From contig DAONFW010000001.1 of assembly GCA_035403785.1 (NCBI GenBank), forward strand, positions 21,595 through 85,594: a DNA stretch of 64,000 bases, given 5' to 3'. The position numbers were made by a program, and so were the translations under genes. The stretch is from Minisyncoccota bacterium (lineage in GTDB: Bacteria > Patescibacteriota > Minisyncoccia > Phycocordibacterales > UBA9973). Positions 1 to 64,000 of the stretch are shown here, piece by piece. Within the stretch, counting starts at the first letter, position 1, and every line of letters begins with the position of its first letter. The notes under the pieces were generated by a model, which searched no databases, was not told the DNA's origin, and was given only the letters and a program-made list of their open reading frames with translations.

Positions 1-58
1 TGGGGGGAGCCGGCAAAAAATGGAAAGGAAAATTTTTGGTTTTGGTTCCGACGCTTCA
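1..58. repeat. Left copy (truncated by window edge) of long inverted repeat X1; reverse complement of 4792..4850
   Basis: Read directly from the sequence: 1..58 equals the reverse complement of about 4792..4850 (ggaaccaaaaccaaaaattttcctttccattttttgccggctcccccc). The partner copy continues to 4995, so this copy presumably extends beyond the left window edge. Confidence 0.8.
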
Positions 59-360
59 TTCCTCCAGAAAGGACTTGTATTTATATTTTAGCATTGTGGC
101 GATATTTTGTCCGTCCTTTCCTCCGTCATTCGCGTCGGTGCGAGGCGCTCCCGTATCCGCGTTTTGTGGTAGTTCTATCGTCCTCTCACACTTCACAATC
201 ACCTCACATAGGCCGTTCGCATTCGCTCACGATGCCTGCTCGGTGCTTGCTTCGTGTTCGCTCCGTGACTTCGTTTAAGCCTGTGGTAACTCTAAAAAGC
301 GGATTGTGCTGAGGCACAAGCAAGTTTATATGTGCTTGCCCCACCCGCCCACGTGCGCGC

Positions 361-390
361 ACAGAAAACCACTCGCTAACGCGAGTGGCT
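361..390 (-). terminator. GC hairpin (ccactcgc-taac-gcgagtgg) just downstream of the minus-strand ORF that ends at 400
   Basis: Perfect 8-bp stem with a 4-nt loop. An A-run precedes it on the plus strand, which is a T-run on the minus strand. Confidence 0.4.
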
Positions 391-399
391 CCCTTGTGA

Positions 400-1737
400 T
401 CATTTAATCTTTAAGAACAAATCGGTAATACCTTTGAGTAAATTTTCATCCGGCACTAAATCTTTAAGCTCTTTTGCAAATGACAAGAAACTTTCCGTTT
501 CTTTTTCATTACTAGCATTCAATAATTCTATTTTTTCTTTCTCTTTCTTTACCTTTTTCCAATCAATAGATTTCTCGTAAGGTTCAGTATAAAGTTTCTC
601 AATGGTTTTCCTTATGAAGGTCGTAGTCTCACCGTCTGACCCCTTTTCTTTAATTTTTTGAATTAGGAAATCTGCGTGGTTGCGCATGACTTCGGCTACA
701 GTTGCCTTGAATGAATATTTTTCCTCTAAATCCCGCTCAGTACCATATCGTCTAATTGCAAAAGTAATCAAAAAGAGTAGTGGCGAAGTAAGCGTTAAGC
801 GATAGAACAGAGATTCCCATTTAGGAATTTCACCTCCATTATGCAAAAGAATTTCCTTTACATCAAAAATAAAATAGAGAAGGATAGAAAGAGCAACAAT
901 ACCCAACGAGAAAATCGCTAACCAAATATAGCTATTCCTGCGTAGTAATTTAGCCCTATTTTGAAACGAATTAGCAAAACCCGTGTCTGTAATGAGGTCT
1001 GCTATTTTTTCAACCTCGGATCGTTTTTCTGTCGCGATATCAAGATTCTTTTGTATGTCATCTCGCAGTTGTTCTGATTTTTTCTTATTCCCTTCGATCT
1101 CAGAAAGGTGTTTCTGTGATTGATCACGAAAAGACTGAATTTCTGTAGCAACAGCAGTTGCTTTTTTCTGCAAATCTTGAACTTGCGCAAGAACTGCTCC
1201 CAAGCCGGTATTCTGGTCAGTAATTTTTGCATTAACCGCGACAAATTCATTGTAGGCATTTTGAATTTGTGTGATTTTTTCTTGAACTTGCCCCAGTAAT
1301 TCATTAATTTTCCCTAACTGTTGCGTCGCGGTTGTTTTGGCTGTTTCAATATCTGTTCGCAGGTTATTAGCTGTCAGAACAAGTGACTCTATTTCTCCCT
1401 CTCTACCCTCGATTTTTCCTTTTATGTTTTCAAATTTACGCAAACCTTCATCAATCTGAGTAATACTGGATTGTGCTTTTTCAAGATTGCTTTTTATTTC
1501 TGCAACAAAAGTTGCGGAATCATTCTTTGCGTTCTCAATAGTCCCAAGTCGCTCCCGGGCATCGTTTGAGATTTTTTCGATCTCATTCTGTTTTGGTACA
1601 AGGGTTGCTTGTGTAGCTTCAAATTTAATTTGAAGTGCTGAAATTTTCTCCAAAATATCTTTGGCTTTGTTGTATTGGCTCTTGATGTTCCTTAATTCTT
1701 CAGGACTCAAGTTAAAATTGTCGTTTTCGTCTGGCAT
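400..1737 (-). CDS. Hypothetical coiled-coil protein with two central TM helices (possible 2TM effector or abortive-infection-like protein); island 1 cargo
   Basis: 445-aa ORF. The N-terminal ~270 aa are E/K/Q-rich heptad-like sequence. Two hydrophobic helices follow (IWLAIFSLGIVALSILLYFIF; LTLTSPLLFLITFAI), then a ~120-aa charged tail. No recognisable enzyme motif. The gene is divergent from the LexA-like gene. Confidence 0.6.
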   Translation of the reverse strand: MPDENDNFNLSPEELRNIKSQYNKAKDILEKISALQIKFEATQATLVPKQNEIEKISNDARERLGTIENAKNDSATFVAEIKSNLEKAQSSITQIDEGLRKFENIKGKIEGREGEIESLVLTANNLRTDIETAKTTATQQLGKINELLGQVQEKITQIQNAYNEFVAVNAKITDQNTGLGAVLAQVQDLQKKATAVATEIQSFRDQSQKHLSEIEGNKKKSEQLRDDIQKNLDIATEKRSEVEKIADLITDTGFANSFQNRAKLLRRNSYIWLAIFSLGIVALSILLYFIFDVKEILLHNGGEIPKWESLFYRLTLTSPLLFLITFAIRRYGTERDLEEKYSFKATVAEVMRNHADFLIQKIKEKGSDGETTTFIRKTIEKLYTEPYEKSIDWKKVKKEKEKIELLNASNEKETESFLSFAKELKDLVPDENLLKGITDLFLKIK

Positions 1738-1749
1738 AAATTAATTGTG

Positions 1750-1792
1750 GATAACCGGGGACTTGTTTAGGTTATCTTTAGGTATTATAATC
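1750..1792 (+). promoter_or_regulatory. Palindromic operator candidate GATAACC-N13-GGTTATC overlapping a -10-like TATTATAAT in the divergent promoter region
   Basis: Seen in sequence: gataaccggggacttgtttaggttatc, then tattataat 6 bp before the ATG at 1798. It lies between the divergent 400..1737 and lexA-like genes. Confidence 0.45.
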
Positions 1793-1797
1793 TAACT

Positions 1798-2424
1798 ATG
1801 AAAAAGAAGTCAAGCGTTGGAATAGGTAAACCGACAAAGCGGGAAGCTGAAATCCTACAATTCGCACGAGAGTATCGTCAAGAAAATGGATTCTCCCCCT
1901 CACTGGTTGAGATTGCTAAACATTTTAAGCGTTCCGTGCCCACAATTCATCAACATGTCTATTCTTTGCGAAGCAAGAACCTTCTTTTGATAGATAAGGG
2001 CAAAAAGCGTTCAATCAATGCTTTACATAATCACAGGGTTTCGGAAGTAATGATACCTCTAATGGGAATTATTTCTGCCGGTGGTCCAATTGAGGCCATC
2101 CGCGATCCAAAACCAGTAGAAGTTCCGCGAAGTATGCTTTCCCCCGGACATGACTACTACGCACTAAAGGTTTCCGGGCTGAGCATGATTGAGGAAGGAA
2201 TATCAGATGGAGACGTTGTGATTGTAAGAGATCAACCAACAGTAGATGACGGAGAAAAAGCAGTCGCGTATATGCCAGATAGAAACGAAGTAACGCTCAA
2301 AAAAATATACAGAGAAAAAGGTCGGATAAAACTTGTTCCAGCAAATCAAACCATGAAGCCGTTTTATGAATCAAACGTGGTCATTCAAGGAAAGGTCGTA
2401 GGAGTATTAAGAAAAGAATTTTAA
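1798..2424 (+). CDS. lexA: LexA-like repressor (N-terminal winged HTH plus C-terminal S24 peptidase with an Ala-Gly self-cleavage site)
   Basis: HTH region LVEIAKHFKRSVPTIHQHV. Cleavage-site-like ISAGGP. Ser nucleophile in GLSM and Lys in TLKKI. Length of 208 aa is typical. Confidence 0.75.
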   Translation: MKKKSSVGIGKPTKREAEILQFAREYRQENGFSPSLVEIAKHFKRSVPTIHQHVYSLRSKNLLLIDKGKKRSINALHNHRVSEVMIPLMGIISAGGPIEAIRDPKPVEVPRSMLSPGHDYYALKVSGLSMIEEGISDGDVVIVRDQPTVDDGEKAVAYMPDRNEVTLKKIYREKGRIKLVPANQTMKPFYESNVVIQGKVVGVLRKEF

Positions 2425-2433
2425 AATAAACTT

Positions 2434-4008
2434 ATGTCATTAGTAACAATACACGAAGCATCAAAATGGGCGACGGACTATCTTGAAAAAGAGGTATCGC
2501 CAACAAATATTTCTTACCTTGTTCAATATGGTAAGGTTAAGAAACTTGGAGAAAATGGGTCAACCCTTGTTGATTTGAATGATTTGAAAAAGTATTACGA
2601 ATCATGGAAAGGTAAACGAGAGATTGATTGGAAAAAACAACTTGGTGATGATTTAAACTGGGCGTTGTCTTTTGATAATCTCAGGGAAAAAGATACGACG
2701 AAGCATGTTCATAGATTACATCCATACAAAGGAAAATATATTCCGCAACTTGTTGAATATTTTATTGATTCCCACATTGATGATTTTAAAAAAGAAGTTT
2801 ATTTTAAAACCGGTGATATAGTCCTCGATCCTTTTCTGGGTTCAGGAACAACAATTATTCAATCACTAGAAATGGGTATCCATTCCGTGGGTATTGATGT
2901 GTCTGAGTTTAATTGCATGATTGCGAGTTGCAAGGCAACAAACTATGATCACGACTATTTGCAGAAAGCAATTAAAAAAATGCTCTCCGCAATAGATACT
3001 TTTGAGCATGATAATAGAATCCAAGAATTTGAAACAGAGTTGTTGGCAGAATTGGCAAAGTTTAATAACAAACATTTTCCCGGCTCAGATTTCAAATATA
3101 AAATAAATCAGGGAAATTTTGATGAAAAAAAGTTTTCTTCAGAAAAAGAAAGGGAGTTTTTGCCTACATATCAGAAATTACTCAAAAAATATTCAATAAA
3201 ACTGAAACAAGACAAAACTGAGTCATTTTTAGATACTTGGTTTATGGATAATGTGAGAAAAGAAATTGATCATGTTTTTAACACTATAAAACAAGAGAAG
3301 GATACAAAAACAAAAAAGATTCTCGCTCTAATTTTGAGCCGAACAATTAGATCGTGTCGAGCTACAACACACAGCGATCTTGCTACCCTAAAAGAACCTC
3401 AACTAACAACATATTATTGCTATAAGCACAAAAAGATTTGCAAACCGTTGTTTTCTATAAAAACAATGCTTAATCGTTACGCTTACGATACTGTTTCAAG
3501 GATCAAGGAATTTGAAAGGTTGCGAAAACCAGTTCATTATTCTGCTATTGCTGGTGATTCAAGAGTTGTGGATATTTTTGAAAAAGTTGAAAAGCAAAAC
3601 CCAGAGTTCGCAAAAATTCTTAAAAAACAAAAAATTTCAGGTATTTTCTGCTCGCCTCCATATGTTGGACAGATTGATTATCACGAACAACACGCCTACG
3701 CCTATGACTTGTTAGGATTTAAGAGAAAAGATGATCTAGAAATTGGCCCACTTTACAAAGGACAAGGACAAGAGGCACGCAGATCATACGCACAAGGAAT
3801 AGCCGATGTGCTAAATAACTGTAAGAAATATCTAAAAGATGATTACGATATTTTCCTTGTGGCAAACGATAAATATAATCTTTATCCAGAAATTGCTGAA
3901 AAATCTGGAATGAAGATTGTTAATCAATTTAAAAGACCTGTTTTGAATCGAACAGAACGGGACAGGAATCCATATTCCGAAATAATTTTTCATTTTAAAT
4001 CAATATAA
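2434..4008 (+). CDS. Type II DNA methyltransferase, amino-MTase (N6-adenine or N4-cytosine), alpha-class motif order
   Basis: Motif I DPFLGSGTT at about aa 135. Motif IV SPPY (IFCSPPYVGQIDY) at about aa 410, with a long intervening target-recognition region. Confidence 0.75.
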   Translation: MSLVTIHEASKWATDYLEKEVSPTNISYLVQYGKVKKLGENGSTLVDLNDLKKYYESWKGKREIDWKKQLGDDLNWALSFDNLREKDTTKHVHRLHPYKGKYIPQLVEYFIDSHIDDFKKEVYFKTGDIVLDPFLGSGTTIIQSLEMGIHSVGIDVSEFNCMIASCKATNYDHDYLQKAIKKMLSAIDTFEHDNRIQEFETELLAELAKFNNKHFPGSDFKYKINQGNFDEKKFSSEKEREFLPTYQKLLKKYSIKLKQDKTESFLDTWFMDNVRKEIDHVFNTIKQEKDTKTKKILALILSRTIRSCRATTHSDLATLKEPQLTTYYCYKHKKICKPLFSIKTMLNRYAYDTVSRIKEFERLRKPVHYSAIAGDSRVVDIFEKVEKQNPEFAKILKKQKISGIFCSPPYVGQIDYHEQHAYAYDLLGFKRKDDLEIGPLYKGQGQEARRSYAQGIADVLNNCKKYLKDDYDIFLVANDKYNLYPEIAEKSGMKIVNQFKRPVLNRTERDRNPYSEIIFHFKSI

Positions 4009-4012
4009 TTTT

Positions 4013-4795
4013 ATGGCACTATCAAAAGAACAAGTTAAAAATGTCGAGGATGTACTAAAAGCAAGTCTCAGAAACAAATTCCAAAATTACAAACCGGAAC
4101 CGGCTTCGATGCCATTCCATACTCGTCTTTTGGGTAAGGATAGATTGGCACTTTATTCATTTATCCATTCTCTCAATACTAATTTTGGAACAAGTATTTT
4201 TGAACCGGTCGGCTTAGCTTTGGCGCAAAAGAATTTCAAAATGGCTACATGCCAAGCTACTGCCGGAGATCGTATAAGCACCGGCGCACAAGCAGAAATA
4301 CAAAAAATTATTGATGGACTAACGACGGCAACATCATCACCAAACAAAAAAGAGGAAATTGAACGAATAAGAAAAGTTTGTCAGTCTGGTGAGATGATAA
4401 AAGCAAAACCTACCAAAGTAGATTTAATGTTTGAATCAAAAGACGGCGGTTATTATTTATTTGATATAAAAACAGCAAAACCTAATGCTGGAGGATTTAA
4501 GGAATTTAAACGAACACTACTTGAATGGGTCGCTGTGACTTTGGCGAACAATCCAAAAGCCGATATAAACACATTTATCGCAATTCCATATAATCCTTAC
4601 GAACCAGAGCCTTACACACGATGGACAATGCGTGGAATGCTTGATTTGGATAATGAGCTTAAAGTAGCTGATGAATTTTGGGATTTTCTTGGTGGTAAAG
4701 GCACATACAAAGATTTACTAGATTGTTTTGAACGAGTTGGAATTGAACTTCGTGGCGAAATAGATGACTACTTTAAGCGCTTCAATAAAAAATAA
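4013..4795 (+). CDS. Putative cognate type II restriction endonuclease
   Basis: The start lies 4 bp after the MTase stop on the same strand. There is a possible D..D-x-K catalytic signature (KDGGYYLFDIK). No other homology is recognisable by eye. Confidence 0.45.
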   Translation: MALSKEQVKNVEDVLKASLRNKFQNYKPEPASMPFHTRLLGKDRLALYSFIHSLNTNFGTSIFEPVGLALAQKNFKMATCQATAGDRISTGAQAEIQKIIDGLTTATSSPNKKEEIERIRKVCQSGEMIKAKPTKVDLMFESKDGGYYLFDIKTAKPNAGGFKEFKRTLLEWVAVTLANNPKADINTFIAIPYNPYEPEPYTRWTMRGMLDLDNELKVADEFWDFLGGKGTYKDLLDCFERVGIELRGEIDDYFKRFNKK

Positions 4796-4995
4796 GCGTC
4801 GGAACCAAAACCAAAAATTTTCCTTTCCATTTTTTGCCGGCTCCCCCCACACCCCCCGCCGAAAGAGGAATTGTAAGGAAAATTTTGGTTTTGGGATCGC
4901 GACCGAAGGGAGCGTGCGAGGCGCAAGTATCATTCGTCAAAATCCTGCGGATTTTGTCCGAAATACATTCGAACTTCGTCCAATACACACCGCCA
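4792..4995. repeat. Inverted repeat X1, right copy, ending in the CCGCCA core at 4990..4995
   Basis: 4792..4850 matches the reverse complement of 1..58. The distal 50 bp (ggattttgtccgaaatacattcgaacttcgtccaatacacaccgcca) is conserved with the end of X2 at 36857..36906. Confidence 0.65.
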
Positions 4996-5109
4996 AAATT
5001 GGAAATCGGAATCGGAAGCCGAAATGGGGTCGGCGCGAAGCGCCGACACAAACGCATTCCCGCCAAAAATTCCCGAATCCAAAAGGTTTTTCCACGCTCC
5101 GCGTGGCTC
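4990..5109. repeat. Inverted repeat Y1, copy A (120 bp, GC-rich, with internal hairpins)
   Basis: Appears to be a perfect reverse-complement match to 6512..6631 when read by eye in chunks. It contains the hairpins gtcggcgc-gaa-gcgccgac and ccacgc-tcc-gcgtgg. Confidence 0.85.
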
Positions 5110-5131
5110 TCTCGTTTGCCAATACAATTTT

Positions 5132-6730
5132 ATGAATAATCAAACCAAAAAGTTTTTCATATATACTCGCAAGTCTACGGATGACAAAGACAGACAAGTC
5201 CGCAGTATTGCAGACCAACTTTCTGAATTGAAAGAATTAGCAAGGAAAGAAGATTTAGATGTTGTTGATGTCTTTGTCGAAAAGCAGACCGCCAAAATAC
5301 CAGGTCGCCCAGTGTTTGGTGAGATGTTGGAGCGAATGGAGAAAGGCGAAGCCACTGGTATTTTGGCGTGGCATCCCGATAGACTTGCTCGCAACTCGAT
5401 AGACGGAGGAAAAGTCATCTACCTCGTTGACACCGGTGTCATTTCAGAAATGAAATTCCCAACTTTTTGGTTTGATCCGACACCGCAAGGCAAGTTTATG
5501 CTTTCAATCGCTTTTTCGCAGTCCAAGTATTATGTGGACAATTTGAGCGAAAATATTAAGCGTGGACATAGAAACAAAGTGAAAGAAGGAATATGGCCTC
5601 AAATGTCGCCGCTAGGATATATAAACGAGGGCGGGAAAATTGTCGTTGATGAAAATATCGCACCTTTAATCAAGAAAACATTTGAGGCATATTCGTCTGG
5701 GTCTTTCACTTTGCGACAACTTCGCGACAAATTTAATGAACTTGGATTGAAGCGAAAAAGCGGAAAGGAACTTGCGGTGTCGAATTATCAAAAACTTTTG
5801 AAAAACCCAATTTACACAGGTTTGATGTTGTATAACGGCGAGATACACGAAGGTAAGCACGAACCGATTATTACAAAGAAACTTTTTGATTCCGTTCAAG
5901 AAGTGATGATGAGAAAATCTAAACCGAAGTCGCGAGGATTGAAACCATTTTTGTACAGAGGATTTTTCCGTTGCGGAGAATGTAGTTGCTTCATTACCAC
6001 CGAAACACAGAAGGGTCATAATTATTTGCGATGTACCAAACGGAAAAATCCTTGTTCACAAAAATATACTCGTGAGGAAACCATCACTTCTGAAATTCAA
6101 AAGGAAATCAAAAAAGTTTCTTTGCCAGACGATTGGGCTTCTTGGATGTTAGTGGAAAATAGAAAAGATATATTGAGTGAAGCCCAATTGTCTACGCTTT
6201 TTGCAGACAACACAAAAGCCGATATTTCTCTTTTGGATTCTAAAATTGAGAAGCTGATGAACGCATATTTAGAGAACGCACTTTCGCTAGACGAGTATCG
6301 AGATATGAAAAACAAACTTGTGAACGAAAAACAGCTTCTCAAAGAGAAATTATCGGCTTTTGAGAAAAAAGCGAATAATCGGTTCGAACTTACCGAAAAG
6401 TTTTTGAAATACAATGTGGAATTGGCAAACGAGTGTACAAATGAAGAAAAACTTCATTTGTACAAAAAAGTCGGTTCGAACTTTCAAATTAAGGATCGAA
6501 CCGTACTTTTTGAGCCACGCGGAGCGTGGAAAAACCTTTTGGATTCGGGAATTTTTGGCGGGAATGCGTTTGTGTCGGCGCTTCGCGCCGACCCCATTTC
6601 GGCTTCCGATTCCGATTTCCAATTTTGGCGGAGGCGGAGGGATTCGAACCCTCGATGCCCTTTCAGACATACAGACTTTCCAGGTCTGCGCACTAGACCG
6701 CTATGCGACGCCTCCAAAATTTCTTATTAA
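5132..6730 (+). CDS. Large serine recombinase (resolvase/invertase catalytic domain, recombinase domain and zinc ribbon)
   Basis: The ATG at 5132 aligns with the paralog start MDNINLQTKKIFLYARKSTDE. Catalytic Ser is in YTRKSTDD. The Cys cluster FRCGECSCFITT...LRCTKRKNPC is present. Homology to the paralog ends near aa 465 (GSNFQIKDRTVLFEP). The last ~70 codons are encoded by repeat Y1 copy B and antisense tRNA-Ser, so the functional end is probably earlier than the ORF stop. Confidence 0.85.
   Translation: MNNQTKKFFIYTRKSTDDKDRQVRSIADQLSELKELARKEDLDVVDVFVEKQTAKIPGRPVFGEMLERMEKGEATGILAWHPDRLARNSIDGGKVIYLVDTGVISEMKFPTFWFDPTPQGKFMLSIAFSQSKYYVDNLSENIKRGHRNKVKEGIWPQMSPLGYINEGGKIVVDENIAPLIKKTFEAYSSGSFTLRQLRDKFNELGLKRKSGKELAVSNYQKLLKNPIYTGLMLYNGEIHEGKHEPIITKKLFDSVQEVMMRKSKPKSRGLKPFLYRGFFRCGECSCFITTETQKGHNYLRCTKRKNPCSQKYTREETITSEIQKEIKKVSLPDDWASWMLVENRKDILSEAQLSTLFADNTKADISLLDSKIEKLMNAYLENALSLDEYRDMKNKLVNEKQLLKEKLSAFEKKANNRFELTEKFLKYNVELANECTNEEKLHLYKKVGSNFQIKDRTVLFEPRGAWKNLLDSGIFGGNAFVSALRADPISASDSDFQFWRRRRDSNPRCPFRHTDFPGLRTRPLCDASKISY
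6512..6631. repeat. Inverted repeat Y1, copy B, overlapping the recombinase 3' end and abutting the tRNA-Ser 3' end
   Basis: Reverse complement of 4990..5109. Its last 6 nt (tggcgg) are the terminal CCGCCA of the tRNA. Confidence 0.85.
6626..6715 (-). tRNA. tRNA-Ser (anticodon GGA), class II with a long variable arm
   Basis: Reverse complement reads GGAGGCG-TC-GCAT...; anticodon stem-loop CAGAC-CTGGAAA-GTCTG; T arm GAGGGTTCGAATCCCTC; acceptor CGCCTCC-G-CCA. Length 90 nt. Confidence 0.85.
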
Positions 6731-6731
6731 A

Positions 6732-7274
6732 TTATACTTTTTTGTATGCCAAAAAAGTCTTTTTTAGTTTAAATGATTCTTTAGAAAAAATCCACTTATT
6801 TAAAGCAGGGCTAACAGTCAAAGCAAAACCAATATTTCCCGCTAGATGCAAAATAGTGAAAGGTATTTGTAATGCTAAAGCAGTTAGAATAGTCTGGCCA
6901 AAAATAGGCGCGACCAAAACACCAGTTATTAAGTCATAAAAAATGGTTGAAACTATCGCAAATACTGCAAAATTCAAAACAGAAGTTTTATATTTTTTAA
7001 AATAAAAAGTAGCTACTACTCCGATCAAACCATAAGTAATTCCGGTAATCCAAGTCCATGAACCAAAATGAGTTACAGCATCGTAAAGGAAAATACTCAA
7101 AAATCCAAAAAGAAAACTCAAAACCGCGCCGTATTTCTTGCTTACAGGCATCACAGAAGCCATAATTGGCTCTAAATTTGGAGCTCTAAACGGAACCAAT
7201 CTGAACAAAAAACAACCCAAGAATATTGCAAAAATTTTTGATTTTTCTTTAATAAAATTTGTCATGGAATTCAA
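6732..7274 (-). CDS. Polytopic membrane protein of unknown function (about 5 TM helices)
   Basis: Hydrophobic helices run throughout and there is no soluble domain. The true start may be an internal Met. Confidence 0.5.
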   Translation of the reverse strand: MNSMTNFIKEKSKIFAIFLGCFLFRLVPFRAPNLEPIMASVMPVSKKYGAVLSFLFGFLSIFLYDAVTHFGSWTWITGITYGLIGVVATFYFKKYKTSVLNFAVFAIVSTIFYDLITGVLVAPIFGQTILTALALQIPFTILHLAGNIGFALTVSPALNKWIFSKESFKLKKTFLAYKKV

Positions 7275-7316
7275 TTATAATCTTTCAAAAAAAATCCGGC
7301 AATCTGGACATTTTTT

Positions 7317-9356
<2,040 letters not shown>

Positions 9357-9427
9357 CTATCTATTTTATTTAATATCTAATCAAAAATTTTAGTCAATTA
9401 GTTAGTCGGCCAGTCAGTTAATTATTT

Positions 9428-9934
9428 TTAGTATGTTACTTTTAATTCACGTACAGCAACGCCAGAATTTGTATTACAATTATTGTACCCAGTAGAAATT
9501 ATAGTGGTTGTGTTGCTAGCAATATCTCTTATTAAAGTGACATCTGCACAGGCTTTCCCAGATTCACCCAAATTACGCACTTCAAAAGACCAAGATCCAC
9601 TTCCGATTAAACTTCCTATTGAACTAACCACAATATTTTGACCAGCACATTTCATCTGATGATCCAATGTACCAGAAAATACGTTTAGTGTTGGGTCTGA
9701 TTTGTCATAAAAAAGCGCGCATTCTGCTCCAGTATCTGCTGCAAAAAAAGCTTCGTTCCCAGCACGCGCAGAGACACTAAAGTTTGCTTCTTTTAAAGCA
9801 ATTCTCAAAATTCCCATCGCAATAGCCAAAATAATACTTGCCAAAATCATCGTATACAAAACCACGAAGCCATTATTCTTAATATTACTTATTTTGTTTC
9901 TTTTAAAAATTTTATTTTTCATTACTGTGTCCAA
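9428..9934 (-). CDS. Pilus-associated membrane-anchored protein (PilX-like); last gene of the minor pilin set
   Basis: N-terminal TM (VVLYTMILASIILAIAMGI). It overlaps the upstream minor pilin gene by 13 bp in the same operon. Confidence 0.4.
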   Translation of the reverse strand: MDTVMKNKIFKRNKISNIKNNGFVVLYTMILASIILAIAMGILRIALKEANFSVSARAGNEAFFAADTGAECALFYDKSDPTLNVFSGTLDHQMKCAGQNIVVSSIGSLIGSGSWSFEVRNLGESGKACADVTLIRDIASNTTTIISTGYNNCNTNSGVAVRELKVTY

Positions 9935-10503
9935 TTAAATAAACTTTCTGATAAAGAAACTTTTTTGCCATCTCCCCAAGAAACTGTTGATGTTATTTTT
10001 GTCTCACCATCAATTATTTTTTCTGTATGCAAAGAGCGTACAAAAATTGTTTCTTGATCTCCTGACCCAGCTGAATTATATTTACCAGTACTAGAATCGT
10101 ATTTAAGATTAGGGCACCCGTCAGTAGGACAAGTTTTTAAAAAAATGTAATTTATTGGCATAGATGGATTAGTAAAATCTAAATTTTCATCATTAAAAAA
10201 ACATTCTTTTCCGGGACCACAATAAGTGAACATTTTAGTATTAAAATCACTCCAACCATCATTAGCTGTAGTTGAATAAAGAACATAAGTATCTCTCATA
10301 TTTCTCATATACTCAATTCCTTCTTGCGCTAAAAATGTCGCAGTCATTTTTTTTCTTGCTTCCATTGTATTAGTTAAACCACTAGACAAAACAGCCATAA
10401 TTCCCAAAATAGATATAGAAAAAATAGAAAGCGCAACCAAAGTTTCAATCAAAGTAAAGCCTCTTTCGTTCTTTGTATTTTTTTGTTTTAAAAATTTTTT
10501 CAT
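9922..10503 (-). CDS. Type IV minor pilin / pseudopilin (prepilin N-terminus)
   Basis: The N-terminus RGFTLIETLVALSIFSI matches the class III signal G/FTLIE. Confidence 0.75.
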   Translation of the reverse strand: MKKFLKQKNTKNERGFTLIETLVALSIFSISILGIMAVLSSGLTNTMEARKKMTATFLAQEGIEYMRNMRDTYVLYSTTANDGWSDFNTKMFTYCGPGKECFFNDENLDFTNPSMPINYIFLKTCPTDGCPNLKYDSSTGKYNSAGSGDQETIFVRSLHTEKIIDGETKITSTVSWGDGKKVSLSESLFNWTQ

Positions 10504-10518
10504 TTTAAATTAAATTAA

Positions 10519-11253
10519 TTAACGCAAAGTTGCCGACTCTCTAGCCGATTGTTCTAATGTGCTTGCTTCTAGAGGCAAGACTGGTTCAGAAACTACAAAC
10601 TCTCCCGGCTCGGCCACTGGCGTAATTGGGGTTACTGGAATTATTGTCGGATTTGTTTCAATATCAATTAATCTTTGCGACACTGCAGTTTCAATAGAAA
10701 ATGGAATATCCCTTACACTTCCAACTAACCTGATAATTACCAACGGCTGCTGTTTATCATCAGATGGCGGCTCGGCTCCCAACACAGAAAAGCCCGAAGC
10801 TTGTTCACCCAACACAACCTCATCTGGCGTCATTTGAACAGCAAAGTTATCGACTCCCGAATAAGAAGGTCCTGTACTTTTATAAAGTTTGTTTTCACTT
10901 ATAAAATAAACCCATTGATCTTTTCCATTTCCTTTTGTACCAGTAGAGGATTCGAAGGAAATACCTAAGCCATCTTTGCAACTTTTTGTTTTTTCATCTT
11001 GAATAGAATAAAAATCAGTTCCTTCTGTAATACAAAAATATGACGATCCAACTCTGATATTTTTTGACATATCATCCAAAGCAAAAGTTAAACTATCATA
11101 AAGTGAACGCATGCTTTGAGATTTTTTTTGCACAAAGTTTGCATTTAACAAAGACTGCATTCCAAAAACAACAACCACCAAAAAAATAGCAATCGCAATC
11201 ATCATTTCTATGATAGTAAAACCTCTTATTTTTTTTACATTCTCTTTTTTCAT
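10519..11253 (-). CDS. Type IV minor pilin / pseudopilin
   Basis: N-terminus RGFTIIEMMIAIAIFLV. Confidence 0.75.
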   Translation of the reverse strand: MKKENVKKIRGFTIIEMMIAIAIFLVVVVFGMQSLLNANFVQKKSQSMRSLYDSLTFALDDMSKNIRVGSSYFCITEGTDFYSIQDEKTKSCKDGLGISFESSTGTKGNGKDQWVYFISENKLYKSTGPSYSGVDNFAVQMTPDEVVLGEQASGFSVLGAEPPSDDKQQPLVIIRLVGSVRDIPFSIETAVSQRLIDIETNPTIIPVTPITPVAEPGEFVVSEPVLPLEASTLEQSARESATLR

Positions 11254-11266
11254 TTATTATTTTATC

Positions 11267-11854
11267 TTATTTTATTTCAATTCTTCCTGTTGGATAAATA
11301 TCTATATGTGAAACTGCAGAATGATCAGCTGAGGAAACATAAATATCAACAAAAGAAAAACCGGAACAACTTCCATTCGAAGACGTAGAAACAAAAGCAG
11401 TAGAATCCGGACGTTCAAAGACAACATTTACATCATTTGTCTGACCAGAGCAACTCCCCCCGTTTATATTTATATCTTTAATAAAACTCTGTTTGGTTAT
11501 TTTTATGACATCTAACCCTTCTCCTGATTCATAGCTTTTATTATCATTAAAATCCGCAAAAGGAATAAATTGCTGGTTATCTGATAAACTAAAATAAACA
11601 CCGTAAGCTGGTTTATCGTCAAACGAACCGAGAGTTGATAATTTTCCAGCCATAGCGCTTTTCTGAGCATCCACAATTTGCAACGCTATATCGTTTGCTA
11701 GATTTTTTATTTCAACTTTTGCCTCAAATTTTCTATAGTCAAACAAACTAATTGCTGACATGATAGAAAAAATACTCAAAACTACAATGAGCTCAACATA
11801 AGTCATGCCCTTTCTGAATTTCGCTTTTTTAAATTTTTTAAAATTAAAACTCAT
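11267..11854 (-). CDS. Type IV minor pilin / pseudopilin
   Basis: N-terminus KGMTYVELIVVLSIFSI. Confidence 0.7.
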   Translation of the reverse strand: MSFNFKKFKKAKFRKGMTYVELIVVLSIFSIMSAISLFDYRKFEAKVEIKNLANDIALQIVDAQKSAMAGKLSTLGSFDDKPAYGVYFSLSDNQQFIPFADFNDNKSYESGEGLDVIKITKQSFIKDININGGSCSGQTNDVNVVFERPDSTAFVSTSSNGSCSGFSFVDIYVSSADHSAVSHIDIYPTGRIEIK

Positions 11855-11862
11855 TTTTTAAA

Positions 11863-12657
11863 TTAAAAATTCAAAGGAAAAAGATGCAATTCAAAAAGAA
11901 ATGCCAAAACTGAACCGAGTACTAGAAATGGCGCAAATGGAATTTCGCTTTTTGCAGTATATTTCTTTTTTGAAAAAATCATTAAAACAACACCAAAAAT
12001 TGCTCCAATCCAAAATGCTAGAACAACGCCACTCAAAGCTCTAGACAAACCAAGCATCCAGCCAATTCCAACCATTAATTTTGCATCTCCAAGCCCCATC
12101 CATTTTCCTTTTGAAACTAACCAAAAAATTGCGAACGGAGCAGCCACTATAATTCCTGACAAAAATTCCCAAACAGAAGGAATATGCGGATAAAAACCAA
12201 AACCAGCAAACAAGAATAATCCAATAAAAGATAAAATAGCCAAAACCAAAACCAAAGAATCTGGAATTATTTTATGACGCAAATCGTATACAGCGATTAC
12301 CATCAAAAGAGAAAACATCGTTGCATAAAAAGCCATCGTGATTGAAAAAGCGCCAGTACTCAAAAAAAATAAATTTTCAAATTTCAAAAACAAACCGGCA
12401 AAAAATAGTCCTGTTAGAAATTCAACAATCGGATACTGTTTGGAAATTCTAGTTTTACAGCCAGCGCATCTTCCCTTCAAATACAAAAAACTAAAAACCG
12501 GAATCAATTCATGCCAGTTTAATTTTTTGCCACAAGTCATACACTTACTCCTTCCCCCAAAAGACTTGTGTGTATTTAGTCTAAAGATTACAACATTCAA
12601 AAAACTTCCAATAATAAGACCAAAAATAAAGAAAAATATGGTGATAGCTAATGTCAT
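11863..12657 (-). CDS. pilD: Prepilin peptidase / N-methyltransferase PilD (A24 family)
   Basis: N-terminal TM, zinc-binding CMTCGKK...CAGCK tetracysteine, polytopic body, GxGDxKL motif (GLGDAKLM). Confidence 0.85.
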   Translation of the reverse strand: MTLAITIFFFIFGLIIGSFLNVVIFRLNTHKSFGGRSKCMTCGKKLNWHELIPVFSFLYLKGRCAGCKTRISKQYPIVEFLTGLFFAGLFLKFENLFFLSTGAFSITMAFYATMFSLLMVIAVYDLRHKIIPDSLVLVLAILSFIGLFLFAGFGFYPHIPSVWEFLSGIIVAAPFAIFWLVSKGKWMGLGDAKLMVGIGWMLGLSRALSGVVLAFWIGAIFGVVLMIFSKKKYTAKSEIPFAPFLVLGSVLAFLFELHLFPLNF

Positions 12658-12679
12658 AAATTATTTTGTTAAATTAATC

Positions 12680-12719
12680 CCGACGCTTTCAGGTCGGGAC
12701 TCCGACTTTACGTCGGGGT
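12680..12719 (-). promoter_or_regulatory. Tandem GC-rich hairpins in the pilD leader (cccgac-N8-gtcggg; ccgac-N5-gtcgg)
   Basis: Two adjacent stem-loops with near-identical stems, about 20 nt upstream of the pilD start codon, within a 70% AT context. Confidence 0.35.
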
Positions 12720-12850
12720 TAATAAACTCTATATATTATATCATCCCGTACGAAAATTACTATCAAGTATGCGGTAATAAAATTAATATAATTAACTGAG
12801 ACAAAAATACCAACTATAACCAAAATATATTTTTGTTCGGGATCACATAA

Positions 12851-12890
12851 GCCCAAAACAAAAACCACCCAATTTGATTGGATGGTTTTT
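12851..12890 (-). terminator. Rho-independent terminator downstream of pilA
   Basis: Hairpin ccacccaat-ttgat-tggatgg (one G-U pair). An A-run on the plus strand gives a T-run on the minus strand. It lies 20 bp past the pilA stop. Confidence 0.6.
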
Positions 12891-12910
12891 GAATAAGTTT
12901 TTTAATACAA

Positions 12911-13309
12911 TTAACAACTTTCACCAGTTTGAGACGTGAACTCTGCTCCACTAGGGGTAATAGTAACTGTACCACATTTTTCAGCAACCCCTGCATTAGC
13001 TGGTGAAGCCGTAAATGCCCAATCTCCACTTCCCGTAGCACCACAAATTTCAGGTTGACTTCCATCATGATTTGCTACCCAAGCTGCACCGGTCAAATTA
13101 TTTGTGTTTGCTGGCAATGTCAAAGCTCCATCATCACATTGAGAAATGAAACCTGGGGCAACTCCTGAAGCTTCTGCTTTAAATGCAGCAACTTGTGCCT
13201 TTCCTCTTGCACTATTAAGTGATGCCAAAACAACTGATGACAAAATTCCGATGATTGCGATAACAACCAACAATTCAATTAATGTAAAACCTTTTTTTGA
13301 ATTTTTCAT
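12911..13309 (-). CDS. pilA: Type IV major pilin PilA
   Basis: KKGFTLIELLVVIAIIGILSSVVLASL prepilin signature. Length 132 aa. C-terminal Cys pair. Confidence 0.9.
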   Translation of the reverse strand: MKNSKKGFTLIELLVVIAIIGILSSVVLASLNSARGKAQVAAFKAEASGVAPGFISQCDDGALTLPANTNNLTGAAWVANHDGSQPEICGATGSGDWAFTASPANAGVAEKCGTVTITPSGAEFTSQTGESC

Positions 13310-13445
13310 TTATTTTTTTCTCGTTAAACGAGATTTTTATTATTAATAATTTATAATTTTTATCTGCATATTTCTCGGCAGATATCGACTTATTTTTACT
13401 GTTTCTATTATATCATAGCTACAAATATAAACTGTGGAAATCTTT

Positions 13446-14651
13446 TTAAGCTATTCCACCAGCAATATTGTAAATAGGCATCAAGATAGAAACCAAAAGA
13501 ATACCAACGCCGACACCAAGGAAAATAATCATGAACGGCTCGATCAAACCAACCAAAGTGTCTACAGCGCCATCTACTTCTCTTTTATAGAAATCTCCCA
13601 TTGTTTTCAAAATAGAACCAAGAGAACCTGTTTCTTCTCCTACTTTTACCATCTGAGTCATCATATTTGGTATTTCTGGATGTTTTTCTAATGCAGCAGA
13701 AAAAGAAAGTCCCGACTTAACTCCTTCGGCTGTATCTTTCAAAACTCTTTGGAACACTTTGTTCCCTACAACTTCTCCTGTGATATCAATAGCGCGAACA
13801 ATCGGAATACCTGAAGTGAGCATTGTGTCCATGTTGTCAGCCATTCGAGACAAATAAAGTTTTTGGTACAAATCTCCAATTGCCGGCAAACTGAGTTTCA
13901 TTTTATCTAAATATTCTTTGCCTCTTTCTGTTGCAGAAAGTCTCCAAAGCCAAATTCCACCTAATGCCAAGAAAATTACAATGATAAATCCGTAATTCAT
14001 AAAGAAATTAGAAAGGCCGATTATCAGCTTAGTAAAGAACGGCACAGCTTGTCCTGACTCATTAATGATTGCGGACATTTTTGGTATAACCACAACGAAC
14101 ATTAAAATCATAACAGCGATAAAAGTGAAAATAACAAATATTGGATAGATCAAAGCATTTCTAGTTTTTGAAGTTAAGGCATACTGTCTGTCCAAATAAT
14201 CTGCTAAGTGATTAAAAGTTTGATTTAACTTTCCTGTCTCTTCTCCAGCTTTTACTAAGTTTACATAAAAATCAGAAAAAACGTCTGGGTGTTTTGACAA
14301 AGCACCAGAAATAGAAACTCCAGCCTGCAAATCATCGCTAATTTGAGTTAATTTTCTTTTTAAAATTTTATTTTCTGTATTTGCAGCAAGTAAAGTAAAA
14401 GCCTTTAATGCAGACACTTGCGCTTCGAACAAAGTAGCAATCTGCCTAGACAAAACTACAACATCTTTCGTTTTTACTTTTCCAAATAAAGATTTTTTAA
14501 ATATCGGCGTTTTTTCTCCTTCTTCTTTTATTCCAACAACAATCAAGCCTCTTCCCTGCAGACCACTTATCGCAACGTCTCTACTTGGAGCGTCTATTTG
14601 TCCCTCTCTATTTATTCCTTTTTCATCTACTGCTTTATATTTGAATAACAT
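13446..14651 (-). CDS. pilC: Type IV pilus platform protein PilC (GspF family)
   Basis: Two T2SS-F repeats in a 401-aa polytopic protein. Confidence 0.85.
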   Translation of the reverse strand: MLFKYKAVDEKGINREGQIDAPSRDVAISGLQGRGLIVVGIKEEGEKTPIFKKSLFGKVKTKDVVVLSRQIATLFEAQVSALKAFTLLAANTENKILKRKLTQISDDLQAGVSISGALSKHPDVFSDFYVNLVKAGEETGKLNQTFNHLADYLDRQYALTSKTRNALIYPIFVIFTFIAVMILMFVVVIPKMSAIINESGQAVPFFTKLIIGLSNFFMNYGFIIVIFLALGGIWLWRLSATERGKEYLDKMKLSLPAIGDLYQKLYLSRMADNMDTMLTSGIPIVRAIDITGEVVGNKVFQRVLKDTAEGVKSGLSFSAALEKHPEIPNMMTQMVKVGEETGSLGSILKTMGDFYKREVDGAVDTLVGLIEPFMIIFLGVGVGILLVSILMPIYNIAGGIA

Positions 14652-14657
14652 ATTTTT

Positions 14658-15716
14658 TTACATCATTCTTTCTAATCCTTTTGGATTGAGAGAATACTGA
14701 TAAGCGCTTTCAATAGTAATTTCCCCTGCTCTAACTAACTCCATGAGAGATCTGTTCAAGTCTATCATTCCAGATTCTGTACCAGTTTCTATCACTACAT
14801 CAATTTCATGAGTCCTTTTTTCACGAATCAAGTTTGCTACAGCATTATTATTTAGTAGAAGCTCATATGCTGGAATAAGGCCACCCCCAATTTTTGGAAC
14901 AAGTCTTTGTGAAAAAATTCCCAGCAAACTGGATGCCAACTGAACTCTAATTTGGTCTTGCTGTTCACCCGGAAAAGAATCGATAATTCTGTCGATTGTT
15001 TGAGAAGCATTATTTGTATGCAAAGTTGAAAGCACTAAGTGTCCAGTTTCAGCCGCAGTAACCGCAGCGGAAATTGTTTCTGGATTTCGCATTTCACCGA
15101 TCATGATTACGTTCATGTCTTCACGAAAAGCCGATTTGAGCGCAACGTGAAAATCTTTTGTATCTATTCCAACTTCTCTTTGGTCAATTATAGATTTCTT
15201 CGGTTCATAAACGTGCTCAATAGGATCTTCTATAGTAACAATATGTCTTGTCTGTTCTTCGTTTATCAAATTTATCATTGAAGACAAGGTAGTAGATTTT
15301 CCTTGTCCTACTGGACCTACGCACAAAAAGAATCCTTGCTTCTTCCTAGCCAAATCAGCAATAATGTTTGGTAAATGCAATTCAGATAGTGGCCTTACTT
15401 TTGGCACCAATCTCAAAGCAATACTAATCAAACCTTTTTGGAAAAAAGCATTTCCTCTCAATCTTGCTTCTCCTCTAAAATCATAAGAAAAATCTAATTC
15501 TTGGTCTTCTAAAAATTTATTTAACTTTTTCTCATCTAAAATTTCTTTCAAAATACCCAACATGTCTTCTTTTGAAAAGATTGGATGCTTTACCAAAAAA
15601 ATAAGTTCACCCGAAACACGAATAGCTGGATTTCTCCCAGCACCGATATGCAAATCAGACCCACCTTCCCTGATGACTGTTAAAATTAATTCTTCGAGTT
15701 CTTTTTTGTAGTCCAT
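14658..15716 (-). CDS. pilT: Twitching motility / retraction ATPase PilT
   Basis: Walker A GPVGQGKSTT. Length 352 aa. No N-terminal GspII domain. Confidence 0.85.
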   Translation of the reverse strand: MDYKKELEELILTVIREGGSDLHIGAGRNPAIRVSGELIFLVKHPIFSKEDMLGILKEILDEKKLNKFLEDQELDFSYDFRGEARLRGNAFFQKGLISIALRLVPKVRPLSELHLPNIIADLARKKQGFFLCVGPVGQGKSTTLSSMINLINEEQTRHIVTIEDPIEHVYEPKKSIIDQREVGIDTKDFHVALKSAFREDMNVIMIGEMRNPETISAAVTAAETGHLVLSTLHTNNASQTIDRIIDSFPGEQQDQIRVQLASSLLGIFSQRLVPKIGGGLIPAYELLLNNNAVANLIREKRTHEIDVVIETGTESGMIDLNRSLMELVRAGEITIESAYQYSLNPKGLERMM

Positions 15717-15795
15717 CCCGTTAGAAATTTATATTAATTAATAATTACTAAACTAGTATACCCCCGTTTTCAATCTTTTTGTTATTTCTAACGGG
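15717..15795 (-). promoter_or_regulatory. 12-bp long-range inverted repeat in the pilT leader (cccgttagaaat ... atttctaacggg) that includes the bases immediately 5' of the start codon
   Basis: Seen in sequence. The arm at 15717..15728 directly abuts the pilT ATG (minus strand). The arm at 15784..15795 lies 57 nt upstream. Confidence 0.4.
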
Positions 15796-15805
15796 ATACA
15801 TTTTT

Positions 15806-16198
15806 TTATTTGTGTTTTTCTTCAAAAATTTTAATAACTTGAGCAATAACTTCAACTGGTGTTGAATTTGCCTTCACTATATAACCAGAAGCCCCTAACT
15901 TTATTCCCTCTTCTATATCAGAATGCTGACCTTTATTTGAAAGAATTACCCTAACAGAATTTACTGCTAAATTTCCTTCATTTATTTTCTTTAACATTTC
16001 AAAACCATCCATTCCCGGCATGATAATGTCTGTCAAAAGGATATCTGGCGAAAGGCCACCTTTTAACCTTTCCAAGGCTTGTTCCGCGCCTGAAGCAGTA
16101 TGAACTTCAAATCCGTTCTGGCTGAACTTCAACGCATACATATCTAAAAGAAAAGTATCATCATCAACTATTAAAATTTTTCTTTTTTCTCCTTCCAT
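15806..16198 (-). CDS. Single-domain response regulator (CheY-like receiver), PilH-like
   Basis: ILIVDDD...DIIMPGMDGFEMLKKI. A conserved Lys is present. There is no output domain. Confidence 0.8.
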   Translation of the reverse strand: MEGEKRKILIVDDDTFLLDMYALKFSQNGFEVHTASGAEQALERLKGGLSPDILLTDIIMPGMDGFEMLKKINEGNLAVNSVRVILSNKGQHSDIEEGIKLGASGYIVKANSTPVEVIAQVIKIFEEKHK

Positions 16199-16245
16199 AT
16201 TTTTATTATACTACTTAAAAAAACCTTTGTTAATTAGTAAAAATA

Positions 16246-18000
16246 TTATTCATTTTCATTGGTAAAATTGTATACTTCTCTAGTTGGAATTATTCCGTTA
16301 ACTGCTTTCAGTATTGCATCTTCACGCATCGTGAGCATTCCTTTCTTTCTTGCAACTTTGTAAATTTCAGAATCAGTTGGATTCTTCAAAATTGTATCTT
16401 GCATCTCTTTATCTATCTTAAACATTTCAAAAACAGCAATACGGCCACTGGTACCACTTGGATATCCAGCCGAAGGAACTGTTTCGTACATTTCATTTTT
16501 AATTTCAATAGTTTTTCTGTATTCTTCTGGAAGATCTTTGATTTGCTCTTCTATTTGCGCTTTGATACTTGGATCTATCGGAACAAGTTTTCTAGATTCC
16601 GGCACAGTCATTTGTGCCAACCTTTGTGCTACAGACAAAATCAAAGTAGGCGCTATCAAATATGGATCAACACCCATATCTACAAGTCTCGGCACAGCAC
16701 CAATTGCATTGTTAGTATGCAAAGTTGAAAGCACTAAATGTCCAGTCAAAGCGGCTTGAATAGCAAGTTGCGCGGTTTCTTTATCGCGGATTTCTCCTAC
16801 CATGATCACATCTGGATCTTGTCTCAAAATAGAACGCAAACCAGAAGCAAAAGTATAACCAATTTCTGGCATCATCTGTGATTGGTTTATATCCGGCATG
16901 TGATATTCGACAGGATCTTCCAAAGAAACTATGTTCAATTTATCTTTATCCAATTCATTCATCATTGAATAAAGTGTTGTAGATTTTCCGGAACCAGTCG
17001 GACCAGTAATAAGAATTAAACCATATGGTTTCTTTATTGCTTCACGTACCATTTCTAAATTTTTTCCCGAAAGTCCAAGCTGATCGAGTGGCTTAACTCC
17101 TTTTTCTGAATCAAGAATACGCAAAACAACTTTTTCACCATAATAAGCCGGCATCGTAGAAACACGGAAATCTATTTTTCTTCCTTCTACAATATTCGCG
17201 CTAAAAGATCCGTCTTGTGGTTTTCTTTTTTCGTCAAGACGTAACTTTGCAAGAATTTTTATTCTGGCAACTATTCCACTGTGTATGGCTGGCGGCAAAA
17301 CAATAGTAGTATGCAAAATTCCATCAACACGATAACGAACTTTTACATTTTCTCCAGTGTGCTCAATATGAATATCAGAAGCATTTCCTTCAATAGCATT
17401 TCGTAAAATAACAGCAACGATTTTTATAACCGGTGCATCTTCTACAATTTTTTGAGCACCTTCAGCACCAGCTTCTTTGATGTCTTTACTTAAAGCGGAA
17501 GCTTCACTCATGGCTTTTATATCTTCTTCCTCTGCTTTAGCAAATTCGTCTACTGCTTCCCCTACTTCTGTAGACATTCCCTTATAATTTTCTAGTATCT
17601 CATTGTAATTACTTTTAGTAATCAAAAATAATTTAAAAGGCAAACCGGATTTTGCAGAAATAAACTGCAAAGCATCTGTCGCTTGAATATTTTCTGGATT
17701 TAATATACCAACTTCCAAAACACCTTCAGTGTAACCAATCGGTACAAAACCATAATGTTTCGCAGAATCTTCAGGAATATATTTAAAAATATCAAAAGGC
17801 AATCTTTTCGTACTTACTTTCTTAATAGGCATAGAAAAATATTCTCCTTTGATTTCTAGCAGTTTATCTTCTGGCAAACCCAAATCAATTAGAGCTTTGT
17901 CTAAATCTCCTTTGTATTTTTCATTGACGCGATTTTTTATCTCACCAAGCTGGCTTTCGTCAATTAAACCTTTTTGTACTAAATATTCTAAAAAACTCAT
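16246..18000 (-). CDS. pilB: Type IV pilus assembly ATPase PilB (GspE family)
   Basis: N-terminal GspII-like domain, Walker A GPTGSGKSTT, tetracysteine-free C-terminus. Length 584 aa. Confidence 0.85.
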   Translation of the reverse strand: MSFLEYLVQKGLIDESQLGEIKNRVNEKYKGDLDKALIDLGLPEDKLLEIKGEYFSMPIKKVSTKRLPFDIFKYIPEDSAKHYGFVPIGYTEGVLEVGILNPENIQATDALQFISAKSGLPFKLFLITKSNYNEILENYKGMSTEVGEAVDEFAKAEEEDIKAMSEASALSKDIKEAGAEGAQKIVEDAPVIKIVAVILRNAIEGNASDIHIEHTGENVKVRYRVDGILHTTIVLPPAIHSGIVARIKILAKLRLDEKRKPQDGSFSANIVEGRKIDFRVSTMPAYYGEKVVLRILDSEKGVKPLDQLGLSGKNLEMVREAIKKPYGLILITGPTGSGKSTTLYSMMNELDKDKLNIVSLEDPVEYHMPDINQSQMMPEIGYTFASGLRSILRQDPDVIMVGEIRDKETAQLAIQAALTGHLVLSTLHTNNAIGAVPRLVDMGVDPYLIAPTLILSVAQRLAQMTVPESRKLVPIDPSIKAQIEEQIKDLPEEYRKTIEIKNEMYETVPSAGYPSGTSGRIAVFEMFKIDKEMQDTILKNPTDSEIYKVARKKGMLTMREDAILKAVNGIIPTREVYNFTNENE

Positions 18001-18002
18001 AA

Positions 18003-18530
18003 TTAATTATTCGCAGGTGTTGTCGGGGTTGTTGTATTTGTTTGAGTAGTTGAAGTTGGCGCAGTAGAAGCAGAAGAAGTATTGCCGGAATTTTCTACAG
18101 TTGGCATGGTTGGTGTTGCGCTTGGTGTTGTATTCAAATTTGTTTCTGTAGTAGTAGTTGGAACTAAATTATTAGGAGAACTTACTGGTGTAATATCAGT
18201 TCCAAGAGGAGCAAAAGGATTCGGTCTTCCTTCTGTACCATCAGAAACTAATTCTATAGTTGAGTCACGAAGAGATAAGAAAGCTGGATCAGAAAAAATA
18301 GAATCATCAATTTTTATATTTCTGACATTTAGCAAAACAGACAAAAAGTTTTTACTGACATCTTCGTTTTCACTTTGAGTTGTATTTATAGTAGCAGTAG
18401 TTGCAACTGTGCCACCAGTCGTTGAAACCAAAGAAGCTTCTTCTGGGCTCTTTTTGAAAACAAAGAAATATACCAAAACTAGTACCACTAGAATTCCTAC
18501 GAATATTAAAATGTTTTTTATCTTTGCCAT
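18003..18530 (-). CDS. Membrane-anchored Thr/Pro-rich protein (possible PilP-like component)
   Basis: N-terminal TM followed by a low-complexity T/S/P/N-rich tail. It sits between pilO and pilB. Confidence 0.3.
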   Translation of the reverse strand: MAKIKNILIFVGILVVLVLVYFFVFKKSPEEASLVSTTGGTVATTATINTTQSENEDVSKNFLSVLLNVRNIKIDDSIFSDPAFLSLRDSTIELVSDGTEGRPNPFAPLGTDITPVSSPNNLVPTTTTETNLNTTPSATPTMPTVENSGNTSSASTAPTSTTQTNTTTPTTPANN

Positions 18531-18531
18531 A

Positions 18532-19131
18532 TTAATTCTTCAGCCAATAAGTTTTAATTTTAAATGTATATTTGTAATTATTAGATGGTTGTGTTGCTGC
18601 TAATCCTGTTCCTGTTTTAGAAGAAAATTCTACAGAAGAAATATCAACAATTCTTAAATTCTTTTCCAAATCTTTTACAAAGTTTAAGAAATCAAAGTAA
18701 CTTCCCTGTGTAGAAAATTCCAATTCCCAAGTGCCGTATTCTTTATTATTTTCTTCTGCTGTAGCTGTCTTTGCATTTTTCAAAGCTAAAGTAGTATCTT
18801 CTTCTTGGGTTTTTGTGTCATATTTAACATCTTTTAAGACCATACCATATGGGATTGCAAGCTTTTCTATTTCAAGAATCAAACGAATATTATCCACACT
18901 ATCAGGTAACATTCTTTCTAATTTAACTAAATTATTTCTATCAATAGAATTGTACTGCTGAGTTAATTTATCTCTTTCAGCTTCGAGCGATTTGGAATTA
19001 TTAAGAGCTTCGTTATATGAATCTACTTGGTCTTTCAATGCAACGACTTCTTTGTAATATGGATTAGTAAAAAAGAAAAAACCAGCTACTGAGATTCCTA
19101 CTAAAATGATTGGTGATAAAAATCTAAACAT
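18532..19131 (-). CDS. pilO: PilO-like pilus assembly protein
   Basis: N-terminal TM followed by a coiled coil. Its position after pilN is typical. Confidence 0.55.
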   Translation of the reverse strand: MFRFLSPIILVGISVAGFFFFTNPYYKEVVALKDQVDSYNEALNNSKSLEAERDKLTQQYNSIDRNNLVKLERMLPDSVDNIRLILEIEKLAIPYGMVLKDVKYDTKTQEEDTTLALKNAKTATAEENNKEYGTWELEFSTQGSYFDFLNFVKDLEKNLRIVDISSVEFSSKTGTGLAATQPSNNYKYTFKIKTYWLKN

Positions 19132-19145
19132 AAAATTTAAATTAA

Positions 19146-19817
19146 TTAACTTTGCACAGGCATAGTCTGATTGCCTGTATTCTCTTGAGTAGTTCCAGAA
19201 GTTACTTCAGTTTCGCTCAAAAGCATTTGTTTATAATCCACAAAATTTGGGTCGACCGAAAATTCCAAATCGAAAAGCACATTTCCTTTGTCGTCTAATT
19301 TAAGGTTTGAGAAAGTAGGATCAATTATATTTTTATTTTCTGCCAACAAATCAGCCTGGAGCGCAATTGATCTATACCCTATTGCCTGTCCACTCATGAT
19401 AACGTTTATCAATTTAGAATTTTTTTCTGTACCAAATGAGTAATTAAAATCTGTGTAACGAATCGTCTTCATCGTGCTTTCTTGCAAAGTTTCAAAAATT
19501 GGAGAAATCGCGATGTGTTTAGTTAAAATCTGATCAGAAGCTGAAAGTCTTTTTCCTAATACTTGCAATTGATTTATTTTAGCTGGTTCAAAACGTTCTT
19601 GTGCCAAAGCTAAATTGGCAGACATTTCTGTAATATTTTTTTGCAACATGCTTTTGTACAAATACAAACCGCCCGTTGCTAGAACAACTGCTAAAAATAT
19701 AAAAATAGAAATCAAAGTTAAAATACTAACCGGTCTTCTTGGGCGCGCAGTTTCTGTCCGCTCTTCTGTTACGATCGGTTTTTTAGGTATGAATGATGTT
19801 TGAAAATTTTGTTCCAT
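19146..19817 (-). CDS. pilN: PilN-like pilus assembly protein
   Basis: Short cytoplasmic N-terminus, single TM, then coiled coil. It immediately follows pilM. Confidence 0.55.
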   Translation of the reverse strand: MEQNFQTSFIPKKPIVTEERTETARPRRPVSILTLISIFIFLAVVLATGGLYLYKSMLQKNITEMSANLALAQERFEPAKINQLQVLGKRLSASDQILTKHIAISPIFETLQESTMKTIRYTDFNYSFGTEKNSKLINVIMSGQAIGYRSIALQADLLAENKNIIDPTFSNLKLDDKGNVLFDLEFSVDPNFVDYKQMLLSETEVTSGTTQENTGNQTMPVQS

Positions 19818-19839
19818 ACTTCTACTTCTATTATCTCAT

Positions 19840-20967
19840 TTATTGTAATTTTCGTAAAGCCAAACCTATGGCAACTGCGAATTCTGGGCCAGTTGCCTCA
19901 AGAACTTTGTCCAAAAATGCTGGGGCGCCAACTTTTGAAAACGGTTTCCCCACTACTACTTCTGCTTTAAAACTATTTGTAGCTATTTCTTTCAACCCTT
20001 TCATCAAAGCCCCACCGCCAGTCAAAATAACTTTACTAATAGTCCTTCCGTATTTTTTTTCATAGCCAAGCAAGACATCATTCGTTTCAGCAATAATATA
20101 ATCTGTATGCAATTTTATTATTTCCGGCAAAGTTTTTTCTATTGGATTATCGTAAAGGCCATATTCTTTTTTTAATTCTTCTGCTTTCGCAAACGGAATG
20201 CTCAAAGATTTTGAAATCGAATCTGTTATATCAGAGCCTCCCCTATTCACAGTATGAAAACTTTTTATTGTGCCAAATTCAACAATTGAAAGTTTGGTAC
20301 GCGATGCGCCAAAGTCCATTAGCAATACTGGTGAAAGTTCGTGTTCAAAATTTGATCGAATAGAAGAAAAAACTTCTACCTCAAAAAAATCTGTCTCTAA
20401 TTCTGCGCCTGAAACAATCGAGCGATATTTTGAGACTGCATCGTTCTGAATAGCTACAACTAGAACTTCTATTTTTTCAGCCACAACGATTGCGTCTGGA
20501 TTGTGTGATTCTGCAAATGATGGCTCTTTTTTTGGTAAGACAAAATAATCCAAAGAAACTTCGGTAATCGGCACTGGAATATACTTTCTTGCTTCTGTTT
20601 TTACAATCGCATCTATCTCGCTTTCTTTTATCTGAGCTGGGAGTTCGATAGTAAAAATCAAACTTGAAACAACCGGAATGGCTAATGCTGAATTTTTAGT
20701 AGTAACATTTGAATCTTTTAGAACTTCTTTCAGAGCTTCAATTATTTTTTCCGGCTGAAGACTTGTAACTCTTCCCATTTCTAATTCTGCGTACGGGCCT
20801 AAAGAGATCGCACCATAAGTTTCAAGCACAGCGCGCCCTTCTTTTTTCTTAATCTGCACAATTTTAATCATTGAAGAACCGATGTCGATTCCGACAGCGC
20901 TTTCACTAGAACCTCCTTTGAATATACCAGAAGCTGTATCTAAAATTTTCTTGAACGGATTATCCAT
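19840..20967 (-). CDS. pilM: PilM (actin-like ATPase fold)
   Basis: GIDIGSSMIKIV phosphate-1-like motif. Length 375 aa. First gene of the pilMNO set. Confidence 0.75.
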   Translation of the reverse strand: MDNPFKKILDTASGIFKGGSSESAVGIDIGSSMIKIVQIKKKEGRAVLETYGAISLGPYAELEMGRVTSLQPEKIIEALKEVLKDSNVTTKNSALAIPVVSSLIFTIELPAQIKESEIDAIVKTEARKYIPVPITEVSLDYFVLPKKEPSFAESHNPDAIVVAEKIEVLVVAIQNDAVSKYRSIVSGAELETDFFEVEVFSSIRSNFEHELSPVLLMDFGASRTKLSIVEFGTIKSFHTVNRGGSDITDSISKSLSIPFAKAEELKKEYGLYDNPIEKTLPEIIKLHTDYIIAETNDVLLGYEKKYGRTISKVILTGGGALMKGLKEIATNSFKAEVVVGKPFSKVGAPAFLDKVLEATGPEFAVAIGLALRKLQ

Positions 20968-21047
20968 CTTTAAATTAATTTAAAACTTTATTTATCTGTG
21001 TTAAAATACATCAGCATCCTTAATAGATTACTGTAATTATAACATAT

Positions 21048-21698
21048 ATGAGCTTTATAAACACCATATTAGACGTTATTTTTCCTGTGAATTGCGTTTC
21101 CTGCGGAAAACCAAGCGAAGAACTTTGCGCAATTTGTTTGAGAAAATTTCCTGAAAACAAAAACAATAATTCAGATTGGATATTTTCCCTTTTTGAATAT
21201 CAATATCCTTCTGTAAAAAAATCTATTTGGTTTTTAAAATATAAAAATAAAAAAAGACTTGCAAAAACCTTTGCAGAACTTTTGTATACTAAAATAGTAA
21301 GAGAATTGTCGAGTTTGCCAGAGCAAGAAAAATTTTCTAATCCCCTTCTAATGCCTATTCCGATTTCTGCAAAACGCAGACGCGAGCGCGGTTACAACCA
21401 AACAGAACTTTTGTGCCAAGAATTATTAAAATTAGATAGAGAGCGAATTTTAAGTTTAGAAAAAACTGTTTTGATCAAACCGAAAGAAACAGAACATCAA
21501 GCACAAATAAAAAACAAACAAGAAAGACTACAAAATATCGTCGGCACTTATTCGTTGAAAAACAGAGAAAAAATAAAAGACAGAAATATTATTCTAATAG
21601 ACGACGTCACTACAACCGGCGCAACACTAGAAGAAGCAAAAAAATTGTTAAAAAAATTTGAAGCAAAAAAAATTATTGCTTTTACAATTGCGCATTAA
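21048..21698 (+). CDS. comFC: ComF-family competence protein (zinc finger plus phosphoribosyltransferase domain)
   Basis: CVSCGK...CAICL zinc finger. PRTase motif IILIDDVTTTGATL. Confidence 0.75.
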   Translation: MSFINTILDVIFPVNCVSCGKPSEELCAICLRKFPENKNNNSDWIFSLFEYQYPSVKKSIWFLKYKNKKRLAKTFAELLYTKIVRELSSLPEQEKFSNPLLMPIPISAKRRRERGYNQTELLCQELLKLDRERILSLEKTVLIKPKETEHQAQIKNKQERLQNIVGTYSLKNREKIKDRNIILIDDVTTTGATLEEAKKLLKKFEAKKIIAFTIAH

Positions 21699-21841
21699 AA
21701 TTACATATAAATATTTAAAATAAGTCAAGATATTAAAACCTTTAGAATCAAGGTTCAAATTACTTCCCTGCTATTTCCACAAATAATAACAACTTTTTTA
21801 AAATATAAAGATATAATTTAGTCAAACCAATTCTTTGTAAA

Positions 21842-22201
21842 ATGGAAACAAAACCAAACCCAATCGAACGTCTGGAGCGTACCCAGTACTCAGAAGATTA
21901 TGACAAAGAACTAACTTTTGAATTTGGAGAAGAGAAACTAATTTGCCCTGTAAGTTTTAGACAGGATCAAAAAAATCGTGACGTTTTTAATGTTTCTAAA
22001 GTTTTATCAGAGAAAGGAGAATCATTTTTAAAATGTAAAAAGAAACTAATAAAACGACAAATGATTTATCTTATCATTAAGGGATACCAGTATACATTAG
22101 CTGGAGGTGAACTGAAAAAAGTTCCAGGCCCAAAAGAGTTTATTTTATGCCAAGTAATTGATATAAGAACAACTCTAATCAAAGTTAAGATATTGTTATA
22201 A
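21842..22201 (+). CDS. Hypothetical protein
   Basis: 119-aa ORF with no recognisable motif. Confidence 0.35.
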   Translation: METKPNPIERLERTQYSEDYDKELTFEFGEEKLICPVSFRQDQKNRDVFNVSKVLSEKGESFLKCKKKLIKRQMIYLIIKGYQYTLAGGELKKVPGPKEFILCQVIDIRTTLIKVKILL

Positions 22202-22302
22202 TTATTAATTTCAAAAAAATTTAAAGTATGGGTACGTTCGACAGAAGATGAAGCAGGACACACTCTCAGAGTAACTCCTGCTTTTTTATTTTTCATATAA
22301 AC

Positions 22303-22331
22303 AAAAAGACCCAGATTACTCTGGGTTTTTT
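22303..22331. terminator. Bidirectional rho-independent terminator (acccag-attact-ctgggt flanked by A- and T-runs)
   Basis: Seen in sequence. It is near-identical to the hairpin at 50150..50178. Confidence 0.6.
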
Positions 22332-22352
22332 GTAATAATTACTATTTAATTA

Positions 22353-24539
22353 TTATTTCAAACTATTTATCACTGTATTTGTCTTAGGACCAATAATACC
22401 ATCACCTACTAACTTGTTAGCTAATTGGAACTTAATGACTGCTTTTTTAGTTAAAGTACCAAAGTAGTTTGTCTCATGTCCTGGTGAACCTGCTCCTGTA
22501 GTAGCTACTTGATAACCATGAGTGTTTAAGAACTTTTGGAGTTCTTTTACGTCATTGTTTATCATAGAGTATTTTAGGAGTTTGGTGAAGGTGAAGGAAG
22601 TTGCTGAAGTATTACTAAATTGTGATTGTAATTGTGCAGCTTCTGTTGTTTTACCCATTGATACTAAGTTGGCCACTTGAGCTCCTAGAGATGAGCCGGA
22701 AGAAGTGTGAGACCTTGGAGTTAAAATTGTAGTAAAATTCCAAAATGTTTTATTTGAAATCGCCCCAATAGGATTACCAGACAAATCAGTAACAGCACCC
22801 TCTTCGGTTAAAACATAATATCCTGTATTTTCATCTAATACATTAGATGGATTAACAGTGACAACATTACCTACTATGGTTACACTAGGATCACCACCCG
22901 TTACTGTTTCAACTAATGAATCATCAGATGTTTTATAAATTCTAAAAGTTTTACCATTTCCAATTAAAATATCTTCATTAAAAGTTATAGCTAAATTTGT
23001 ATCTACTGCTACATCAATAGCATTATCTAATGGATTAAATAAAGAAACAGTAGGAGGAATAACATCTTCTAAAACAAGTTTAGAAATAAAACTATCCCAA
23101 TCACCAAAAGAAGTTAAAGTAGTTGTTCCTACTCCTGGATCAAAACCACCTGTACCAGAAAAAGATCCTGCAACCCAAACATTATCTCCCGAAGAATCAA
23201 CAGCAACACTTGCATCATAACTCGAACCTGAACCCATTTGTTTTGCCCAAACAAAATTACCATCTGAATCAAGTTTTAAAACGAATTTACTATTACCAGC
23301 TGAAGCCAAATTATAGGTTCCTGCTCCAGGATCAAAATCAACTGTACTATTAAAAAATCCAGCGGTATAAGTATTACCACTTGAATCAATTGCAATACCA
23401 AAAGATTCATCTTCGGCTCCTGTACCTCCTATTTGTTTTACCCATACAAAATTTCCATCTGAATCAAGTTTTAAAATAAAAATATCCTCCGTTCCAGAAG
23501 TAGCTATTAATTTATTTTCTGCTACTCCAGGATCAAAATCAACCGTTCCAGTAAAATATCCGGTAAGATACAAATTATTCCCAGTAAAATCAAGAACTGA
23601 ATCAAACGGGGTGCTTGCACCCACACCAGAACCTACTATTTGTTTTGCCCATACAAAATTACTAGAAGAATCTAACTTCACAACAAAACTATCTGTTCCT
23701 ACAGCTGTAAGAGGAAAGATTCCTGCCCCAGGGTCAAAATCATCAGTTCCATCAAAATAACCAGAAAAATAAACATTGCCATTAGAATCAACTGCAGCAG
23801 AAGGACTAGTCCCCCATCTATATGTTCCCATTTGTTTTGCCCATACAAAATTACCATCTGAATCCAGTTTTAAAACATACGAAGCACTATTGTTCGGTGA
23901 GACAATATCAACAACAGAAGCTCCTGGATCAAAATCAACAGTTCCAGAAAAAGAACCCGAAATATAAATATTATTTAATGAATCAAGAGTTAAATTTTTA
24001 CTATCCGCAGAATCAGTACCAGTATTATGCCCTCCTACTTGTTTTGCCCAAACAAAATTTCCACTTGAATTTAATTTAACAATAAAAACATCTGTTCCAC
24101 CAACAGCCGTAAGGGGAAAAGTTCCTGCCCCAGGATCAAAATCAACAGTTCCAGAAAAATAACCAGTTATATAAACATTTTTAGAAGCATCCACTTTCAA
24201 AGAACGACCAAAAGCCTGATTTCCAGCTGTTCCACCCATTTGTTTTGCCCATACAAAATTACCATCTGAATCCATTTTTAAAACAAAAGCATCATAAAGA
24301 GCAGATGTTAAAGAAACATTTCCTATCCCCGGATCTAAATCAGCTGTCCCAGAAAAAAAACCAGTGGTATAAACATTACCGCTTGAATCAATCGCATTAG
24401 AATAAGAAATATCTCTTCCAGCTCCTCCAATTTGCCCGACCCAATTCAAAAGGACATTATCAGCTTTTGCTAACTGAGGAAACATCACACCAAATACTAA
24501 GAATAAAACAAAAACACTTAAAACTAAATATTTTTTCAT
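22353..24539 (-). CDS. Secreted SBBP (beta-propeller) repeat protein with Ig-like region and C-terminal peptidoglycan-binding domain
   Basis: Signal peptide. At least 8 repeats of DSxGNxYxTGxFSGTxDFDPG...FVxKLDSDGNFVWAKQ. The C-terminus LQKFLNTHGY...GxxTxxAVxxFQ matches the PG_binding_1 pattern. Confidence 0.75.
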   Translation of the reverse strand: MKKYLVLSVFVLFLVFGVMFPQLAKADNVLLNWVGQIGGAGRDISYSNAIDSSGNVYTTGFFSGTADLDPGIGNVSLTSALYDAFVLKMDSDGNFVWAKQMGGTAGNQAFGRSLKVDASKNVYITGYFSGTVDFDPGAGTFPLTAVGGTDVFIVKLNSSGNFVWAKQVGGHNTGTDSADSKNLTLDSLNNIYISGSFSGTVDFDPGASVVDIVSPNNSASYVLKLDSDGNFVWAKQMGTYRWGTSPSAAVDSNGNVYFSGYFDGTDDFDPGAGIFPLTAVGTDSFVVKLDSSSNFVWAKQIVGSGVGASTPFDSVLDFTGNNLYLTGYFTGTVDFDPGVAENKLIATSGTEDIFILKLDSDGNFVWVKQIGGTGAEDESFGIAIDSSGNTYTAGFFNSTVDFDPGAGTYNLASAGNSKFVLKLDSDGNFVWAKQMGSGSSYDASVAVDSSGDNVWVAGSFSGTGGFDPGVGTTTLTSFGDWDSFISKLVLEDVIPPTVSLFNPLDNAIDVAVDTNLAITFNEDILIGNGKTFRIYKTSDDSLVETVTGGDPSVTIVGNVVTVNPSNVLDENTGYYVLTEEGAVTDLSGNPIGAISNKTFWNFTTILTPRSHTSSGSSLGAQVANLVSMGKTTEAAQLQSQFSNTSATSFTFTKLLKYSMINNDVKELQKFLNTHGYQVATTGAGSPGHETNYFGTLTKKAVIKFQLANKLVGDGIIGPKTNTVINSLK

Positions 24540-24582
24540 TTTTATAAATTAAATTATTAATAATTAAGATAGAATTATTATA

Positions 24583-24593
24583 CCCCCCCCCCC
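24583..24593. repeat. Homopolymeric C11 (G11 on the coding strand) tract about 45 bp upstream of the SBBP gene start
   Basis: Seen in sequence: tataccccccccccccgcaag in an otherwise ~30% GC intergenic region. Confidence 0.9.
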
Positions 24594-24697
24594 GCAAGAT
24601 TTACAAAATTTTAAAAAGTGAAAAAACTAAAAACCCCACACAATTAAGTGCGAGGTTTTTAAAATATTTCTAATATTTTCTGTTTTTTATTTTTTAT

Positions 24698-25150
24698 TTA
24701 CTGAACAGGAACAGCAACGTTTCTTACTTCAACAGACTGCGCAGTGACGCTACCATCAGAATTTGGAGTCCCATTTATACTTACAGTCTTCCCTACTTCT
24801 AAATCTTGAACTGTGCCTTCTGTACTTTTTGAAACAGAAGTTTTGTCAGAAAGAAAAATTATTCTCGAACCACCATTTTTCATTTTTAGAGTAATACTCA
24901 TTGCATCTTTTGCTAATATTTCTCCAGAGAACATGCCACTGTTAAAACCCGACTCAAAATTTCCATTTCTCATTCCCCCAACTGGACCACCCAAGCCCAT
25001 CTGCTGCTGAAATTTATCATTCTTCATCCTGTTAGAATTTCTATTTTTTGAAACACAAGAACCGATTGCAAAAAAGATAATTGCGATGGCCAAAAATCCT
25101 GCTATCAAAATCAAAGCCTTTTTGTTTTTTAATAAATTTTTTATATTCAT
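24698..25150 (-). CDS. Small membrane-anchored secreted protein; paralog of the 28988..29500 product
   Basis: N-terminal TM. The C-terminal ~80 aa are similar to the C-terminus of the 28988..29500 ORF (the ...DKTSVSK.../...ENTQIQK...VEVR/VRL pattern). Confidence 0.45.
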   Translation of the reverse strand: MNIKNLLKNKKALILIAGFLAIAIIFFAIGSCVSKNRNSNRMKNDKFQQQMGLGGPVGGMRNGNFESGFNSGMFSGEILAKDAMSITLKMKNGGSRIIFLSDKTSVSKSTEGTVQDLEVGKTVSINGTPNSDGSVTAQSVEVRNVAVPVQ

Positions 25151-25217
25151 ATATGTATTTTTATTTTTACTATTTTTTAATTTTCTACACGACTATTTAT
25201 TAATATTAATTATAAAC

Positions 25218-26441
25218 TTATTCGTAACGCAAAGCATCTATTGGATTAAGAGATGCTGCGCGCTTCGCCGGATAAAAACCAAACACAATTCCAATAACAG
25301 TAGAAACACCAAAAGCAAGCAAGACAGAAGAAACAGAAACCTGCGCTTGTAATATTCCCAATTTGGTTACCAAAAAAGAAACAAGCCAACCTAAAACTAT
25401 TCCTATGAAACCTCCAAAAAATGTAAGCATTATTGCTTCTATCAAAAACTGCTTACTGATATCTTTTTTCTTGGCACCAATAGCTTTACGCAAGCCGATT
25501 TCTCGGGTGCGTTCTGTGACCGTAGTGAGCATCATATTCATGATCCCTATTCCACCAACAATAAGCGAGATACCAGCAACCGCAGCGAGTAACGTAGTAA
25601 AAGTGCTTGTCACAGAAGATGCTGTCGCAATAATGTCAGACTGATTCATCGTGCTAAAATCTGCACTCGATTCATCTTTTATTTTATGTCTAGCCAAAAG
25701 TAAAGACGTGATATCTTCTTGCACTTGAGTAGAAACTTCAGAGCTTGCTGCTGAAACATCTATTTCACTTAAATATTTATTTCCCGAAAGATATCTCTGC
25801 GCAGTAGTATATGGAATATAAATAATATCATCGCTGTTACTAAAACCAGATCCGCCTTTTGATTTTGTAATTCCAATAATTTTATATTCAGCGCCGGAAA
25901 TACGAACTTTTTGTCCAACAACATCAGTAGCATTTTCACCAAACAAATCATCTCGCGTTGTCGGACCAATAACTGCTACTTTTGCGCTACTTAAAACATT
26001 TTGTTCTGAAATAAAAGCTCCTTCATCAACTGTTACATTGCGCACTGTTGAATAAGAATTTTCTGTGCCAATAATACTTGTGTTTGTATTATTTCCACTG
26101 GCTACAACTTGTTGCCTAGAAGTAACTTCTCGCGCAATGCCAGAGATATTTTCGATTTGATTTTCTATAGCATTTGCATCTTCTATTGTTAAAGTCTGAG
26201 CGCCGCCGCGAGCAGCATTGGGTCCACCAAAAGAACGTTGCGCCCCCGGTGTCACCATGACCAGATTTGCGCCGATAGACTGAATACTAGAAGAAATAGA
26301 ATTCTGTGCGCCCTGCCCTATCGCTGTCATAGCGATCACCGAAGCGATCCCGATGATTATACCGAGCATCGTAAGTCCCGTTCGAACTTTATTCGATTTC
26401 AGAGCTGAAAAAGTTTCTTTTAAAATATCTCTCGTTTTCAT
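25218..26441 (-). CDS. ABC transporter permease, MacB/FtsX family
   Basis: N-terminal TM, large extracytoplasmic domain, C-terminal FtsX 3-TM bundle. Ends with LNPIDALRYE. Confidence 0.8.
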   Translation of the reverse strand: MKTRDILKETFSALKSNKVRTGLTMLGIIIGIASVIAMTAIGQGAQNSISSSIQSIGANLVMVTPGAQRSFGGPNAARGGAQTLTIEDANAIENQIENISGIAREVTSRQQVVASGNNTNTSIIGTENSYSTVRNVTVDEGAFISEQNVLSSAKVAVIGPTTRDDLFGENATDVVGQKVRISGAEYKIIGITKSKGGSGFSNSDDIIYIPYTTAQRYLSGNKYLSEIDVSAASSEVSTQVQEDITSLLLARHKIKDESSADFSTMNQSDIIATASSVTSTFTTLLAAVAGISLIVGGIGIMNMMLTTVTERTREIGLRKAIGAKKKDISKQFLIEAIMLTFFGGFIGIVLGWLVSFLVTKLGILQAQVSVSSVLLAFGVSTVIGIVFGFYPAKRAASLNPIDALRYE

Positions 26442-26491
26442 AATATATTTTTTGTTTCTTCTAATTAATTTAATTAAACTAAAAATTAAAA

Positions 26492-27202
26492 TTAAATTTC
26501 TGCAATTTTCTTTTTGTGGCTATTGGGACTTTCTGTTAACAAACCATCGCGGATAAATAAAATCCGATCAGCGTGTTCAGCCACATCTTGTTCATGGGTA
26601 ATAAGAATTATTGTTCTTCCAAATTCTTTATTTAATTTTTGAAAAGTTGCAAGCACAATGTTTCCTGTTTTGGTATCAAGATTTCCAGTCGGCTCATCGG
26701 CCAAAATAATAGCTGGATCATTTACCAACGCACGCGCAATCGCTACACGCTGAATTTGTCCTCCGGAAAGTTGATTTGATAAATGATGAAAATATTTTTC
26801 ATCAAGACCAGCTTCTTTCAAAGCTTCTTTCGCTCGCGCTTCTCTTTTTTCTTTCGGAATTCCGTCATAAACAAGTGGTAATTCTACATTTCTCAAAACA
26901 GTCGCACGTGGCAAAAGATTGAAAGACTGAAAAACAAAGCCAATATTATTTTTTCTAATATCAGCAAGCTGATCATCTGATAGAGTTGAAACATCTTTGT
27001 TATCTAGAAAATAAGTTCCAGAAGTCGCAGTGTCCAATGCTCCCAAAATATGCATGAGCGTAGATTTTCCAGAGCCAGACGGACCCATGATCGCAACAAA
27101 TTCGCCTTTCTTTACTGAAAAACTAACTCCTTTCAAAGCCTGAAATGGTTCACTGCCACCAGATGCATAAATTTTAGTTATATCTTCAACTTTTATAATC
27201 AT
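26492..27202 (-). CDS. ABC transporter ATP-binding protein (MacB/LolD-like)
   Basis: Walker A GPSGSGKST. Signature LSGGQIQRVAIARAL. Walker B ILADEPT. Confidence 0.9.
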   Translation of the reverse strand: MIIKVEDITKIYASGGSEPFQALKGVSFSVKKGEFVAIMGPSGSGKSTLMHILGALDTATSGTYFLDNKDVSTLSDDQLADIRKNNIGFVFQSFNLLPRATVLRNVELPLVYDGIPKEKREARAKEALKEAGLDEKYFHHLSNQLSGGQIQRVAIARALVNDPAIILADEPTGNLDTKTGNIVLATFQKLNKEFGRTIILITHEQDVAEHADRILFIRDGLLTESPNSHKKKIAEI

Positions 27203-27224
27203 AAAATAAATAAATATTAAAATA

Positions 27225-28949
27225 TTACATTCCCAACGGTGGTCCTCCTGCTCTCATGTTATTACTAGAACTTTTACTGCTACTAGAACTGCTTTTATTA
27301 TTATTGTTATTTTTAAATGAATTTAAAATACTCGGCGCAGAAGAAGATGAGCTGCTAGAACTCGAACCGTTAATAGTTTTTGTTACAACAATATCTCCTT
27401 CTTGAAGTCCGGAAACAATTTCAGTTGATGTGTCATCGGAAAGACCAATCTCAACTACTTTTTGTTCTGGTAAAACACTAGAAATAGAACCTTGCTCTCC
27501 AGATTTTGGCTCTGTTAAAGCTTCAGAAAAAATTTCTACATAAGAAATATTATTTTTTGTTTTTACTGCACTGGTTGGCACAACCAAAACATCTTGAGCC
27601 GTGTCGATAATAACAGAAGCCGTAACACTCATGCCTGGTTTTATTCTTTCATCTTGAGTATCAAAATTAATTTTGACATCATAATTTACCACTCCAGAAG
27701 AAACCGTACCGACAGAATCAACTTCTACAACTTCACCAGAAATAGTCAGATCTGAAATCGCGTCAAAAGTGAGTGTTGCTTTTTGCCCAGTTTTTATTTG
27801 AGCAATATCAACTTCATTAAATGGAATTTCAGCTATCTTCGCATCAGTAATGAAAGTAGCCACAGTTGTACCAGAACTTATTGAATCAGATTTTTCTACA
27901 GCAATATCTGCCACGATTCCATCAAACGGCGCTCTAATATAATAATCTGATAATTCTTCTTTCAAATCATTGAGAGAATTTTGTTTTTGTCGCACAGAAA
28001 TTTGATAACTTTCTAGATCCAAACCAGAAGTTGAAAAATCTTCCTGCGCAGTTTTGATATCTTGTTTTGAAGAATACAAATCAGACAAGTGCCCATCTAC
28101 CGTATTGATATACTGAGTCAAAGAATTCTGAATTGAAGAAAAATCTGCGCCACCGTCACGTTCATAAGATAAATAATCTACTAAATTCTTCACGCTCTTC
28201 AACATGTCTGAAGTTTTTTTAACAGTTTCATAAGTTTCGTTTACAACATTTTCAATTTCTTCATTTGTAGAATTTCTATTTACTGTTCTGTATGTTGATC
28301 TAACTTCTTGAAACATTCTATCAGTTTCGTAATATAAATTTTCAGCTTTGTCTAAATAATTCACTGCCGTTTTTCCAGAACTGATAACAACATTATTAGA
28401 TAAACTTTGCTCAGACAAAATAGCATCTTCTACTCCAGTAATCACTGTAGGTAAATCTAAAAAGGCATCAGCCACAGCTGTCAGACCGTCTTCGTAAGCT
28501 TTTTGTAAATCAGAACTTCTGTTTTCTTCAGAATTTTGAATCTCTGCTTTTTGTAAAGAAATTTTGGCGCTCTGTAAACTCAACTCTGCATCACGCAAAG
28601 ATTTTTGCATATCGCCTGAATCTATTTGCGCAATAAGAGTGTCTTTCGAAACTCTCTGTCCGCTTTTCACTCCGATAGCCACAATATCGCCAGAAGCTTT
28701 TGCTTTCAGATCAACCTGATTCGAAGCAGAAACCTGTCCTGTGCCACTTACCGAAGTTATAATCGTGCCTTTTTCAACATTAGTTGTGACATAACGTACT
28801 TCGTCAGAAGCGTTAGAAACTTTTTTGTAAGCCCAAAATCCTATCGAAAGCACCACAATCAAAATAACAATGCTTACTACTTTGTGTGCAATAAAATAAT
28901 TTTTGCACTTCAAAAAACAATTTTTCATTTTTTCTTTTATTTGAGTCAT
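27225..28949 (-). CDS. Periplasmic adaptor / membrane fusion protein (HlyD/MacA family) with Ser-rich C-terminal tail
   Basis: N-terminal TM, biotin-lipoyl-like and coiled-coil segments, beta-barrel. SSSSSSSS tail. Confidence 0.7.
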   Translation of the reverse strand: MTQIKEKMKNCFLKCKNYFIAHKVVSIVILIVVLSIGFWAYKKVSNASDEVRYVTTNVEKGTIITSVSGTGQVSASNQVDLKAKASGDIVAIGVKSGQRVSKDTLIAQIDSGDMQKSLRDAELSLQSAKISLQKAEIQNSEENRSSDLQKAYEDGLTAVADAFLDLPTVITGVEDAILSEQSLSNNVVISSGKTAVNYLDKAENLYYETDRMFQEVRSTYRTVNRNSTNEEIENVVNETYETVKKTSDMLKSVKNLVDYLSYERDGGADFSSIQNSLTQYINTVDGHLSDLYSSKQDIKTAQEDFSTSGLDLESYQISVRQKQNSLNDLKEELSDYYIRAPFDGIVADIAVEKSDSISSGTTVATFITDAKIAEIPFNEVDIAQIKTGQKATLTFDAISDLTISGEVVEVDSVGTVSSGVVNYDVKINFDTQDERIKPGMSVTASVIIDTAQDVLVVPTSAVKTKNNISYVEIFSEALTEPKSGEQGSISSVLPEQKVVEIGLSDDTSTEIVSGLQEGDIVVTKTINGSSSSSSSSSAPSILNSFKNNNNNKSSSSSSKSSSNNMRAGGPPLGM

Positions 28950-28987
28950 ATATTTATTTTTATAAATTATTCTAGAAGCAAAATTTG

Positions 28988-29500
28988 TTAATTGCTTGCT
29001 CCCATTCTTGGCGCGCTATTATTATTCGAATTATTCATCATGAATTCTTGATTCGGCATCAGTCTAACAAATTTTGCTTCTATCTGACCTTGATCATTGG
29101 GCGAACCAATCACAACCACAAAGTCATCTATTTTTAGATCTGCTATTTTTATCTGTTCTCTTCCCTTTTGAATTTGAGTATTTTCTTTTATTAAAACAAC
29201 TTTTTCGATATTTTCTCTATCTTGAACAATAATATTAGCATCAGTTATTTTGATAATTTTTCCAACTGCACCATGCGCGTTTGGCATTGCGTTCTCTCCA
29301 AAAATTGGCGGTGGAGTCATTCCAAAATTATTTTTATAATGTTCTCCCCAAGCTCTATTAAACTGCGCTTTTCTGAAACCTACAGACACTCCAGCAGAAA
29401 AAATTAGTCCGGCAATTATCAAAATTCCAAAAGCATAAATCATGCCGATTAAAATTTTTGATTTAAATATTTTTTCTAACTTTTCGTTTATTTTTTTCAT
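28988..29500 (-). CDS. Membrane-anchored hypothetical protein
   Basis: N-terminal TM. Shares a C-terminal domain with the 24698..25150 product. Confidence 0.4.
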   Translation of the reverse strand: MKKINEKLEKIFKSKILIGMIYAFGILIIAGLIFSAGVSVGFRKAQFNRAWGEHYKNNFGMTPPPIFGENAMPNAHGAVGKIIKITDANIIVQDRENIEKVVLIKENTQIQKGREQIKIADLKIDDFVVVIGSPNDQGQIEAKFVRLMPNQEFMMNNSNNNSAPRMGASN

Positions 29501-29550
29501 ATACTTATTTTTATAAATTATTTTTAAATTTTAATTTTATTAAATATTTA

Positions 29551-29955
29551 TTAATTAAATGCTAATTCCTGATTTCTAATAACTTGCTTGAGCGCATATC
29601 TGGCTGACAAGAAAAATATAAAAACAACCGCGCAAGAAAGCAGTATATTTGAAACTGGCAATGTCTCAGCAATAGAATAAACCAACTCTTTCCAAAAACC
29701 TGCCAAACCACTAACATTTGAAAATGCAAGCGACAAATATTCATAAAAACCAGACTGTGCAAACTGAGTTGCCAAATTCTTAAAAATAGGAAAAGCTCCA
29801 ACAAAAGCAACAAAACTTGTTATTGAAAATAAAGTAAGCTTAATTTTTGCAGCTTTCTTTTGACGTAAAACAATAGAACGCCAAATATCTTCAGATAAAT
29901 TTGGCTCTGCTTGATAACCGGCTTTTTTCATTATTTTTGCTAATTCATTTTCCAT
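29551..29955 (-). CDS. Membrane protein, possible anti-sigma factor partner of the ECF sigma
   Basis: It lies immediately downstream of the ECF sigma gene. It has a short cytoplasmic N-terminus and TM helices. Confidence 0.35.
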   Translation of the reverse strand: MENELAKIMKKAGYQAEPNLSEDIWRSIVLRQKKAAKIKLTLFSITSFVAFVGAFPIFKNLATQFAQSGFYEYLSLAFSNVSGLAGFWKELVYSIAETLPVSNILLSCAVVFIFFLSARYALKQVIRNQELAFN

Positions 29956-30006
29956 ATAATATATATACGGGAAAGAACTACTTTTTGGTGCAAAATTAAA
30001 AATTAA

Positions 30007-30603
30007 CTAAACTATCATTTTTCTTAATTCCAAAATAGCCCTTCTGTGATAACTTTTTACTGTATTTAAAGGCTTATCTAAAATTTTACTTATTTCATCA
30101 AAAGTCATTTCTTCTTGATAATGAAAAATCAAAACGGTCTTGTAGTGTGCTGGCAGTTTTTCTAAAAGTTCATTCAAATATTCTGCATCTTGAATTTTTT
30201 CTAGAAGTTTATCTGGTAGTAAATTTTCATCTTTGACTGTTTCAGAAAAATCTTCGAAACCTTCTTTTGTCTCAAGATCAGAAAATGAAATTATTTTCTT
30301 TTTTCTCAAAAAATCAAAACTTGTATTTTTTGCAATCGTAAAAATCCAAGTCTTGAAACTTGATTTCTTTTCATCAAATTTTCTTATGTTTTTCCAAACT
30401 TTTATAAAAACTTCTTGGAGAATATCAGAAGCATTTTCTTTGCCAACCAAATGTGCGACAAAATTAAAAAGAGGCTGGGAGTATCTGTCGATCAATTCTT
30501 TGAAAATTTCTCTATCTCCTTTTTTGTATAACAAAATTAAATTTTCATCTGAATCTAAATCTAAATCTTTCTGGTTTAAAGACATAATTAAAATATAGCA
30601 CAA
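30007..30603 (-). CDS. RNA polymerase sigma-70 factor, ECF subfamily
   Basis: Region 2 (FIKVWKNIRKFD...FKTWIFTIAKN). Region 4 HTH (MTFDEISKILDKPLNTVKSYHRRAILELR). Confidence 0.8.
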   Translation of the reverse strand: MCYILIMSLNQKDLDLDSDENLILLYKKGDREIFKELIDRYSQPLFNFVAHLVGKENASDILQEVFIKVWKNIRKFDEKKSSFKTWIFTIAKNTSFDFLRKKKIISFSDLETKEGFEDFSETVKDENLLPDKLLEKIQDAEYLNELLEKLPAHYKTVLIFHYQEEMTFDEISKILDKPLNTVKSYHRRAILELRKMIV

Positions 30604-30621
30604 AAAACTTCTGAAAAGTTT

Positions 30622-32106
30622 TTACTCGACTAAAACTTTGACATTAGTATTTTCGTTTTTTATTTTCAAAGTCAAAATAGTGAACGAACCTAGAAATACT
30701 ACAATACTCGAAACAATAAAGACAAAACTGTACGCGCTAATTTGCGCTTTCAAAATTATAAGTGCAACATATTTTTGAAAATCTACTAATGCTGTTCCAA
30801 AAAAATGACTAAATTGATTTATGCGCAAAACATTACTTTCGATTCGGTTATTTAGCAAAGTTCCAAAAAGAGCAATCCCGAAAGCTCCGGAAATACTTCT
30901 GGCAAGTGCAAGCACAGAGGAAGCAATTCCAATTTCTGTCGGTTTAACAACTGAAGCGATTATATTTGTACGTTGAGACATACCAAAGCCCATTCCCAAA
31001 GCCATCACGCAAAGTGGAATAATAACTTCAATTGAACTTGATTTTGGGTCCAAGAAAGAAAGCATGAACAAGCCAACTGAAGCGACAGCGGTACTTGCAA
31101 AGATTGCGTATTTCGCTTTTATTTTTCCAGCAAATTTACCTCCGATCGCCGCAGAAACAACCATTGTTATCGCCATTGGCATAAATAAATAACCTGCTTT
31201 TGTCGCATCGTAACCCAAAAATGTCTGCACGAAAACAGGCACCAAAAACATTGATCCCATCATTCCCATGAACACGATAAAGTTATTCGAAAGCGTATTT
31301 ACAAAAGCTGGAATCTTAAAGAAACTCAAATCCACAATCGGCTCTTCAGATCTTTTCTCAATTTTTACGAAAATACTAAAGAACATTAATACAATAAAAT
31401 AACAAACAAGACTTTGCGCTGACATCCAACCCCAACTAAAACCTTTTTCTAGAACAAGCATCAAAGATGAAAGAGTCACACCCAAAGTAATAGCGCCCCA
31501 CCAATCAAACTTTTTACTTTTTACTTCGGATCTTGATTCGTTAATAAATCTCAAAGCCATCAATGTTCCAATAATTCCGATCGGCAAGTTGATAAAGAAA
31601 ACGGATCGCCAACCAAAATTATCTATCAATGGACCCCCAACAAGCGGACCCAAAACAGATGCCGCCGCAAAAGATGTTGACCACAAACCAAGAGCTTGAG
31701 CTCGTTCTTTCCCCTCTCTGAACGTAACAGTAATAATCGCCATCGCCGTCGGATAATCAGCAGAGCCGGCAATTGCTTGAATAACTCTGAAAACGATCAT
31801 TGAACTAAAACTCCAAGAAAGTCCTGCAAGCACAGAACCGATAATAAAAATACCGAAGCCAAGAATATAAACTTTTTTTCTTCCAATCGTGTCACCCAAT
31901 TTTCCCCAGATAGGCACAAAAACCGCATTCGCTAAAATGTATGCTGTTGCAATCCATCCGGCAGTAGAAACTGATATACCGAAATCATTAATCATTTTTG
32001 GAAGAGCTAGATTAACAATCGTCTGGTCTAGCGAACCCAAAAAAGTTCCAATAATAACGGTTATCAGTATCCACCATCGCAGTTTGTTCTGCTTGGTTTC
32101 TTCCAT
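30622..32106 (-). CDS. MFS drug:H+ antiporter, 14-TMS (EmrB/QacA, DHA2 family)
   Basis: 494 aa, 14 predicted helices. Motif GKLGDTIGRKKV (motif A-like). Confidence 0.8.
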   Translation of the reverse strand: MEETKQNKLRWWILITVIIGTFLGSLDQTIVNLALPKMINDFGISVSTAGWIATAYILANAVFVPIWGKLGDTIGRKKVYILGFGIFIIGSVLAGLSWSFSSMIVFRVIQAIAGSADYPTAMAIITVTFREGKERAQALGLWSTSFAAASVLGPLVGGPLIDNFGWRSVFFINLPIGIIGTLMALRFINESRSEVKSKKFDWWGAITLGVTLSSLMLVLEKGFSWGWMSAQSLVCYFIVLMFFSIFVKIEKRSEEPIVDLSFFKIPAFVNTLSNNFIVFMGMMGSMFLVPVFVQTFLGYDATKAGYLFMPMAITMVVSAAIGGKFAGKIKAKYAIFASTAVASVGLFMLSFLDPKSSSIEVIIPLCVMALGMGFGMSQRTNIIASVVKPTEIGIASSVLALARSISGAFGIALFGTLLNNRIESNVLRINQFSHFFGTALVDFQKYVALIILKAQISAYSFVFIVSSIVVFLGSFTILTLKIKNENTNVKVLVE

Positions 32107-32111
32107 AGTTT

Positions 32112-32744
32112 TTATTTATTATAAACTTCTATTTTTGCTGACATTCCATTTTTAAATTCTGGATGAGCAGCTGTGTCATATTTTACTTTTACCGTAAATT
32201 CTTTTGTTTCTCTTTTATCTGAGATACTAAAAACAACACTAGAATCTTTTGAAGTAGCACTGATTTCATCTACATAGCCAACAAATTTCTTTCCACCAAA
32301 AGCGTCTACTGTGAAAGTTGCAGGATCACCAATAGCGATGTCAGCAAAACCGGCATCTTCTTTGATAGTTCCAACTATTCGCATTTCATTTGGGTCAATC
32401 ATTTTTACCACAGCTTGAGTAGGACTAAAAAGTTGCCCTGGCGTATTATTCACATCAATTACTAAGCCATCAATTTTTGCAGTCAAAACTTCTGCTCCAA
32501 CGTGAGCAAGTTGTTGTCCCGCTGTCACCGTGTCGCCAGTTTTAACATAGACTTCATCCAAAATTCCAGCACTTGTTGGACTAATAGTAATAACAGGTGC
32601 AGAAACTGTCCCGTTTTCAATACTTACAGTAGAAACTGCTGACTTAACAAACAAAATTACTGTAACTATTACTATCACTAGAAATATTCCAGTTAAACTT
32701 TGAACCCAAGGTTTTTTAAATATACTTTCTTTAGGATTTTCCAT
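32112..32744 (-). CDS. HlyD/EmrA-like periplasmic adaptor (short form)
   Basis: N-terminal TM. Biotin-lipoyl-like VKTGDTVTAGQQLAHV. Confidence 0.6.
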   Translation of the reverse strand: MENPKESIFKKPWVQSLTGIFLVIVIVTVILFVKSAVSTVSIENGTVSAPVITISPTSAGILDEVYVKTGDTVTAGQQLAHVGAEVLTAKIDGLVIDVNNTPGQLFSPTQAVVKMIDPNEMRIVGTIKEDAGFADIAIGDPATFTVDAFGGKKFVGYVDEISATSKDSSVVFSISDKRETKEFTVKVKYDTAAHPEFKNGMSAKIEVYNK

Positions 32745-32753
32745 AACTATTTA

Positions 32754-33734
32754 TTATTTTAAAGTAATACTGATAACAGGTTTATTAAGTGGCACCGACT
32801 GCCCCACTTTTAGATTTTCATCAACTGAAGTAATAACTCCGTTTCCTGGTGCAATAATTAAACTATTTTCGTAAACACCAAGCGCAGCTTCATAAGCACC
32901 ACGAGCCGCATTTATCTGGGCACGAGCAACGCTCATTTCTTCTGTTTCACTTCCAATATTTGTCGCAAGGTCAGAAAGAATTTTTTCTCTGTTTGCAACG
33001 GCCAGCTCATACGCATTTTTACTTGCCAAATATGTAGCGCTTTTTGTATTTGGAATTTCAATTTTCCAATTTATATTATCGTCAAAATAACCTTCTTTAT
33101 TTACCCACTTAATTTGCAGACCACAATTCCCAAGTGCTACAGCATTTTCATATTTTACAGAAGCGGTACCAGTTTCAAGACCAGAAAACTGAAAAGAATG
33201 TCCTGTGTCATTATCAGATGAACCATAAGGATTCAAGAAATAAGTTCCTTCTTTTCCACAAGTATAAGTTCCAGAAATTATTGGATAATTAGAAGTTTGT
33301 TTATCCGGAATAGCCTCAAGACCACTTGAAAGCAAAGTATTGTAAGCATTTTGAACCAACAAATCTTGCTGCTTTTTTGTCGTCTTATACTGAGAGTTTA
33401 GAGAAGCGTATTGTGCTTCAGCCAAATCCAAAGCTCCTTTTGCCTGGCTTACTGCTCCCTGCGCTTCTGGCGCAGATACTTTTGCTAAAATATCTCCTTT
33501 TTTGACTTCCTGTCCAACTTTTGCAAAAACTGCTTCCAGTCTTCCGCTTCTAGAAAAAGAAAGATCTACGTTTCCAGTTAATTTTTGCGGAATAATACTT
33601 TTATTTTCAATATTAATTTTTGGTGCTCTTCCAACATAATTCAAGCCGAACAAAATAACAGCTACTCCAAGAACTGCTACTATCGGAATTACTTTTTTAG
33701 GTTTTGATAAAACTTTTTTAATTTTTGTTTTCAT
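32754..33734 (-). CDS. HlyD/EmrA-like membrane fusion protein
   Basis: N-terminal TM, coiled coil, C-terminal beta-barrel (IIAPGNGVITSV). Confidence 0.6.
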   Translation of the reverse strand: MKTKIKKVLSKPKKVIPIVAVLGVAVILFGLNYVGRAPKINIENKSIIPQKLTGNVDLSFSRSGRLEAVFAKVGQEVKKGDILAKVSAPEAQGAVSQAKGALDLAEAQYASLNSQYKTTKKQQDLLVQNAYNTLLSSGLEAIPDKQTSNYPIISGTYTCGKEGTYFLNPYGSSDNDTGHSFQFSGLETGTASVKYENAVALGNCGLQIKWVNKEGYFDDNINWKIEIPNTKSATYLASKNAYELAVANREKILSDLATNIGSETEEMSVARAQINAARGAYEAALGVYENSLIIAPGNGVITSVDENLKVGQSVPLNKPVISITLK

Positions 33735-33753
33735 ATACTTATTTTTTATTTAA

Positions 33754-34176
33754 TTAATTTCGCACACATTTCATAAGGATTCTTGTTAAATCTTCTTTGT
33801 CTTTTTTTGAAAGTCCTTCAAGCGCTTTTTTGAAAAACAACATTTTTCTTTTATGAATAGAAGCAAATAATTTTTGCGCTTCTTTTCCCAATATCACATG
33901 CGTAGTCCTACGATCTCCATTCAACTGCACTCTTGATACTAATTTCTTTTTTTCCAAAGTATCTACAAGCGCGCTAGCCGACGGCGGAGTGATATTTAGT
34001 ACCGAAGCTACTTTTTTCATAGTAATAGAGCCACTCTTTAGAATATTAGTCAGCACTTCGAATTGCGAAAGCGGAATCTTTAATCTCTTTGCTTCTTCAA
34101 ACAAAGAATCCGTTATAGCCTGTCTAAACTCTAAAAGAAGCCCATCTAGGCTTGTTTTTTTAGTTTTTGTTTTCAT
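33754..34176 (-). CDS. MarR-family transcriptional regulator
   Basis: Winged HTH LSQFEVLTNILKSGSITMKKVASVLNITPPSASALVDTLEKKKLVSR. First gene of the efflux operon. Confidence 0.75.
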   Translation of the reverse strand: MKTKTKKTSLDGLLLEFRQAITDSLFEEAKRLKIPLSQFEVLTNILKSGSITMKKVASVLNITPPSASALVDTLEKKKLVSRVQLNGDRRTTHVILGKEAQKLFASIHKRKMLFFKKALEGLSKKDKEDLTRILMKCVRN

Positions 34177-34267
34177 ATTTAAAATTTAAAATATCTAATA
34201 GTTAGATAAACTAAATATTATCATAAAGTTATTTTTTGTGCAAATAGAATAATTATTGAATTTAAAA

Positions 34268-34462
34268 ATCTGGCGGTGTTTTTTGGACGAAGTTCGAACG
34301 TTTTTTGACGAAAATCCTGAAAACTAATTTGGACTCGGCGGGGCAAACTATTTTTCTGGGGGAATGGAATTGCCCCGCCTCGGCTTTCTTCCCGCCCGCA
34401 GGAGGGGTCTGGGGAGGAATGCGGGCGGGTTTTTGAACCTTTCCTTTTTCGCTTCCGAATTT
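34268..34462. repeat. Inverted repeat X2, left copy (about 195 bp, GC-rich), starting with a tggcgg core
   Basis: Perfect reverse complement of 36712..36906 read by eye. The sequence at 34463..34480 differs from its partner, but each version is itself an 18-bp palindrome. Confidence 0.85.
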
Positions 34463-34493
34463 CGTGCCAGTTGAAAACTGGCGCGCCACCTAT

Positions 34494-35477
34494 TTAACTA
34501 TTTTTTAAATCACTCATTATTTTTTTTGCCAAGTGATGAGCAAAATTTACTGCAACAGCATTTCCAATCATTTTATAACCGTCAGCAATATCACGATATT
34601 TGAAAATAAAATCATCGGGAAATGTTTGTATTCTTGCACACTCACGAACAGACAAACGGCGGTATAATTGTTCTTTTCCGGGAACAAAAATTCTTTTATT
34701 TTGTTCAATAAATTTCATTTTTGGTGCTTGTGGGTGAATTGGTGCGTGGCGACCACCAGCTTGAATTGTGAAAGAAGGCTCGTCCCAAGAACGGACACGA
34801 TTTCGCGACATATAAATCGTTGAGAAACCGCCATTCATATATTCATGGTTTGGAATTTTCAACTCGTCGCCGTTTGTCTTGTTTTTATCTTTAGCTGGTT
34901 TTGCTAAACGCAAATCAAAAATAGCGTCTTTCAAAACAGGTTTATATTTTTGTGGTTCTGGAAATTCAAATTTCTTTTTTAATTTTTTATGATAACCAAC
35001 AATAATAACGCGAAGCCTATCCTCTGGAACATCATAATCATTTGCGTTTAGAAGTTTGCAAGAAATTACATATCCGGCATTTTCAAATTCCTTGATTATA
35101 TTTGAAAATGCCTCTTTGTGTTTTGGGTGTAAAATCCCCGATACATTTTCTGCAAGAAAAAATTTTGGCTGTTTTTCTTTCAATAAACGAATGTAGTCAT
35201 AAAATAATTGACCTCGCTTGTCGTTTATTCCACGCCCAGCACCAGCCTCACTCCAACTTTGGCAAGGAGGTCCGCCAATAATTCCGTCAACATCGGGGAT
35301 TTCAGACGCTGGAACATCAACAATACTTCTCTTGTCTAATTTTGTTTTTGGAAAATTATACTCAAATGTTTCCCAAATTGTCGGGTCGTATTCATTCGCC
35401 CAAACGACATGAAAACCAGCTCTTTCAAAGCCTAAATCTAACCCACCCGCACCTGTAAATAAAGAAGCTAATTTCAT
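34494..35477 (-). CDS. dcm: DNA (cytosine-5)-methyltransferase
   Basis: Motif I LFTGAGGLDLGF. Motif IV GGPPCQSWS. Motif VI ENV. Motif X GNAVAVN. Confidence 0.9.
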   Translation of the reverse strand: MKLASLFTGAGGLDLGFERAGFHVVWANEYDPTIWETFEYNFPKTKLDKRSIVDVPASEIPDVDGIIGGPPCQSWSEAGAGRGINDKRGQLFYDYIRLLKEKQPKFFLAENVSGILHPKHKEAFSNIIKEFENAGYVISCKLLNANDYDVPEDRLRVIIVGYHKKLKKKFEFPEPQKYKPVLKDAIFDLRLAKPAKDKNKTNGDELKIPNHEYMNGGFSTIYMSRNRVRSWDEPSFTIQAGGRHAPIHPQAPKMKFIEQNKRIFVPGKEQLYRRLSVRECARIQTFPDDFIFKYRDIADGYKMIGNAVAVNFAHHLAKKIMSDLKNS

Positions 35478-35478
35478 A

Positions 35479-36327
35479 TTATTTTCTAAAACTCAATAAT
35501 TTCGCCTCAAGCAATTTTGCTGGATTATTTGGCGATTTTATTTTTATATCTTTAATTAAAAAGTTATCACTAACTAAACTTTCAAGATGTTTTCTGTCTT
35601 TTTCTGGAAAAGACAAATATTTTTCTTTCAGCAAAATTGCATTAACAAAAAATTCAGAATTTTGCTCTGCCGGAACAACATAATCAAAAACTTTTATAGG
35701 ATTTTCAATTCCCCACATTCCACGAATACGCAAATATGTTATTCCAAGAGGATCAACGCGATTTACTCTGCCGAGTTCGTTTGTTTCCGAAAATTCAACA
35801 TCTTGTAATTCATTAACACCTTTTGAAATTTTATCTCTTATTCTTTCGTAAACTTCTTTATTTGCGGAATAACAATTACCATAAACAAGCCACAAGGCTT
35901 TTAGCTTGTCATCTTTTGAAACTCCAACAACATAAACTAAATCTTTTTCCCGCCAATCCTCACAATTTTTGCAAGCAGTGGTTATCATCGGACTATCAGA
36001 AAATAGTTTGTCTTTAGGATACGAACTATTAAGTGCAATTCCCGAACGCAAACTTTCAATTTTCTTAACTTCTATCGCATCACCTTGCTTGATAATAATG
36101 TCTGGCGGATTATTTTGATTTCCAATATAAGAAAAATATTTGCTGTAAATTTCATTTTTCTTTTCAAGATTATTTTCATTTAGGGAATTGCAAAATAAGT
36201 CTTTGATATAAAATTCTAAAGCGTCGCCCATACTGTTTGCTCGGTTGGCAGCACGATAATGAGAAACCAAATTTGTAATTGGATTTTTGACTAAATTTGA
36301 TATTGCGATAAGTAAATTTGTTTCCAT
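35479..36327 (-). CDS. Type II restriction endonuclease (PD-(D/E)xK fold), cognate of the m5C MTase
   Basis: PPDIIIKQGDAIEVKK fits PD-x10-ExK. It is 1 bp upstream of dcm on the same strand. Confidence 0.55.
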   Translation of the reverse strand: METNLLIAISNLVKNPITNLVSHYRAANRANSMGDALEFYIKDLFCNSLNENNLEKKNEIYSKYFSYIGNQNNPPDIIIKQGDAIEVKKIESLRSGIALNSSYPKDKLFSDSPMITTACKNCEDWREKDLVYVVGVSKDDKLKALWLVYGNCYSANKEVYERIRDKISKGVNELQDVEFSETNELGRVNRVDPLGITYLRIRGMWGIENPIKVFDYVVPAEQNSEFFVNAILLKEKYLSFPEKDRKHLESLVSDNFLIKDIKIKSPNNPAKLLEAKLLSFRK

Positions 36328-36331
36328 AGTT

Positions 36332-36526
36332 TTATTTTATTAAATCCTCAATCGGCACATTAAGTGCCTTCGCGATTTTTTTAATTGTATCAATAGTTGG
36401 ATTTTGTTGTTTGCCTGCCTCGATATTGATTATCGTATTATTGGAAACATCAGCAAGACGGGCTAGTTTTTCTTGCGACAAACCCATTTTTTCTCTTATT
36501 CGTTTGATTTTGCTTGACTCTACCAT
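36332..36526 (-). CDS. Controller (C) protein, XRE-family HTH
   Basis: 64-aa HTH (LSQEKLARLADVSNNTIINIEAGK). It lies immediately upstream of the REase gene. Confidence 0.7.
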   Translation of the reverse strand: MVESSKIKRIREKMGLSQEKLARLADVSNNTIINIEAGKQQNPTIDTIKKIAKALNVPIEDLIK

Positions 36527-36556
36527 ATTAAAATAGTAATATTAAATTGTGGTATA

Positions 36557-36600
36557 ATAATTATATGCTTCAACAAAATAACCACAATATAATATTACCA
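36557..36600 (-). promoter_or_regulatory. Candidate C-box operator palindrome (TTGTGGT ... ACCACAA) upstream of the C-protein gene
   Basis: Seen in sequence: attgtggtataataattatatgcttcaacaaaataaccacaat. Confidence 0.4.
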
Positions 36601-36711
36601 AAATATTTCGACTTCGTAAAGAAAAAAGGGAGTTCCTTAGCGTTGCCCGCGAATGGGTTGGGTGGGTCAAGGGCAACATCTCTTTTGGTGGCGCATTTTG
36701 CTTTGCAAAAT

Positions 36712-36906
36712 ACGAAATTCGGAAGCGAAAAAGGAAAGGTTCAAAAACCCGCCCGCATTCCTCCCCAGACCCCTCCTGCGGGCGGGAAGAAAGCCGAGGC
36801 GGGGCAATTCCATTCCCCCAGAAAAATAGTTTGCCCCGCCGAGTCCAAATTAGTTTTCAGGATTTTCGTCAAAAAACGTTCGAACTTCGTCCAAAAAACA
36901 CCGCCA
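36712..36906. repeat. Inverted repeat X2, right copy, ending in the CCGCCA core (36901..36906)
   Basis: Reverse complement of 34268..34462. Confidence 0.85.
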
Positions 36907-37034
36907 AGTTTTACATTCAGCGAAATTGAAAGATGTTGCCTCGGCGCAAAGCGCCTCGGCATGGTATTTTTCCGCAATTTTGAAGGCATTTTTGAAATCC
37001 AAAACCAAAGTGCGGTCGGCAATGCGGAAGTTCG
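36901..37034. repeat. Inverted repeat Y2, copy A (about 133 bp)
   Basis: Perfect reverse complement of 38518..38650 read by eye. It contains the ggcgc-aaa-gcgcc hairpin. Confidence 0.85.
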
Positions 37035-37148
37035 CCGTGCAAAGCACGGGCAAAATGAAATTTTGCAAACCAATCTTTTTTCTTTCGCTTTCGGCGAAAG
37101 GTTGAGCGTATTTTTCTTTGATTGCCCAAAAACTAATTTCAAAACAAT

Positions 37149-38702
37149 ATGGACAACATAAATTTACAAACCAAAAAGATTTTTCTCTATGCCCGTAAAT
37201 CCACGGACGAACCCGAAAGGCAGGTTTTGAGTATTGAGGCGCAAATGTTTGAATTGCGGGAATTTGCGAAAAAAGAAGGACTAAATATCGTCCGTGAATT
37301 TGTGGAAAGCAAAACCGCCAAAGAGCCGGGGCGTGAGATTTTTAACGAAATGATCACAAGCATAGAGAAAAATGAAGCAGAGGGAATTTTAGCGTGGCAC
37401 CCCGACCGCCTCGCTCGAAATAGCATAGACGGCGGACGAATAATCTATTTCGTAGATACTGGCAAAATTACCACGCTAAAATTTCCAACTTTTTGGTTTG
37501 ATCCGACACCGCAGGGAAAATTTATGTTGAGTATCGCTTTTGGGCAATCAAAATATTATGTGGATAATCTTTCGGAAAATATAAAGAGGGGTATTCGCCA
37601 GAAATTGCGAAATGGAATATGGCCCGCTTGGGCGCCACTTGGGTATGTGAACGACAAGAACGCCCGCTGTATTGCCGTGGACAAGGAAAAGGCAAAGTAT
37701 ATCAAGCGGGCTTTTGAAATGTACGCGACTGGCGAATACCCCCTCGCTCAAATCCGAAAGATTATCAATTCCTTGGGCTTGGTTGGCAAGAAAGGCAAAA
37801 TGCTTTCCGTCTCAAATTATCAGTATATGCTGAAAAATAAAATCTATTACGGAATGATTGAATATAACGGCGAATTGTATGACGGAAAGCACGAACCGAT
37901 TATCACAAAGAGACTTTTTGATTTATGCCAAGAAGTGATGATGAATAAGTCAAAACCGAAAACACCAAAACTCAAGCCATACATTTTTAGAGGATTTTTC
38001 CGTTGTGGGGAGTGCGGTTGTTTCATTACCACCGAAACGCAAAAAGGTCATAACTATTTGCGATGTACGAAACGGAAAAATCCTTGTTCGCAAAGGTATG
38101 TAAGAGAGGACGCCATCACTTCTCAAATTAAAGAGGAAATCAAAAAAGTTTCTTTGTCTTCCGCTTGGGCAAACGCTTCAATCAATTATTTTGAAAATGA
38201 AAAAATGAAACTTGCCCAAGCGGAAAGCTCTTTCGCCCAAGAAGCGAGAAATGAGCTTGTAGAGATAGAAACAAAACTTGATCGTTTGCTTGATTTACAA
38301 CTGGACGGCAGTTTGTCGCAAGCAGAATATACCGCTAAAAAGCACAAGCTCATTCTCGCCAAAAAGGATTTGGAAGAAAAAATCACTGCTTTTGGGCGAA
38401 AGAGCAATAATCGGTTCGAACTTACCATTGCCTTTCTAAAAGACGCCAACCAAGCCGAAAAATACGCTCAACAAGAAAATCCCGAAAGGATTCGGGATTT
38501 TCTCAAAAAGATTGGTTCGAACTTCCGCATTGCCGACCGCACTTTGGTTTTGGATTTCAAAAATGCCTTCAAAATTGCGGAAAAATACCATGCCGAGGCG
38601 CTTTGCGCCGAGGCAACATCTTTCAATTTCGCTGAATGTAAAACTTGGCGGAGACGGCGGGATTCGAACCCGCGATGGGTTTTGAAGCCCATGCCTCTTT
38701 AG
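37149..38702 (+). CDS. Large serine recombinase (paralog of 5132..6730)
   Basis: YARKSTDEPERQ catalytic motif. Zinc ribbon FRCGECGCFITT...LRCTKRKNPCSQ. The C-terminal tail is encoded by repeat Y2 copy B and then antisense tRNA-Ser, giving WRRRRDSNPR as in the paralog. Confidence 0.85.
   Translation: MDNINLQTKKIFLYARKSTDEPERQVLSIEAQMFELREFAKKEGLNIVREFVESKTAKEPGREIFNEMITSIEKNEAEGILAWHPDRLARNSIDGGRIIYFVDTGKITTLKFPTFWFDPTPQGKFMLSIAFGQSKYYVDNLSENIKRGIRQKLRNGIWPAWAPLGYVNDKNARCIAVDKEKAKYIKRAFEMYATGEYPLAQIRKIINSLGLVGKKGKMLSVSNYQYMLKNKIYYGMIEYNGELYDGKHEPIITKRLFDLCQEVMMNKSKPKTPKLKPYIFRGFFRCGECGCFITTETQKGHNYLRCTKRKNPCSQRYVREDAITSQIKEEIKKVSLSSAWANASINYFENEKMKLAQAESSFAQEARNELVEIETKLDRLLDLQLDGSLSQAEYTAKKHKLILAKKDLEEKITAFGRKSNNRFELTIAFLKDANQAEKYAQQENPERIRDFLKKIGSNFRIADRTLVLDFKNAFKIAEKYHAEALCAEATSFNFAECKTWRRRRDSNPRWVLKPMPL
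38518..38650. repeat. Inverted repeat Y2, copy B, abutting the tRNA-Ser 3' end
   Basis: Reverse complement of 36901..37034. Confidence 0.85.
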
Positions 38703-38737
38703 CAAAGAGGTACGTTAGACCACTCTGACACGTCTCC
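38646..38737 (-). tRNA. tRNA-Ser (anticodon GCU), class II
   Basis: Reverse complement reads GGAGACG...; anticodon loop CCTCT-TTGCTAA-AGAGG; long variable arm; GGTTCGAATCC T-loop; CCA is encoded. Confidence 0.85.
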
Positions 38738-38809
38738 TTGAACTTTACTCTAACATATTTTCATTATTTTTCCATTTATGCTATATTGACTTTATATTTA
38801 AACAAAAAC

Positions 38810-38898
38810 GGAGGCGTGGATGAGTGGTTTAAATCAACGGTTTACTAAACCGTCGTACCCTAACCGGTACCGTGAGTTCGAATCTCACCGCCTCCGCA
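38810..38898 (+). tRNA. Class II (Ser-type) tRNA with apparent anticodon ACU (unusual A34); possible tRNA-Ser variant or pseudo-tRNA
   Basis: Acceptor GGAGGCG/CGCCTCC. D-stem GAT/ATC with GG in the loop. Anticodon arm ACGGT-TTACTAA-ACCGT. Variable arm GTACC-CTAACC-GGTAC. T arm GTGAG-TTCGAAT-CTCAC. The 3' CCA is not fully encoded (GCAG). Confidence 0.6.
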
Positions 38899-39001
38899 GT
38901 AAGAACTTGGTATCGACAGACTCGCTGGCTTATGATTGTGAAACGACCCGAGTGGCTGATTACCTAAACTGGGATATATAAGCTAAAATTGATTTATATC
39001 T

Positions 39002-39964
39002 ATGACTGAAGATTTATTGTTCAAAATAAAAGAAAAATCTAGTGAAATAGACTGGGCAGATACAGATATCAAAAAACCTTTAAGTATCAATTTTCCTGTA
39101 CCTGTTTTACACGCGCGCTATCCAAAAATCCAGCAATATTTGTTATCTGTTGCGCAACTTAGTAATTATCATTTTCTTGAAAACGATTTGATTATTTGCG
39201 ACATAGAAATTAAAAAACATCTCACAAAAAATATTGCGGATTTGCCAAATATAATTTTTCTCGAGGCAGCAGAAAATAAGACAAAAATTCTATCAGAAGC
39301 AAATATTCTAGTTAAACAAGTCACAGGAAAAAACTACAAAAGAATACTCGCTATTGGCGGTGGAATAATTGCTAATATTGCTTCATATATCGCAGAAAAG
39401 TTAGAGGTTGATATTGTTCATGTTCCCACTACAGTTCTTTCTATGTCTGATGCGAGTATTGGCGGAAAAGTCCGAGTCAATGACATTCAGGGAAATACTT
39501 TTATTAAACATGCGTATAAAACTTTTTATGAACCATCTGAGATAGTTCTTGATCCGCTTTTTCTTACATATTTAAGCGATGAACAGATACGAATTGGACT
39601 CGCTGAAATTATTAAGCACGCCCTCTATCAGTCTCCGTTACTTGCTGAGTATCTTTTATCAGATGCATTTCAGCCTTTTACCGACAGACTTAGCTTGTTG
39701 AGAGCAATTCTATGGGTCGCTGATCTAAAACGAATTTGTCTTGAGATCGATCCAGAGGAAACTAAAAATGGTTCATATAAAATTCTTCGAGCAGCGCATG
39801 ATATTTCTGACAAACTTGAGGAAAGAAGTGGATTCACGTTGCCTCATGGAAAAGCCGTAGAAAAAGCAATGGTTGAAGATTTGTATTCTAACAAAGGAAA
39901 ATCTGAGCAACTCGCTCGAATTTATCAAAAGCTTGGTATTGGATACACAACAGTATTTTCTTAG
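39002..39964 (+). CDS. 3-dehydroquinate synthase family protein (AroB-like sugar phosphate cyclase fold)
   Basis: Gly-rich NAD loop LAIGGGIIANIASY. VPTTVLSMSDASIGGKVRVN resembles the DHQS motif. A conserved HG occurs later (LPHGKAVE). Confidence 0.6.
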   Translation: MTEDLLFKIKEKSSEIDWADTDIKKPLSINFPVPVLHARYPKIQQYLLSVAQLSNYHFLENDLIICDIEIKKHLTKNIADLPNIIFLEAAENKTKILSEANILVKQVTGKNYKRILAIGGGIIANIASYIAEKLEVDIVHVPTTVLSMSDASIGGKVRVNDIQGNTFIKHAYKTFYEPSEIVLDPLFLTYLSDEQIRIGLAEIIKHALYQSPLLAEYLLSDAFQPFTDRLSLLRAILWVADLKRICLEIDPEETKNGSYKILRAAHDISDKLEERSGFTLPHGKAVEKAMVEDLYSNKGKSEQLARIYQKLGIGYTTVFS

Positions 39965-40082
39965 ACTAAGACTCGAGTGCCTCAGTAAGACGTGTGAAAA
40001 AGTGCTAAAATATCCTTACTGGGCTTTAACTCGTGGGTACCTAACTCACATGGCCCGCAAAAATTAATGCTATAATATATCC

Positions 40083-40877
40083 ATGATTTTAAAAAAGAGA
40101 AAGTCTTCTTTTAAAGCTAAAAAGAAAGAACCTGAAAATTTAAAAGAAGAAAACAAAAAGTTAAAAAAATTAAATGCCGTAAAAACAGATTTGGTTTCTA
40201 TCAGCGCGCATCAAATACGTACTTCCCTCTCTGCGCTTAAGTGGATCATAAAAATGTTCTTGGATGGCGATCTTGGTAAGCTTACACCTGAGCAAGACAC
40301 TCTACTGCGAAAAGCTTTTCAAGGGAACGAACGCGCTATCAATATTGTCAGTGAATTACTTCTAGCCAACAAAACTGAAAATCTAGAAGAGAAAGCGTAC
40401 GATTTTGTTAAATTAGATATTATAGACACAATCGAGAGTTGCATCTTTGATTTTACTGGAGAGGCACGTTCTCAAGATATTGAAATAATTTTTCTAAAAC
40501 CAAATGGGAAAGAACCGTTTGTAAGAGCAGACAAAGAAAAAATTCGAGTAGTATTTCAAAATCTTTTAGAAAATGCTATCAAGTACAGCAATCAACATAG
40601 TAAAATTTTTATAATATTAAAAGAAAATAAAGACGAAGTTGAGATTTCTGTAAAAGATTCTGGAATTGGCATCTCAGCCGAAGGACAAAAGAGAATCTTT
40701 GAGAAATTCTATCGAGACCTAACTGCCCAAAAAAAAGAAGTGGTGGGCTCAGGAATCGGACTTTTCACCAGCAAACAGATTGTTGAAAAACACTCAGGAA
40801 AAATATGGTTCGAAAGCAAAGAGGGTGAAGGTACGACTTTCTTCTTTACGATACCAATTTATAAGGGTAATAAATAA
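40083..40877 (+). CDS. Cytoplasmic sensor histidine kinase (HisKA plus HATPase_c, no TM)
   Basis: H-box ISAHQIRTSLSAL. N-box LLENAIKYS. G-boxes DSGIGIS and GSGIGLF. Confidence 0.8.
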   Translation: MILKKRKSSFKAKKKEPENLKEENKKLKKLNAVKTDLVSISAHQIRTSLSALKWIIKMFLDGDLGKLTPEQDTLLRKAFQGNERAINIVSELLLANKTENLEEKAYDFVKLDIIDTIESCIFDFTGEARSQDIEIIFLKPNGKEPFVRADKEKIRVVFQNLLENAIKYSNQHSKIFIILKENKDEVEISVKDSGIGISAEGQKRIFEKFYRDLTAQKKEVVGSGIGLFTSKQIVEKHSGKIWFESKEGEGTTFFFTIPIYKGNK

Positions 40878-40916
40878 GTTGCATGCAATTGTGCAAATAG
40901 TATAATTATTATACAT

Positions 40917-41291
40917 ATGGCAAAAACAATACTTATAGTTGAAGACGATAATTTTCTACAGGGGCTTGAAGCCACCAAATTAAAAAAAGAAGGTTACGAA
41001 ATTTTAACAGCTTCAAATAGTGTAGAAGCTTTTAAGCATATCGAAAGCCCAACAAAAATTGATTTGATATTACTAGACTTGTTGCTTCCAGAAGTGGACG
41101 GATTTATGATTTTGGAAAAAATAAGAGATAACAAGAATTATGTAACTATTCCTGTTATTGTTTTCTCAAATCTTTCAGAAGAAAAAGATATCAAGCGCGC
41201 AACTAAACTTGGAATTAGTGAATTTATGGTCAAGTCAAACTTTACACTAGATGAACTTGCAAAGAAAGTAAAAGATTTGATTGGTGTATAG
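40917..41291 (+). CDS. Response regulator, receiver domain only
   Basis: ILIVEDD...DLILLDLLLPEVDGF. Conserved Lys is present. Length 124 aa. Confidence 0.8.
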   Translation: MAKTILIVEDDNFLQGLEATKLKKEGYEILTASNSVEAFKHIESPTKIDLILLDLLLPEVDGFMILEKIRDNKNYVTIPVIVFSNLSEEKDIKRATKLGISEFMVKSNFTLDELAKKVKDLIGV

Positions 41292-41303
41292 ATTGGTGCA
41301 TAA

Positions 41304-43475
41304 ATGGAATTACACGATAAACTTGAAGAAAAATTTAGATTAGATATTAATCAAAAAAAAGCTCTAAAGAGATTAGGGCTTTTTTCTGTTCGCGATTTAC
41401 TTTATCACTTCCCTGTCAGATATTCTGACATAAGCACGCTCAAAAAAATTTCTGACTTAATTCCTGGAGAGGTAGCAACTGTCTATGGAAAAATTTCAAA
41501 ATTAAAAACACGCAAAGCCTTCAAATCCAAAATTCCTATGGGTGAAGGTGAAATAGAAGATCTCTCAGGAAAAATAAAAATCATTTGGTTCAATCAAGCT
41601 TATTTGGCAAAAATGATTAAAAATGGCGAGAACGTAAAAATCACTGGAAAAGTTACTCAAAGCAAAAACGGTCTTTATTTAGCAAATCCAGAAGTTGAAA
41701 AAGCGCCAGACTTGCCGATAGATTCGCACGACTCTTTATTTAGCAAAAATACAGATAATAACACAGAAAATTCTGGCTTCTCTTATCCTGTTTATCGCGA
41801 AACCAGAGGCATCACTTCTAAATGGTTTTATCACGCAATAGAAAAAATTTTGAAAGAAAAAAGTTTAGATAATCTAGAAGATTATATTCCAAAAGATATT
41901 TTGGAAAAATATAATTTACCTAGCTTAAAAGCTGCTTTAATTTGGATTCATAAACCAAAAAATCCAAAAGACGCAGAAGCGGCGAAGAAAAGATTCGCGT
42001 TCGAAGAAGTTTTTTGTATTCAGTTGGAACGCCAACACGACAAACTAGAGTACAGAAAAAATAAATCTTTCAAAATTTCAAAAGAAGATAAAGATGTGAA
42101 AGAGTTTCTAGAAAGATTCCCTTTTGAACCAACAGATTCACAAAAAAATTCTATCCAAACTATTTTGGAAGACATGGGAAAAAATTTTCCAATGTCTAGA
42201 TTGCTTGAAGGAGACGTTGGCTCTGGTAAAACCGCCGTGGCCGCAACAGCTGCATATGTGGCCGTCAAACAAAGACCCAAAGGTCAAAATTTTGGCAATC
42301 TACAAGTCGCCTATATGGCGCCAACAGAAATTCTTGCTTCACAACATTTTGAATCTTTTATTCAGTATTTCAAGCATTTGCCGATAAATATCGGCTTAAT
42401 TACTGGCTCAGGTTGCAAAAAATTTCCGTCAAAAGTAAATCCATCTGGCTGGACGGATATTTCTCGTACTCAACTGCTCAAATGGTCAGCCAATGGCGAA
42501 TTGCCAATTTTAATCGGCACACATGCGCTAATTCAAAAAACTGTAAAATTTAAAAATCTCGCATTTGTGGTAATAGATGAGCAACATAGATTCGGCACAA
42601 ACCAACGCAGAAAATTAGTACGTAAAGATGGTGTTGCCCCACATTTGCTTTCTATGACTGCGACACCAATTCCCCGCACACTCGCACTCACAATTTATGG
42701 GGATTTGGATTTATCACTTCTTGATCAAATGCCAACAGGCAGAAAACAAATAATTACCGAAATTATCACACCAGACAAAAGAGAAAACACTTACGAGAAA
42801 ATAAAAAAAGAATTAGAAGCCGGCAGACAACTCTATGTAATTTGTCCGAGAATAGATGAACCAGATCCAGAAAAAGAAATGGCTGTGCAAGCAAAGTCTG
42901 CTGTCGCTGAAGCAAAAAGATTAAAAAAAGAAGTTTTTCCGCAATATGAAATTGGTGTATTGCATTCAAAAATGAATAAAGATAAAAAAGAAAAAGTAAT
43001 GAAAGATTTTTCTAATGGAAAAATAGATATCTTGTGCGCTACTTCGGTTGTTGAAGTTGGTGTAAATGTGCCAAACGCAACTGTCATAATAATAGAAGGC
43101 GCGGAGAGATTTGGTTTGGCTCAACTTCACCAGCTCAGAGGCCGTGTAATCAGAAGTAATCATCAAGCTTACTGCTATGTTTTCGCCGACGCAAAAACTG
43201 ACAAAACTATCCAAAGATTAAATGCATTAAAAAATGCAAAAAACGGCTTTGAACTCGCAGAACTTGATTTATCTTTGCGTGGCGCAGGAGAACTTTCTGG
43301 CGCAAAACAATGGGGCATTTCGGATTTAGGAATGGAAGCTATCAAAAATATAAAAATGGTGGAAGCAGCAAGAACAGAAGCTATCAGATTAATTTCTGAA
43401 GATCCAGAATTAAAAAACTATCCCCTACTCAAACAGAGAGTTCGTGAGAAAGCTGGAGAGTTTCATTTTGAATAA
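41304..43475 (+). CDS. recG: ATP-dependent DNA helicase RecG
   Basis: N-terminal wedge/OB domain. Motif I GDVGSGKT. Motif II DEQHRFG. Length 723 aa. Confidence 0.85.
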   Translation: MELHDKLEEKFRLDINQKKALKRLGLFSVRDLLYHFPVRYSDISTLKKISDLIPGEVATVYGKISKLKTRKAFKSKIPMGEGEIEDLSGKIKIIWFNQAYLAKMIKNGENVKITGKVTQSKNGLYLANPEVEKAPDLPIDSHDSLFSKNTDNNTENSGFSYPVYRETRGITSKWFYHAIEKILKEKSLDNLEDYIPKDILEKYNLPSLKAALIWIHKPKNPKDAEAAKKRFAFEEVFCIQLERQHDKLEYRKNKSFKISKEDKDVKEFLERFPFEPTDSQKNSIQTILEDMGKNFPMSRLLEGDVGSGKTAVAATAAYVAVKQRPKGQNFGNLQVAYMAPTEILASQHFESFIQYFKHLPINIGLITGSGCKKFPSKVNPSGWTDISRTQLLKWSANGELPILIGTHALIQKTVKFKNLAFVVIDEQHRFGTNQRRKLVRKDGVAPHLLSMTATPIPRTLALTIYGDLDLSLLDQMPTGRKQIITEIITPDKRENTYEKIKKELEAGRQLYVICPRIDEPDPEKEMAVQAKSAVAEAKRLKKEVFPQYEIGVLHSKMNKDKKEKVMKDFSNGKIDILCATSVVEVGVNVPNATVIIIEGAERFGLAQLHQLRGRVIRSNHQAYCYVFADAKTDKTIQRLNALKNAKNGFELAELDLSLRGAGELSGAKQWGISDLGMEAIKNIKMVEAARTEAIRLISEDPELKNYPLLKQRVREKAGEFHFE

Positions 43476-43591
43476 AAGAAAAATTTTTACACTTGTCGTC
43501 ACAAATAATTTCTCGCCGTCGCTCGAAATTTTTGCGACCCCGGCTCGCGGTTTTGTTTACTAACAAAACATCGCTCCGCCTCGGCCAAGCT

Positions 43592-43620
43592 AAAAATCTC
43601 CCATAAGGGAGATTTTTTTA
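43592..43620. terminator. Bidirectional terminator (tctccc-ataa-gggaga flanked by A5 and T7)
   Basis: Seen in sequence. It lies downstream of the minus-strand tRNA and the plus-strand recG. Confidence 0.55.
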
Positions 43621-43626
43621 ACGCTT

Positions 43627-43702
43627 GTCCGCCCTCTTGGACTCGAACCAAGGACCCCAGAGGTATAAGCTCTGTGCTCTAGCCAGCTGAGCTAAGGGCG
43701 GA
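43627..43702 (-). tRNA. tRNA-Ile (anticodon UAU, or possibly modified)
   Basis: Reverse complement: TCCGCCC acceptor; D arm GCTC-AGCTGGCTA-GAGC; anticodon arm CAGAG-CTTATAC-CTCTG; T arm CTTGG-TTCGAGT-CCAAG. Length 76 nt. Confidence 0.7.
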
Positions 43703-43737
43703 TATGTATTAATATAGCATTACAAAACCAAACTCGC

Positions 43738-43780
43738 AAACAAAAACACTCTGAGATTTTCAGAGTGTTTTTTATTTTTT
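43738..43780 (-). terminator. Terminator downstream of ftsH (cactctga-gatttt-cagagtg)
   Basis: 8-bp perfect stem, flanked by A-rich (plus strand) and T-rich runs. Confidence 0.6.
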
Positions 43781-45686
43781 ATTTAACTTCTTCTTCGAGC
43801 TTTTTCGGCATTATGCCATGAGCGATAATTATCTGTTCGTATTCGTCTTGCTCTAGAGTTTCAACTTCTATCAATTTGTCAGCTATCGCATCTAATGCTT
43901 TTTTATTTTCTTTCAAAACTTTTTCTGCCGTGATAATTCCATCATTTATTATTCTTGAAATTTCTGAATCAACTTTTTCAAACATTTTTTCAGAAAATTC
44001 TTTTTCCTCATTCATCCCCCACTGCACCTTTCCGCCATCACTACTCAAGGCTACGGGACCGATCAAGTCAGACATTCCCCAACGAGTCACCATTGCTTTT
44101 GCTAAATCTGTCGCAACTTGCAAATCACTAGACGGGCCAGTTGTCACATCATTGAAAATCATTTTTTCTGCAACATAACCACCGAGAGACATTGCGATAT
44201 CATCAAGAAATTCTTTTCTGGACTGCAATCTTTTTTCTTCAAGTGGAAGCTTGAGTGTATAACCACCAGCTCTACCACGGGCCACGATAGAAACTTTGTG
44301 CACCGGATCTGCGTTCGGCAAAACAGATGCAACTAGCGCATGCCCTGCTTCGTGATAAGCAGTAATTTTCTTTTCATTTTTTGAAAGTAAGTGACTTTTT
44401 CTTTCTGGCCCCATCATTACTTTTTCAATAGATCTAATCAAGTCAAACTGAAAAACTTTCTTTCTATTTTCGCGAGCAGCAAGAATAGCCCCTTCGTTCA
44501 TAAGTGAATACAAATCAGCACCAGAGAATCCCGGCGTACGTTCTGCAATTAATTTCAAATTAACATCTTCAGCTAATGGTTTTTTCGTTGCATGAATTTT
44601 CAAAATTTCTTCTCTGTCTGCTCTATCTGGTAAATCTAGTATTACTCTCCTATCGAATCTTCCTGGTCTCAAAAGGGCTGGATCAAGCACATCTGGTCTG
44701 TTTGTAGCAGCCATGACTATTACTTTATCATTCGGCTCAAAGCCGTCCATTTCAACAAGAATCTGGTTCAAAGTCTGTTCACGTTCGTCATTTCCACCAC
44801 CAACACCAGTTCCTCTGACTCGCCCAACAGCATCTATTTCATCCACGAAAATAATCGCTGGGGCTGCGCGTTTTGCCATCTTGAATAAATCTCTCACTCT
44901 AGAAGCCCCAACTCCAACGAACATTTCTACGAATTCAGAACCAGACAGATGAAAGAAAGGCACAGAAGCTTCCCCTGCTACCGCTCTAGCCAACAAAGTT
45001 TTTCCCGTTCCAGGTGCACCAGTTAAGATCACACCTTTTGGAATTCTTGCACCAATATCCAAAAACTTTTTTGGACTTTTCAAAAAATCTACAATCTCTT
45101 TCAGTTCTTCTTTTGCTTCTTTGCAACCAGCAACATCTTTAAAAGTTATTTTATTATTTTTGTCATTCGGGTCTGTAATTCTTGCTTTTGACTGTCCAAA
45201 AGAAAAAGCTTGCATACCAGAACCCTTCGCCTGTCTAGACAAATACCAAAAGAAAAAAATTATAAACAAAACTGGCAATAAGAACGGCAGTAAATTCAAC
45301 ATCCAATAACCAAAGCCAGATTCATTTTTTACTTCTATCTGCGCAACAGCAAGCGCCTCTGGTTTTACCCCATAGTTAGATAAAGTTTCAGAAAGAGAAG
45401 TTTCTGCTTCTTTCTTTGCTTTCTTTACTTCGTCGTTTTGATACGTGATAGTCAAATCTTCTCCTTCAATCAAAATTTTCTTTACTTCCCCAGCTGATAC
45501 ACTTTTTGCCAAATCAGAAATTGGAACTTCCGGTACAACTTTCGTGCTTCCAGAAATCACTAAATACAAAGCTGTTATCAACATGAAAATCAAAAGCGCC
45601 CCAGCAATACTGCTAGAAAATTTGCTTTCTTTCTTCTTTTTACCTTTATTTTGCGTGTTTTTTTGGTTTAAAAAATTCATATCCAT
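43779..45686 (-). CDS. ftsH: ATP-dependent zinc metalloprotease FtsH
   Basis: Two N-terminal TM helices. Walker [12 protein letters not shown]. Zinc motif HEAGHAL. Confidence 0.95.
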
Positions 45687-46005
45687 ATACTAAAAGATTA
45701 ACACAGAAAAATGTAATTGTTAAATACCATAAAATAAAAAAAATCATTTGCGCCCAAGCAACAAATGATTTTGGTTAATCAGAACCAAGATACACAATAT
45801 CTGGCTCAAACTCGAGAGTAAAAAGTGTAGTTTTGGGTTGTTTGTTAATAAAAATCTTCAACCCTTTAAAAAACTTTTCATCAAGAAAATCTTCTGTCTT
45901 ATTAGACTTCTTCATTTCCTGATATTTCTTTTCGATTTTTGAATTAATGTGCATATTTTTCGGATTTGCTTATTATAATACCATTATAAAATAAAAAGTC
46001 AAATG

Positions 46006-46680
46006 TTATTTATAAAAAGGCTTGAGAGCTGATTTTATGTTTTTTACCATTTCCAAGTCATCTTTAAAAAATCCATTAACAAACTCATACCTCCCTTTTT
46101 TAGGATTATACATAGAAACACTCTCTTCATATGTAAAATCACTACCTGAACCATAAGTTGCTGTACCGAAATCAATTATTACAGGCAAACCATCTTCGTT
46201 TATCATAATATTTTTTTCATGCAAGTCTCTGTGATAGATACCAACTTTATGCATAGTAGCAATCTGCTCCTCCAGCGCTTTACAAAAATTTTCATAATCA
46301 AATTTTTTAGGCATAAGTTCTGGTTTCTGAATCACCTCTGATATATTATATCCATCGACTCTCTCCATAAGAAAGTATTTTCCGTTTGGTGAATCTATAG
46401 ACACCAAAATTTCTGGGGTGTTCACTCCGTTTTCTCTCAACTCTTCTTGGTATTTACTTTCCTGCTCAAGGTCATTGTATTGAATCTGTGGTTTTTCTTT
46501 AACTTTTTTTAAACAAACTCCCTTAAGTTTCTCTTCTTTAGGAACAAAAATCACAGCGTTCCCTCCCTCTCCGATTGGAGTTTCTTCAAATTCAACATTT
46601 TTAATACGCTCTAAAATAATGTCGACTTCATTCGACTCTATTAGTTTTTTTACGCTACTATTTTCAAAAATGTTTTTCAT
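46006..46680 (-). CDS. Small protein-kinase-like fold protein (eukaryotic-like kinase / Kdo kinase superfamily)
   Basis: Catalytic loop YHRDLHEKNIMI. DFG (IIDFGTA). Upstream Lys in AVIFVPK. Confidence 0.55.
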   Translation of the reverse strand: MKNIFENSSVKKLIESNEVDIILERIKNVEFEETPIGEGGNAVIFVPKEEKLKGVCLKKVKEKPQIQYNDLEQESKYQEELRENGVNTPEILVSIDSPNGKYFLMERVDGYNISEVIQKPELMPKKFDYENFCKALEEQIATMHKVGIYHRDLHEKNIMINEDGLPVIIDFGTATYGSGSDFTYEESVSMYNPKKGRYEFVNGFFKDDLEMVKNIKSALKPFYK

Positions 46681-46712
46681 GATAATTTTATGAAAGTTAT
46701 TATATCAAATTC

Positions 46713-47105
46713 TGTGGAGATGGGGGAAATCGAATCCCCGTGCAGAAGGTTACTGAAATGAAATCTACATACTTAGTTTGTTTTTTTGTTTAAACCTAAA
46801 AACTAATAAGCAAACAAAATGTTTTTAGATCGATCCTCTTTGTTTCGGAAAAGACCCGAGGCTTGTCTTCCCTATCCCGAAAATATTATGCCCCAAACTT
46901 ATATATCGGAAGTCTATAAGCGAGACACCAGCCCTCTTAAGCGAAAGCTGGAGCAAAAGCGAAGTCCTTCATACCGAAGTATGGAGAAACTGAATCTTTT
47001 ACTTTAGAAGCTAATTTTGCAATTAGTTTTTTGAATAAGTTAACGAGATTATTCAGCTCGGTATGCATCAAGACAAACAGCCAACTGTCTATGCCTTGCA
47101 TCCCC
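46713..47105 (-). ncRNA. ssrA: tmRNA (ssrA) adjacent to smpB
   Basis: The reverse complement begins GGGGATGCAAGGCAT. It ends with a T-arm-like GGGGATTCGATTTCCCC and acceptor CATCTCCA with a G3-U70 pair. An internal reading frame ...MKDFAFAPAFA-TAA resembles Mollicutes-type proteolysis tags. The region is otherwise noncoding. Confidence 0.75.
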
Positions 47106-47143
47106 ATAAAAAATTTTCAAAGTTCACGCGTGCTTAGTCTCAC

Positions 47144-47590
47144 CTATCTTTTGAACTCACGTCTAATCTCAATATCTGTCTCACGCTTTTTGATACTTTC
47201 TCTTTTGTCTCGCGTCTTCTTTCCTTTTACCAAAGCAATTTCTACTTTGATTTTTCGATTTTTATTATACATTGCAAGTGGCACTATTGTCAAACTCTTA
47301 TTCTTTTCAGAATCAGCCAATTCTTTGATTTCTTTTTTGGTTAATAACAACTTCCTGTTTCTTAAAGTGTCATAATCAGCTGGTGTATTTTTTACTTGAT
47401 ACGGCTGAATATTCGCATTCATCAGAAAACACTCACCTCCTCTGATAATACAAAAAGCCCCTTCAAGAGAAACCTTGCCGGCACGAATAGCTTTGACTTC
47501 AGTACCAATAAGCTCAATTCCAGTTTCATATTTTTCTAGAATTTCATAGTCAAACCTAGCTTTTCTGTTTTCTGCATAATAAAATGCCAT
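47144..47590 (-). CDS. smpB: SsrA-binding protein SmpB
   Basis: NRKARFDYEILE...GTEVKAIR...ANIQPY SmpB signature. Basic C-terminal tail. Confidence 0.9.
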   Translation of the reverse strand: MAFYYAENRKARFDYEILEKYETGIELIGTEVKAIRAGKVSLEGAFCIIRGGECFLMNANIQPYQVKNTPADYDTLRNRKLLLTKKEIKELADSEKNKSLTIVPLAMYNKNRKIKVEIALVKGKKTRDKRESIKKRETDIEIRREFKR

Positions 47591-47649
47591 ATTTATATAC
47601 TAACATTTGATTTGAATTAAACAATAAAAAGAATAAAATAAAGTAATAT

Positions 47650-49026
47650 ATGGAAAAAAGAAAACTTAACGTCTCTGGATACAGAGGAATTTGGGGTGAA
47701 AGTTTAACAAAAGAAATTACTGAAAATTTTGTGAAAGCTTTTGGGTCTTTAATAAAAGAGACTTCTCAGTCTGAAAGGCCAACTCTTTTAATTGGCCGAG
47801 ATGGTAGAGAAAGCGGACCAGAAATTAAAAAAATAATTATCGCAACTCTAGAAAATTTAGGAATCAACCCAATAGATGGCGACATCATGCCGACACCAAC
47901 TGTGCTGTTTTCTGTCAGAAAGCACAAATATGACGGCGGAATAATAATTACCGCTTCACACAATCCGATAGAATACAACGGCTTAAAATTTGTGAATAGA
48001 AACGGCTTCTTCGCAACAAAAGAAGAAATAGCAAAGATAAACGAATATTACGAACAGAAGCAAACTGAAAAAATAGAAACAAAAAATCTTTCAGAAATTT
48101 CTGAACAAAAAGAGTTAAATATCCCGAATTTTACAAAAGAACACGCTGACCAGATTCTTTCTAAAATAAACGTAGAAAAAATAAAATCTAAAAAATTTAA
48201 AGTCGCCGTTGATATGATTAACGCTTCGGCTTGTGTGATAGACCCATATTTATTTGAACAGCTAGGTGTTGAATTAATTCAAGTTAATAATATTCCAAAT
48301 GGAAAATTCGCCCATAGACCAGAGCCGCTGAAAGAGAATCTGACAGAAATCGGAAAAATAGTGAAAGCATCTGGAGCTAATCTAGGTTTTGCTCATGATC
48401 CGGACGCAGACAGACTTGTTATGATTAATGAACTTGGTGAGGTTGTGCTAGAAGAATACACTTTGGCTTTTAGTGTTGAAAATATTTTATCTAAAAATCC
48501 AAATCAAAATATTACGATCAATCTTTCTACTTCACGCATGAGTGAGGACATCGCAGAAAGATATGGCAGTAAATGTTTTCGAACGAAAGTTGGTGAAGCA
48601 AATGTAGTTGAAGAAATGCAAAAAAAGAACGCTGTTATTGGTGGCGAAGGAAACGGCGGCACTATCTACCCTGCTATTAACTTCTGCCGAGACAGTTTTG
48701 TTAGTATTGCGCTTATTTTAGAACTATTAGCTGAAAGAAACCAAACTGTAACAGAATGCATAAATTCTCTGCCAAAATATTTTATAAAAAAAGACAAAAT
48801 GCCAGCAAATAGAGACTTAAATGAAATGTTTGCAAAGCTAAAAGAACACTTTTCTAATACTCAAACAAATGAAGAAGACGGATTGTATTTGAGTTTTCCA
48901 GACAAATCATGGGTACATTTACGCGCCTCCAACACAGAGCCAATAATAAGACTATTTGGCGAAGCTGCTAATGAAGAGCATATCGAGTCTTTATTTAACG
49001 AGATAAAGTTGACTTTGGGCTTATAA
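47650..49026 (+). CDS. glmM: Phosphoglucosamine mutase / phosphohexomutase family
   Basis: Active-site ITASHNPIEYNGLKF. Metal-binding FAHDPDADR. Sugar-binding GGEGNGG. Confidence 0.8.
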   Translation: MEKRKLNVSGYRGIWGESLTKEITENFVKAFGSLIKETSQSERPTLLIGRDGRESGPEIKKIIIATLENLGINPIDGDIMPTPTVLFSVRKHKYDGGIIITASHNPIEYNGLKFVNRNGFFATKEEIAKINEYYEQKQTEKIETKNLSEISEQKELNIPNFTKEHADQILSKINVEKIKSKKFKVAVDMINASACVIDPYLFEQLGVELIQVNNIPNGKFAHRPEPLKENLTEIGKIVKASGANLGFAHDPDADRLVMINELGEVVLEEYTLAFSVENILSKNPNQNITINLSTSRMSEDIAERYGSKCFRTKVGEANVVEEMQKKNAVIGGEGNGGTIYPAINFCRDSFVSIALILELLAERNQTVTECINSLPKYFIKKDKMPANRDLNEMFAKLKEHFSNTQTNEEDGLYLSFPDKSWVHLRASNTEPIIRLFGEAANEEHIESLFNEIKLTLGL

Positions 49027-49067
49027 TAAGCTATTATCTACAGAAGTTAAGTATTTATTTATATCAA

Positions 49068-49571
49068 TTGCGTGAACGAATAAACAACCAAATAAGGGCT
49101 AAAGAACTCCGAGTCATAGACAACGAAAACCAAAACCTAGGCGTTTTGACTTTTGCGGAAGCGTTAAAAATTGCTCAAGAAAGAAATTTAGATCTCATAG
49201 AGATATCACCAAATGCCAATCCTCCAGTAGCGAAGATAATGAATTTTGGAAAATATCAGTATGAGACAAGCAAAAAGCTGAAAAAAGCTAAAGCTGGAGC
49301 AAAGACGACAGAAACAAAAGCAGTACAAATCAAAATAGGCACAGGTGACCATGATTTAGAGCTAAAAGCTAAAACAGCTTCAAAATGGCTCAAAGAAGGA
49401 CACAGAATCAAAATGGAACTGTTCTTATCGGGAAGAGCAAAGTACATGGATGAAAAATTTTTGAAAGAACGCTTAGATAGAGTATTAAACTTAATCACTG
49501 AAGAATACAAAATAGCCGAGTCTTACAAAAAAGGTCCTAAAGGTTTATTTATAACAATAGAAAAAAAATAA
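49068..49571 (+). CDS. infC: Translation initiation factor IF-3 (TTG start)
   Basis: INNQIRAKELRVID...LDLIEISPNANPPVAKIMNFGKYQYE. It is followed by rpmI-rplT in the canonical order. Confidence 0.9.
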   Translation: MRERINNQIRAKELRVIDNENQNLGVLTFAEALKIAQERNLDLIEISPNANPPVAKIMNFGKYQYETSKKLKKAKAGAKTTETKAVQIKIGTGDHDLELKAKTASKWLKEGHRIKMELFLSGRAKYMDEKFLKERLDRVLNLITEEYKIAESYKKGPKGLFITIEKK

Positions 49572-49575
49572 TTTT

Positions 49576-49761
49576 ATGAAAACAAACAAATCATATACAA
49601 AAAGATTGAAGCTAACAAAAACAGGAAAGCTTATTTCAAGAAAACCTGGTTTTAACCATTTCAATGCTAAGCAATCAAGAACAACACAATTATCAGGTCG
49701 CAAAGGAAGTAGTTTTGTTATCAAAAACAAACCAAAAAGTCATTTATTGCCTTTTTCCTAA
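49576..49761 (+). CDS. rpmI: 50S ribosomal protein L35
   Basis: 61-aa basic protein in the canonical position. Confidence 0.8.
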   Translation: MKTNKSYTKRLKLTKTGKLISRKPGFNHFNAKQSRTTQLSGRKGSSFVIKNKPKSHLLPFS

Positions 49762-49794
49762 TTAAAAAATAACAAGTAAGAATTTTATAAAAAC

Positions 49795-50139
49795 ATGACA
49801 AGAGTTAAAAAAGGAGTACATGCGTTAAAAAGAAGAAGAAGTGTTCTAAAACAAACAAAAGGTTTTAGACATGGATTAAGATCAAAGGAGCGTCAAGCAA
49901 AGGATGCCCTACTCCACGCAGGAAATTATTCTTTTGCACACAGAAAAGACAAAAAGTCACACAATAGAACTTTGTGGAATATAAAAATAAATGCCGGAGC
50001 CAGAGAGATTGGAATGAGTTATTCAAAACTAATCAGTGGATTAAAGAAAAATAAAATAGAATTAGATAGAAAAATCCTAGCAGACCTAGCAGAAAACAAT
50101 CCAGAAACATTCAAGAAAGTTCTAGCAAATATAAAATAA
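49795..50139 (+). CDS. rplT: 50S ribosomal protein L20
   Basis: MTRVKKGVHALKRRRSVLKQTKGF... Confidence 0.9.
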   Translation: MTRVKKGVHALKRRRSVLKQTKGFRHGLRSKERQAKDALLHAGNYSFAHRKDKKSHNRTLWNIKINAGAREIGMSYSKLISGLKKNKIELDRKILADLAENNPETFKKVLANIK

Positions 50140-50149
50140 CAAACTAATT

Positions 50150-50178
50150 AAAAAACCCAGAGTACTCTGGGTTTTTTA
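50150..50178. terminator. Bidirectional terminator (cccagag-tac-tctggg)
   Basis: Seen in sequence, between rplT and the convergent LOG-like gene. Confidence 0.65.
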
Positions 50179-50200
50179 ATTATATTTAATCTTTATATCT

Positions 50201-50803
50201 TTATATCGGCTTATATTCTGGAACTTTGTATTTCTTTACTATCTCTATAACGTCAGAAACTAATTTCTTTGGATCTTCACCGAATACAATTTTTTCATTT
50301 GGACGATGTCCTTTTTCTATTATTTCTTTAATTTCTCCGGACATTTCCCATTCCCCTTCGTAGATTCCTATCGCTTTATCGTCTTCAAAAGCAATCGTAA
50401 ATTCATGGATAGTACCAATACGGCCACAACCACAAATTACAGCGTCAGAAGCTCTAGTAAGCAACAAATCTCTACCTGGATAGCCAAAACCTGTATAAAC
50501 TATCAAATCCATATAATCTAACGGAAGCTTATAAACTTCTACGTGTTCTTTTTCTGTAGATGCTGGAGAAAATCCGATAGAAAGACCTCCGACTTCTTTT
50601 GCTCCCATAGCTGCCCAAAGCGGAAAACCCGTTGTAGCACCAGTTACAAGAACAGCTCCTTGTCGAGCAATTTCTCTCCCAAGTTCTTTTGCTTTTTCTA
50701 AAGCGTTGATACCACAGTGTCCTGTTTCTGCCGCGCCAGAAACACAAATTTTTACTTGTTGATGACCGTGTTTTGTATACGGATTTAATGAAAGTGAGTC
50801 CAT
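50201..50803 (-). CDS. LOG/SLOG-family Rossmann-fold protein (TIGR00725-like)
   Basis: ICVSGAAETGHCG...AVLVTGATTGFPLWAAMGAKE. Confidence 0.55.
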   Translation of the reverse strand: MDSLSLNPYTKHGHQQVKICVSGAAETGHCGINALEKAKELGREIARQGAVLVTGATTGFPLWAAMGAKEVGGLSIGFSPASTEKEHVEVYKLPLDYMDLIVYTGFGYPGRDLLLTRASDAVICGCGRIGTIHEFTIAFEDDKAIGIYEGEWEMSGEIKEIIEKGHRPNEKIVFGEDPKKLVSDVIEIVKKYKVPEYKPI

Positions 50804-50858
50804 GTTTAAAATTATATATTAAAAAATAAGTCTAGTAAATAAAAACGTAAAACAAAAA

Positions 50859-52223
50859 TTAACAATTTAAAATAACAGTGCTTCCCTCTTCTGGAACATG
50901 CGCTTCAACTCCTAAATTATCCAAAAGCTTCTGAGAAAGATACATTGAGGATCTCGGTTCACCCATAACCACAAAAACTTTTTTAAGTGTTTCCATTGAA
51001 TTTTCAACAAACTTTAACAATGCATCTGAATCTTTATGTCCAGAATAACCACTTATTGTTACAACTCTTGCTCTCACTGGAACATCTTCACCATATATTT
51101 TTACAGTTTTTATTCCTTCTTGAATCAAACGTCCAATTGTTCCAACTGCTTGATAACCAGTGAGAAGAATAATATTGTTTGGATCTGGTAAATAATGTTT
51201 TTCATGGTGCACAATTCTTCCACCTGAAGACATGCCAGAACCAGCAATTATTATTTTTGGATTTGGCACTTCATTTATTTTTTTTGATTCTTCTGAATGC
51301 AAAGTCAAATGGAGTCCTGGAAATTCAAATAAATGTTTTTCGTTCACCATGACTTTCTGCGCTTTAACGTTAAAATAATCTTTGTATCTTTCAAAAACCT
51401 CAGTCAGACGAATAGCTAGAGGAGAATCCAAAAAGACTGGCATCACAGGAACTCGATTGTGCTCCACGAGATCGTCCATTTCGAATAAAAGTTCCTGTGC
51501 TCTTTCCAAAGAAAAAGTTGGGATAATCAAAGTACCTTTTGCTTTATAATTATCTTCTATCGTAGCTTCTAGTAATTTTTTTCTGTCGTCTCTTGATTCA
51601 TGATTTCTATCTCCATAAACACTTTCCATTATTAAATAATCTATGTCATCTATCTTTTCTGTGTCTGGTAACAATGGCGATGGGCTATTGCCCAAATCTC
51701 CAGTAAACAAAATTTTCTTTTTATTATAAATAAACTCAACCATTGCAGAGCCTAAAATATGTCCAGAATCTCTGAAAGAAACTTCAAAATTGTCTGCGAG
51801 CTTTATTGTTTTATGATATTCGAATCCTTCCCAAAGAGATAGAGTTTTTTCTATTGTTTCTTCGTTATAGATTTCTTCTAGATTGTATTCTTTATTTTTA
51901 GAAAGAATCGTCATTGTATCTTCTAACATCGGACGAGCCAACGCTTGAGTTGGTAAAGTAGAATAAATTTTTCCTTCAAAACCTTCTTTAACCAATTTGG
52001 GAATTCTTCCCAAATGATCTATGTGTGCATGCGTAACAAAAAGGATATCAATTTGTTTTGGATCATATGGAAATTTGTCCCAGTTTATATCATCAGCAAG
52101 TTTTATCCCCTGAGTCAACCCGCAGTCTACTAAAATTTTTTTACCTTCGACTTCAAATAGAAAATTGGCACCGGTAACCGTACCTGTTCCACCACAAAAT
52201 GTTAACTTAGCAATACGTGACAT
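50859..52223 (-). CDS. Metallo-beta-lactamase / beta-CASP family ribonuclease (RNase J / CPSF-like)
   Basis: HxHxDH motif (THAHIDHLG). beta-CASP region with conserved D, H, H. Length 454 aa. Confidence 0.7.
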   Translation of the reverse strand: MSRIAKLTFCGGTGTVTGANFLFEVEGKKILVDCGLTQGIKLADDINWDKFPYDPKQIDILFVTHAHIDHLGRIPKLVKEGFEGKIYSTLPTQALARPMLEDTMTILSKNKEYNLEEIYNEETIEKTLSLWEGFEYHKTIKLADNFEVSFRDSGHILGSAMVEFIYNKKKILFTGDLGNSPSPLLPDTEKIDDIDYLIMESVYGDRNHESRDDRKKLLEATIEDNYKAKGTLIIPTFSLERAQELLFEMDDLVEHNRVPVMPVFLDSPLAIRLTEVFERYKDYFNVKAQKVMVNEKHLFEFPGLHLTLHSEESKKINEVPNPKIIIAGSGMSSGGRIVHHEKHYLPDPNNIILLTGYQAVGTIGRLIQEGIKTVKIYGEDVPVRARVVTISGYSGHKDSDALLKFVENSMETLKKVFVVMGEPRSSMYLSQKLLDNLGVEAHVPEEGSTVILNC

Positions 52224-52230
52224 GAACTTA

Positions 52231-52632
52231 TTATAACTTATTTTCTTCTTTTATAAAAATTCTTTTTACAAAATAAATAGTAGCGAAAGTACCACCAGCC
52301 AAATCACAAAAAATATCAGAAACAGTATCTAAAATATTAAAAGGATTTTGTGCAATTGTTTCGTTAACAAATATTTCAAAAAATTCCCAAAAAATGCCAA
52401 TTGTTAAAACAATAAGCAATATTTGTATTATATATTTATAAGTTATTTTTTGTTCTTTGGTAGGAAATATCCAAAGCGCAGCCAAAGCAACCCAAAAGCC
52501 ACCCAGAGTGTGCATGATTATATCAAAATACCATACAGAATAATACCAATAAAACTTACTTCCAATGAAATTCAAAAAGAAAATAAACAATATAACTGTG
52601 GCTAACCGGATAAAAAGTTTTTTCTTGTCCAT
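52231..52632 (-). CDS. Small polytopic membrane protein
   Basis: Four hydrophobic helices. Length 133 aa. Confidence 0.45.
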   Translation of the reverse strand: MDKKKLFIRLATVILFIFFLNFIGSKFYWYYSVWYFDIIMHTLGGFWVALAALWIFPTKEQKITYKYIIQILLIVLTIGIFWEFFEIFVNETIAQNPFNILDTVSDIFCDLAGGTFATIYFVKRIFIKEENKL

Positions 52633-52904
52633 TTTTTAATTATATCTTAAAAATTCTGTTAGAAAAGAAAAAATCCGTGTAAAAACGGATATCTTCTTAG
52701 GACTATTTTCAATATATTACCCTAGCTTTAAACTAGGTGGATGCTAGACACAAGGGACCAAGGTCGATTGCGATCGAAGCTTCCATATATATAGTGTTCT
52801 AGGTAATAATTGAAAATAACCCTACTTAAATTCTAACCAAAAAATTTTCTTTTGCAATAGAAAAAATCAAAAAACCATAACTTATTTTAAAAAACAAGTT
52901 GCAA

Positions 52905-52934
52905 AAAATAAAAACCCACTTTTGTGGGTTTTTA
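52905..52934 (-). terminator. Terminator downstream of ndk (cccac-tttt-gtggg)
   Basis: Seen in sequence with flanking A- and T-runs. Confidence 0.55.
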
Positions 52935-52945
52935 TTTAAAAAAAT

Positions 52946-53461
52946 TTATTTTTTCTTTGTCTGAGTAAATTTTTCATGAACAACCTCGTAGTCAAAAAGC
53001 TCGTTTTCAGAAAACCAATGACTTATTTCTAGTTTTGCTTCTTCTTCATTTCCAGACGCATGAATTAAATTTGGAATTCCAACTTTGTTAACATCACCAT
53101 GCGTATAACTCATATGAGCATAATCCCCTCGAATCGTACCAGGCTGAGCTGACTTTGGCTCTGTTGAACCAACCATCTTTCTAACTAAAGTTACAGCTTC
53201 AATCCCTTCCAAAACGAAAGCAACTACTGGACCAGCACTCATCATTTCTAAAGTTACATCAAAAACATCTTTTCCTCTTCGGGAAACTAATTTCCCTATT
53301 TTTTCATAATGATGAAAAAAATGATCATAATCTGGCTGAAGCATTTTTGCTCCAACTATTTTTAATCCGACTCTTTCAAACCGAGATAAAATTTCACCCA
53401 TTACTCCACGCTGAACAGCGTCCGGTTTAAAAACTATTAGGGTTCTCTCCAAATGTGCCAT
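52946..53461 (-). CDS. ndk: Nucleoside diphosphate kinase
   Basis: ERTLIVFKPDAV...FERVGLKIVGAKM. His-loop region NLIHASGN. Confidence 0.75.
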   Translation of the reverse strand: MAHLERTLIVFKPDAVQRGVMGEILSRFERVGLKIVGAKMLQPDYDHFFHHYEKIGKLVSRRGKDVFDVTLEMMSAGPVVAFVLEGIEAVTLVRKMVGSTEPKSAQPGTIRGDYAHMSYTHGDVNKVGIPNLIHASGNEEEAKLEISHWFSENELFDYEVVHEKFTQTKKK

Positions 53462-53536
53462 AAATTTAAAAATTTAAATTAATAATAAATATATCTTAGC
53501 AGAAATTGAGCTATTTTTCAAAAATATAATAAATAT

Positions 53537-56305
53537 TTATCTTTCGTATTTTCTCATAATTCCTGCTTCAATATCTTCCCTATCCCGTCCGTACTTCAAA
53601 TAAGAAAGTTCTTTCAATGGTTCTACAATTTCTAAATTTCCCTCCTCCGGAGCTATTGTGTGCATATTAAATGGTTTTGTCGGCTGCCCTTTAACTAACA
53701 TATTTACGTACGCATTATAGTTATCTAATTTCATAATATCAGCAGCTTTGAAAGTCGGTAAAAATCTTTTTTCTAAAAACTGTGCATCTTCAGAACTCAC
53801 ACGAAAAACAGCCATCGAACCAACGTTTCCAAAAACAGCATTTTTTATGCCTTCTTCAAGTTGCGAAATATATTGGTGCGCTATATTCAAAGACAATCTG
53901 TATTTTCTAGCTTCTGAAAGAATAGATGCAATAGAATCTGTAGTTACGTTTTGGAACTCGTCTATATACAAATAAAAATCATTCATCTTTTTTCCAAACA
54001 TATCTACACGAGAAAGCGCCGCCATTTGAATTTTTCCTACCAAAACTAGACCAATCAAGTTTGCATTCATTTCACCTAATCTACCTTTTGAGAGATTAAC
54101 TAGCAAAATTTTCTTGTTGTCCATTATTTCTCTGAAATTGAATACAGATTTTTCTTGAAGCACCACTGGTCGCATAATATCGTTTGAAATAAAGTTATCA
54201 AATTTAGAAGTAATATACGGCACAAAGTTCGCAAGACCTTGATCTCCTGTCGTTTGTTCTGCTGAAGCCCAAAATTGCTTAATAATAGGATTTTTACATT
54301 TTGAGAGTTTCATATCACGAAATGCCTTATCAGAAAGAATTCTAGATATTTCAAGTAAAGTACAACCAGAATCTGGATCTTCCATGGCAAGAAAAGCACT
54401 GTTCTTGAAATACTGTTCGAACATTGGACCTCCAGAGGTTTTCATATCGAAAAGCTTGTTAAAAATTCCCATCAGTTCATTCACTACAAAAGTCTTCTGT
54501 TCAGGATATTTTGGGTCAAATTCAAGCATATTAAGCCCCATTGGTCGTGCTGTATATGCAGGGTCAAAGTATATAACATCATCTATTCTATTTTCTGGAA
54601 TTCTAGAAAGGATAGTCTGAATATCAGTACCGTGTGGATCAATATAACAACAGCCATCACCATTTTTAATATCCTGAGTTATCATGTTTAACATAATATT
54701 AGTCTTACCTGTCCCGGTCTGACCAATTACATACATATGACGGACTCTATCTTCGCGAGCCATACGAATTTCTGTATCTTTGCCACGATAGCTATTTATA
54801 CCCAACACAATCCCCTCTTGCCCCATTTCAAACGGAGCTGGGGCAATTCCTGCTTTTGCTTCCTTAAGTTGTCCTTGACCAGTAATTCCAACAGGAAAAT
54901 GAAATACTGAAGAAAGTTCTTTTAAGTTCATCGGCAAAATTTTATTTGAAGGAAATGTTCGGTAAGAAAAATCATGAAAGAAATTTTTTAAATCTCCACC
55001 AGTCATTTTTTCAAAAACAATAGAATTACTTGCTGATTCAGTAAACTGATTAAAAGAAGATTCTATGTCACCCAAAATAGCGTCCGCCCTTTCTTTTGTT
55101 TCAGCAGAAGTGGCTATTCGAATACTTGCTTTCATAATAGAACTCTTCAATTTTTTATTAATATTTTCAACAGCGTTCTGGTCAACCGCTCGTCTACCTT
55201 TCATATATTTTTCTTTCTTTTCTTCTTCTGTTTTTTTTGTATCAAAAAATAAACCTTTTGCCGCCTGCATAAAAGCTTTATTGAACTTATAAAAATTATC
55301 AGCAGCATATTTGACAGACATACCATCTTTTACATCGTCTAAAATCAGATGAAATTGATCTATAAATTTAGTTCCAGCTGGAGCAACCAATAACTGAATC
55401 GCTGCTCCCTCCCCTTCAGATTTTAATTTTGTGAATACATTCAAAATAGTATTCATTGGGTCATGATCTATTTCTTCATAAGTTTTTATAGGTAAAACTG
55501 GACGCTCTAAAAAGCTTGCATAAGCTCCAGCTGAATATCCTTTTTCTGTAAAAATATTATAGTCATCAGAAACTTCTACAATTTTTGCATCGTGATAAAA
55601 AGCTAAAACTTGTTTTTCAAAAAGAGAAACATACTTATTTGGAACAGCGGCATAAACGACAACAGAGTCTCTGCTGTTTTCGAGAGCCACTTCTAATGTA
55701 AAATAATTTTCTTTCTCATTGTTTTTATCTTCTGCAATAGACTGCATTCCAGCATAGAACTGCTCCATTGCACCAATAAATTCTTTAAAACCTTTTTGTT
55801 TATCAGCCTCATCTTGTGGTGGAGGAAGTGTAATTTCAAAAAGCGTCATGTGCAAAGATTTATGCAACGGCGTTCCTTCTTTCAAACCCAAAATAGGCTG
55901 GCCAGTTTTCAAATACTGAATCAAAAGTCTATGAAAATCATCATCTATGTGAGGATTATTCATCGCTTCAACCACTGATATTGCATTACGAATACCTTTT
56001 GTTAAAACAATTCCCAAAAGTTCTTCCATCACTGAGTCATGCGCTTCCGGTTTCAATTTGAGTACTATTTCTCCAACTTCTTTTTCTTTCATCAACTGCG
56101 ATTTGTGCACAGCTTCTTTTGCTGGAACCTTTTTATATTCTTCTACTATATTAACTGCTGCTTTCTCGCTAGTATTTTCAAAATGTCCTAACTCTTTAAG
56201 CTCTTGCTCTCTCTTTGCCACATGCGCACGCAAATAATCAAGCTCTTCAGTCGGGCTTTTGAATTTTGGCATTTCTTTAAAAAACGAATTGGAAGATCCA
56301 AACAT
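53537..56305 (-). CDS. Large P-loop ATPase of the VirB4/TraC / T4CP / HerA-FtsK superfamily with a ~500-aa uncharacterised N-terminal domain
   Basis: Walker A YVIGQTGTGKTNIMLNM at about aa 525. Walker B YLYIDEFQN at about aa 770. Length 922 aa. No TM helices seen. Confidence 0.6.
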   Translation of the reverse strand: MFGSSNSFFKEMPKFKSPTEELDYLRAHVAKREQELKELGHFENTSEKAAVNIVEEYKKVPAKEAVHKSQLMKEKEVGEIVLKLKPEAHDSVMEELLGIVLTKGIRNAISVVEAMNNPHIDDDFHRLLIQYLKTGQPILGLKEGTPLHKSLHMTLFEITLPPPQDEADKQKGFKEFIGAMEQFYAGMQSIAEDKNNEKENYFTLEVALENSRDSVVVYAAVPNKYVSLFEKQVLAFYHDAKIVEVSDDYNIFTEKGYSAGAYASFLERPVLPIKTYEEIDHDPMNTILNVFTKLKSEGEGAAIQLLVAPAGTKFIDQFHLILDDVKDGMSVKYAADNFYKFNKAFMQAAKGLFFDTKKTEEEKKEKYMKGRRAVDQNAVENINKKLKSSIMKASIRIATSAETKERADAILGDIESSFNQFTESASNSIVFEKMTGGDLKNFFHDFSYRTFPSNKILPMNLKELSSVFHFPVGITGQGQLKEAKAGIAPAPFEMGQEGIVLGINSYRGKDTEIRMAREDRVRHMYVIGQTGTGKTNIMLNMITQDIKNGDGCCYIDPHGTDIQTILSRIPENRIDDVIYFDPAYTARPMGLNMLEFDPKYPEQKTFVVNELMGIFNKLFDMKTSGGPMFEQYFKNSAFLAMEDPDSGCTLLEISRILSDKAFRDMKLSKCKNPIIKQFWASAEQTTGDQGLANFVPYITSKFDNFISNDIMRPVVLQEKSVFNFREIMDNKKILLVNLSKGRLGEMNANLIGLVLVGKIQMAALSRVDMFGKKMNDFYLYIDEFQNVTTDSIASILSEARKYRLSLNIAHQYISQLEEGIKNAVFGNVGSMAVFRVSSEDAQFLEKRFLPTFKAADIMKLDNYNAYVNMLVKGQPTKPFNMHTIAPEEGNLEIVEPLKELSYLKYGRDREDIEAGIMRKYER

Positions 56306-56477
56306 ACTCTATATTATACAGCAAAATCCTTATTTTAATGATATTTTATATACTTGACTTTTTATGTTTATTATGATATACTGTTCTTGTAGTTAATTAA
56401 GAGAAAGTATATAATATAAACAAATAGAAATTAGTATTATTAGTCGATTTTATAAAAAATTAATTAAAAAAATATTT

Positions 56478-56939
56478 ATGAGTAATCAAGAATTTCCACC
56501 AAGATCAAGCGATCAAGCTGATGTATTGGAAAACAAAGTTTCTAATGTAGAAACTCCAAAAGTATTAAGTGAACAAGAAAAATTAGCCGCTGAAGCTATG
56601 CAACAGCAAAAAGGAACAGAGAAAATTACAAAAGAAGAAAAAGAAAAAATTGGCATTTGGACAAAATTAGGAAGAACATTTAATACAGAGAAAGCTTGGA
56701 AAAACGCTCCTATCGCTGCCTTAGAAAAGCATGCGGAACAAGTATTTAAGAATCCTGGTGGCAAAAGAAAAATGATGAGATATCAGGAATTAAAAAATTC
56801 CGGAGATCTTGATAGAGCAAAAGCATTCTTAATAGCTATTAGCGCACAGAATTATGAGCTTCCAGATGAAAAAACATATGATGATGTAAACAAAAGATAC
56901 ACGAAAGACACTGACACAGGAGGAACATTTGGGCAATAA
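56478..56939 (+). CDS. Hypothetical charged protein
   Basis: 153-aa ORF with no motif. Confidence 0.35.
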   Translation: MSNQEFPPRSSDQADVLENKVSNVETPKVLSEQEKLAAEAMQQQKGTEKITKEEKEKIGIWTKLGRTFNTEKAWKNAPIAALEKHAEQVFKNPGGKRKMMRYQELKNSGDLDRAKAFLIAISAQNYELPDEKTYDDVNKRYTKDTDTGGTFGQ

Positions 56940-56961
56940 TATATATTTATCGTTACACAAA

Positions 56962-56990
56962 ACAAAAACCCGCGTTATGTGGGTTTTTGT
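56962..56990. terminator. Terminator hairpin between convergent genes
   Basis: aaaaacccgcgttatgtgggttttt. Confidence 0.45.
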
Positions 56991-56997
56991 TTTGTTT

Positions 56998-57765
56998 TTA
57001 AATTTTAGTTAAAATTTCTGGGTCACCGTCTGTAATCAAAACAGTATGCTCGAAGTGAGCGCTCTTTTTTTTGTCTAATGTTGTAAAAGTCCAATCATCA
57101 TCTTCTACCACAACGTGTTTGGAACCGTTATTTAGCATCGGCTCTATCGCTATCACCATCCCTTTTCGCAACTTCTCACCCTTGCCCGGTTTCCCAAAAT
57201 TTGGAATAAAAGGATCTTCATGAATTTTTTTTCCTACGCCATGGCCAGCCAAAACTTCTACAATTCCGTATTTATGTTTTTTTACAAAATTTTCTATCGC
57301 ATGACCAATGTCTCCAGTGTGGTTCCCTTCTCTCGCAGCTTCAATACCGATTTCTAAAGCTTTCTGGGTTACTTCTATCAACTTTTTAGATGAATTACTT
57401 ATTTCTCCCACACCAACAGTCATCGCCATATCTGAAAAATAACCGTCGTGCTCTAGACCCAAATCAATAGATACGATATCCCCTTCTTTTAAAATTCTAT
57501 TTTTCTTTGGTATTCCGTGCACAACTTCTTCGTTTACTGAAACACACAAAGCTGCGGGAAAAGCGTAACTCGCTCCTTCCGGCTTGTAATTCAAAAAAGC
57601 CGGGCGATCACCCATATCTCTGATTAACTTTTCTGCGTATTTATCAAGATCCCATGTTGAAATACCAGGCTTTATCATGTCTTTAACTTTATTCAAAACA
57701 ACAGCGAGCCTTCTGCTTGCCTCTCGAATTTTCTCTATTTCTTTTTCTGTTTTTATAATTACCAT
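56998..57765 (-). CDS. map: Methionine aminopeptidase, type I
   Basis: Metal ligands in the FSDMAMT...AGHGVG...IEP context. Length 255 aa. Confidence 0.9.
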   Translation of the reverse strand: MVIIKTEKEIEKIREASRRLAVVLNKVKDMIKPGISTWDLDKYAEKLIRDMGDRPAFLNYKPEGASYAFPAALCVSVNEEVVHGIPKKNRILKEGDIVSIDLGLEHDGYFSDMAMTVGVGEISNSSKKLIEVTQKALEIGIEAAREGNHTGDIGHAIENFVKKHKYGIVEVLAGHGVGKKIHEDPFIPNFGKPGKGEKLRKGMVIAIEPMLNNGSKHVVVEDDDWTFTTLDKKKSAHFEHTVLITDGDPEILTKI

Positions 57766-57796
57766 ATTCTAGTTTTTAATTTATTTTTACCTGATT

Positions 57797-58486
57797 TTAT
57801 TTGATTAGCGTGCCTAAAAATTTACCATTTTCTAAATAGCCTGTCAAATTAGAAACTGGTTTTCCGTTCATGATAACAACTTCTATGCCAACAGTTTCCG
57901 CTTCTCTAGCGGCAGTAGGATCAAACGGTGTATTTAATCCTGGATTCCAATCAGTTGGAATTAATTTTCTATATTCAGCCCATGAGATCTCTTCGATCTT
58001 CTTTGCGTCTGGATTTAGCTTCGGATCTGAATCATAGACATAGTCGGTATTTGAAAGATTTATAACAACTTTTGCTCCGACTTTTTTAGCTAATTCGATA
58101 GCGTCCCAATCTGTGCTGTGCCCTGGTTCATAGGCAGAACCAATATAAATTGGTCTTTTGAAATCTAAATTTTCAGAAAAATCACTAACAACTTTTTCGT
58201 TCGCGTATTCACCAAAGATAGTTCTAATTAGTTCTGCGTTTAATTTTAAAGAAGCGATCCCAATCCAATCCAAATCATCATTATTTGGCGTTGAAATTTC
58301 CTTAGCTGCATTCTGATATTTTCTACAAATTTTTCCGCCACCAGTTATAATGATAAATTTTTTATTTTTGGCAACCTGAGAAAGAATCAATTCTCTAAAA
58401 TCTTTCAAGAAATCAACATCTATTTGCTCTGGCACTATCAAAGAACCTCCTAGTGAGATTATAATTATGTCTTCTTTATGTTCCAT
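57797..58486 (-). CDS. pyrH: Amino-acid-kinase-family protein, probable UMP kinase
   Basis: IISLGGSLI N-terminal motif. TDYVYDSDP. Length 229 aa. Confidence 0.6.
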   Translation of the reverse strand: MEHKEDIIIISLGGSLIVPEQIDVDFLKDFRELILSQVAKNKKFIIITGGGKICRKYQNAAKEISTPNNDDLDWIGIASLKLNAELIRTIFGEYANEKVVSDFSENLDFKRPIYIGSAYEPGHSTDWDAIELAKKVGAKVVINLSNTDYVYDSDPKLNPDAKKIEEISWAEYRKLIPTDWNPGLNTPFDPTAAREAETVGIEVVIMNGKPVSNLTGYLENGKFLGTLIK

Positions 58487-58491
58487 ATTAT

Positions 58492-59094
58492 TTATATTGC
58501 TAAAGCTTTAATAATATCTTTGTGCACATCTTCAACAGATTGTTCTCCGTTTATCGTTATTATCTCATAGCCAGCTTTCTCAAGAAAATAATTCATAGCT
58601 GGAACTACGTTGTTTTTATACTCATTAAATCTTCTTCTTAATCCTTCTTCAGTATCATCTGCTCTGCCTCTCAATAAATTTCTCTTCATTGCTTCTTCTT
58701 CTGAAAGTTCTATATAAATAATTTTTATATTTTCTCTTTTGAAAAATTGCATCATTTTTTCAAAACTTTCAGACTGCTCAACAGTTCTTGGATAGCCATC
58801 TGCGATCAAATGCTTATTTTCATCCAAAGAAGAAATTAGCACATTAGTGAAAAGCGCTGTCGTCAAAAAGTTTGGCTGAAGCTCACCTTTGTTCATCGAG
58901 TCTTTTATCAATTTTGCCGTAAAATTGTCTAATTCTAGGATTTTTCTAAACTCTTCCCCTGTCCCACCATAGACAATATCTCTATTATCTTTAGTCTTTA
59001 TGTATTCCATCAAGAGTTTAATTTGAGTCCCCTTGCCAGAGCCGACCTGACCGAAAAATACGAAAGTTTGTGTTTGCATTATATTAGAATACAA
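58492..59094 (-). CDS. adk: Adenylate kinase
   Basis: P-loop FFGQVGSGKGTQ. NMP-binding region. DGYPRT. LID Arg residues. Confidence 0.8.
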   Translation of the reverse strand: MYSNIMQTQTFVFFGQVGSGKGTQIKLLMEYIKTKDNRDIVYGGTGEEFRKILELDNFTAKLIKDSMNKGELQPNFLTTALFTNVLISSLDENKHLIADGYPRTVEQSESFEKMMQFFKRENIKIIYIELSEEEAMKRNLLRGRADDTEEGLRRRFNEYKNNVVPAMNYFLEKAGYEIITINGEQSVEDVHKDIIKALAI

Positions 59095-59142
59095 AATTTG
59101 AGCTTAAAAATCAATAATGCTATTATTTAGTTATAAAATAAT

Positions 59143-59709
59143 ATGAAAAAAGAAATTATAACAATAGCTGGTACTGCAGGCAGCGGAAAGTCTAGTACTG
59201 CAAACTTAGTAGCTCAAAAACTTGGTTTTAAAAGATTCTCATCTGGAGACTTCATGCGAAAAATCGCTTTAGAGTTAAATATGAGTCTAGACGAGCTTTC
59301 AACCAAGGCTGAAACAGATAGCTCTATCGACGAAAAAATAGACGCAGAAGTTAAGAAAGCCGGTGAAAATACTAAACTAGTAATAGATTCACGCTTAGCT
59401 TTTCATTGGATACCAGATTCTTTCAAGGTATTTTTGGATTTATCACCAGAAATAGCAAAAAATAGAATTCTAAGCGACCTGAAAACTAACACGCTCAGAA
59501 AACAAAGCGAAGATGCTTCCAGTCCAGAAGAAATTTATAAAAAAATAACAGACCGTTTAGAAAGTGAGAAAAAAAGATACATGCAGCTTTACAACATAGA
59601 TTATACAGATAAAAATAATTATGATTTGGTTATAAATACAGATATAAATAATCTAGAAGAAGTGGCAAATATAGTAGTAACTGGCTATAAAAATTGGCTA
59701 GAAAAATAA
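59143..59709 (+). CDS. cmk: Cytidylate kinase-like NMP kinase
   Basis: P-loop ITIAGTAGSGKSST...FSSGDFMR. Confidence 0.65.
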   Translation: MKKEIITIAGTAGSGKSSTANLVAQKLGFKRFSSGDFMRKIALELNMSLDELSTKAETDSSIDEKIDAEVKKAGENTKLVIDSRLAFHWIPDSFKVFLDLSPEIAKNRILSDLKTNTLRKQSEDASSPEEIYKKITDRLESEKKRYMQLYNIDYTDKNNYDLVINTDINNLEEVANIVVTGYKNWLEK

Positions 59710-59749
59710 AATTTTAGAAATTTAAAAAAATCAAAAAGTAAATAAAAAA

Positions 59750-59775
59750 TAAAAACCCGAACTCGGGTTTTTATT
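59750..59775. terminator. Bidirectional terminator (cccga-ac-tcggg)
   Basis: Seen in sequence, between cmk and the convergent secY. Confidence 0.6.
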
Positions 59776-59802
59776 TTTCTGATTTTTTCTATTAAGCTGC
59801 TC

Positions 59803-61074
59803 TTAGTATTCTCGCATTGAGATCTGTGCGTCTATTTTCTTTATCAAATCTAGAAGTACTGAGACAACGATCAACAAAGCTGTACCGCCAAGAGCTATCG
59901 CTGTTATTCCCGTAACTGCTCTCATAATCAAAGGCAAAATTGCAATGAATCCCAAGAAGACTGCTCCAAGCATTGTAATTCTGTTTAGAACTTTGGTGAT
60001 ATAAACTGAAGTTGATTGACCTGGTCTAATTCCTGGAATGAAAGCTCCGTTTTTCTGTAAGTTAGTTGAAAGTGCTTCTGGATCAAAAGTAACTGCTGTG
60101 TAGAAGTATGTGAACAAGAAGACTAAAACGAAATACAAAACTCCGTACAATAATGAAGTTTGAGAAAATGAAGAAAGTGCGTGTGAAATTTTCAAAACTG
60201 TAGCATTACTTGAACTTGCCAAAAAGTTTCCGATCATTTGAGGAAAAAGCAAAATTGACAAGGCAAAGATTATCGGAATAACTCCAGCTTGGTTCACACG
60301 TAATGGAATATAAGTAGAACCTCCACCGTACATTTTTGCTCCCCTAACCTGTTTTGCATAAGTAACTGGAATTGGTCTTTCTGCTTCTGTAACTATAACA
60401 ACTCCTGCTACTACTAAAATTCCAACAACTATAAACATTATATAAAGTGGAATTTGTGATACATCAAATGAGAACAAAAGTTGTCCAACTTCAGAAGGAA
60501 TTCTTGAAACGATACCGGCAAAAATCAACATTGAAACTCCATTTCCAATACCGAATTCTGTCATTAATTCTCCGATCCACATTAGCAACATTGATCCTGC
60601 AATAACAATCACCATATTTGTAATTCTGTCGAAAACAGTTAAGTTTACCAAAATATTTTGACGTTCTAATATTGCCAAAAGACTATAACCTTGAATTGCA
60701 GCTAACGGAATCGTAAGCAGTCTTGAATACTGAGTGAATTTCTTTCTGCCTAATTCTCCTTCTTCATGATAAAGCCTCTTAAGAGCTGGAACCATGATAG
60801 TCAAAAGCTGCATGATGATAGAACTTGTGATATAAGGTCCAACTCCAAGCATTATGATCGAAAGATTTGAAAGTCCACCTCCAGAAAAAATGTTTAGAAT
60901 TCCGAAAAACTGGTTATTAGATAAGAATCTATTAAGCTGCACTGTATCGATTCCAGGAATTGGAATAGCAGAAAGTAATCTGAAAATAACCAAACCTCCT
61001 AACATAAACAGAATCTTATTTCTCAAAGATTTATCTGACCAAACTAATTTAATTTTGCTTAAAAATTTGTCCAT
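59803..61074 (-). CDS. secY: Preprotein translocase subunit SecY
   Basis: 10-TM 423-aa protein in the canonical position after rplO. Confidence 0.9.
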   Translation of the reverse strand: MDKFLSKIKLVWSDKSLRNKILFMLGGLVIFRLLSAIPIPGIDTVQLNRFLSNNQFFGILNIFSGGGLSNLSIIMLGVGPYITSSIIMQLLTIMVPALKRLYHEEGELGRKKFTQYSRLLTIPLAAIQGYSLLAILERQNILVNLTVFDRITNMVIVIAGSMLLMWIGELMTEFGIGNGVSMLIFAGIVSRIPSEVGQLLFSFDVSQIPLYIMFIVVGILVVAGVVIVTEAERPIPVTYAKQVRGAKMYGGGSTYIPLRVNQAGVIPIIFALSILLFPQMIGNFLASSSNATVLKISHALSSFSQTSLLYGVLYFVLVFLFTYFYTAVTFDPEALSTNLQKNGAFIPGIRPGQSTSVYITKVLNRITMLGAVFLGFIAILPLIMRAVTGITAIALGGTALLIVVSVLLDLIKKIDAQISMREY

Positions 61075-61089
61075 AATTTTTATAAATTT

Positions 61090-61512
61090 TTATAAAACTG
61101 AACCACCGGCCTTTTCTATCTTTTCTTTTGCTGAAGCTGAAACAGAACATTTTGAAACTTGAATTTTAATTCCAAAATCTCTTTTACCAGCTAAAATTTT
61201 AACAGCTGGCACAACTCCTTTTTTCTTTTTTATTATATTCAATTCTAAAAGCTTAGTTGGATTGATTTCTCCATCTTTTGTAATCTTATCTAGAGATACA
61301 CCCACTGGTTTAATCTGGAAAGAATTGAATCTGTATCCTCTGTTCTTTGGTAATCTTTTTATGATGTCACGAAGTTCTGGACGTCTCTTGTTACCAGCTC
61401 TCGCTGTTTGTCCTTTTCCTCCACGACCAGAAGTCTTTGCGTGTTTTCCACCACGTCCGACTATTCTGTCTTTTTTATTCTTATGTGTTCTTTTAACGTT
61501 ATGTATTTGCAT
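61090..61512 (-). CDS. rplO: 50S ribosomal protein L15
   Basis: Gly/Arg-rich N-terminus GRGGKHAKTSGRGGKGQTARAG. Confidence 0.9.
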   Translation of the reverse strand: MQIHNVKRTHKNKKDRIVGRGGKHAKTSGRGGKGQTARAGNKRRPELRDIIKRLPKNRGYRFNSFQIKPVGVSLDKITKDGEINPTKLLELNIIKKKKGVVPAVKILAGKRDFGIKIQVSKCSVSASAKEKIEKAGGSVL

Positions 61513-61523
61513 AAAAATTTAAA

Positions 61524-62162
61524 TTATTTTTTAACTTCTCTTTTAACAAAAGGTCTTTCTGATTTAACGAACGGCTTTTCTGTTGTCTGACTTTCTACTG
61601 GTCTAACATACTTTGTTGAAACTTGTGAAAGTGCTGCCATAACTGCTTTTGAGTTATTTAGCTTATTCTTAGTTCCAGACAAAATTTTTCCTGTTACATC
61701 TTTGATACCTGCTAGTTTAATGATATCACGAAGTACTGAACCAGCAACCAATCCTCTTCCTTTGTTTGGAATAATTACTACTTTTGAACTTGAGAATTTT
61801 GCTGAAACTTCATGAGGCAGTGAAGAACTTTTAGTCAAATTAACTTTGATCATATTCTTCTTAGCATTTCTCAAAGCTTTATTGATAGCCAAAGAAGTAT
61901 CTCCGGCCTTCCCAAGTCCTAAACCAACAGCACCTTTTTTGTCCCCTGCTGCCAATGTAACACTGAAAGAAAATCTTCTTCCTCCAGCTACAACACGAGT
62001 AACTCTTCTAATATCAACAATCTTTTGGTCAAATTCTGGTTTTGGTCGGTCAAAAGAAGAAGGTCTTCTTCCTGTATTTCTTCTTGGGCCAAAACCTGAG
62101 TTTGCACTTGTACTTGCATTTGCGCTTGTATTTGAATTTGTATTTGTTTTTCCTTTTTCCAT
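61524..62162 (-). CDS. rpsE: 30S ribosomal protein S5 with low-complexity N-terminal extension
   Basis: IVDIRRVTRVVAGGRRFSFSV...GLGLGKAG. Confidence 0.9.
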   Translation of the reverse strand: MEKGKTNTNSNTSANASTSANSGFGPRRNTGRRPSSFDRPKPEFDQKIVDIRRVTRVVAGGRRFSFSVTLAAGDKKGAVGLGLGKAGDTSLAINKALRNAKKNMIKVNLTKSSSLPHEVSAKFSSSKVVIIPNKGRGLVAGSVLRDIIKLAGIKDVTGKILSGTKNKLNNSKAVMAALSQVSTKYVRPVESQTTEKPFVKSERPFVKREVKK

Positions 62163-62167
62163 ATTTT

Positions 62168-62509
62168 TTAAAACTTCAAACCAGAAGCTCTGGCTTCATC
62201 AGCTACTAATTTAATACGGCCTGTGTACTTAAAACCATTTCTATCAAAAACAACTTTTGATATTTTATTCTGAAGAGCTAGTTCAGCTACTTTCTTTCCA
62301 ACTTCTTTTGCTCTTTCTGTCTTTGTGCCTTTGGTCAATTTAATGTCACTAGCTTGAACAATAGTTTTTCTTGTATCATCATCAATTATTTGAGCATAGA
62401 TAAATTTATTAGATCTGAAAACTGAAAGTCTTGGACGATCAGAAGTTCCATGAATTCTTGATTTAATCTTTGCTTTTAATCTCATTCTTTTTTCGTTTTT
62501 CTTTTGCAT
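62168..62509 (-). CDS. rplR: 50S ribosomal protein L18
   Basis: RLSVFRSNKFIYAQIIDD; C-terminal FDRNGFKYTGR. Confidence 0.9.
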   Translation of the reverse strand: MQKKNEKRMRLKAKIKSRIHGTSDRPRLSVFRSNKFIYAQIIDDDTRKTIVQASDIKLTKGTKTERAKEVGKKVAELALQNKISKVVFDRNGFKYTGRIKLVADEARASGLKF

Positions 62510-62532
62510 ATGTTTAAAATTAAATTAAAAGC

Positions 62533-63066
62533 TTAGACGGTTTTCTTACCTTGCTTTCTTCTAATAATTTCACCTTCATATCTCATCCCCTTTCCTTTGT
62601 ATGGTTCTGGTTTCTTCAAAGCTCTAACAGCAGCGGTATAGCTTCCGACAAGTTCTTTGTCGATACCAGTAACTGTAATGATGTTTTTTTCAGCTGTCAC
62701 AGTAAGACCTTCTGGAATTTTCACGATAACTGGATGAGAAAAACCTAAAGCAAAATGAATTTCTTTCCCTTTTACTTCTGATTTAAATCCAACTCCTTCT
62801 AGAATTAATTTTTTCTGATAAGGAGTCTGCACACCCTGAATCATATTCTTTAAGTGTGAAGCGTAAGTACCCCAAAGAGATTTTGAGAACTTATCGTTTC
62901 TTTTAACATTCAAAGTTATCATATTGTCAGCGATTGTGATAACAACATCATCTTTGAAATCTTTTGAAAGAGATCCTTTTGGACCTTTCACAGTAAAAGT
63001 ATTGCCATTTTTTGTGACTTCAACTCCTGCTGGTATTTTAATTTCTTGTTTTCCTATTCTTGACAT
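62533..63066 (-). CDS. rplF: 50S ribosomal protein L6
   Basis: MSRIGKQEIKIPAGVEV. Confidence 0.9.
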   Translation of the reverse strand: MSRIGKQEIKIPAGVEVTKNGNTFTVKGPKGSLSKDFKDDVVITIADNMITLNVKRNDKFSKSLWGTYASHLKNMIQGVQTPYQKKLILEGVGFKSEVKGKEIHFALGFSHPVIVKIPEGLTVTAEKNIITVTGIDKELVGSYTAAVRALKKPEPYKGKGMRYEGEIIRRKQGKKTV

Positions 63067-63075
63067 AAAATTTTA

Positions 63076-63462
63076 TTACCACATTTTAAATAATACTTCT
63101 CCGCCGACCTGTTCTTTTCTGGCTTCTTTTCCAGACAAAATTCCTTTAGGTGTTGAAAGAACCAACACACCCAAACCATTTCTAATAGTATGAATATCTT
63201 TCATACCAAAATAAACTCTCTTTGACTGTTTTGAAATTCTTGTGACTTCTGTAATTTTTGGTTTTTTGTTAGTGTAAACTAATTCAACTTCCAAAACAGG
63301 TTTCCCTTTTTTAACTTTTTTTGAAAATTCAGAAACGAAGCCTTCTCTCTTTAGACAATCTAAGATAGCATTCTTCATTTTTGAATAAGGGAAAGAAACA
63401 TTAGCCTTATTTGCAAGACTAGCGTTCTTCATCATTATTATCATATTTGCTATTGGATCCAT
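63076..63462 (-). CDS. rpsH: 30S ribosomal protein S8
   Basis: MDPIANMIIMMKNA...; C-terminal GGEVL. Confidence 0.9.
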   Translation of the reverse strand: MDPIANMIIMMKNASLANKANVSFPYSKMKNAILDCLKREGFVSEFSKKVKKGKPVLEVELVYTNKKPKITEVTRISKQSKRVYFGMKDIHTIRNGLGVLVLSTPKGILSGKEARKEQVGGEVLFKMW

Positions 63463-63483
63463 AATTTTTTATTTATTCTGCTA

Positions 63484-63669
63484 TTACCAAGAAGATTTTC
63501 TTACTCCTGGTAACATACCTTCGTTTGCTAATTCTCTGAAACAAATTCGACATACTCCGAAATCTCGCATGAAGCCATTTCCTCGGCCACAGCGAAAACA
63601 TCGATTCTTTGCTCGAGTGCTAAATTTTGGTTTTTTTAAAGCTCTTGCTTTTACTGACGTTTTAGCCAT
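63484..63669 (-). CDS. rpsZ: 30S ribosomal protein S14, zinc-ribbon type Z
   Basis: 61 aa with CxxC...CxxC. Confidence 0.9.
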
Positions 63670-63860
63670 TTTTACTTTTTGTTTATTATTTATTATTCTT
63701 ATAATTAATACTTAAAAATACTCAGGATTTGCTTTGCAATATCTCACTTTTTTTCTTATTTTCTCAAAATTCCCTGAAAAAATAAGGAGAAAAGCGGATT
63801 AAACAAAACAAGATTCCCTTAACTTTCATATTATCAGATTTTACGAATAAGTCAAACAAA

Positions 63861-63905
63861 TAAAATAAACAAAAATCCCCTGCCGAGTAGCAGAGGATTT
63901 TTTAT
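63861..63905 (-). terminator. Terminator-like hairpin between rplE and rpsZ inside the ribosomal operon
   Basis: atcccctgc-cgagta-gcagaggat. The plus-strand A-run gives a T-run on the minus strand. It lies 20 bp past the rplE stop. Confidence 0.45.
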
Positions 63906-63922
63906 GAAAAAATTTTCTATTT

Positions 63923-64000
63923 TTTAAAAGGCACACCAACTAGTTCAAAAAATTCTATTCCTTCTTTTTTACTTTTTGCGGAAGATACTAGAGTGATAGC
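63923..64000 (-). CDS. rplE: 50S ribosomal protein L5, C-terminal fragment (truncated by the window edge)
   Basis: The translated tail ...AITLVSSAKSKKEGIEFFELVGVPFKK resembles the L5 C-terminus (...FPFRK). It lies upstream of rpsZ as expected. Confidence 0.6.

Follow-up and report, generated by a model that had tools for sequence, protein, structure and literature searches.

Two paralogous recombinase ORFs on a Candidatus Paceibacterota (Paceibacteria) chromosome continue without a stop codon into the antisense strand of a tRNA gene, raising the question of where these proteins end and why their genes overlap tRNAs. We focused on a 64,000-nucleotide stretch of this chromosome (the window), for which a first-pass annotation had correctly described the overlap: both ORFs run through a repeat into antisense tRNA-Ser in the same frame, entering at TGG CGG (6626-6631 and 38646-38651), both read the tail W-R-R-R-R-D-S-N-P-R from it, and no in-frame stop occurs before 6730 (ORF 5024/5132..6730) or 38702 (ORF 37149..38702). 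We conclude that ORFs 5132-6730 and 37149-38702 are very likely the integrase genes of two small integrative islands with restriction-modification cargo, located at the extreme 3' ends of tRNA-Ser(GGA) (element 1) and tRNA-Ser(GCU) (element 2).

Domains and layout of the two islands

Both proteins contain the Pfam domains Resolvase, Recombinase and Zn_ribbon_recom. The resolvase-type catalytic domain with its serine nucleophile (PF00239, E values of 6e-20 and 2e-19) is followed by the Recombinase domain (PF07508) and a zinc ribbon (PF13408) with an inserted coiled coil, modelled by AlphaFold2 as helices 338-385 and 391-441. Alignments A1 and A3 both show an invariant Y-x-R-K-S-T-D motif. In a Foldseek search, the model matched the solved complexes of large serine recombinases (LSRs) with DNA 9y66, 9dxh, 4kis and 9iu2 (E values of 3e-15 to 1e-9), while at the sequence level only the catalytic domain resembles solved LSRs.

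Each recombinase gene ends in a segment, Y, that runs up to and includes a short core, and the sequence 3' of the core in attP is referred to here as X. Just upstream of each gene we found an intact inverted copy of the attP together with the gene 3' end (inverted X, core, inverted Y). The Y repeats had been taken for direct ones; they are inverted and perfect in element 1 (4990-5109 / 6512-6631; 120 nt, 100%) and likewise in element 2 (36901-37034 / 38518-38651; 134 nt, 100%). An inverted pair of X repeats flanks the element 2 cargo (34265-34465 / 36712-36912; 201 nt, 99%), and the corresponding pair of element 1 (1-56 / 4794-4849) is cut by the window start. Judging from the distance in the homologous locus L067, the attL of element 1 should lie ~147 nt left of the window start. 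The features of the two islands are as follows.

Element 1 (~6.8 kb; right end at 6631)
1-56, plus strand: innermost part of the X copy on the attL side, belonging to the 3' flank of the recombinase gene and repeated in inverted form at 4794-4849 with 100% identity
400-4795: whole cargo (Pfam, ORFs)
400-1737, minus strand: 445-aa protein without assigned function (ORF)
1798-2424, plus strand: LexA-like S24 repressor (Pfam)
2434-4008, plus strand: N6/N4 DNA methylase (Pfam)
4013-4795, plus strand: TdeIII-type restriction endonuclease (Pfam)
4794-4989, minus strand: inverted X, the internal copy of the sequence 3' of the attP core
4930-4989, minus strand: native tail CVLDEVRMYFGQNPQDFDE plus stop, inside inverted X (tail conserved in homologues)
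4990-5109, minus strand: inverted Y1, a copy of the last 40 codons up to and including the core (CCGCCA, 4990-4995); with inverted X it forms the intact internal attP and gene 3' end
5132-6730, plus strand: integrated form of the large serine recombinase ORF, with 532 aa, the final 33 codons being antisense tRNA (Pfam, ORF)
6512-6631, plus strand: Y1, the recombinase 3' coding part and P arm of attR (core TGGCGG, 6626-6631)
6626-6715, minus strand: tRNA-Ser(GGA), intact, B' arm of attR (ARAGORN; Rfam tRNA, 57 bits), with CCA, discriminator base and last two acceptor-stem bases all within the shared core

Element 2 (4.4 kb; 34271-38651)
34265-34465, plus strand: attL with the X copy; the B arm reads ...aaaaatc and the core TGGCGG occupies 34271-34276
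34277-34327, plus strand: displaced native tail CFLDEVRTFFDENPEN plus stop, at attL, then ~140 nt of GC-rich 3' flank
34494-36526, minus strand: whole cargo (Pfam)
34494-35477, minus strand: C5 DNA methylase (Pfam)
35479-36327, minus strand: NgoPII-type restriction endonuclease (Pfam)
36332-36526, minus strand: HTH controller protein (Pfam)
36712-37034, minus strand: internal inverted attP and gene 3' end
36712-36900, minus strand: inverted X (native tail plus stop at 36850-36900)
36901-37034, minus strand: inverted Y2 (core CCGCCA, 36901-36906)
37149-38702, plus strand: integrated form of the large serine recombinase ORF, with 517 aa, the final 17 codons being antisense tRNA (Pfam, ORF)
38518-38651, plus strand: Y2, the recombinase 3' coding part and P arm of attR (core TGGCGG, 38646-38651)
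38646-38737, minus strand: tRNA-Ser(GCT), intact, B' arm of attR (ARAGORN)

The repeats of 120-201 nt are perfect and more than 60 independent assemblies show this layout again, which excludes a chance arrangement. Y1 and Y2, previously described as unrelated, are aligned by BLASTP within a match that spans 515 aa (56% identity) and passes through Y with one 7-residue gap. This continuity explains why the frame is kept between the paralogues, and both genes enter the tRNA in the same frame since the core falls at a homologous codon and the 3' ends of the two tRNA-Ser genes are nearly identical.

Native and tRNA-derived C termini

The native end of the family is a tail of 15-20 aa, RCFLDEVRTFFxxNP, that follows the core, read as Trp-Arg. 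In the window, the attL of element 2 encodes it (34277-34327), as does the inverted copy that precedes each gene. The minus-strand ORFs 4930..5127 and 36850..37068, dismissed by the first-pass annotation as spurious, are inverted duplicates of the last ~60 recombinase codons plus this tail and its stop. Their tails (WRCVLDEVRMYFGQNPQDFDE and WRCFLDEVRTFFDENPEN, each closed by a stop codon) are conserved between the elements, and at the protein level such conservation holds for the tails beyond the core both in the inverted copies and at attL. The full-length protein as reconstructed consists of the body, Y and RCFLDEVRTFFDENPEN.

Among the best 120 homologues, 22 end in the native tail (15-20 aa after the Trp, with R508 and P515 invariant) and at least 61 in a tRNA-antisense tail of 8-89 aa. 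The two tail classes are interleaved, as illustrated by P0046 (native) and P0057 (tRNA), which are 99.6% identical over 496 aa; these two come from different samples, so that this pair gives no instance of both tail states within one sample. Variation in the native tail, judged by codon position, shows a coding pattern: entropy is 0.62, 0.39 and 1.00 at positions 1, 2 and 3, and the wobble of the Pro codon lies outside any plausible half-site. In the AlphaFold2 model, the native tail forms a helix of high confidence (pLDDT of 80-93 over residues 498-513) within the folded C-terminal domain. For the tail-swapped protein the confidence of this domain falls, in a comparison that is confounded because the underlying alignment differed. 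Considering how widely its length varies, the tRNA-encoded tail is a by-product and not a designed extension. Since the recombinase gene contains the insertion site, insertion would have exchanged the conserved last ~18 aa of the enzyme for filler from the back of the tRNA gene, and most deposited sequences of this recombinase family would carry a meaningless C terminus.

The first-pass annotation had left a choice between a functional extension, with a stop that varies with the integration target, and a gene with an earlier end. Regarding the former, the position of the stop is indeed set by the targeted tRNA, but the extension is not a conserved functional C terminus. That it was selected for function is very improbable: its first 8-9 residues (RRxRDSNPR) recur in most homologues, yet this is dictated by conservation of the tRNA's acceptor stem and T arm, and beyond these residues the tails are unrelated, extend 8-89 aa past the Trp, and in certain metagenome contigs meet a stop within 1-7 codons. 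The other tail is the conserved one instead, with a tight length and a coding pattern of variation. An end near residue 465, with the read-through being an annotation artefact of a sequencing error, a frameshift or an unseen stop, has even less in its favor and strikes us as the least credible of the alternatives. Similarity between the paralogues does drop after GSNF, but independent assemblies of the same organism agree through Y and the tRNA, and the Y-encoded region is present in every full-length homologue with either tail and is placed by AlphaFold2 in the folded C-terminal domain. Homologues ending before the repeat, which the first-pass annotation had proposed to look for, were not what we found; none of them ends there.

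Recurrence and attachment-site anatomy

In a survey of 80 GTDB loci, the ORF reads into an antisense tRNA in 69 of the 75 that could be assessed (58 Ser, 5 Gln, 4 Glu and 2 Asp), and an inverted copy of the gene's 3' end (Y) is located upstream of the gene in all 51 assessable cases. Ten tRNA-type cases seemed to lack this copy; the five that we examined are truncated 3' gene remnants beside a tRNA. A separate metagenome set gave 90-94 of about 120 contigs reading into a tRNA, and a scan of GTDB species-representative genomes retrieved at least 574 stretches in which a long "recombinase family" ORF overlaps a tRNA gene. Hundreds of related genomes show this design. The recombinase family as a whole comprises thousands of database proteins. 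Between distant CPR lineages, the DNA of the elements retains 90-94% identity, implying mobility. A phage origin was rejected, as IMG/VR gave only 7 weak or partial matches.

We propose that the attP of these large serine recombinases lies inside their own coding sequence, with a core GCGG (usually TGGCGG) 15-20 codons before the natural stop, and that it would recombine with an attB formed by the ...CC-G-CCA end of a tRNA gene, leaving the tRNA intact. Integration would separate the gene body and P arm (Y, at attR) from the P' arm (X, at attL), which carries the conserved last helix and the stop codon; deprived of this stop, the ORF would continue into the antisense of the acceptor stem and T arm (RR(G/R)RDSNPR...). 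The excised form would be a circle with the full-length gene restored, and the tail swap may alter the activity of the enzyme. Serine integrases cross over at a 2-bp central dinucleotide, act on attP x attB only, and need a recombination directionality factor (RDF) for the reversal; here, the crossover dinucleotide is probably the last GG of the core.

The triads of attL, internal attP and attR follow the same pattern in 20 independent full-architecture loci and in element 2 of the window: a variable B arm, often with a terminator hairpin, leads into the core GCGG, beyond which comes the X arm or the tRNA. The sequence TTCGAAC follows the core at a distance of 16 nt in X (P' arm) and of 11 nt in the tRNA (B' arm), and this holds in element 2 and in 18 of the 20 loci, the anchor being offset and the spacing unconfirmed in L039 and L062. 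In serine integrases, the zinc-ribbon motif is shifted by 5 bp between attP and attB half-sites (PMC3783163), and the difference between 16 and 11 nt corresponds to this shift, a match confined to P' and B'. Neither the B arm nor the P arm, where the register is that expected, has a clear motif; inspecting the P arm of the triads by eye for a zinc-ribbon-type motif at the P' register gave only a weak YGAA. Unusually for LSRs, the B half of attB lacks conservation, and the junctions share only 4-6 bp. An exact-pattern metagenome scan for the empty attB of element 2 yielded 0 matches, contigs with an identical flanking MarR or LigA were occupied, broken in repeats or had other neighbours without a tRNA, and no demonstrably circular excised form was found, so that it is from the anatomy of the sites that we infer integration.

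Perfect inverted repeats bound both the gene and the cargo, and could also be expected of a DNA invertase that flips its own gene (Y) and the cargo (X) as a phase-variation switch, with the tRNA being incidental. Hin/Gin-type invertases are small serine recombinases with a C-terminal HTH, short inverted sites and an enhancer; the proteins studied here have 517-532 aa with LSR domains, and the repeats measure 120-430 nt. The cargo does occur in both orientations across assemblies (L226 versus the window and L223; L088 versus L089), and rare loci combine the opposite gene orientation with the native tail (L001, L093, L132 and L151). Nevertheless, the triads fit products of attP x attB with variable host B arms at many tRNAs and in many genomes, and the mobility implied by the 90-94% identity of element DNA across lineages speaks against such a switch. 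Moreover, gene orientation is identical in the four assemblies of this host, all of which show that of the window with no flipping of the recombinase gene; LSR recombination of attP with attP or attR is not known (PMC3783163); and any inversion could be RecA mediated. We therefore regard a mainly invertase role as unlikely, while inversion may be an additional property of the integrative element. Still less probable, in our estimate, is an insertion-sequence-like transposon made of inverted Y, recombinase and Y, whose 120-134 bp terminal inverted repeats would land beside tRNA genes. Many contigs of 1.8-2.3 kb consist of this unit alone, and in L022 it is located between two inverted tRNA-Ser copies. 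However, assembly breaks in repeats explain the short contigs, which end 89-126 nt into inverted Y, the left neighbour of the unit is inverted X and not host DNA, and X recurs at the far end of the cargo adjoining host sequence.

Known systems and the inverted spare copy

Canonical large serine integrases (Listeria A118/LI, SPbeta, Bxb1 and phiC31) share with the integrases described here the domain order, the zinc ribbon with a long coiled-coil insertion, short att sites, a fold that matches their DNA complexes, and a motif 5 bp closer in attB-type than in attP-type half-sites. In contrast, the present integrases target tRNA genes at their 3' end, their own ORF contains attP, a second, inverted attP is present in the element, only the B' half of attB is conserved, and we identified no RDF candidate. 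According to the Islander paper, tRNA 3'-end targeting by serine integrases was not known, and the TIGER paper treats it as needing proof. Islanders are defined by a tRNA gene and a displaced tRNA fragment flanking an island with a tyrosine integrase. The present islands resemble them in their small cargo, intact neighbouring tRNA and integrase gene at the tRNA-proximal end, but attL holds only the GCGG core, with neither a tRNA fragment nor a long direct repeat, and the integrase is a serine recombinase.

The placement of an att core inside the integrase ORF (TGG-CGG, read as Trp-Arg, with the native tail at attL) is otherwise a trait of Mx8 IntP and of SSV-type integrases. In the Myxococcus phage Mx8 (IntP/IntX), attP lies within int, and integration generates a recombinant gene whose new 3' end reportedly gives the integrase different properties (PMC6070905, citing Tojo 1996 and Magrini 1999). 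The Mx8 enzyme is a phage tyrosine recombinase, and its gene end has no spare copy in inverted form. In the "suicidal" SSV-type integrases of archaeal elements, the site is inside the ORF, the gene is split, and hybrid genes of mixed origin occur (PMC7253208). They too are tyrosine recombinases, and their split yields two inactive pseudogenes, whereas here only the last 15-20 residues are exchanged, the ORF stays open, and an intact internal copy of the lost part is kept. Hybrid recombinases were also seen in the present analysis. Given that Pfam and Foldseek identify serine recombinases, without the tyrosine recombinase fold and chemistry, the recombinases work like Mx8 IntP and SSV-type integrases without being members of those families. 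The yeast 2-micron plasmid carries Flp sites inside long inverted repeats. By analogy, the presumed circle would have two long perfect inverted repeats, each with a recombination site, and two segments with flip isomers; the enzyme family and biology differ, and recombinase-driven flipping or element replication has no support here.

These observations explain a puzzling annotation, the long recombinase ORFs that overlap tRNA genes, by a cause that is ordinary in principle and new for large serine recombinases; we found no description of this design for them in the literature. They document a large, coherent serine integrase family targeting tRNA 3' ends and extend the att-in-integrase-gene design from tyrosine recombinases (Mx8 and SSV type) to serine recombinases, with a spare attP and gene end, in inverted form, as an added feature. 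These elements carry defence cargo, including restriction-modification systems, from one distant CPR lineage to another at 90-94% DNA identity, making them candidate gene-flow vehicles in organisms with few known mobile elements. The half-site that appears to be recognised is a near-universal tRNA T-arm sequence, which could interest integrase engineers.

As to the inverted copy itself, a separate mini-protein is unlikely, since in element 1 its first possible start is 4 nt from the recombinase ATG, leaving no room for expression signals. A structured RNA in the X flank was also considered and rejected: Rfam retrieved only tRNAs, and folds were not clearly better than shuffled ones (z of -1.85 and -0.89). 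A promoter scan of 36500-38800 gave weak consensus matches only.

Tentatively, and with more doubt than belief, we consider that integration through an ORF-embedded attP might act as a built-in latch: loss of the last helix would either inactivate the integrase or, with no separate RDF, alter its directionality, and the spare copy would allow restoration, with the full-length enzyme rebuilt by simple inversion or by excision to a circle. If true, the mobility of defence islands would be widely controlled in this way in CPR bacteria and Elusimicrobia, within the first large, coherent serine integrase family aimed at tRNA genes. The loss of AlphaFold2 confidence in the tail-swapped C-terminal domain was counted toward this possibility, with the confounding by alignment noted above. 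We also took as support that nearly all chromosomal copies in the GTDB survey and the metagenome contigs are in the tail-swapped state and that the repeats are decayed or mismatched in each of the four loci oriented the opposite way. Finally, 160 bp separate an intact internal attP from an unoccupied tRNA-Ser whose B' half-site is good, and the two show no rearrangement, which was likewise taken as consistent with a latch.

Reading frames and anatomy of the two elements

The two restriction-modification islands of the window (elements 1 and 2) each carry a large serine recombinase gene (for the paralogous Rec1 and Rec2, respectively), whose reading frame stays open through the 3' coding part of the gene, Y, into an antisense tRNA. 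This read-through is a real by-product of integration, with the attachment site of the integrase located within its own gene. It belongs to a widespread type of island in which a serine integrase targets tRNA genes and attP has an inverted spare copy, a system that deserves experimental follow-up. Here, X denotes the P' arm (native tail and 3' flank), and X*, core*, and Y* are the inverted internal copies.

Main features of the two elements (window coordinates)
1-56 / 4794-4849: element 1 inverted X pair, flanking the cargo and cut by the window start
4990-5109 / 6512-6631: element 1 inverted Y pair, 120 nt, perfect
5024..6730, plus strand: element 1 recombinase ORF, likely start ATG 5132, open without a stop through Y1 into the antisense tRNA
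6626-6715: tRNA-Ser(gga), on the opposite strand to the element 1 recombinase ORF
34265-34465 / 36712-36912: element 2 inverted X pair, 201 nt, 99%, flanking the cargo
34271-34276: element 2 attL core, TGGCGG
34494-36526, minus strand: element 2 cargo (C5 methylase, NgoPII-type endonuclease, and HTH controller protein)
36712-37034: element 2 X*, core*, and Y*, followed by a unique spacer of 114 nt before the recombinase (37149 onward)
36901-37034 / 38518-38651: element 2 inverted Y pair, 134 nt, perfect
37149..38702, plus strand: element 2 recombinase ORF, open without a stop through Y2 into the antisense tRNA
38646-38651: element 2 attR core, after Y and before tRNA-Ser(gct)
38646-38737: tRNA-Ser(gct), on the opposite strand to the element 2 recombinase ORF
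38810-38897, plus strand: tRNA-Ser, anticodon ACT (ARAGORN; Rfam tRNA, 57 bits)

From left to right, element 2 runs from the host MarR gene through the B arm, core, X, cargo, X*-core*-Y*, recombinase, Y, and core to tRNA-Ser(gct), and the order of parts in element 1 matches this. The element 1 cargo encodes a TdeIII-type endonuclease, an N6/N4 methylase, a LexA-like repressor, and one uncharacterized protein. The G+C content is 38.4% in the elements versus 33.9% in the host and is highest in X and Y (47 to 56%). The LigA protein of the host places it in Candidatus Paceibacterota.

The first-pass annotation correctly described that both ORFs enter the tRNA in the same frame, at TGG CGG, giving W-R-R-R-R-D-S-N-P-R. 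A special mechanism is unnecessary for this shared frame: the core sits at a homologous codon position in both ORFs, Y1 and Y2 differ by 21 nt (whole codons) inside coding sequence, and the reading past the core is the same because the 3' ends of both tRNA-Ser genes are nearly identical. The Y repeats, which had been taken as unrelated between the elements, turned out to be inverted, not direct, within each element and to be divergent but homologous coding sequences (56% identity over 515 residues in a BLASTP alignment of both proteins, with a single gap, of 7 residues, within Y). Likewise, the minus-strand ORFs previously dismissed as spurious are inverted duplicates of the 3' end of the recombinase gene.

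Attachment sites within the recombinase gene

We extracted the three junctions from 20 independent loci with both repeat pairs visible, as well as from window element 2. The attL site starts from a host arm that varies between loci and often forms a terminator-like hairpin, in keeping with a position 3' of a tRNA; GCGG and then TGTTTTTTGGACGAAGTTCGAAC come next. The internal copy comprises Y ending in TTGGCGG and then an X sequence identical to that of attL, while in attR the Y...TTGGCGG sequence leads into AGAGGGAGGGATTCGAACC, which is the acceptor stem and T arm of the tRNA in antisense. The sole sequence common to the three is GCGG, or TGGCGG where the tRNA gene encodes CCA; in tRNA-Gln elements it is TTG. 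Within the tRNA, this core corresponds to the last two acceptor-stem bases, the discriminator base, and the start of CCA. Given that the core spans the tRNA 3' end, the tRNA stays whole and Y supplies what comes after.

The motif TTCGAAC lies 16 nt past the core in X and 11 nt past the core in the tRNA. This spacing holds for window element 2 and for 18 of the 20 independent loci with full architecture; at the other two (L039 and L062) the anchor is offset and the spacing is unconfirmed. This 5-bp inward shift between the attP-type (X) and attB-type (tRNA) half-sites is that known from the Listeria integrase, whose zinc-ribbon motif is located 5 bp further inward in attB than in attP (PMC3783163). 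Taking the last GG of the core as the crossover dinucleotide would put the end of the motif at half-site position 24 in P' and 19 in B', which agrees with the Listeria system. Because of the shift, the motif has two readings, xTT-CGA-ACx (Arg-Thr) in the native tail and GAT-TCG-AAC (Asp-Ser-Asn) in the tRNA tail. A palindrome-containing motif, CGGTTCGAACTT, which holds TTCGAAC as in the att half-sites, also occurs inside both recombinase genes (6374-6391, 6466-6483, 38410-38423, and 38511-38524), and its translations there are NRFEL and GSNF.

The tRNA-Ser(ACT) gene contains a good B'-type half-site (GCGG, 11 nt, and TTCGAAC), which is unoccupied, only 160 bp from element 2, and has not recombined with either internal attP. 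The two tRNA-Ser genes (ACT and GCT) are divergent, and locus L056 has this pair as well. Serine tRNAs with A34 are unusual.

Domain content and fold identify the protein as a large serine recombinase, with sequence similarity to solved large serine recombinases confined to the catalytic domain. Tyrosine recombinases offer precedents for an attP located in the integrase gene: when phage Mx8 integrates, its int gene acquires a different 3' end, with altered properties, and SSV-type "suicidal" integrases have their own gene split on integration. The elements described here share the att site within the integrase gene with these systems but employ a serine integrase. Full-text searches covering part of the journals turned up no serine integrase with this design, and an earlier description is possible. 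The Islander paper stated that serine integrases aimed at tRNA genes were not known. The TIGER paper lists serine integrases at tRNA genes as 14 of 297 candidate cases and asks for experimental proof.

Native and tRNA-derived C termini across genomes

Read on the minus strand, each inverted copy gives the Y residues, then a tail (WRCVLDEVRMYFGQNPQDFDE for element 1, WRCFLDEVRTFFDENPEN for element 2), and finally a stop codon; the native tail of element 2 is also found at attL after the core (34277-34327). Using the rebuilt full-length protein (body, Y, and native tail) as a query yielded at least ~8,000 homologues (E ≤ 1e-20), and the C termini of the best 120 of these were classed after the conserved Trp. 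Native tails (15 to 20 residues, with invariant Arg508 and Pro515) were present in 22 of these 120, while at least 61 had tRNA-antisense tails of 8 to 89 residues with only the tRNA-forced part in common. The native tail is conserved in sequence and length, whereas the replacement tails are arbitrary. Both classes are interleaved in sequence space, including the homologues P0046 (native tail) and P0057 (tRNA tail), which are 99.6% identical over the 496-residue body. The classes are therefore states of the same elements and not separate lineages.

Variation in the native tail tracks codon positions (entropy of 0.62, 0.39, and 1.00 at positions 1, 2, and 3 in 20 divergent elements), and the conserved Asn-Pro codons have free wobble ~40 nt from the core, beyond any plausible protein-binding half-site. 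AlphaFold2, with an alignment of native-tail proteins, predicted the tail as a helix (residues 498 to 513, pLDDT 80 to 93) that closes a small C-terminal domain composed of a helix, a beta-hairpin, and two helices. The tail-swapped window protein, run with an alignment of tail-swapped homologues, had a pLDDT of 27 to 36 over residues 445 to 517 versus 80 to 94 in the native-tail model, and an overall confidence of 57.9 versus 74.9, comparisons that are confounded by the different alignments. Chromosomal copies are overwhelmingly tail-swapped. This predominance, the conservation of the native tail, the lower model confidence, and the unused tRNA-Ser(ACT) site bear indirectly on the tail swap, which may be of consequence for the recombinase.

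In a scan of one genome per GTDB species, at least 574 stretches encode a relative, with Patescibacteria (CPR) and Elusimicrobiota making up most of the matches listed. Viral contigs gave only 7 weak matches. From the GTDB scan we fetched 80 loci, 75 of them assessable downstream of the gene. The ORF abuts an antisense tRNA in 69 of these 75 (58 Ser, with all anticodons, 5 Gln, 4 Glu, and 2 Asp), and all 51 loci with enough upstream sequence contain an inverted Y copy (27 at ≥99%, 10 at 95 to 99%, and 14 at <95% identity). Where 10 kb of upstream sequence was on hand, the X pair usually lies 2 to 7 kb apart around the cargo, which in other loci includes further restriction or defence genes. 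An independent metagenome scan, anchored on the gene end and core, yielded ~120 contigs, of which 90 to 94 read into a tRNA and 9 to 13 into X-type tails, the rest being other or cut off. Some contigs seemingly had no inverted copy; all five examined are 3' gene remnants beside a tRNA. The recombinase remnants of 60 to 375 codons fused to tRNA-Ser genes in L211, L184, L170, L163, and L120 are fossil attR scars of decayed elements. Element DNA is 90 to 94% identical across many CPR lineages.

Hybrid recombinases (L001 7776-9539, P0043, P0061, and P0062), with N- and C-terminal halves from Rec1-like and Rec2-like types, could stem from interelement recombination or chimeric assembly. In L056 (JBAXFJ010000001.1, 1-11600), three recombinase elements are arranged in tandem at one tRNA-Ser(gct), separated by identical spacers of 191 nt (1897-2087 and 5472-5662), each with a 15-nt tRNA 3' fragment at its start and a host B arm at its end.

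The inverted spare attP and other features of the window

Judging from the integrated structure, conservative excision (attL × attR) would produce a circle with two identical attP sites in inverted orientation, Y-core-X within the gene and X*-core*-Y* upstream of it, which would partition it into one segment with the recombinase and another with the cargo. The cargo was found in both orientations beside the same host flank: in L226 (JGI 3300025867, 1-1068), another sample of the same host with a flanking MarR protein identical to that of the window, MarR-attL-X is joined to the controller-protein end of the cargo, versus the methylase end in the window (34265-36919) and L223. Another element likewise has its cargo in both orientations (L088 versus L089). 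Misassembly across the 200-nt repeat retains some residual probability as the source of this cargo inversion.

The recombinase segment has the orientation of the window in four assemblies of the host and in nearly all surveyed loci. The opposite arrangement (tRNA, Y*, native-tail gene, X, and cargo) occurs in L001, L093, L132, and L151 (a locus on a 543-kb contig), and each of these loci has Y copies that either differ in type or reach at most 86% identity. Many contigs of 1.8 to 2.9 kb carry a native-tail gene and start 89 to 126 nt inside Y*, but such starts are the usual assembler product at unresolved repeats and are no guide to the forms present.

Within subfamilies differing by up to 40% in protein sequence, the repeats keep the same boundaries (120, 134, 139, or ~198 nt), while the repeat sequences have diverged between subfamilies, which indicates concerted evolution of both copies. 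The spare copy may serve as a reserve 3' end recovered through inversion, as an autoregulatory operator, or as a partner for 5'-3' pairing of the mRNA. In L022 (9661-11596), a recombinase gene and its Y repeats lie between two inverted tRNA-Ser(gga) copies (inverted repeat of 226 nt, 92%), the layout expected if the internal attP had recombined with another tRNA gene to give a chromosomal inversion.

Elsewhere, the window contains a tRNA-Ile (anticodon TAT; 43627-43701, minus strand) and a 728-amino-acid ORF (22353-24539, minus strand) built of ~7 tandem repeats, each of ~200 nt (families D1 to D5). A type IV pilus/type II secretion-like cluster of T2SSE ATPases, T2SSF, prepilin peptidase, and N-methyl pilins adjoins ligA (9428-19131, minus strand; L221 445-9547) and could be relevant to DNA uptake in the CPR host.

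Follow-up and report, generated by a model that had tools for sequence, protein, structure and literature searches.

We describe here a homopolymer of 11 G located inside the spacer of the putative promoter of a gene for a 728-aa secreted SBBP-repeat protein. Its host is an uncultured environmental bacterium of the Paceibacterota (CPR). Because the geometry of the site matches that of the experimentally demonstrated porA and tp0126 switches, we propose, by analogy with them, that the most likely function of the tract is transcriptional phase ('volume') variation, a reading to which we give a probability of about one half. This proposal is founded on the rarity of the tract, its reproduction across assemblies, its enclosure by the sole promoter-like site of the region, the terminator found upstream of it and the surface class of the product. 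All positions are those of the window, i.e., the whole 64-kb stretch of DNA that was analysed.

The homopolymer and its putative promoter

The tract covers positions 24583-24593, which read CCCCCCCCCCC on the plus strand (C11) and G11 on the minus strand, that of the gene. The C11 run reported by the earlier note is exact at this position, and its distance of 45 bp from the gene is essentially right: the nearest tract base lies 44 nt from the A of the ATG (24539), with 43 nt between them. The rarity of such homopolymers, also claimed there, is borne out. Indeed, in this window of 34.7% GC, C11/G11 is the sole G/C run longer than 6 nt; the runners-up are four runs of 6 nt, and A/T runs do not exceed 8 nt. 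The number of C runs of at least 11 nt expected in the window is about 0.001 (from 0.0007 under an iid model to 0.0014 under a first-order Markov model). In 80 related Patescibacteria loci (859 kb), only six G/C runs reach at least 8 nt, with a maximum length of 10, and five of the six are intergenic or at gene edges. Among these loci, L018 has a perfect TTGACA-N17-TATAAT promoter whose -35 is preceded, at a distance of 8 nt, by a C9 (921-929), and in L024 a G9 (2154-2162) lies 22 nt ahead of an ATG; G/C tracts close to promoters may be recurrent in this group. We took G/C homopolymers of at least 8-9 nt as capable of high-frequency slippage, a class to which G11 belongs. Tandem Repeats Finder detected no second notable simple-sequence repeat in the 64 kb and, G11 being the sole such tract, there is no sign of a genome-wide phase-variable gene set. 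No MutS/MutL family match was obtained among the ten window ORFs scanned. We also considered an intramolecular G-quadruplex and discarded it, since such a structure takes four G-runs of at least 3 with short loops, and here there is one unbroken G11, whose flanks are AT-rich and without further G-runs.

On the gene strand, the region reads in the following order: the DUF5666 gene, its terminator and T run, an AT-rich stretch, TTGTAA, ATCTTGC and G11, TATAAT, the leader and the ATG. The -35-like hexamer TTGTAA (24601..24606, minus strand) matches TTGACA at 4 of 6 positions, and the -10 hexamer TATAAT (24577..24582, minus strand) is perfect (6/6) and directly abuts the G tract. The 18-bp spacer (24583-24600) consists of ATCTTGC plus G11. 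Mapping of the -35 and -10 elements, proposed in the earlier note, hence places the tract in a putative promoter, where it occupies 11 of the 18 bp that separate the two hexamers; any change in its length would alter the promoter spacing. The predicted transcription start is near 24570, and the leader between TATAAT and the ATG (37 nt) is AT-rich and unstructured. In a consensus scan for sigma-70-type promoters, TTGTAA-N18-TATAAT is the only promoter-like site of at least 10/12 in the 158-bp intergenic region. When the flanks were shuffled and the tract held fixed, a site of at least this quality enclosed the tract in 1.4-2.9% of the trials; some site of at least 10/12 appeared anywhere in the region in about 18% of the shuffled versions, the DNA being AT-rich. 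A laxer promoter-consensus scan of the region revealed no enrichment.

Immediately upstream, the DUF5666 gene (24698..25150, minus strand) ends on an intrinsic terminator hairpin with a 15-pair stem (24627..24662, minus strand), next to a T run (24617-24626). This hairpin folds at -22.7 kcal/mol (z = -4.2), and none of 200 shuffles folds as well. Such a strong terminator between the two genes makes the SBBP gene its own transcription unit. The DUF5666 gene is the last of a conserved MFP-ABC-MacB-DUF5666 string, found in 65 of the 80 related loci and headed in the window (28988-30603, minus strand) by an ECF-type sigma factor gene (Sigma70_r2/r4_2; 30007..30603) and by two small ORFs (134 and 170 aa) without Pfam family. 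With an ECF-type sigma gene upstream, an ECF-sigma promoter was considered and rejected: inspection by eye gave no ECF-like motif around the tract.

The earlier note had left two routes from tract length to expression, promoter spacing and leader translation, and the second of them falls. The tract lies upstream of the -10, so it is not transcribed from the TTGTAA-N18-TATAAT promoter, and at no tract length is an upstream start fused in frame. The ORF starts at 24539 without any upstream in-frame start, and the TTG at 24597 meets stop codons at every tract length examined (by inspection). Translational phase variation, by frameshift or through the leader, was discarded on this basis.

Promoters of the sigma-70 type with spacers of 17-18 bp are evidently in use in this organism. 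A 12/12 site, TTGACA-N18-TATAAT (47264-47293, minus strand), lies about 159 nt upstream of the tmRNA gene (46712-47105), in the 3' part of an ORF (47144..47590) that we take to be possibly smpB. The gene 400..1737 is preceded by TTGACT-N18-TATAAT, and several TTxxxx-N17-TATAAT sites stand 6-7 nt before start codons. Spacers of 17 and 18 bp both seem functional in this organism. A perfect TATAAT ends 6-7 nt before the ATG of about eight genes (e.g., those starting at 1798, 16198, 40083, 50803, 52223, 52632, and 56305), and a few more genes have TATAAT 10-11 nt before the ATG. Together with the near absence of Shine-Dalgarno motifs (one of the 64 genes of the whole window), this suggests that leaderless mRNAs are widespread; the lack of such a motif before the SBBP gene is thus normal here.

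The promoter is also overlapped by a palindrome, TAATAATT-N7-AATTATTA, whose first copy (24558..24580) covers the -10, the predicted start site and the early leader. The second copy (22333..22355) overlaps the SBBP stop codon, before the terminator of the gene. There are exactly two copies in the 64 kb, and none in shuffled sequences or in the 80 related loci. The two copies may be an operator pair and, if so, classical regulation would act on top of, or instead of, tract-based control. A role as recombination sites was considered unlikely, since the central 7-nt cores differ in either orientation. The terminator hairpin that follows the SBBP gene, AAAAAGACCCAGATTnCTCTGnGTnTTTTT (22304-22332), has a near-identical counterpart after khpA in contig L089 (4025-4052; 86% identity over 42 nt) and appears to be a repeated terminator module.

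A surface protein at a variable locus

The ORF behind this promoter (22353..24539, minus strand) corresponds to HPS21228.1, annotated as 'SBBP repeat-containing protein [Candidatus Paceibacterota bacterium]', and the 728-aa SBBP/peptidoglycan-binding product announced in the earlier note is confirmed by Pfam (SBBP, Big_5, PG_binding_1). It begins with a signal peptide that is typical by inspection (residues 1-26, 24462-24539, minus strand; MKKYLVLSVFVLFLVFGVMFPQLAKA|D), followed by seven SBBP repeats of about 66 aa each, i.e., DNA units of about 200 nt (roughly 23131-24389, minus strand). The SBBP model (PF06739) matches with E = 1.7e-22 and 79.5 bits, for a cut-off of 20.5. A Big_5 Ig-like domain (residues 492-604, 22728-23066, minus strand) and a C-terminal PG_binding_1 domain (residues 662-722, 22374-22556, minus strand) complete the protein. 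From the combination of signal peptide, SBBP repeats and PG_binding_1, the product is predicted to be a secreted beta-propeller held on the cell wall. Secreted or surface proteins of such domain make-up belong to a class that is typically under phase variation.

Among 5.8 billion proteins, the closest non-self homologues are SBBP proteins of the Bacteroidota type IX secretion system (T9SS), which align with the propeller alone (about 63% of the query) at 45-52% identity. No database searched yielded an orthologue, and neither the gene nor its module is present in any of the 80 syntenic related Patescibacteria loci. The closest relatives carry unrelated genes after DUF5666, including other large secreted repeat proteins in L011. 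Hence, the SBBP gene is a species-specific addition at a variable spot. The GC content across it is not anomalous, and the C-terminal PG-binding module, used as a query for other N-terminal partners, gave five weak matches.

Variation at this locus is also seen inside the gene. At a junction at about codon 650 (22589..22590), three contigs of the same population, L088 (JGI 3300025867), L089 (JGI 3300009694), and L098 (ERZ795026), switch module. They have in common with the window the downstream flank (hyp119, ComF, PilM) and the last 79 codons or so of the gene, i.e., the PG_binding_1 module, at about 100% identity. Beyond the junction, a different N-terminal module of about 709 codons with a Big_12 domain replaces the first 650 codons or so and the whole upstream region. 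In L089 and L098, this alternative module is preceded by rpsP-khpA, without poly-G and without a DUF5666 gene, and the L089 copy has an in-frame TAA after codon 299. In ERZ795026, the SBBP contig has a coverage of 5.2, the alternative module one of 4.2 and the shared flank one of 5.6. The switch may reflect alleles of different strains or else recombination of paralogues within a single genome and, in both cases, the SBBP surface-protein locus is a diversity hot spot. Such a hot spot, with a species-specific gene in it, fits diversifying pressure and a contingency-locus reading. Contig L004 also leaves the SBBP module at this junction, for 33 nt of unrelated sequence without any counterpart in the window or in the loci retrieved; with 53% GC, this tail may be a chimeric contig end. 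Five other contigs end within 22461-22590.

Further traces of exchange occur in the window. In the pilM region (20080-20836), SNPs between co-occurring strains are clustered (eight in 20625-20836 for L089, six in 20080-20533 for L090), and the surrounding kilobases are identical between strains, a pattern that points to recombination over short tracts of pilM. Two large serine recombinases (Resolvase, Recombinase, Zn_ribbon_recom) are encoded on the plus strand at 5024-6730 and 37149-38702. The 3' end of each overlaps a tRNA-Ser on the opposite strand (6626-6715 and 38646-38737), and a third tRNA-Ser lies at 38810-38897; the recombinase/tRNA-Ser sites may be boundaries of integrated elements. 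Finally, a 922-aa protein (53537-56305, minus strand) has weak coupling-protein domains of the VirD4/TraG kind (TrwB_AAD_bind, TraG-D_C), a hint of an element related to conjugation or type IV secretion.

The proposed switch and its alternatives

A G11 run within a promoter spacer has the arrangement that is classic for expression switches driven by slippage. During replication, slipped-strand mispairing would lengthen or shorten the run by single G far more often than point mutations arise, as can be inferred from the physical properties of G/C runs. Spacers of 16, 17, 18, 19, and 20 bp would result from G9, G10, G11, G12, and G13, respectively. Transcription would be high at 17-18 bp and low or off at 16 bp or less and at 19 bp or more. 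Given that 17- and 18-bp spacers seem functional in this organism, G10 and G11 would be expressing states, and G12-13, or G9 and shorter, weak or silent ones. The outcome would be heritable and reversible subpopulations differing in the amount of SBBP surface protein. Three elements of this scheme we infer: TTGTAA-N18-TATAAT, as its sequence suggests, would be the promoter in use; tract length would vary in the population; and expression would follow tract length as in the known systems. The ON/OFF behaviour, the host interaction and the immune or phage evasion that the earlier note had attached to the SBBP protein are likewise conjectural.

The reality of the tract comes before its function. 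Illumina two-colour data often contain spurious poly-G, and two contigs do end at the tract, so we considered a sequencing or assembly artefact, i.e., two-colour-chemistry poly-G or a homopolymer miscall. However, G11 with identical flanks recurs in four further contigs from three assemblies, L001 and L002 (NCBI GCA_964410415.1), L003 (JGI 3300009692), and L004 (ENA ERZ795026), so that its length is the same in at least four assemblies or pipelines (NCBI MAG, JGI, ENA, and the source of the window itself). The tract lies inside contigs of 12-90 kb, L001-L004 being 12-31 kb long, and is continued on either side by unique sequence. It is thus neither a one-off homopolymer error, the objection that the earlier note had raised against itself and which finds no support here, nor a contig-end poly-G artefact, and we regard this explanation as extremely improbable. 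The contigs of the locus were found by exact-protein look-ups, which returned 12 contigs per flanking gene, all 100% identical to the window. Since this identity extends over 3.5-5.7 kb, all contigs sample one clonal population. No tract-length polymorphism was found among the five spanning sequences, which are all G11 and all one clone, and their constant 11 therefore says little about stability between lineages. Pattern scans of a metagenome contig collection that does not include these samples, using both flanks with a variable gap or the leader sequence, gave no match. The gene being without orthologue in the databases searched, it has no orthologous promoter in other strains with which to be compared.

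A real tract could still be functionally inert, either a stable or slowly drifting spacer or a neighbour of an unused promoter match, the gene being under conventional regulation, for instance through the palindrome. This we hold to be possible but rather unlikely. The same length of 11 is found in every spanning assembly, an invariance that is uninformative when these assemblies represent a single clone. The -35 is weak, with four matches out of six, and chance promoter-like sites of at least 10/12 are common in AT-rich DNA (the 18% given above), two points that we also count against phase variation. The rare palindrome over the -10 and the start site has its second copy at the gene's 3' end, in the manner of an operator pair, and the 64 kb contain no other simple-sequence contingency locus. 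On the other hand, 11-nt G/C runs are, as is well established, hypermutable in every bacterium tested (PMC5084427; PMC7864442), which makes a truly stable tract unlikely. Moreover, long G/C runs are strongly avoided in this genome and in its relatives, and the persistence of one exactly here suggests tolerance or selection. The remaining explanation, which we consider improbable, starts from the contig ends. The Logan contig of SRR4236661 stops at 24582, one base past G11, and a contig of JGI 3300025867 at 24585, after nine G. They are the same piece of about 4 kb from one sample, processed by two pipelines, and both also break at their other end, near 28590. These ends are ambiguous: they could stem from length heterogeneity, from poly-G read dropout at about 5x coverage or from a strain that diverges there. 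We counted them for phase variation; they could also mean that a cassette, strain-variable or acquired horizontally and comprising the -10, the leader and the SBBP module (24582 down to 22590), has its left edge at G11. The tract would then be a junction scar or a recombination hot spot, and the breaks would result not from slippage but from structural differences among co-occurring strains. The absence of the module from the 80 related loci, its nearest homologues being in Bacteroidota, and the near-identical strains with another N-terminal module joined at 22589/22590 speak in its favour. Yet the alternative allele is preceded by rpsP-khpA and not by DUF5666 and a G tract, no contig joins the tract to anything but TATAAT, read dropout explains the breaks equally well, and the GC content across the gene is unremarkable. 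An edge of this kind is, besides, compatible with a tract that also acts as a switch.

If transcriptional phase variation is true, ultra-small uncultured environmental bacteria share the bet-hedging device of pathogens for a cell-surface protein, and tract length in reads becomes an easily assayed marker for variation of the interface with hosts or phages. If it is not confirmed, the locus is an unusual promoter spacer. We also entertain a broader and more doubtful picture, in which this would be the first simple-sequence contingency locus of the CPR. Poly-G 'volume control' of a horizontally acquired, PG-anchored beta-propeller would be combined with the exchange of N-terminal modules (SBBP versus Big_12-type) on a constant PG-binding anchor at 22589/22590. 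This would provide two-tier surface variation towards hosts or phages in an ultra-small, probably episymbiotic bacterium.

Comparison with known switches

To our knowledge, promoter-homopolymer phase variation is known almost only in host-adapted pathogens (Neisseria, Haemophilus, Bordetella, Treponema, Campylobacter/Helicobacter, Mycoplasma). In the literature searched, there is no report of it in Patescibacteria/CPR. The nearest case, and the only CPR one in that search combining simple repeats and slippage for an extracellular protein, is a hypervariable repeat gene of a Gracilibacterium, for which slipped-strand mispairing was invoked to explain population variation, and whose repeats also fragmented the assembly (PMC6851277). 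In contrast to the SBBP tract, its repeats are intragenic 9-mers that change the protein sequence, not a promoter homopolymer changing expression.

Promoter homopolymers of surface-structure genes do not all act in the same way. In fim2/fim3 of Bordetella pertussis and opc of N. meningitidis, a poly-C overlaps or precedes the -35 and acts through activator positioning (PMC1891110; PMC7864442). The SBBP tract, too, is a G/C homopolymer from the promoter region of a gene for a surface structure, but it lies strictly between both hexamers. In T. pallidum, poly-G tracts of 7-12 nt are found in the promoters of putative surface-protein genes, tp0126 (an OmpW homologue) and tprE/G/J/L (PMC7864442). 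The tprL tract overlaps the -10 and leaves the spacing unchanged, whereas the SBBP tract alters it. The tp0126 tract, on the contrary, lies between the -35 and the -10 as here, with the best expression at 17 nt. T. pallidum is also, as the SBBP host, uncultivable and of small genome; length heterogeneity within isolates and reporter effects have been measured there (PMC7864442), whereas for the SBBP tract both are predictions.

The closest parallel is porA of N. meningitidis, where, according to later accounts of the original work, the poly-G is placed between the -35 and the -10 (van der Ende et al. 1995, via PMC7864442 and PMC5084427). For both porA and tp0126, slipped-strand mispairing alters the poly-G's length, and expression is best at a 17-bp spacing (PMC7864442; PMC5084427). 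As in porA, the SBBP tract falls wholly within the -35/-10 spacer of a promoter of sigma-70 type, putative in the SBBP case, that serves a surface-protein gene; changes in its length would move the spacing around the 17-bp optimum, and the control proposed by analogy for the SBBP gene would be graded ('volume') rather than exerted by frameshift. The differences lie in the setting: porA encodes a porin of a host-restricted pathogen with a genome-wide phase-variable set, whereas here the gene encodes a putative PG-anchored beta-propeller of an environmental Paceibacterota, at a single locus whose variation and effect on expression are proposed. In conclusion, the tract in the SBBP promoter is a plausible further case of a well-known type of switch, in an unexpected lineage.

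Follow-up and report, generated by a model that had tools for sequence, protein, structure and literature searches.

Tyrosine integrases usually insert at the 3′ ends of tRNA genes, which is not known as a habit of large serine recombinases (LSRs). In SSV1-type integrases and in the integration-dependent immunity of cluster N/G mycobacteriophages, attP lies within the coding sequence of an element-encoded protein, whose C-terminus integration thereby alters. LSRs of the SCCmec Ccr, XisF and TnpX/TndX types perform both excision and insertion. In the 2-micron plasmid, two inverted repeats, each with the recombination site, divide a recombinase segment from another unique segment. Recombination of attP with attL or attR is not carried out by canonical LSRs, and a 5-bp attP/attB offset of the LSR zinc-ribbon motif has been described (PMC3783163). 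Furuta, Abe and Kobayashi (2010; PMC2853133) report restriction-modification (RM) units flanked by long inverted repeats, as well as RM units that lie with an integrase at the 3′ end of a tRNA gene. Here we compare these systems with two islands in a 64,000-nt window, the whole stretch of DNA analysed. We consider it probable that Island 2 (34271-38651) is an integrated two-module LSR island in which an internal, inverted attP permits module inversion and toggles the tail of the recombinase.

Repeats and junctions of Island 2

Island 2 contains two pairs of inverted repeats (Table 1): X2, whose exact extent by inspection is 195 nt and perfect, and Y2, 134 nt and 100% identical in a repeat search. 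Perfect inverted repeats of this length (134-195 nt) cannot have arisen by chance in 64 kb. The repeat search returned longer X2 arms (34265-34465 / 36712-36912; 201 nt, 99%), the additional 6 nt being a chance AAAA and two mismatches. This plan had been proposed in a first-pass annotation, and its coordinates for the right X2 arm, the first Y2 arm, the tRNA gene (here placed on the minus strand) and the recombinase start all agree with the present analysis. The left X2 arm is likewise real, with TGGCGG beginning at 34271 rather than 34268, and the second Y2 arm starts where proposed and ends at 38651 instead of 38650. The annotated minus-strand cassette of methylase, endonuclease and C-protein is matched by C5 DNA methylase, RE_NgoPII and HTH_3 domains, and the gene from 37149 has the domains of an LSR. 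The 64-aa HTH protein occurs as an identical copy beside varied cargo at other loci, and the recombinase leader has two small hairpins with compensatory changes across loci. The terminator-like hairpin in X2, whose loop exceeds the length limit of the hairpin scanner used, is oriented to suit transcripts coming into X from the core.

X2 and Y2 meet at a core of 6 bp, TGGCGG/CCGCCA, and the same six bases form the 3′ end of tRNA-Ser(GCU). In order, the junctions of the island are flank-core-X, Y′-core-X (inverted) and Y′-core-tRNA, the last formed by the end of Y2 arm B. These sites have arms in common exactly as attL, attP and attR would, and judged by their sequence they are the putative attL, complete inverted attP and attR of an LSR element. 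In related strains (L084, L087) the left flank is conserved to ...AAAAATC and element-specific beyond. TTCGAAC in the T-loop of the tRNA lies 5 bp nearer the core than TTCGAAC in X; more widely, this motif starts at position 17 past GCGG in 43/43 distinct P′ arms and at position 12 in tRNAs, which corresponds to the 5-bp zinc-ribbon motif offset described for LSRs (PMC3783163). A search for an empty attB of the Island 2 site found none, and because the circle junction would have the same sequence as site 2, a circular form cannot be demonstrated.

Table 1. Coordinates of features of Islands 1 and 2 within the window
Feature	Position	Strand	Remarks
Island 1
X1 arms	1-56 / 4794-4849		left arm cut by window start
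X1 right arm	4794 to about 4995		core CCGCCA at 4990
Cargo	within 1..4793	+	LexA-like S24 protein, N6/N4 MTase, TdeIII REase
Cargo, coiled-coil protein	within 1..4793	-	445 aa
Y1 arms	4990-5109 / 6512-6631		120 nt, 100% identity
Recombinase	5132-6730	+
tRNA-Ser(GGA)	6626-6715	-
Island 2
MarR	33754-34176	-	left flank
Core copy 1, TGGCGG	34271..34276	+	attL-like left boundary (flank, core, X); left flank chromosomal, right flank identical to that of site 2
Alternative recombinase 3′ end	34271..34327	+	W R C F L D E V R T F F D E N P E N *
X2 left arm	34271..34465	+	conserved P′ half-site (TGTTTTTTGGACGAAGTTCGAACGTTTTTTGACGAAAATCC) is the first 41 nt past the core
Terminator-like hairpin	34391..34434	+	CCCGCCCGCA...TGCGGGCGGG, then TTTTT
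C5 cytosine DNA methyltransferase	34494..35477	-	cargo; PF00145, E = 7e-98
NgoPII-family restriction endonuclease (RE_NgoPII)	35479..36327	-	cargo; PF09521, E = 7e-119
HTH_3 protein	36332..36526	-	cargo; 64 aa, C-protein position
X2 right arm	36712..36906	-	reverse complement of left arm; ends in P′ half-site and core CCGCCA (36901-36906)
Site 2, complete attP (Y′-core-X)	36850..37068	-	inverted orientation
Y2 arm A	36901..37034	+	inverted copy of recombinase 3′ end; P half-site at outer end
Leader	37035..37148	+	Y-A to recombinase ATG
Large serine recombinase	37149..38702	+	517 aa; Resolvase, Recombinase, Zn_ribbon_recom
Y2 arm B	38518..38651	+	recombinase aa 457-501; ends in core TGGCGG (38646-38651)
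tRNA-Ser(GCU)	38646..38737	-	B′ half of attB

Alternative 3′ ends of the recombinase gene

The recombinase ORF spans the crossover point, the core falling on codons 500-501 (W R), and stops 51 nt into the tRNA gene, in antisense. Recombinase ends are either tRNA antisense (WR-RRRDSNPR), as in both window recombinases, which terminate in WRRRRDSNPR, or a conserved helix encoded by X (WR-CFLDEVRTFFDENPEN). On its minus strand, site 2 has a further recombinase 3′ end that lacks a promoter and carries the X-coded tail. Some homologues end in this tail, and within single 90% protein clusters both tails occur after identical Y′ sequence. The X-coded tail is predicted to be helical (AlphaFold2, pLDDT about 78), and excision as a circle would fuse the copy at the left boundary to the recombinase gene. 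Entropy of the X terminus by codon position is 0.58, 0.47 and 1.03; a stop in the recombinase frame is found in 1 of 43 P′ arms (against 21 and 30 for the remaining frames); and synonymous differences number 2072, compared with 799 and 536. At the level of sequence comparison, these patterns demonstrate coding-type conservation of the X terminus, while P′ conservation could stem in part from DNA recognition instead of coding.

Island 1 and the wider family

Island 1 follows the same plan as Island 2, as the first-pass annotation had held, and alignment of the two recombinases gave 56% identity, with similarity extending to about aa 475 and then ceasing, close to its expectation of ~50-60% to about aa 465. 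The end motif common to both islands, noted earlier as 45 bp, is 48 nt long and 83% identical. That the islands belong to a family with element-specific repeats, rather than resulting from a recent duplication, gains weight from the 56% identity of the recombinases, from the nested plan in dozens of unrelated genomes with varied X/Y bodies and cargo, and from related strain L087, which has a different element at the same chromosomal site. Further to those earlier claims, the junctions are composed as attL, inverted attP and attR; the end motif doubles as the P′ half-site and as coding sequence for an alternative C-terminal tail of the recombinase; and each module is found in both orientations in nature.

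Recombinase homologues number at least 7983 at E < 1e-20, with 589 related loci in species-representative genomes, and the layout recurs in dozens of genomes, mostly of Patescibacteria and Elusimicrobia. Architecture statistics drawn from 80 related loci, with denominators differing by feature, show a tRNA next to the 3′ end of the recombinase gene in 63/72, a Y inverted repeat in 46/56 (median 121 nt, 98.6% identity), an X inverted repeat in 25/38 (median 200 nt, 99.1% identity) and an inverted P′ motif upstream in 38/56. At 26 of 30 sites, drawn from 28 related loci and the two islands of the window, what lies outside Y-A reads, once reverse-complemented, as the conserved P′ motif, and what lies outside Y-B is a tRNA 3′ end. 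Cargo consists mostly of RM genes, with HSP70, sulfatase and RadC also present. Island 2 is thus a copy of a widespread kind of small mobile island, and one that is apparently undescribed, a literature search having yielded no description.

The state seen in the window, with the recombinase end at the tRNA (State A), strongly predominates in genomes, so any flipping must be rare or biased. The recombinase faces away from the tRNA, with an X tail, in L104, L097 and L076, and comparison of L120 with L122, which share locus and cargo, is further evidence for this arrangement; the Y arms of L104 are only 86.5% identical, making its assembly unambiguous. Cargo orientation is opposite between the window and L084, L098 and L099, L106 and L107, and L018 and L001. 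Much of this orientation evidence comes from short-read contigs crossing or ending in perfect repeats, where an assembler may take the wrong path. Two recombinase-less derivatives (L118, L124) are explained by deletion from the state in which an X-tailed recombinase faces away from the tRNA.

Proposed mechanism and alternatives

We posit that a distinct LSR clade inserts small mobile islands at the final few bases of tRNA genes. The cargo module is bounded by inverted X arms, each ending in a P′ half-site and core, and the recombinase module by inverted Y arms, each ending in a P half-site and core. Since attL and attR are directly oriented, their recombination would release the entire island in circular form, with two inverted attP sites, whereas the middle attP is inverted relative to both outer sites, so that recombination there would only flip a module and never separate cargo from recombinase. 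Joined to the tRNA, as it is in the window, the recombinase gene ends in arbitrary tRNA-antisense residues and converges on the tRNA gene; joined to X, in the circle or after inversion of its own module, it would gain the conserved helical tail and an intrinsic terminator. We infer that the LSR itself may catalyse inversion at the cores, that RecA-type gene conversion may keep the long arms identical, and that the recombinase may be quiet and at rest while joined to the tRNA and active in its X-joined form. If module inversion holds true, it alters the tail of the recombinase.

The alternative that survives best, although we regard it as unlikely, is an integrated LSR element in which all flipping results from RecA-dependent homologous recombination, the internal attP and arms have no site-specific role, and the tail matters only in the circle. 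RecA could be the source of all flipping: arms of 120-430 nt and 97-100% identity, the range across the family, are far above the need of an LSR, with half-sites of about 25 bp, and are typical of concerted evolution by homologous recombination; State A predominates; and LSR-catalysed inversion would be a non-canonical activity, given that canonical LSRs are inactive on attP with attL or attR (PMC3783163). Against this, wherever both X and Y were mapped, X-right and Y-A adjoin exactly at the core with a 4-9-nt overlap (L079 excepted, with a 6-nt gap), a complete P-core-P′ site is kept where the arms have diverged (L067, L078, L104), and modules reassort precisely at cores, one X being paired with different Y. 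A complete attP between the modules is something that homologous recombination by itself would neither require nor maintain. Hybrid arms are present in L003, L010 and L097.

An improbable reading is that of two adjacent transposon-like units, a Y-TIR recombinase unit and a non-autonomous X-TIR cargo unit, each inserting at CCGCCA. The order recombinase-cargo-recombinase in L073, tandem sets in L044, a recombinase module flanked by two copies of the tRNA in L003 and the reassortment of X and Y types would suit such units, but when its two sites are inverted a serine recombinase flips the intervening DNA and cannot excise it, the junctions are exactly attL, attP and attR with the 5-bp attP/attB offset, and the cargo-only loci L118 and L124 have a P arm at one end and resemble deletion derivatives. 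We doubt even more strongly that Island 2 is a phase-variable RM switch, in which the recombinase would invert the RM cassette to turn restriction or methylation on and off. The predominance of RM cargo and the presence of both orientations in populations of one strain are in its favour; however, the entire cassette flips together with its regulator and own upstream region, the identical X arms leave the context unchanged for 195 nt on either side, non-RM cargo is carried too, and the elements lie at the ends of tRNA genes, with junctions that follow attL/attR logic. Least credible is a captured 2-micron-like circular replicon using its inverted repeats to amplify copy number by recombinase-driven fork inversion. 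The predicted circle is laid out like the 2-micron plasmid, but domain annotation turned up no replication gene in Island 2, nor is there one among the most frequent families of the 27 cargo modules surveyed, the recombinase 3′ end adjoins a chromosomal tRNA gene in 63/72 loci, and relatives are almost absent from viral contigs.

Comparison with known systems

As a two-module LSR island, Island 2 resembles LSR integrative elements and prophages (phiC31, Bxb1, A118/LI integrase, SPbeta) in its three-domain recombinase, although sequence similarity to characterised LSRs is only remote. Its junctions fit the phiC31/Bxb1-type reaction, attP x attB giving attL and attR around a short core, and the distal motif of its P-type half-site is likewise 5 bp farther out than that of the B-type. 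It differs from these elements in targeting a tRNA 3′ end, in keeping a second, inverted, long-armed attP while integrated, and in a recombinase ORF that spans attP; no RDF candidate was found. The best NCBIfam matches of the recombinase are CcrB, XisF and CcrA, at 94 bits against a cut-off of 900. SCCmec Ccr, XisF and TnpX/TndX elements are, like Island 2, small, non-phage and LSR-moved, but are not known to have nested inverted repeats, an internal attP or a tRNA target.

In PMC2853133 the inverted-repeat and tRNA situations are separate, long direct repeats accompany the tRNA cases, and the single tRNA case with an integrase type stated in the excerpted text is tyrosine-type; neither the nested X/Y plan nor an LSR is described there, and both are present in Island 2. 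The predicted Island 2 circle is like the yeast 2-micron plasmid (Flp/FRT) with its orientation isomers, whereas Island 2 has a serine rather than a tyrosine recombinase, has no replication functions and lives at tRNA genes. With SSV1-type and cluster N/G phage systems it has in common a tail change through attP in the gene; those are tyrosine-integrase systems and are not known to keep an inverted spare attP for reversal while integrated. As in Hin/Gin/Cin, the R64 shufflon and phase-variable hsdS, inversion in Island 2 would swap the 3′ end of a gene for an alternative copy lying in reverse. Here an LSR takes the place of a small invertase with a Fis enhancer or of a tyrosine recombinase, and in contrast to all of these systems the recoded gene is the recombinase itself and one of its alternative ends is host tRNA antisense.

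Organisation of Island 2 and its core junctions

The first-pass annotation had described Island 2 as two nested inverted repeats, X around a methyltransferase/endonuclease/regulator cassette and Y around a recombinase gene that ends next to tRNA-Ser(GCU). Pfam annotation bore out this gene content, with the HTH protein, endonuclease, methyltransferase and large serine recombinase (LSR) as the only coding content of the island, and ARAGORN placed the tRNA as described. Both repeats proved exact by repeat finder and inspection, although the left X arm starts at 34271 and not at 34268. An origin of the repeats in assembly artefact was rejected, as they are present in many independent assemblies and twice in the window.

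Features of Island 2 and other features of the window
Feature	Position	Strand	Source or composition
MarR	left flank of Island 2		Pfam
X repeat, as called	34265-34465 / 36712-36912	inverted	201 nt, 99%; repeat finder
X repeat, exact identity	34271-34465 / 36712-36906	inverted	195 nt, TGGCGG at start, CCGCCA at end; sequence inspection
Y repeat	36901-37034 / 38518-38651	inverted	134 nt, 100%; repeat finder
C5 methyltransferase	34494-35477		Pfam
NgoPII-family endonuclease	35479-36327		Pfam
64-aa HTH protein	36332-36526	-	Pfam
LSR (Resolvase + Recombinase + Zn_ribbon_recom)	37149-38702		Pfam
tRNA-Ser(GCU)	38646-38737	-	ARAGORN
Site 1	34271		chromosomal flank / TGGCGG / X
Site 2	36901-36906	reverse complement	Y' / TGGCGG / X
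Site 3	38646		Y' / TGGCGG / tRNA
Cargo-end hairpins	34466-34487, 36690-36711		ends of unique cargo segment
Leader	37035-37148		Y-A (upstream Y copy) to recombinase start
204-aa ORF	36547-37161	+	no Pfam match
tRNA-Ser(ACU)	38810-38897	+	
tRNA-Ile(UAU)	43627-43701	-	ARAGORN
Periodic repeats D1-D5	23131-24414		~200-nt period, 61-85% identity

Judged from site composition, the three core junctions are those expected of a serine-integrase attL (B-P', site 1), attP (P-P', site 2) and attR (P-B', site 3), and the same hybrid-arm composition was also seen in 26 of 30 sites examined. What is unusual is the presence of an intact attP within the integrated island, in inverted orientation relative to attL and attR. 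Sites 1 and 3 share one orientation, so their recombination would yield a ~4.4-kb circle, in which two inverted copies of a ~329-bp attP-bearing repeat would divide an RM segment (2246 bp) from a recombinase segment (1483 bp). Site 2 faces the opposite way to each neighbouring site, and recombination with it can thus only invert a module. The junction of the excised circle has the same sequence as site 2, the two not being distinguishable by sequence. The metagenome contigs scanned contained no match to a pattern in which the left flank runs straight into the tRNA, as expected of an empty site; a contig from a related strain (L087) carries a different element at the same base. Across loci the shared core shrinks to GCGG at Ser targets or GCTG at Gln targets, four bases within which the crossover dinucleotide would lie.

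An Rfam scan of 34000-39100 returned two tRNAs only, with no match of X or Y to known RNA families, and a promoter/terminator consensus scan was uninformative. No common motif was found when X inner ends were compared. A second crossover site was considered at the Y inner end, where GGTTCGAAC encodes GSN, and dropped, since the boundary there occurs in the W2 clade only and not in the W1 clade or others. The unique cargo segment ends in two different hairpins, each followed by GCGCC, which are common to W2 and the related loci L001, L006 and L007 and swapped in L018. The leader contains two small hairpins, CCGTGC-AAA-GCACGG and TTTCGC-TTTCG-GCGAAA, with compensatory substitutions across loci (the window and equivalents in L001-L080), and these may form a 5' UTR with a regulatory role or a site of protein binding. 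The 204-aa ORF extends through the right X arm, Y-A and leader into the beginning of the recombinase gene, and equivalents of 198-234 aa were annotated by gene callers in four related contigs (L119, L121, L123, L125); it probably arises as an artefact where GC-rich repeats lie within an AT-rich genome.

Distribution and target sites

The suggestion made from the sequence that the two islands belong to a family with a shared plan, rather than arising by duplication, is upheld by at least 7983 homologues of the Island 2 recombinase (E < 1e-20) and 589 loci in the species-representative genomes scanned. The two recombinases of the window are 56% identical, within the anticipated ~50-60%, and Island 1, at tRNA-Ser(GGA), has the plan of Island 2 with different cargo (a LexA-like protein, an N6/N4 MTase and a TdeIII REase). 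Architecture statistics were drawn from the best 80 loci, labelled mostly Patescibacteria and Elusimicrobia, with other labels on some, for instance Gammaproteobacteria, Bdellovibrionales and Bacteroidota. Among these, a tRNA gene overlaps the recombinase 3' end in antisense at 63 of 72 loci; most of these are tRNA-Ser genes of four anticodons, with Asp, Glu and Gln among the rest. Y-type inverted repeats flank the recombinase in 46/56 loci (median 121 nt, 98.6% identity), an inverted P' motif, the conserved X-end half-site of the internal attP, lies just 5' of the recombinase module in 38/56, and X-type repeats (25/38 loci; median 200 nt, 99.1% identity) enclose 1.3-7.4 kb of cargo. Where both repeats were mapped, the right X arm and Y-A generally overlap by 4-9 nt of core, with the exception of L079, which has a 6-nt gap. 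In related loci, the sequence beyond Y-A is a constant motif of the type TGTTTTTTGGACGAAGTTCGAACnTTTTTTGAnnAAAATCC and that beyond Y-B, the copy at the tRNA, is the tRNA 3' end.

The motif TTCGAAC occupies positions 17-23 after GCGG in all 43 distinct X arms, and 12-18 in the tRNAs. In LSR half-sites the zinc-ribbon motif is 5 bp nearer the centre in attB than in attP (Rutherford et al., PMC3783163), and this offset rule fits the X and tRNA half-sites, the pair on which it was compared; the B arms are not conserved. Members 92-94% identical occur at tRNA-Ser (four anticodons) and tRNA-Asp. In one contig (L121:2065-3939) the same NgoPII cargo and a recombinase with 94% identity to the Island 2 enzyme sit at tRNA-Asp(GUC), so target choice seems to depend on features that tRNA 3' ends have in general. 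Distant recombinases (41% identical) in L044:81-3475 and L073:1389-3074, in tandem with or across from the cargo module, have nested X/Y-type repeats of their own, indicating that the architecture reaches deeper family branches. In L077:9500-9530 and L078:9490-9520 neither a tRNA nor the P' motif follows the Y'-core junction, which may reflect integration at a non-tRNA site or rearrangement. A phage origin is unlikely, given only two close relatives found among viral contigs.

Recombinase and its alternative C-termini

The Island 2 recombinase carries the catalytic domain PF00239 (residues 12-157, E = 6.6e-20), the Recombinase domain and zinc beta-ribbon (PF07508 and PF13408), and a catalytic serine motif whose residues R16, K17 and S18 are invariant in two alignments of 14 and 23 homologues. 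An AlphaFold2 model predicts long helices (338-385 and 391-441) between the zinc-ribbon strands, forming an inserted coiled coil. By its domains the enzyme is an LSR family member, and the element appears to work like a serine-integrase island. Characterised LSRs are only remotely related at the sequence level; comparison with the PDB gave matches to isolated catalytic domains only, and an exact look-up of the window's recombinase sequence returned no record.

In all homologues compared, the recombinase ORF is open through Y' to a W-R pair encoded by the core (TGG CGG) and past it, and the C-terminus is set by what follows the core. A tRNA-antisense ending (WRRxRDSNPR) was found in 67 of the 120 best protein clusters, and an ending read in frame from the X terminus (WRCFLDEVRTFFxxNPxxDF) in 21 of the 120; both tails follow identical Y' sequence within single 90% clusters. 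As integrated, the Island 2 protein ends ...KTWR then RRRDSNPRWVLKPMPL, its X-joined form would read ...KTWR then CFLDEVRTFFDENPEN, and the Island 1 form is ...FWR then CVLDEVRMYFGQNPQDFDE*. The X terminus behaves like coding sequence by several measures: entropy at codon positions 1/2/3 is 0.58/0.47/1.03, stops among 43 X arms number 1 in the recombinase frame vs 21 and 30 in the other frames, and synonymous differences number 2072 vs 799 and 536. For 23 X-tailed homologues, AlphaFold2 predicts a tail helix (residues 498-513) with moderate confidence (pLDDT ~78; overall pLDDT 71, pTM 0.39). A predicted terminator, a GC-rich hairpin then TTTTT, lies 3' of the X-coded stop in an orientation that fits termination of such a transcript. 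As the X terminus encodes the tail and the internal attP is inverted, the minus strand at site 2 (36850-37068) carries a promoterless spare recombinase 3' end.

In synthetic fusions of an integrase with an RDF (recombination directionality factor), an added C-terminal part is able to set directionality (PMC5737554). We raise as a speculation, which we hold to be rather improbable, that the recombinase rewrites its own C-terminus with each recombination, the X helix, carried in the circle or once the recombinase module has inverted, and the tRNA-antisense tail of the resting integrated state acting as a directionality and activity switch in place of an RDF. As a further part of this speculation, the inverted sites around each module would amount to a natural design for cassette exchange, through which CPR bacteria with natural competence could replace their defence cargo or recombinase modules by those on linear DNA that they take up, whichever way round these lie.

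Module isomers and proposed mechanism

Isomers of both modules occur in nature. Contig L084, from the same host strain and with a 100% identical flank, has the RM cassette inverted relative to marR vs the window, L081 and L093, and loci with the same recombinase protein carry cargo in either orientation (L098/L102 vs L099-L101/L103; L106 vs L107). L018 and L001 have X ends and cargo-end hairpins in common with their order swapped. In L104 (tRNA-Gln), L097 and L076 the tRNA is followed directly, on its own strand, by a recombinase gene that points away from it. This gene reads into X in L104 and L097, the L076 contig ending within Y'; the Y arms of L104 are only 86.5% identical, so its arrangement is not assembly ambiguity. 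L120 and L122 have chromosomal flank and cargo in common (99.9% identical) with recombinase modules, 92% identical, in opposite orientations. Many of these contigs were assembled from short reads and run across perfect repeats or stop in them, so weight was placed mainly on diverged arms or long contigs, and contigs merely ending in a repeat arm were left out of the orientation evidence.

Modules also reassort at the cores, as evidenced by the same X combined with different Y and by hybrid arms in L003, L010 and L097. At L003:7661-9596 the recombinase module lies between two inverted, 100% identical tRNA-Ser(GGA) genes with differing 5' flanks, and the adjoining Y arms differ near the core. 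The recombinase-less RM islands beside tRNA-Ser in L118 and L124 could be explained by microhomology deletions from the away-pointing state. In cargo-only or truncated forms (L098:11499-11693, L118:4734-4870, L124:3439-3660) a P arm of 33-45 nt links the tRNA directly to cargo or partial X, consistent with loss of the recombinase by microhomology deletion.

We posit that the island would integrate through attP x attB recombination at the final bases of the tRNA and would be excised whole by attL x attR. The LSR would also recombine the internal attP with either attL or attR, so that a module flips while cargo and recombinase stay linked. The strongest rival holds that RecA does all the flipping and the internal attP is passive; this is favoured by the length of the arms and because canonical LSRs are known to be inactive on attP x attL/R. 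Against it, X and Y abut exactly at the core, a full attP is retained even where the arms have diverged, and the reassortment of modules occurs at cores. In the LSR-driven scheme, the long arms would be kept identical by gene conversion between them, the recombinase converging on the tRNA would represent a quiet sink, and the X-joined form, with its conserved helix and own terminator, would be the working enzyme. The tRNA-joined state is by far the commonest in genomes (63/72).

Cargo

A survey of 27 cargo modules (83 ORFs) revealed mainly restriction-modification and related genes, including N6_N4 and N6 MTases, type III MTases, ResIII/DEAD helicases, Eco57I, HpaII, NgoPII and HTH regulators, along with LexA-like proteins, RadC, an HSP70 and a sulfatase. 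The 64-aa HTH protein of Island 2 has an identical copy in 220 assembly blocks with varied cargo alongside, and may belong to the backbone of the element instead of being a classical C protein. Its neighbours (L118-L127 included) comprise NgoPII RM with or without ThsB_TIR, PycTM or AAA_15, and ABC transporter genes.

Other features of the window

The tRNA-Ser(ACU) gene is divergent from tRNA-Ser(GCU), and the same pair occurs in L043, L044 and L076; A at position 34 of tRNA-Ser is unusual among bacteria. A tRNA-Ile with anticodon UAU was also detected, and repeats D1-D5 probably encode a repeat-domain protein on the minus strand.

Significance and comparison with known systems

Full-text literature searches found no description of a nested X/Y LSR architecture, nor is this plan reported by Furuta et al. 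(PMC2853133), who treat RM genes between long inverted repeats and RM genes with an integrase at a tRNA 3' end as separate situations. These elements represent a very abundant, apparently undescribed class of mobile defence islands in Patescibacteria and neighbouring phyla, hosts whose mobile elements are poorly known. They would constitute an LSR clade aimed at the universal tRNA 3' end, of practical interest for genome engineering, and their plan offers a mechanism by which cargo stays linked to its recombinase while modular exchange is still possible. An attP inside the recombinase gene combined with a spare inverted attP makes them a natural example, open to direct test, of a recombinase recoded through recombination.

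The Island 2 recombinase is not an equivalog of SCCmec Ccr or XisF, as it scores below both NCBIfam cut-offs (CcrB, 93.8 bits vs 900; XisF, 85.2 bits vs 375). Hin/Gin invertases are small serine recombinases that carry a C-terminal HTH and act, together with an enhancer, on inverted sites of ~26 bp. The Island 2 enzyme is instead an LSR of 517 aa that contains recombinase and zinc-ribbon domains, and its sites have half-sites of the attP/attB type. In phase-variable RM loci, inversion alters promoter linkage or the composition of specificity genes; the Island 2 cassette, in contrast, inverts whole, regulator included, between identical 195-nt arms, and Pfam annotation detected no hsdS-type partial genes in Island 2. 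The 2-micron plasmid has a replication origin and Rep functions, but no Rep family was detected in Island 2 or in the list of the 25 commonest families of the 83 cargo proteins, and the recombinase adjoins a chromosomal tRNA gene at 63 of 72 related loci. Island 2 therefore belongs to none of these four kinds of system.
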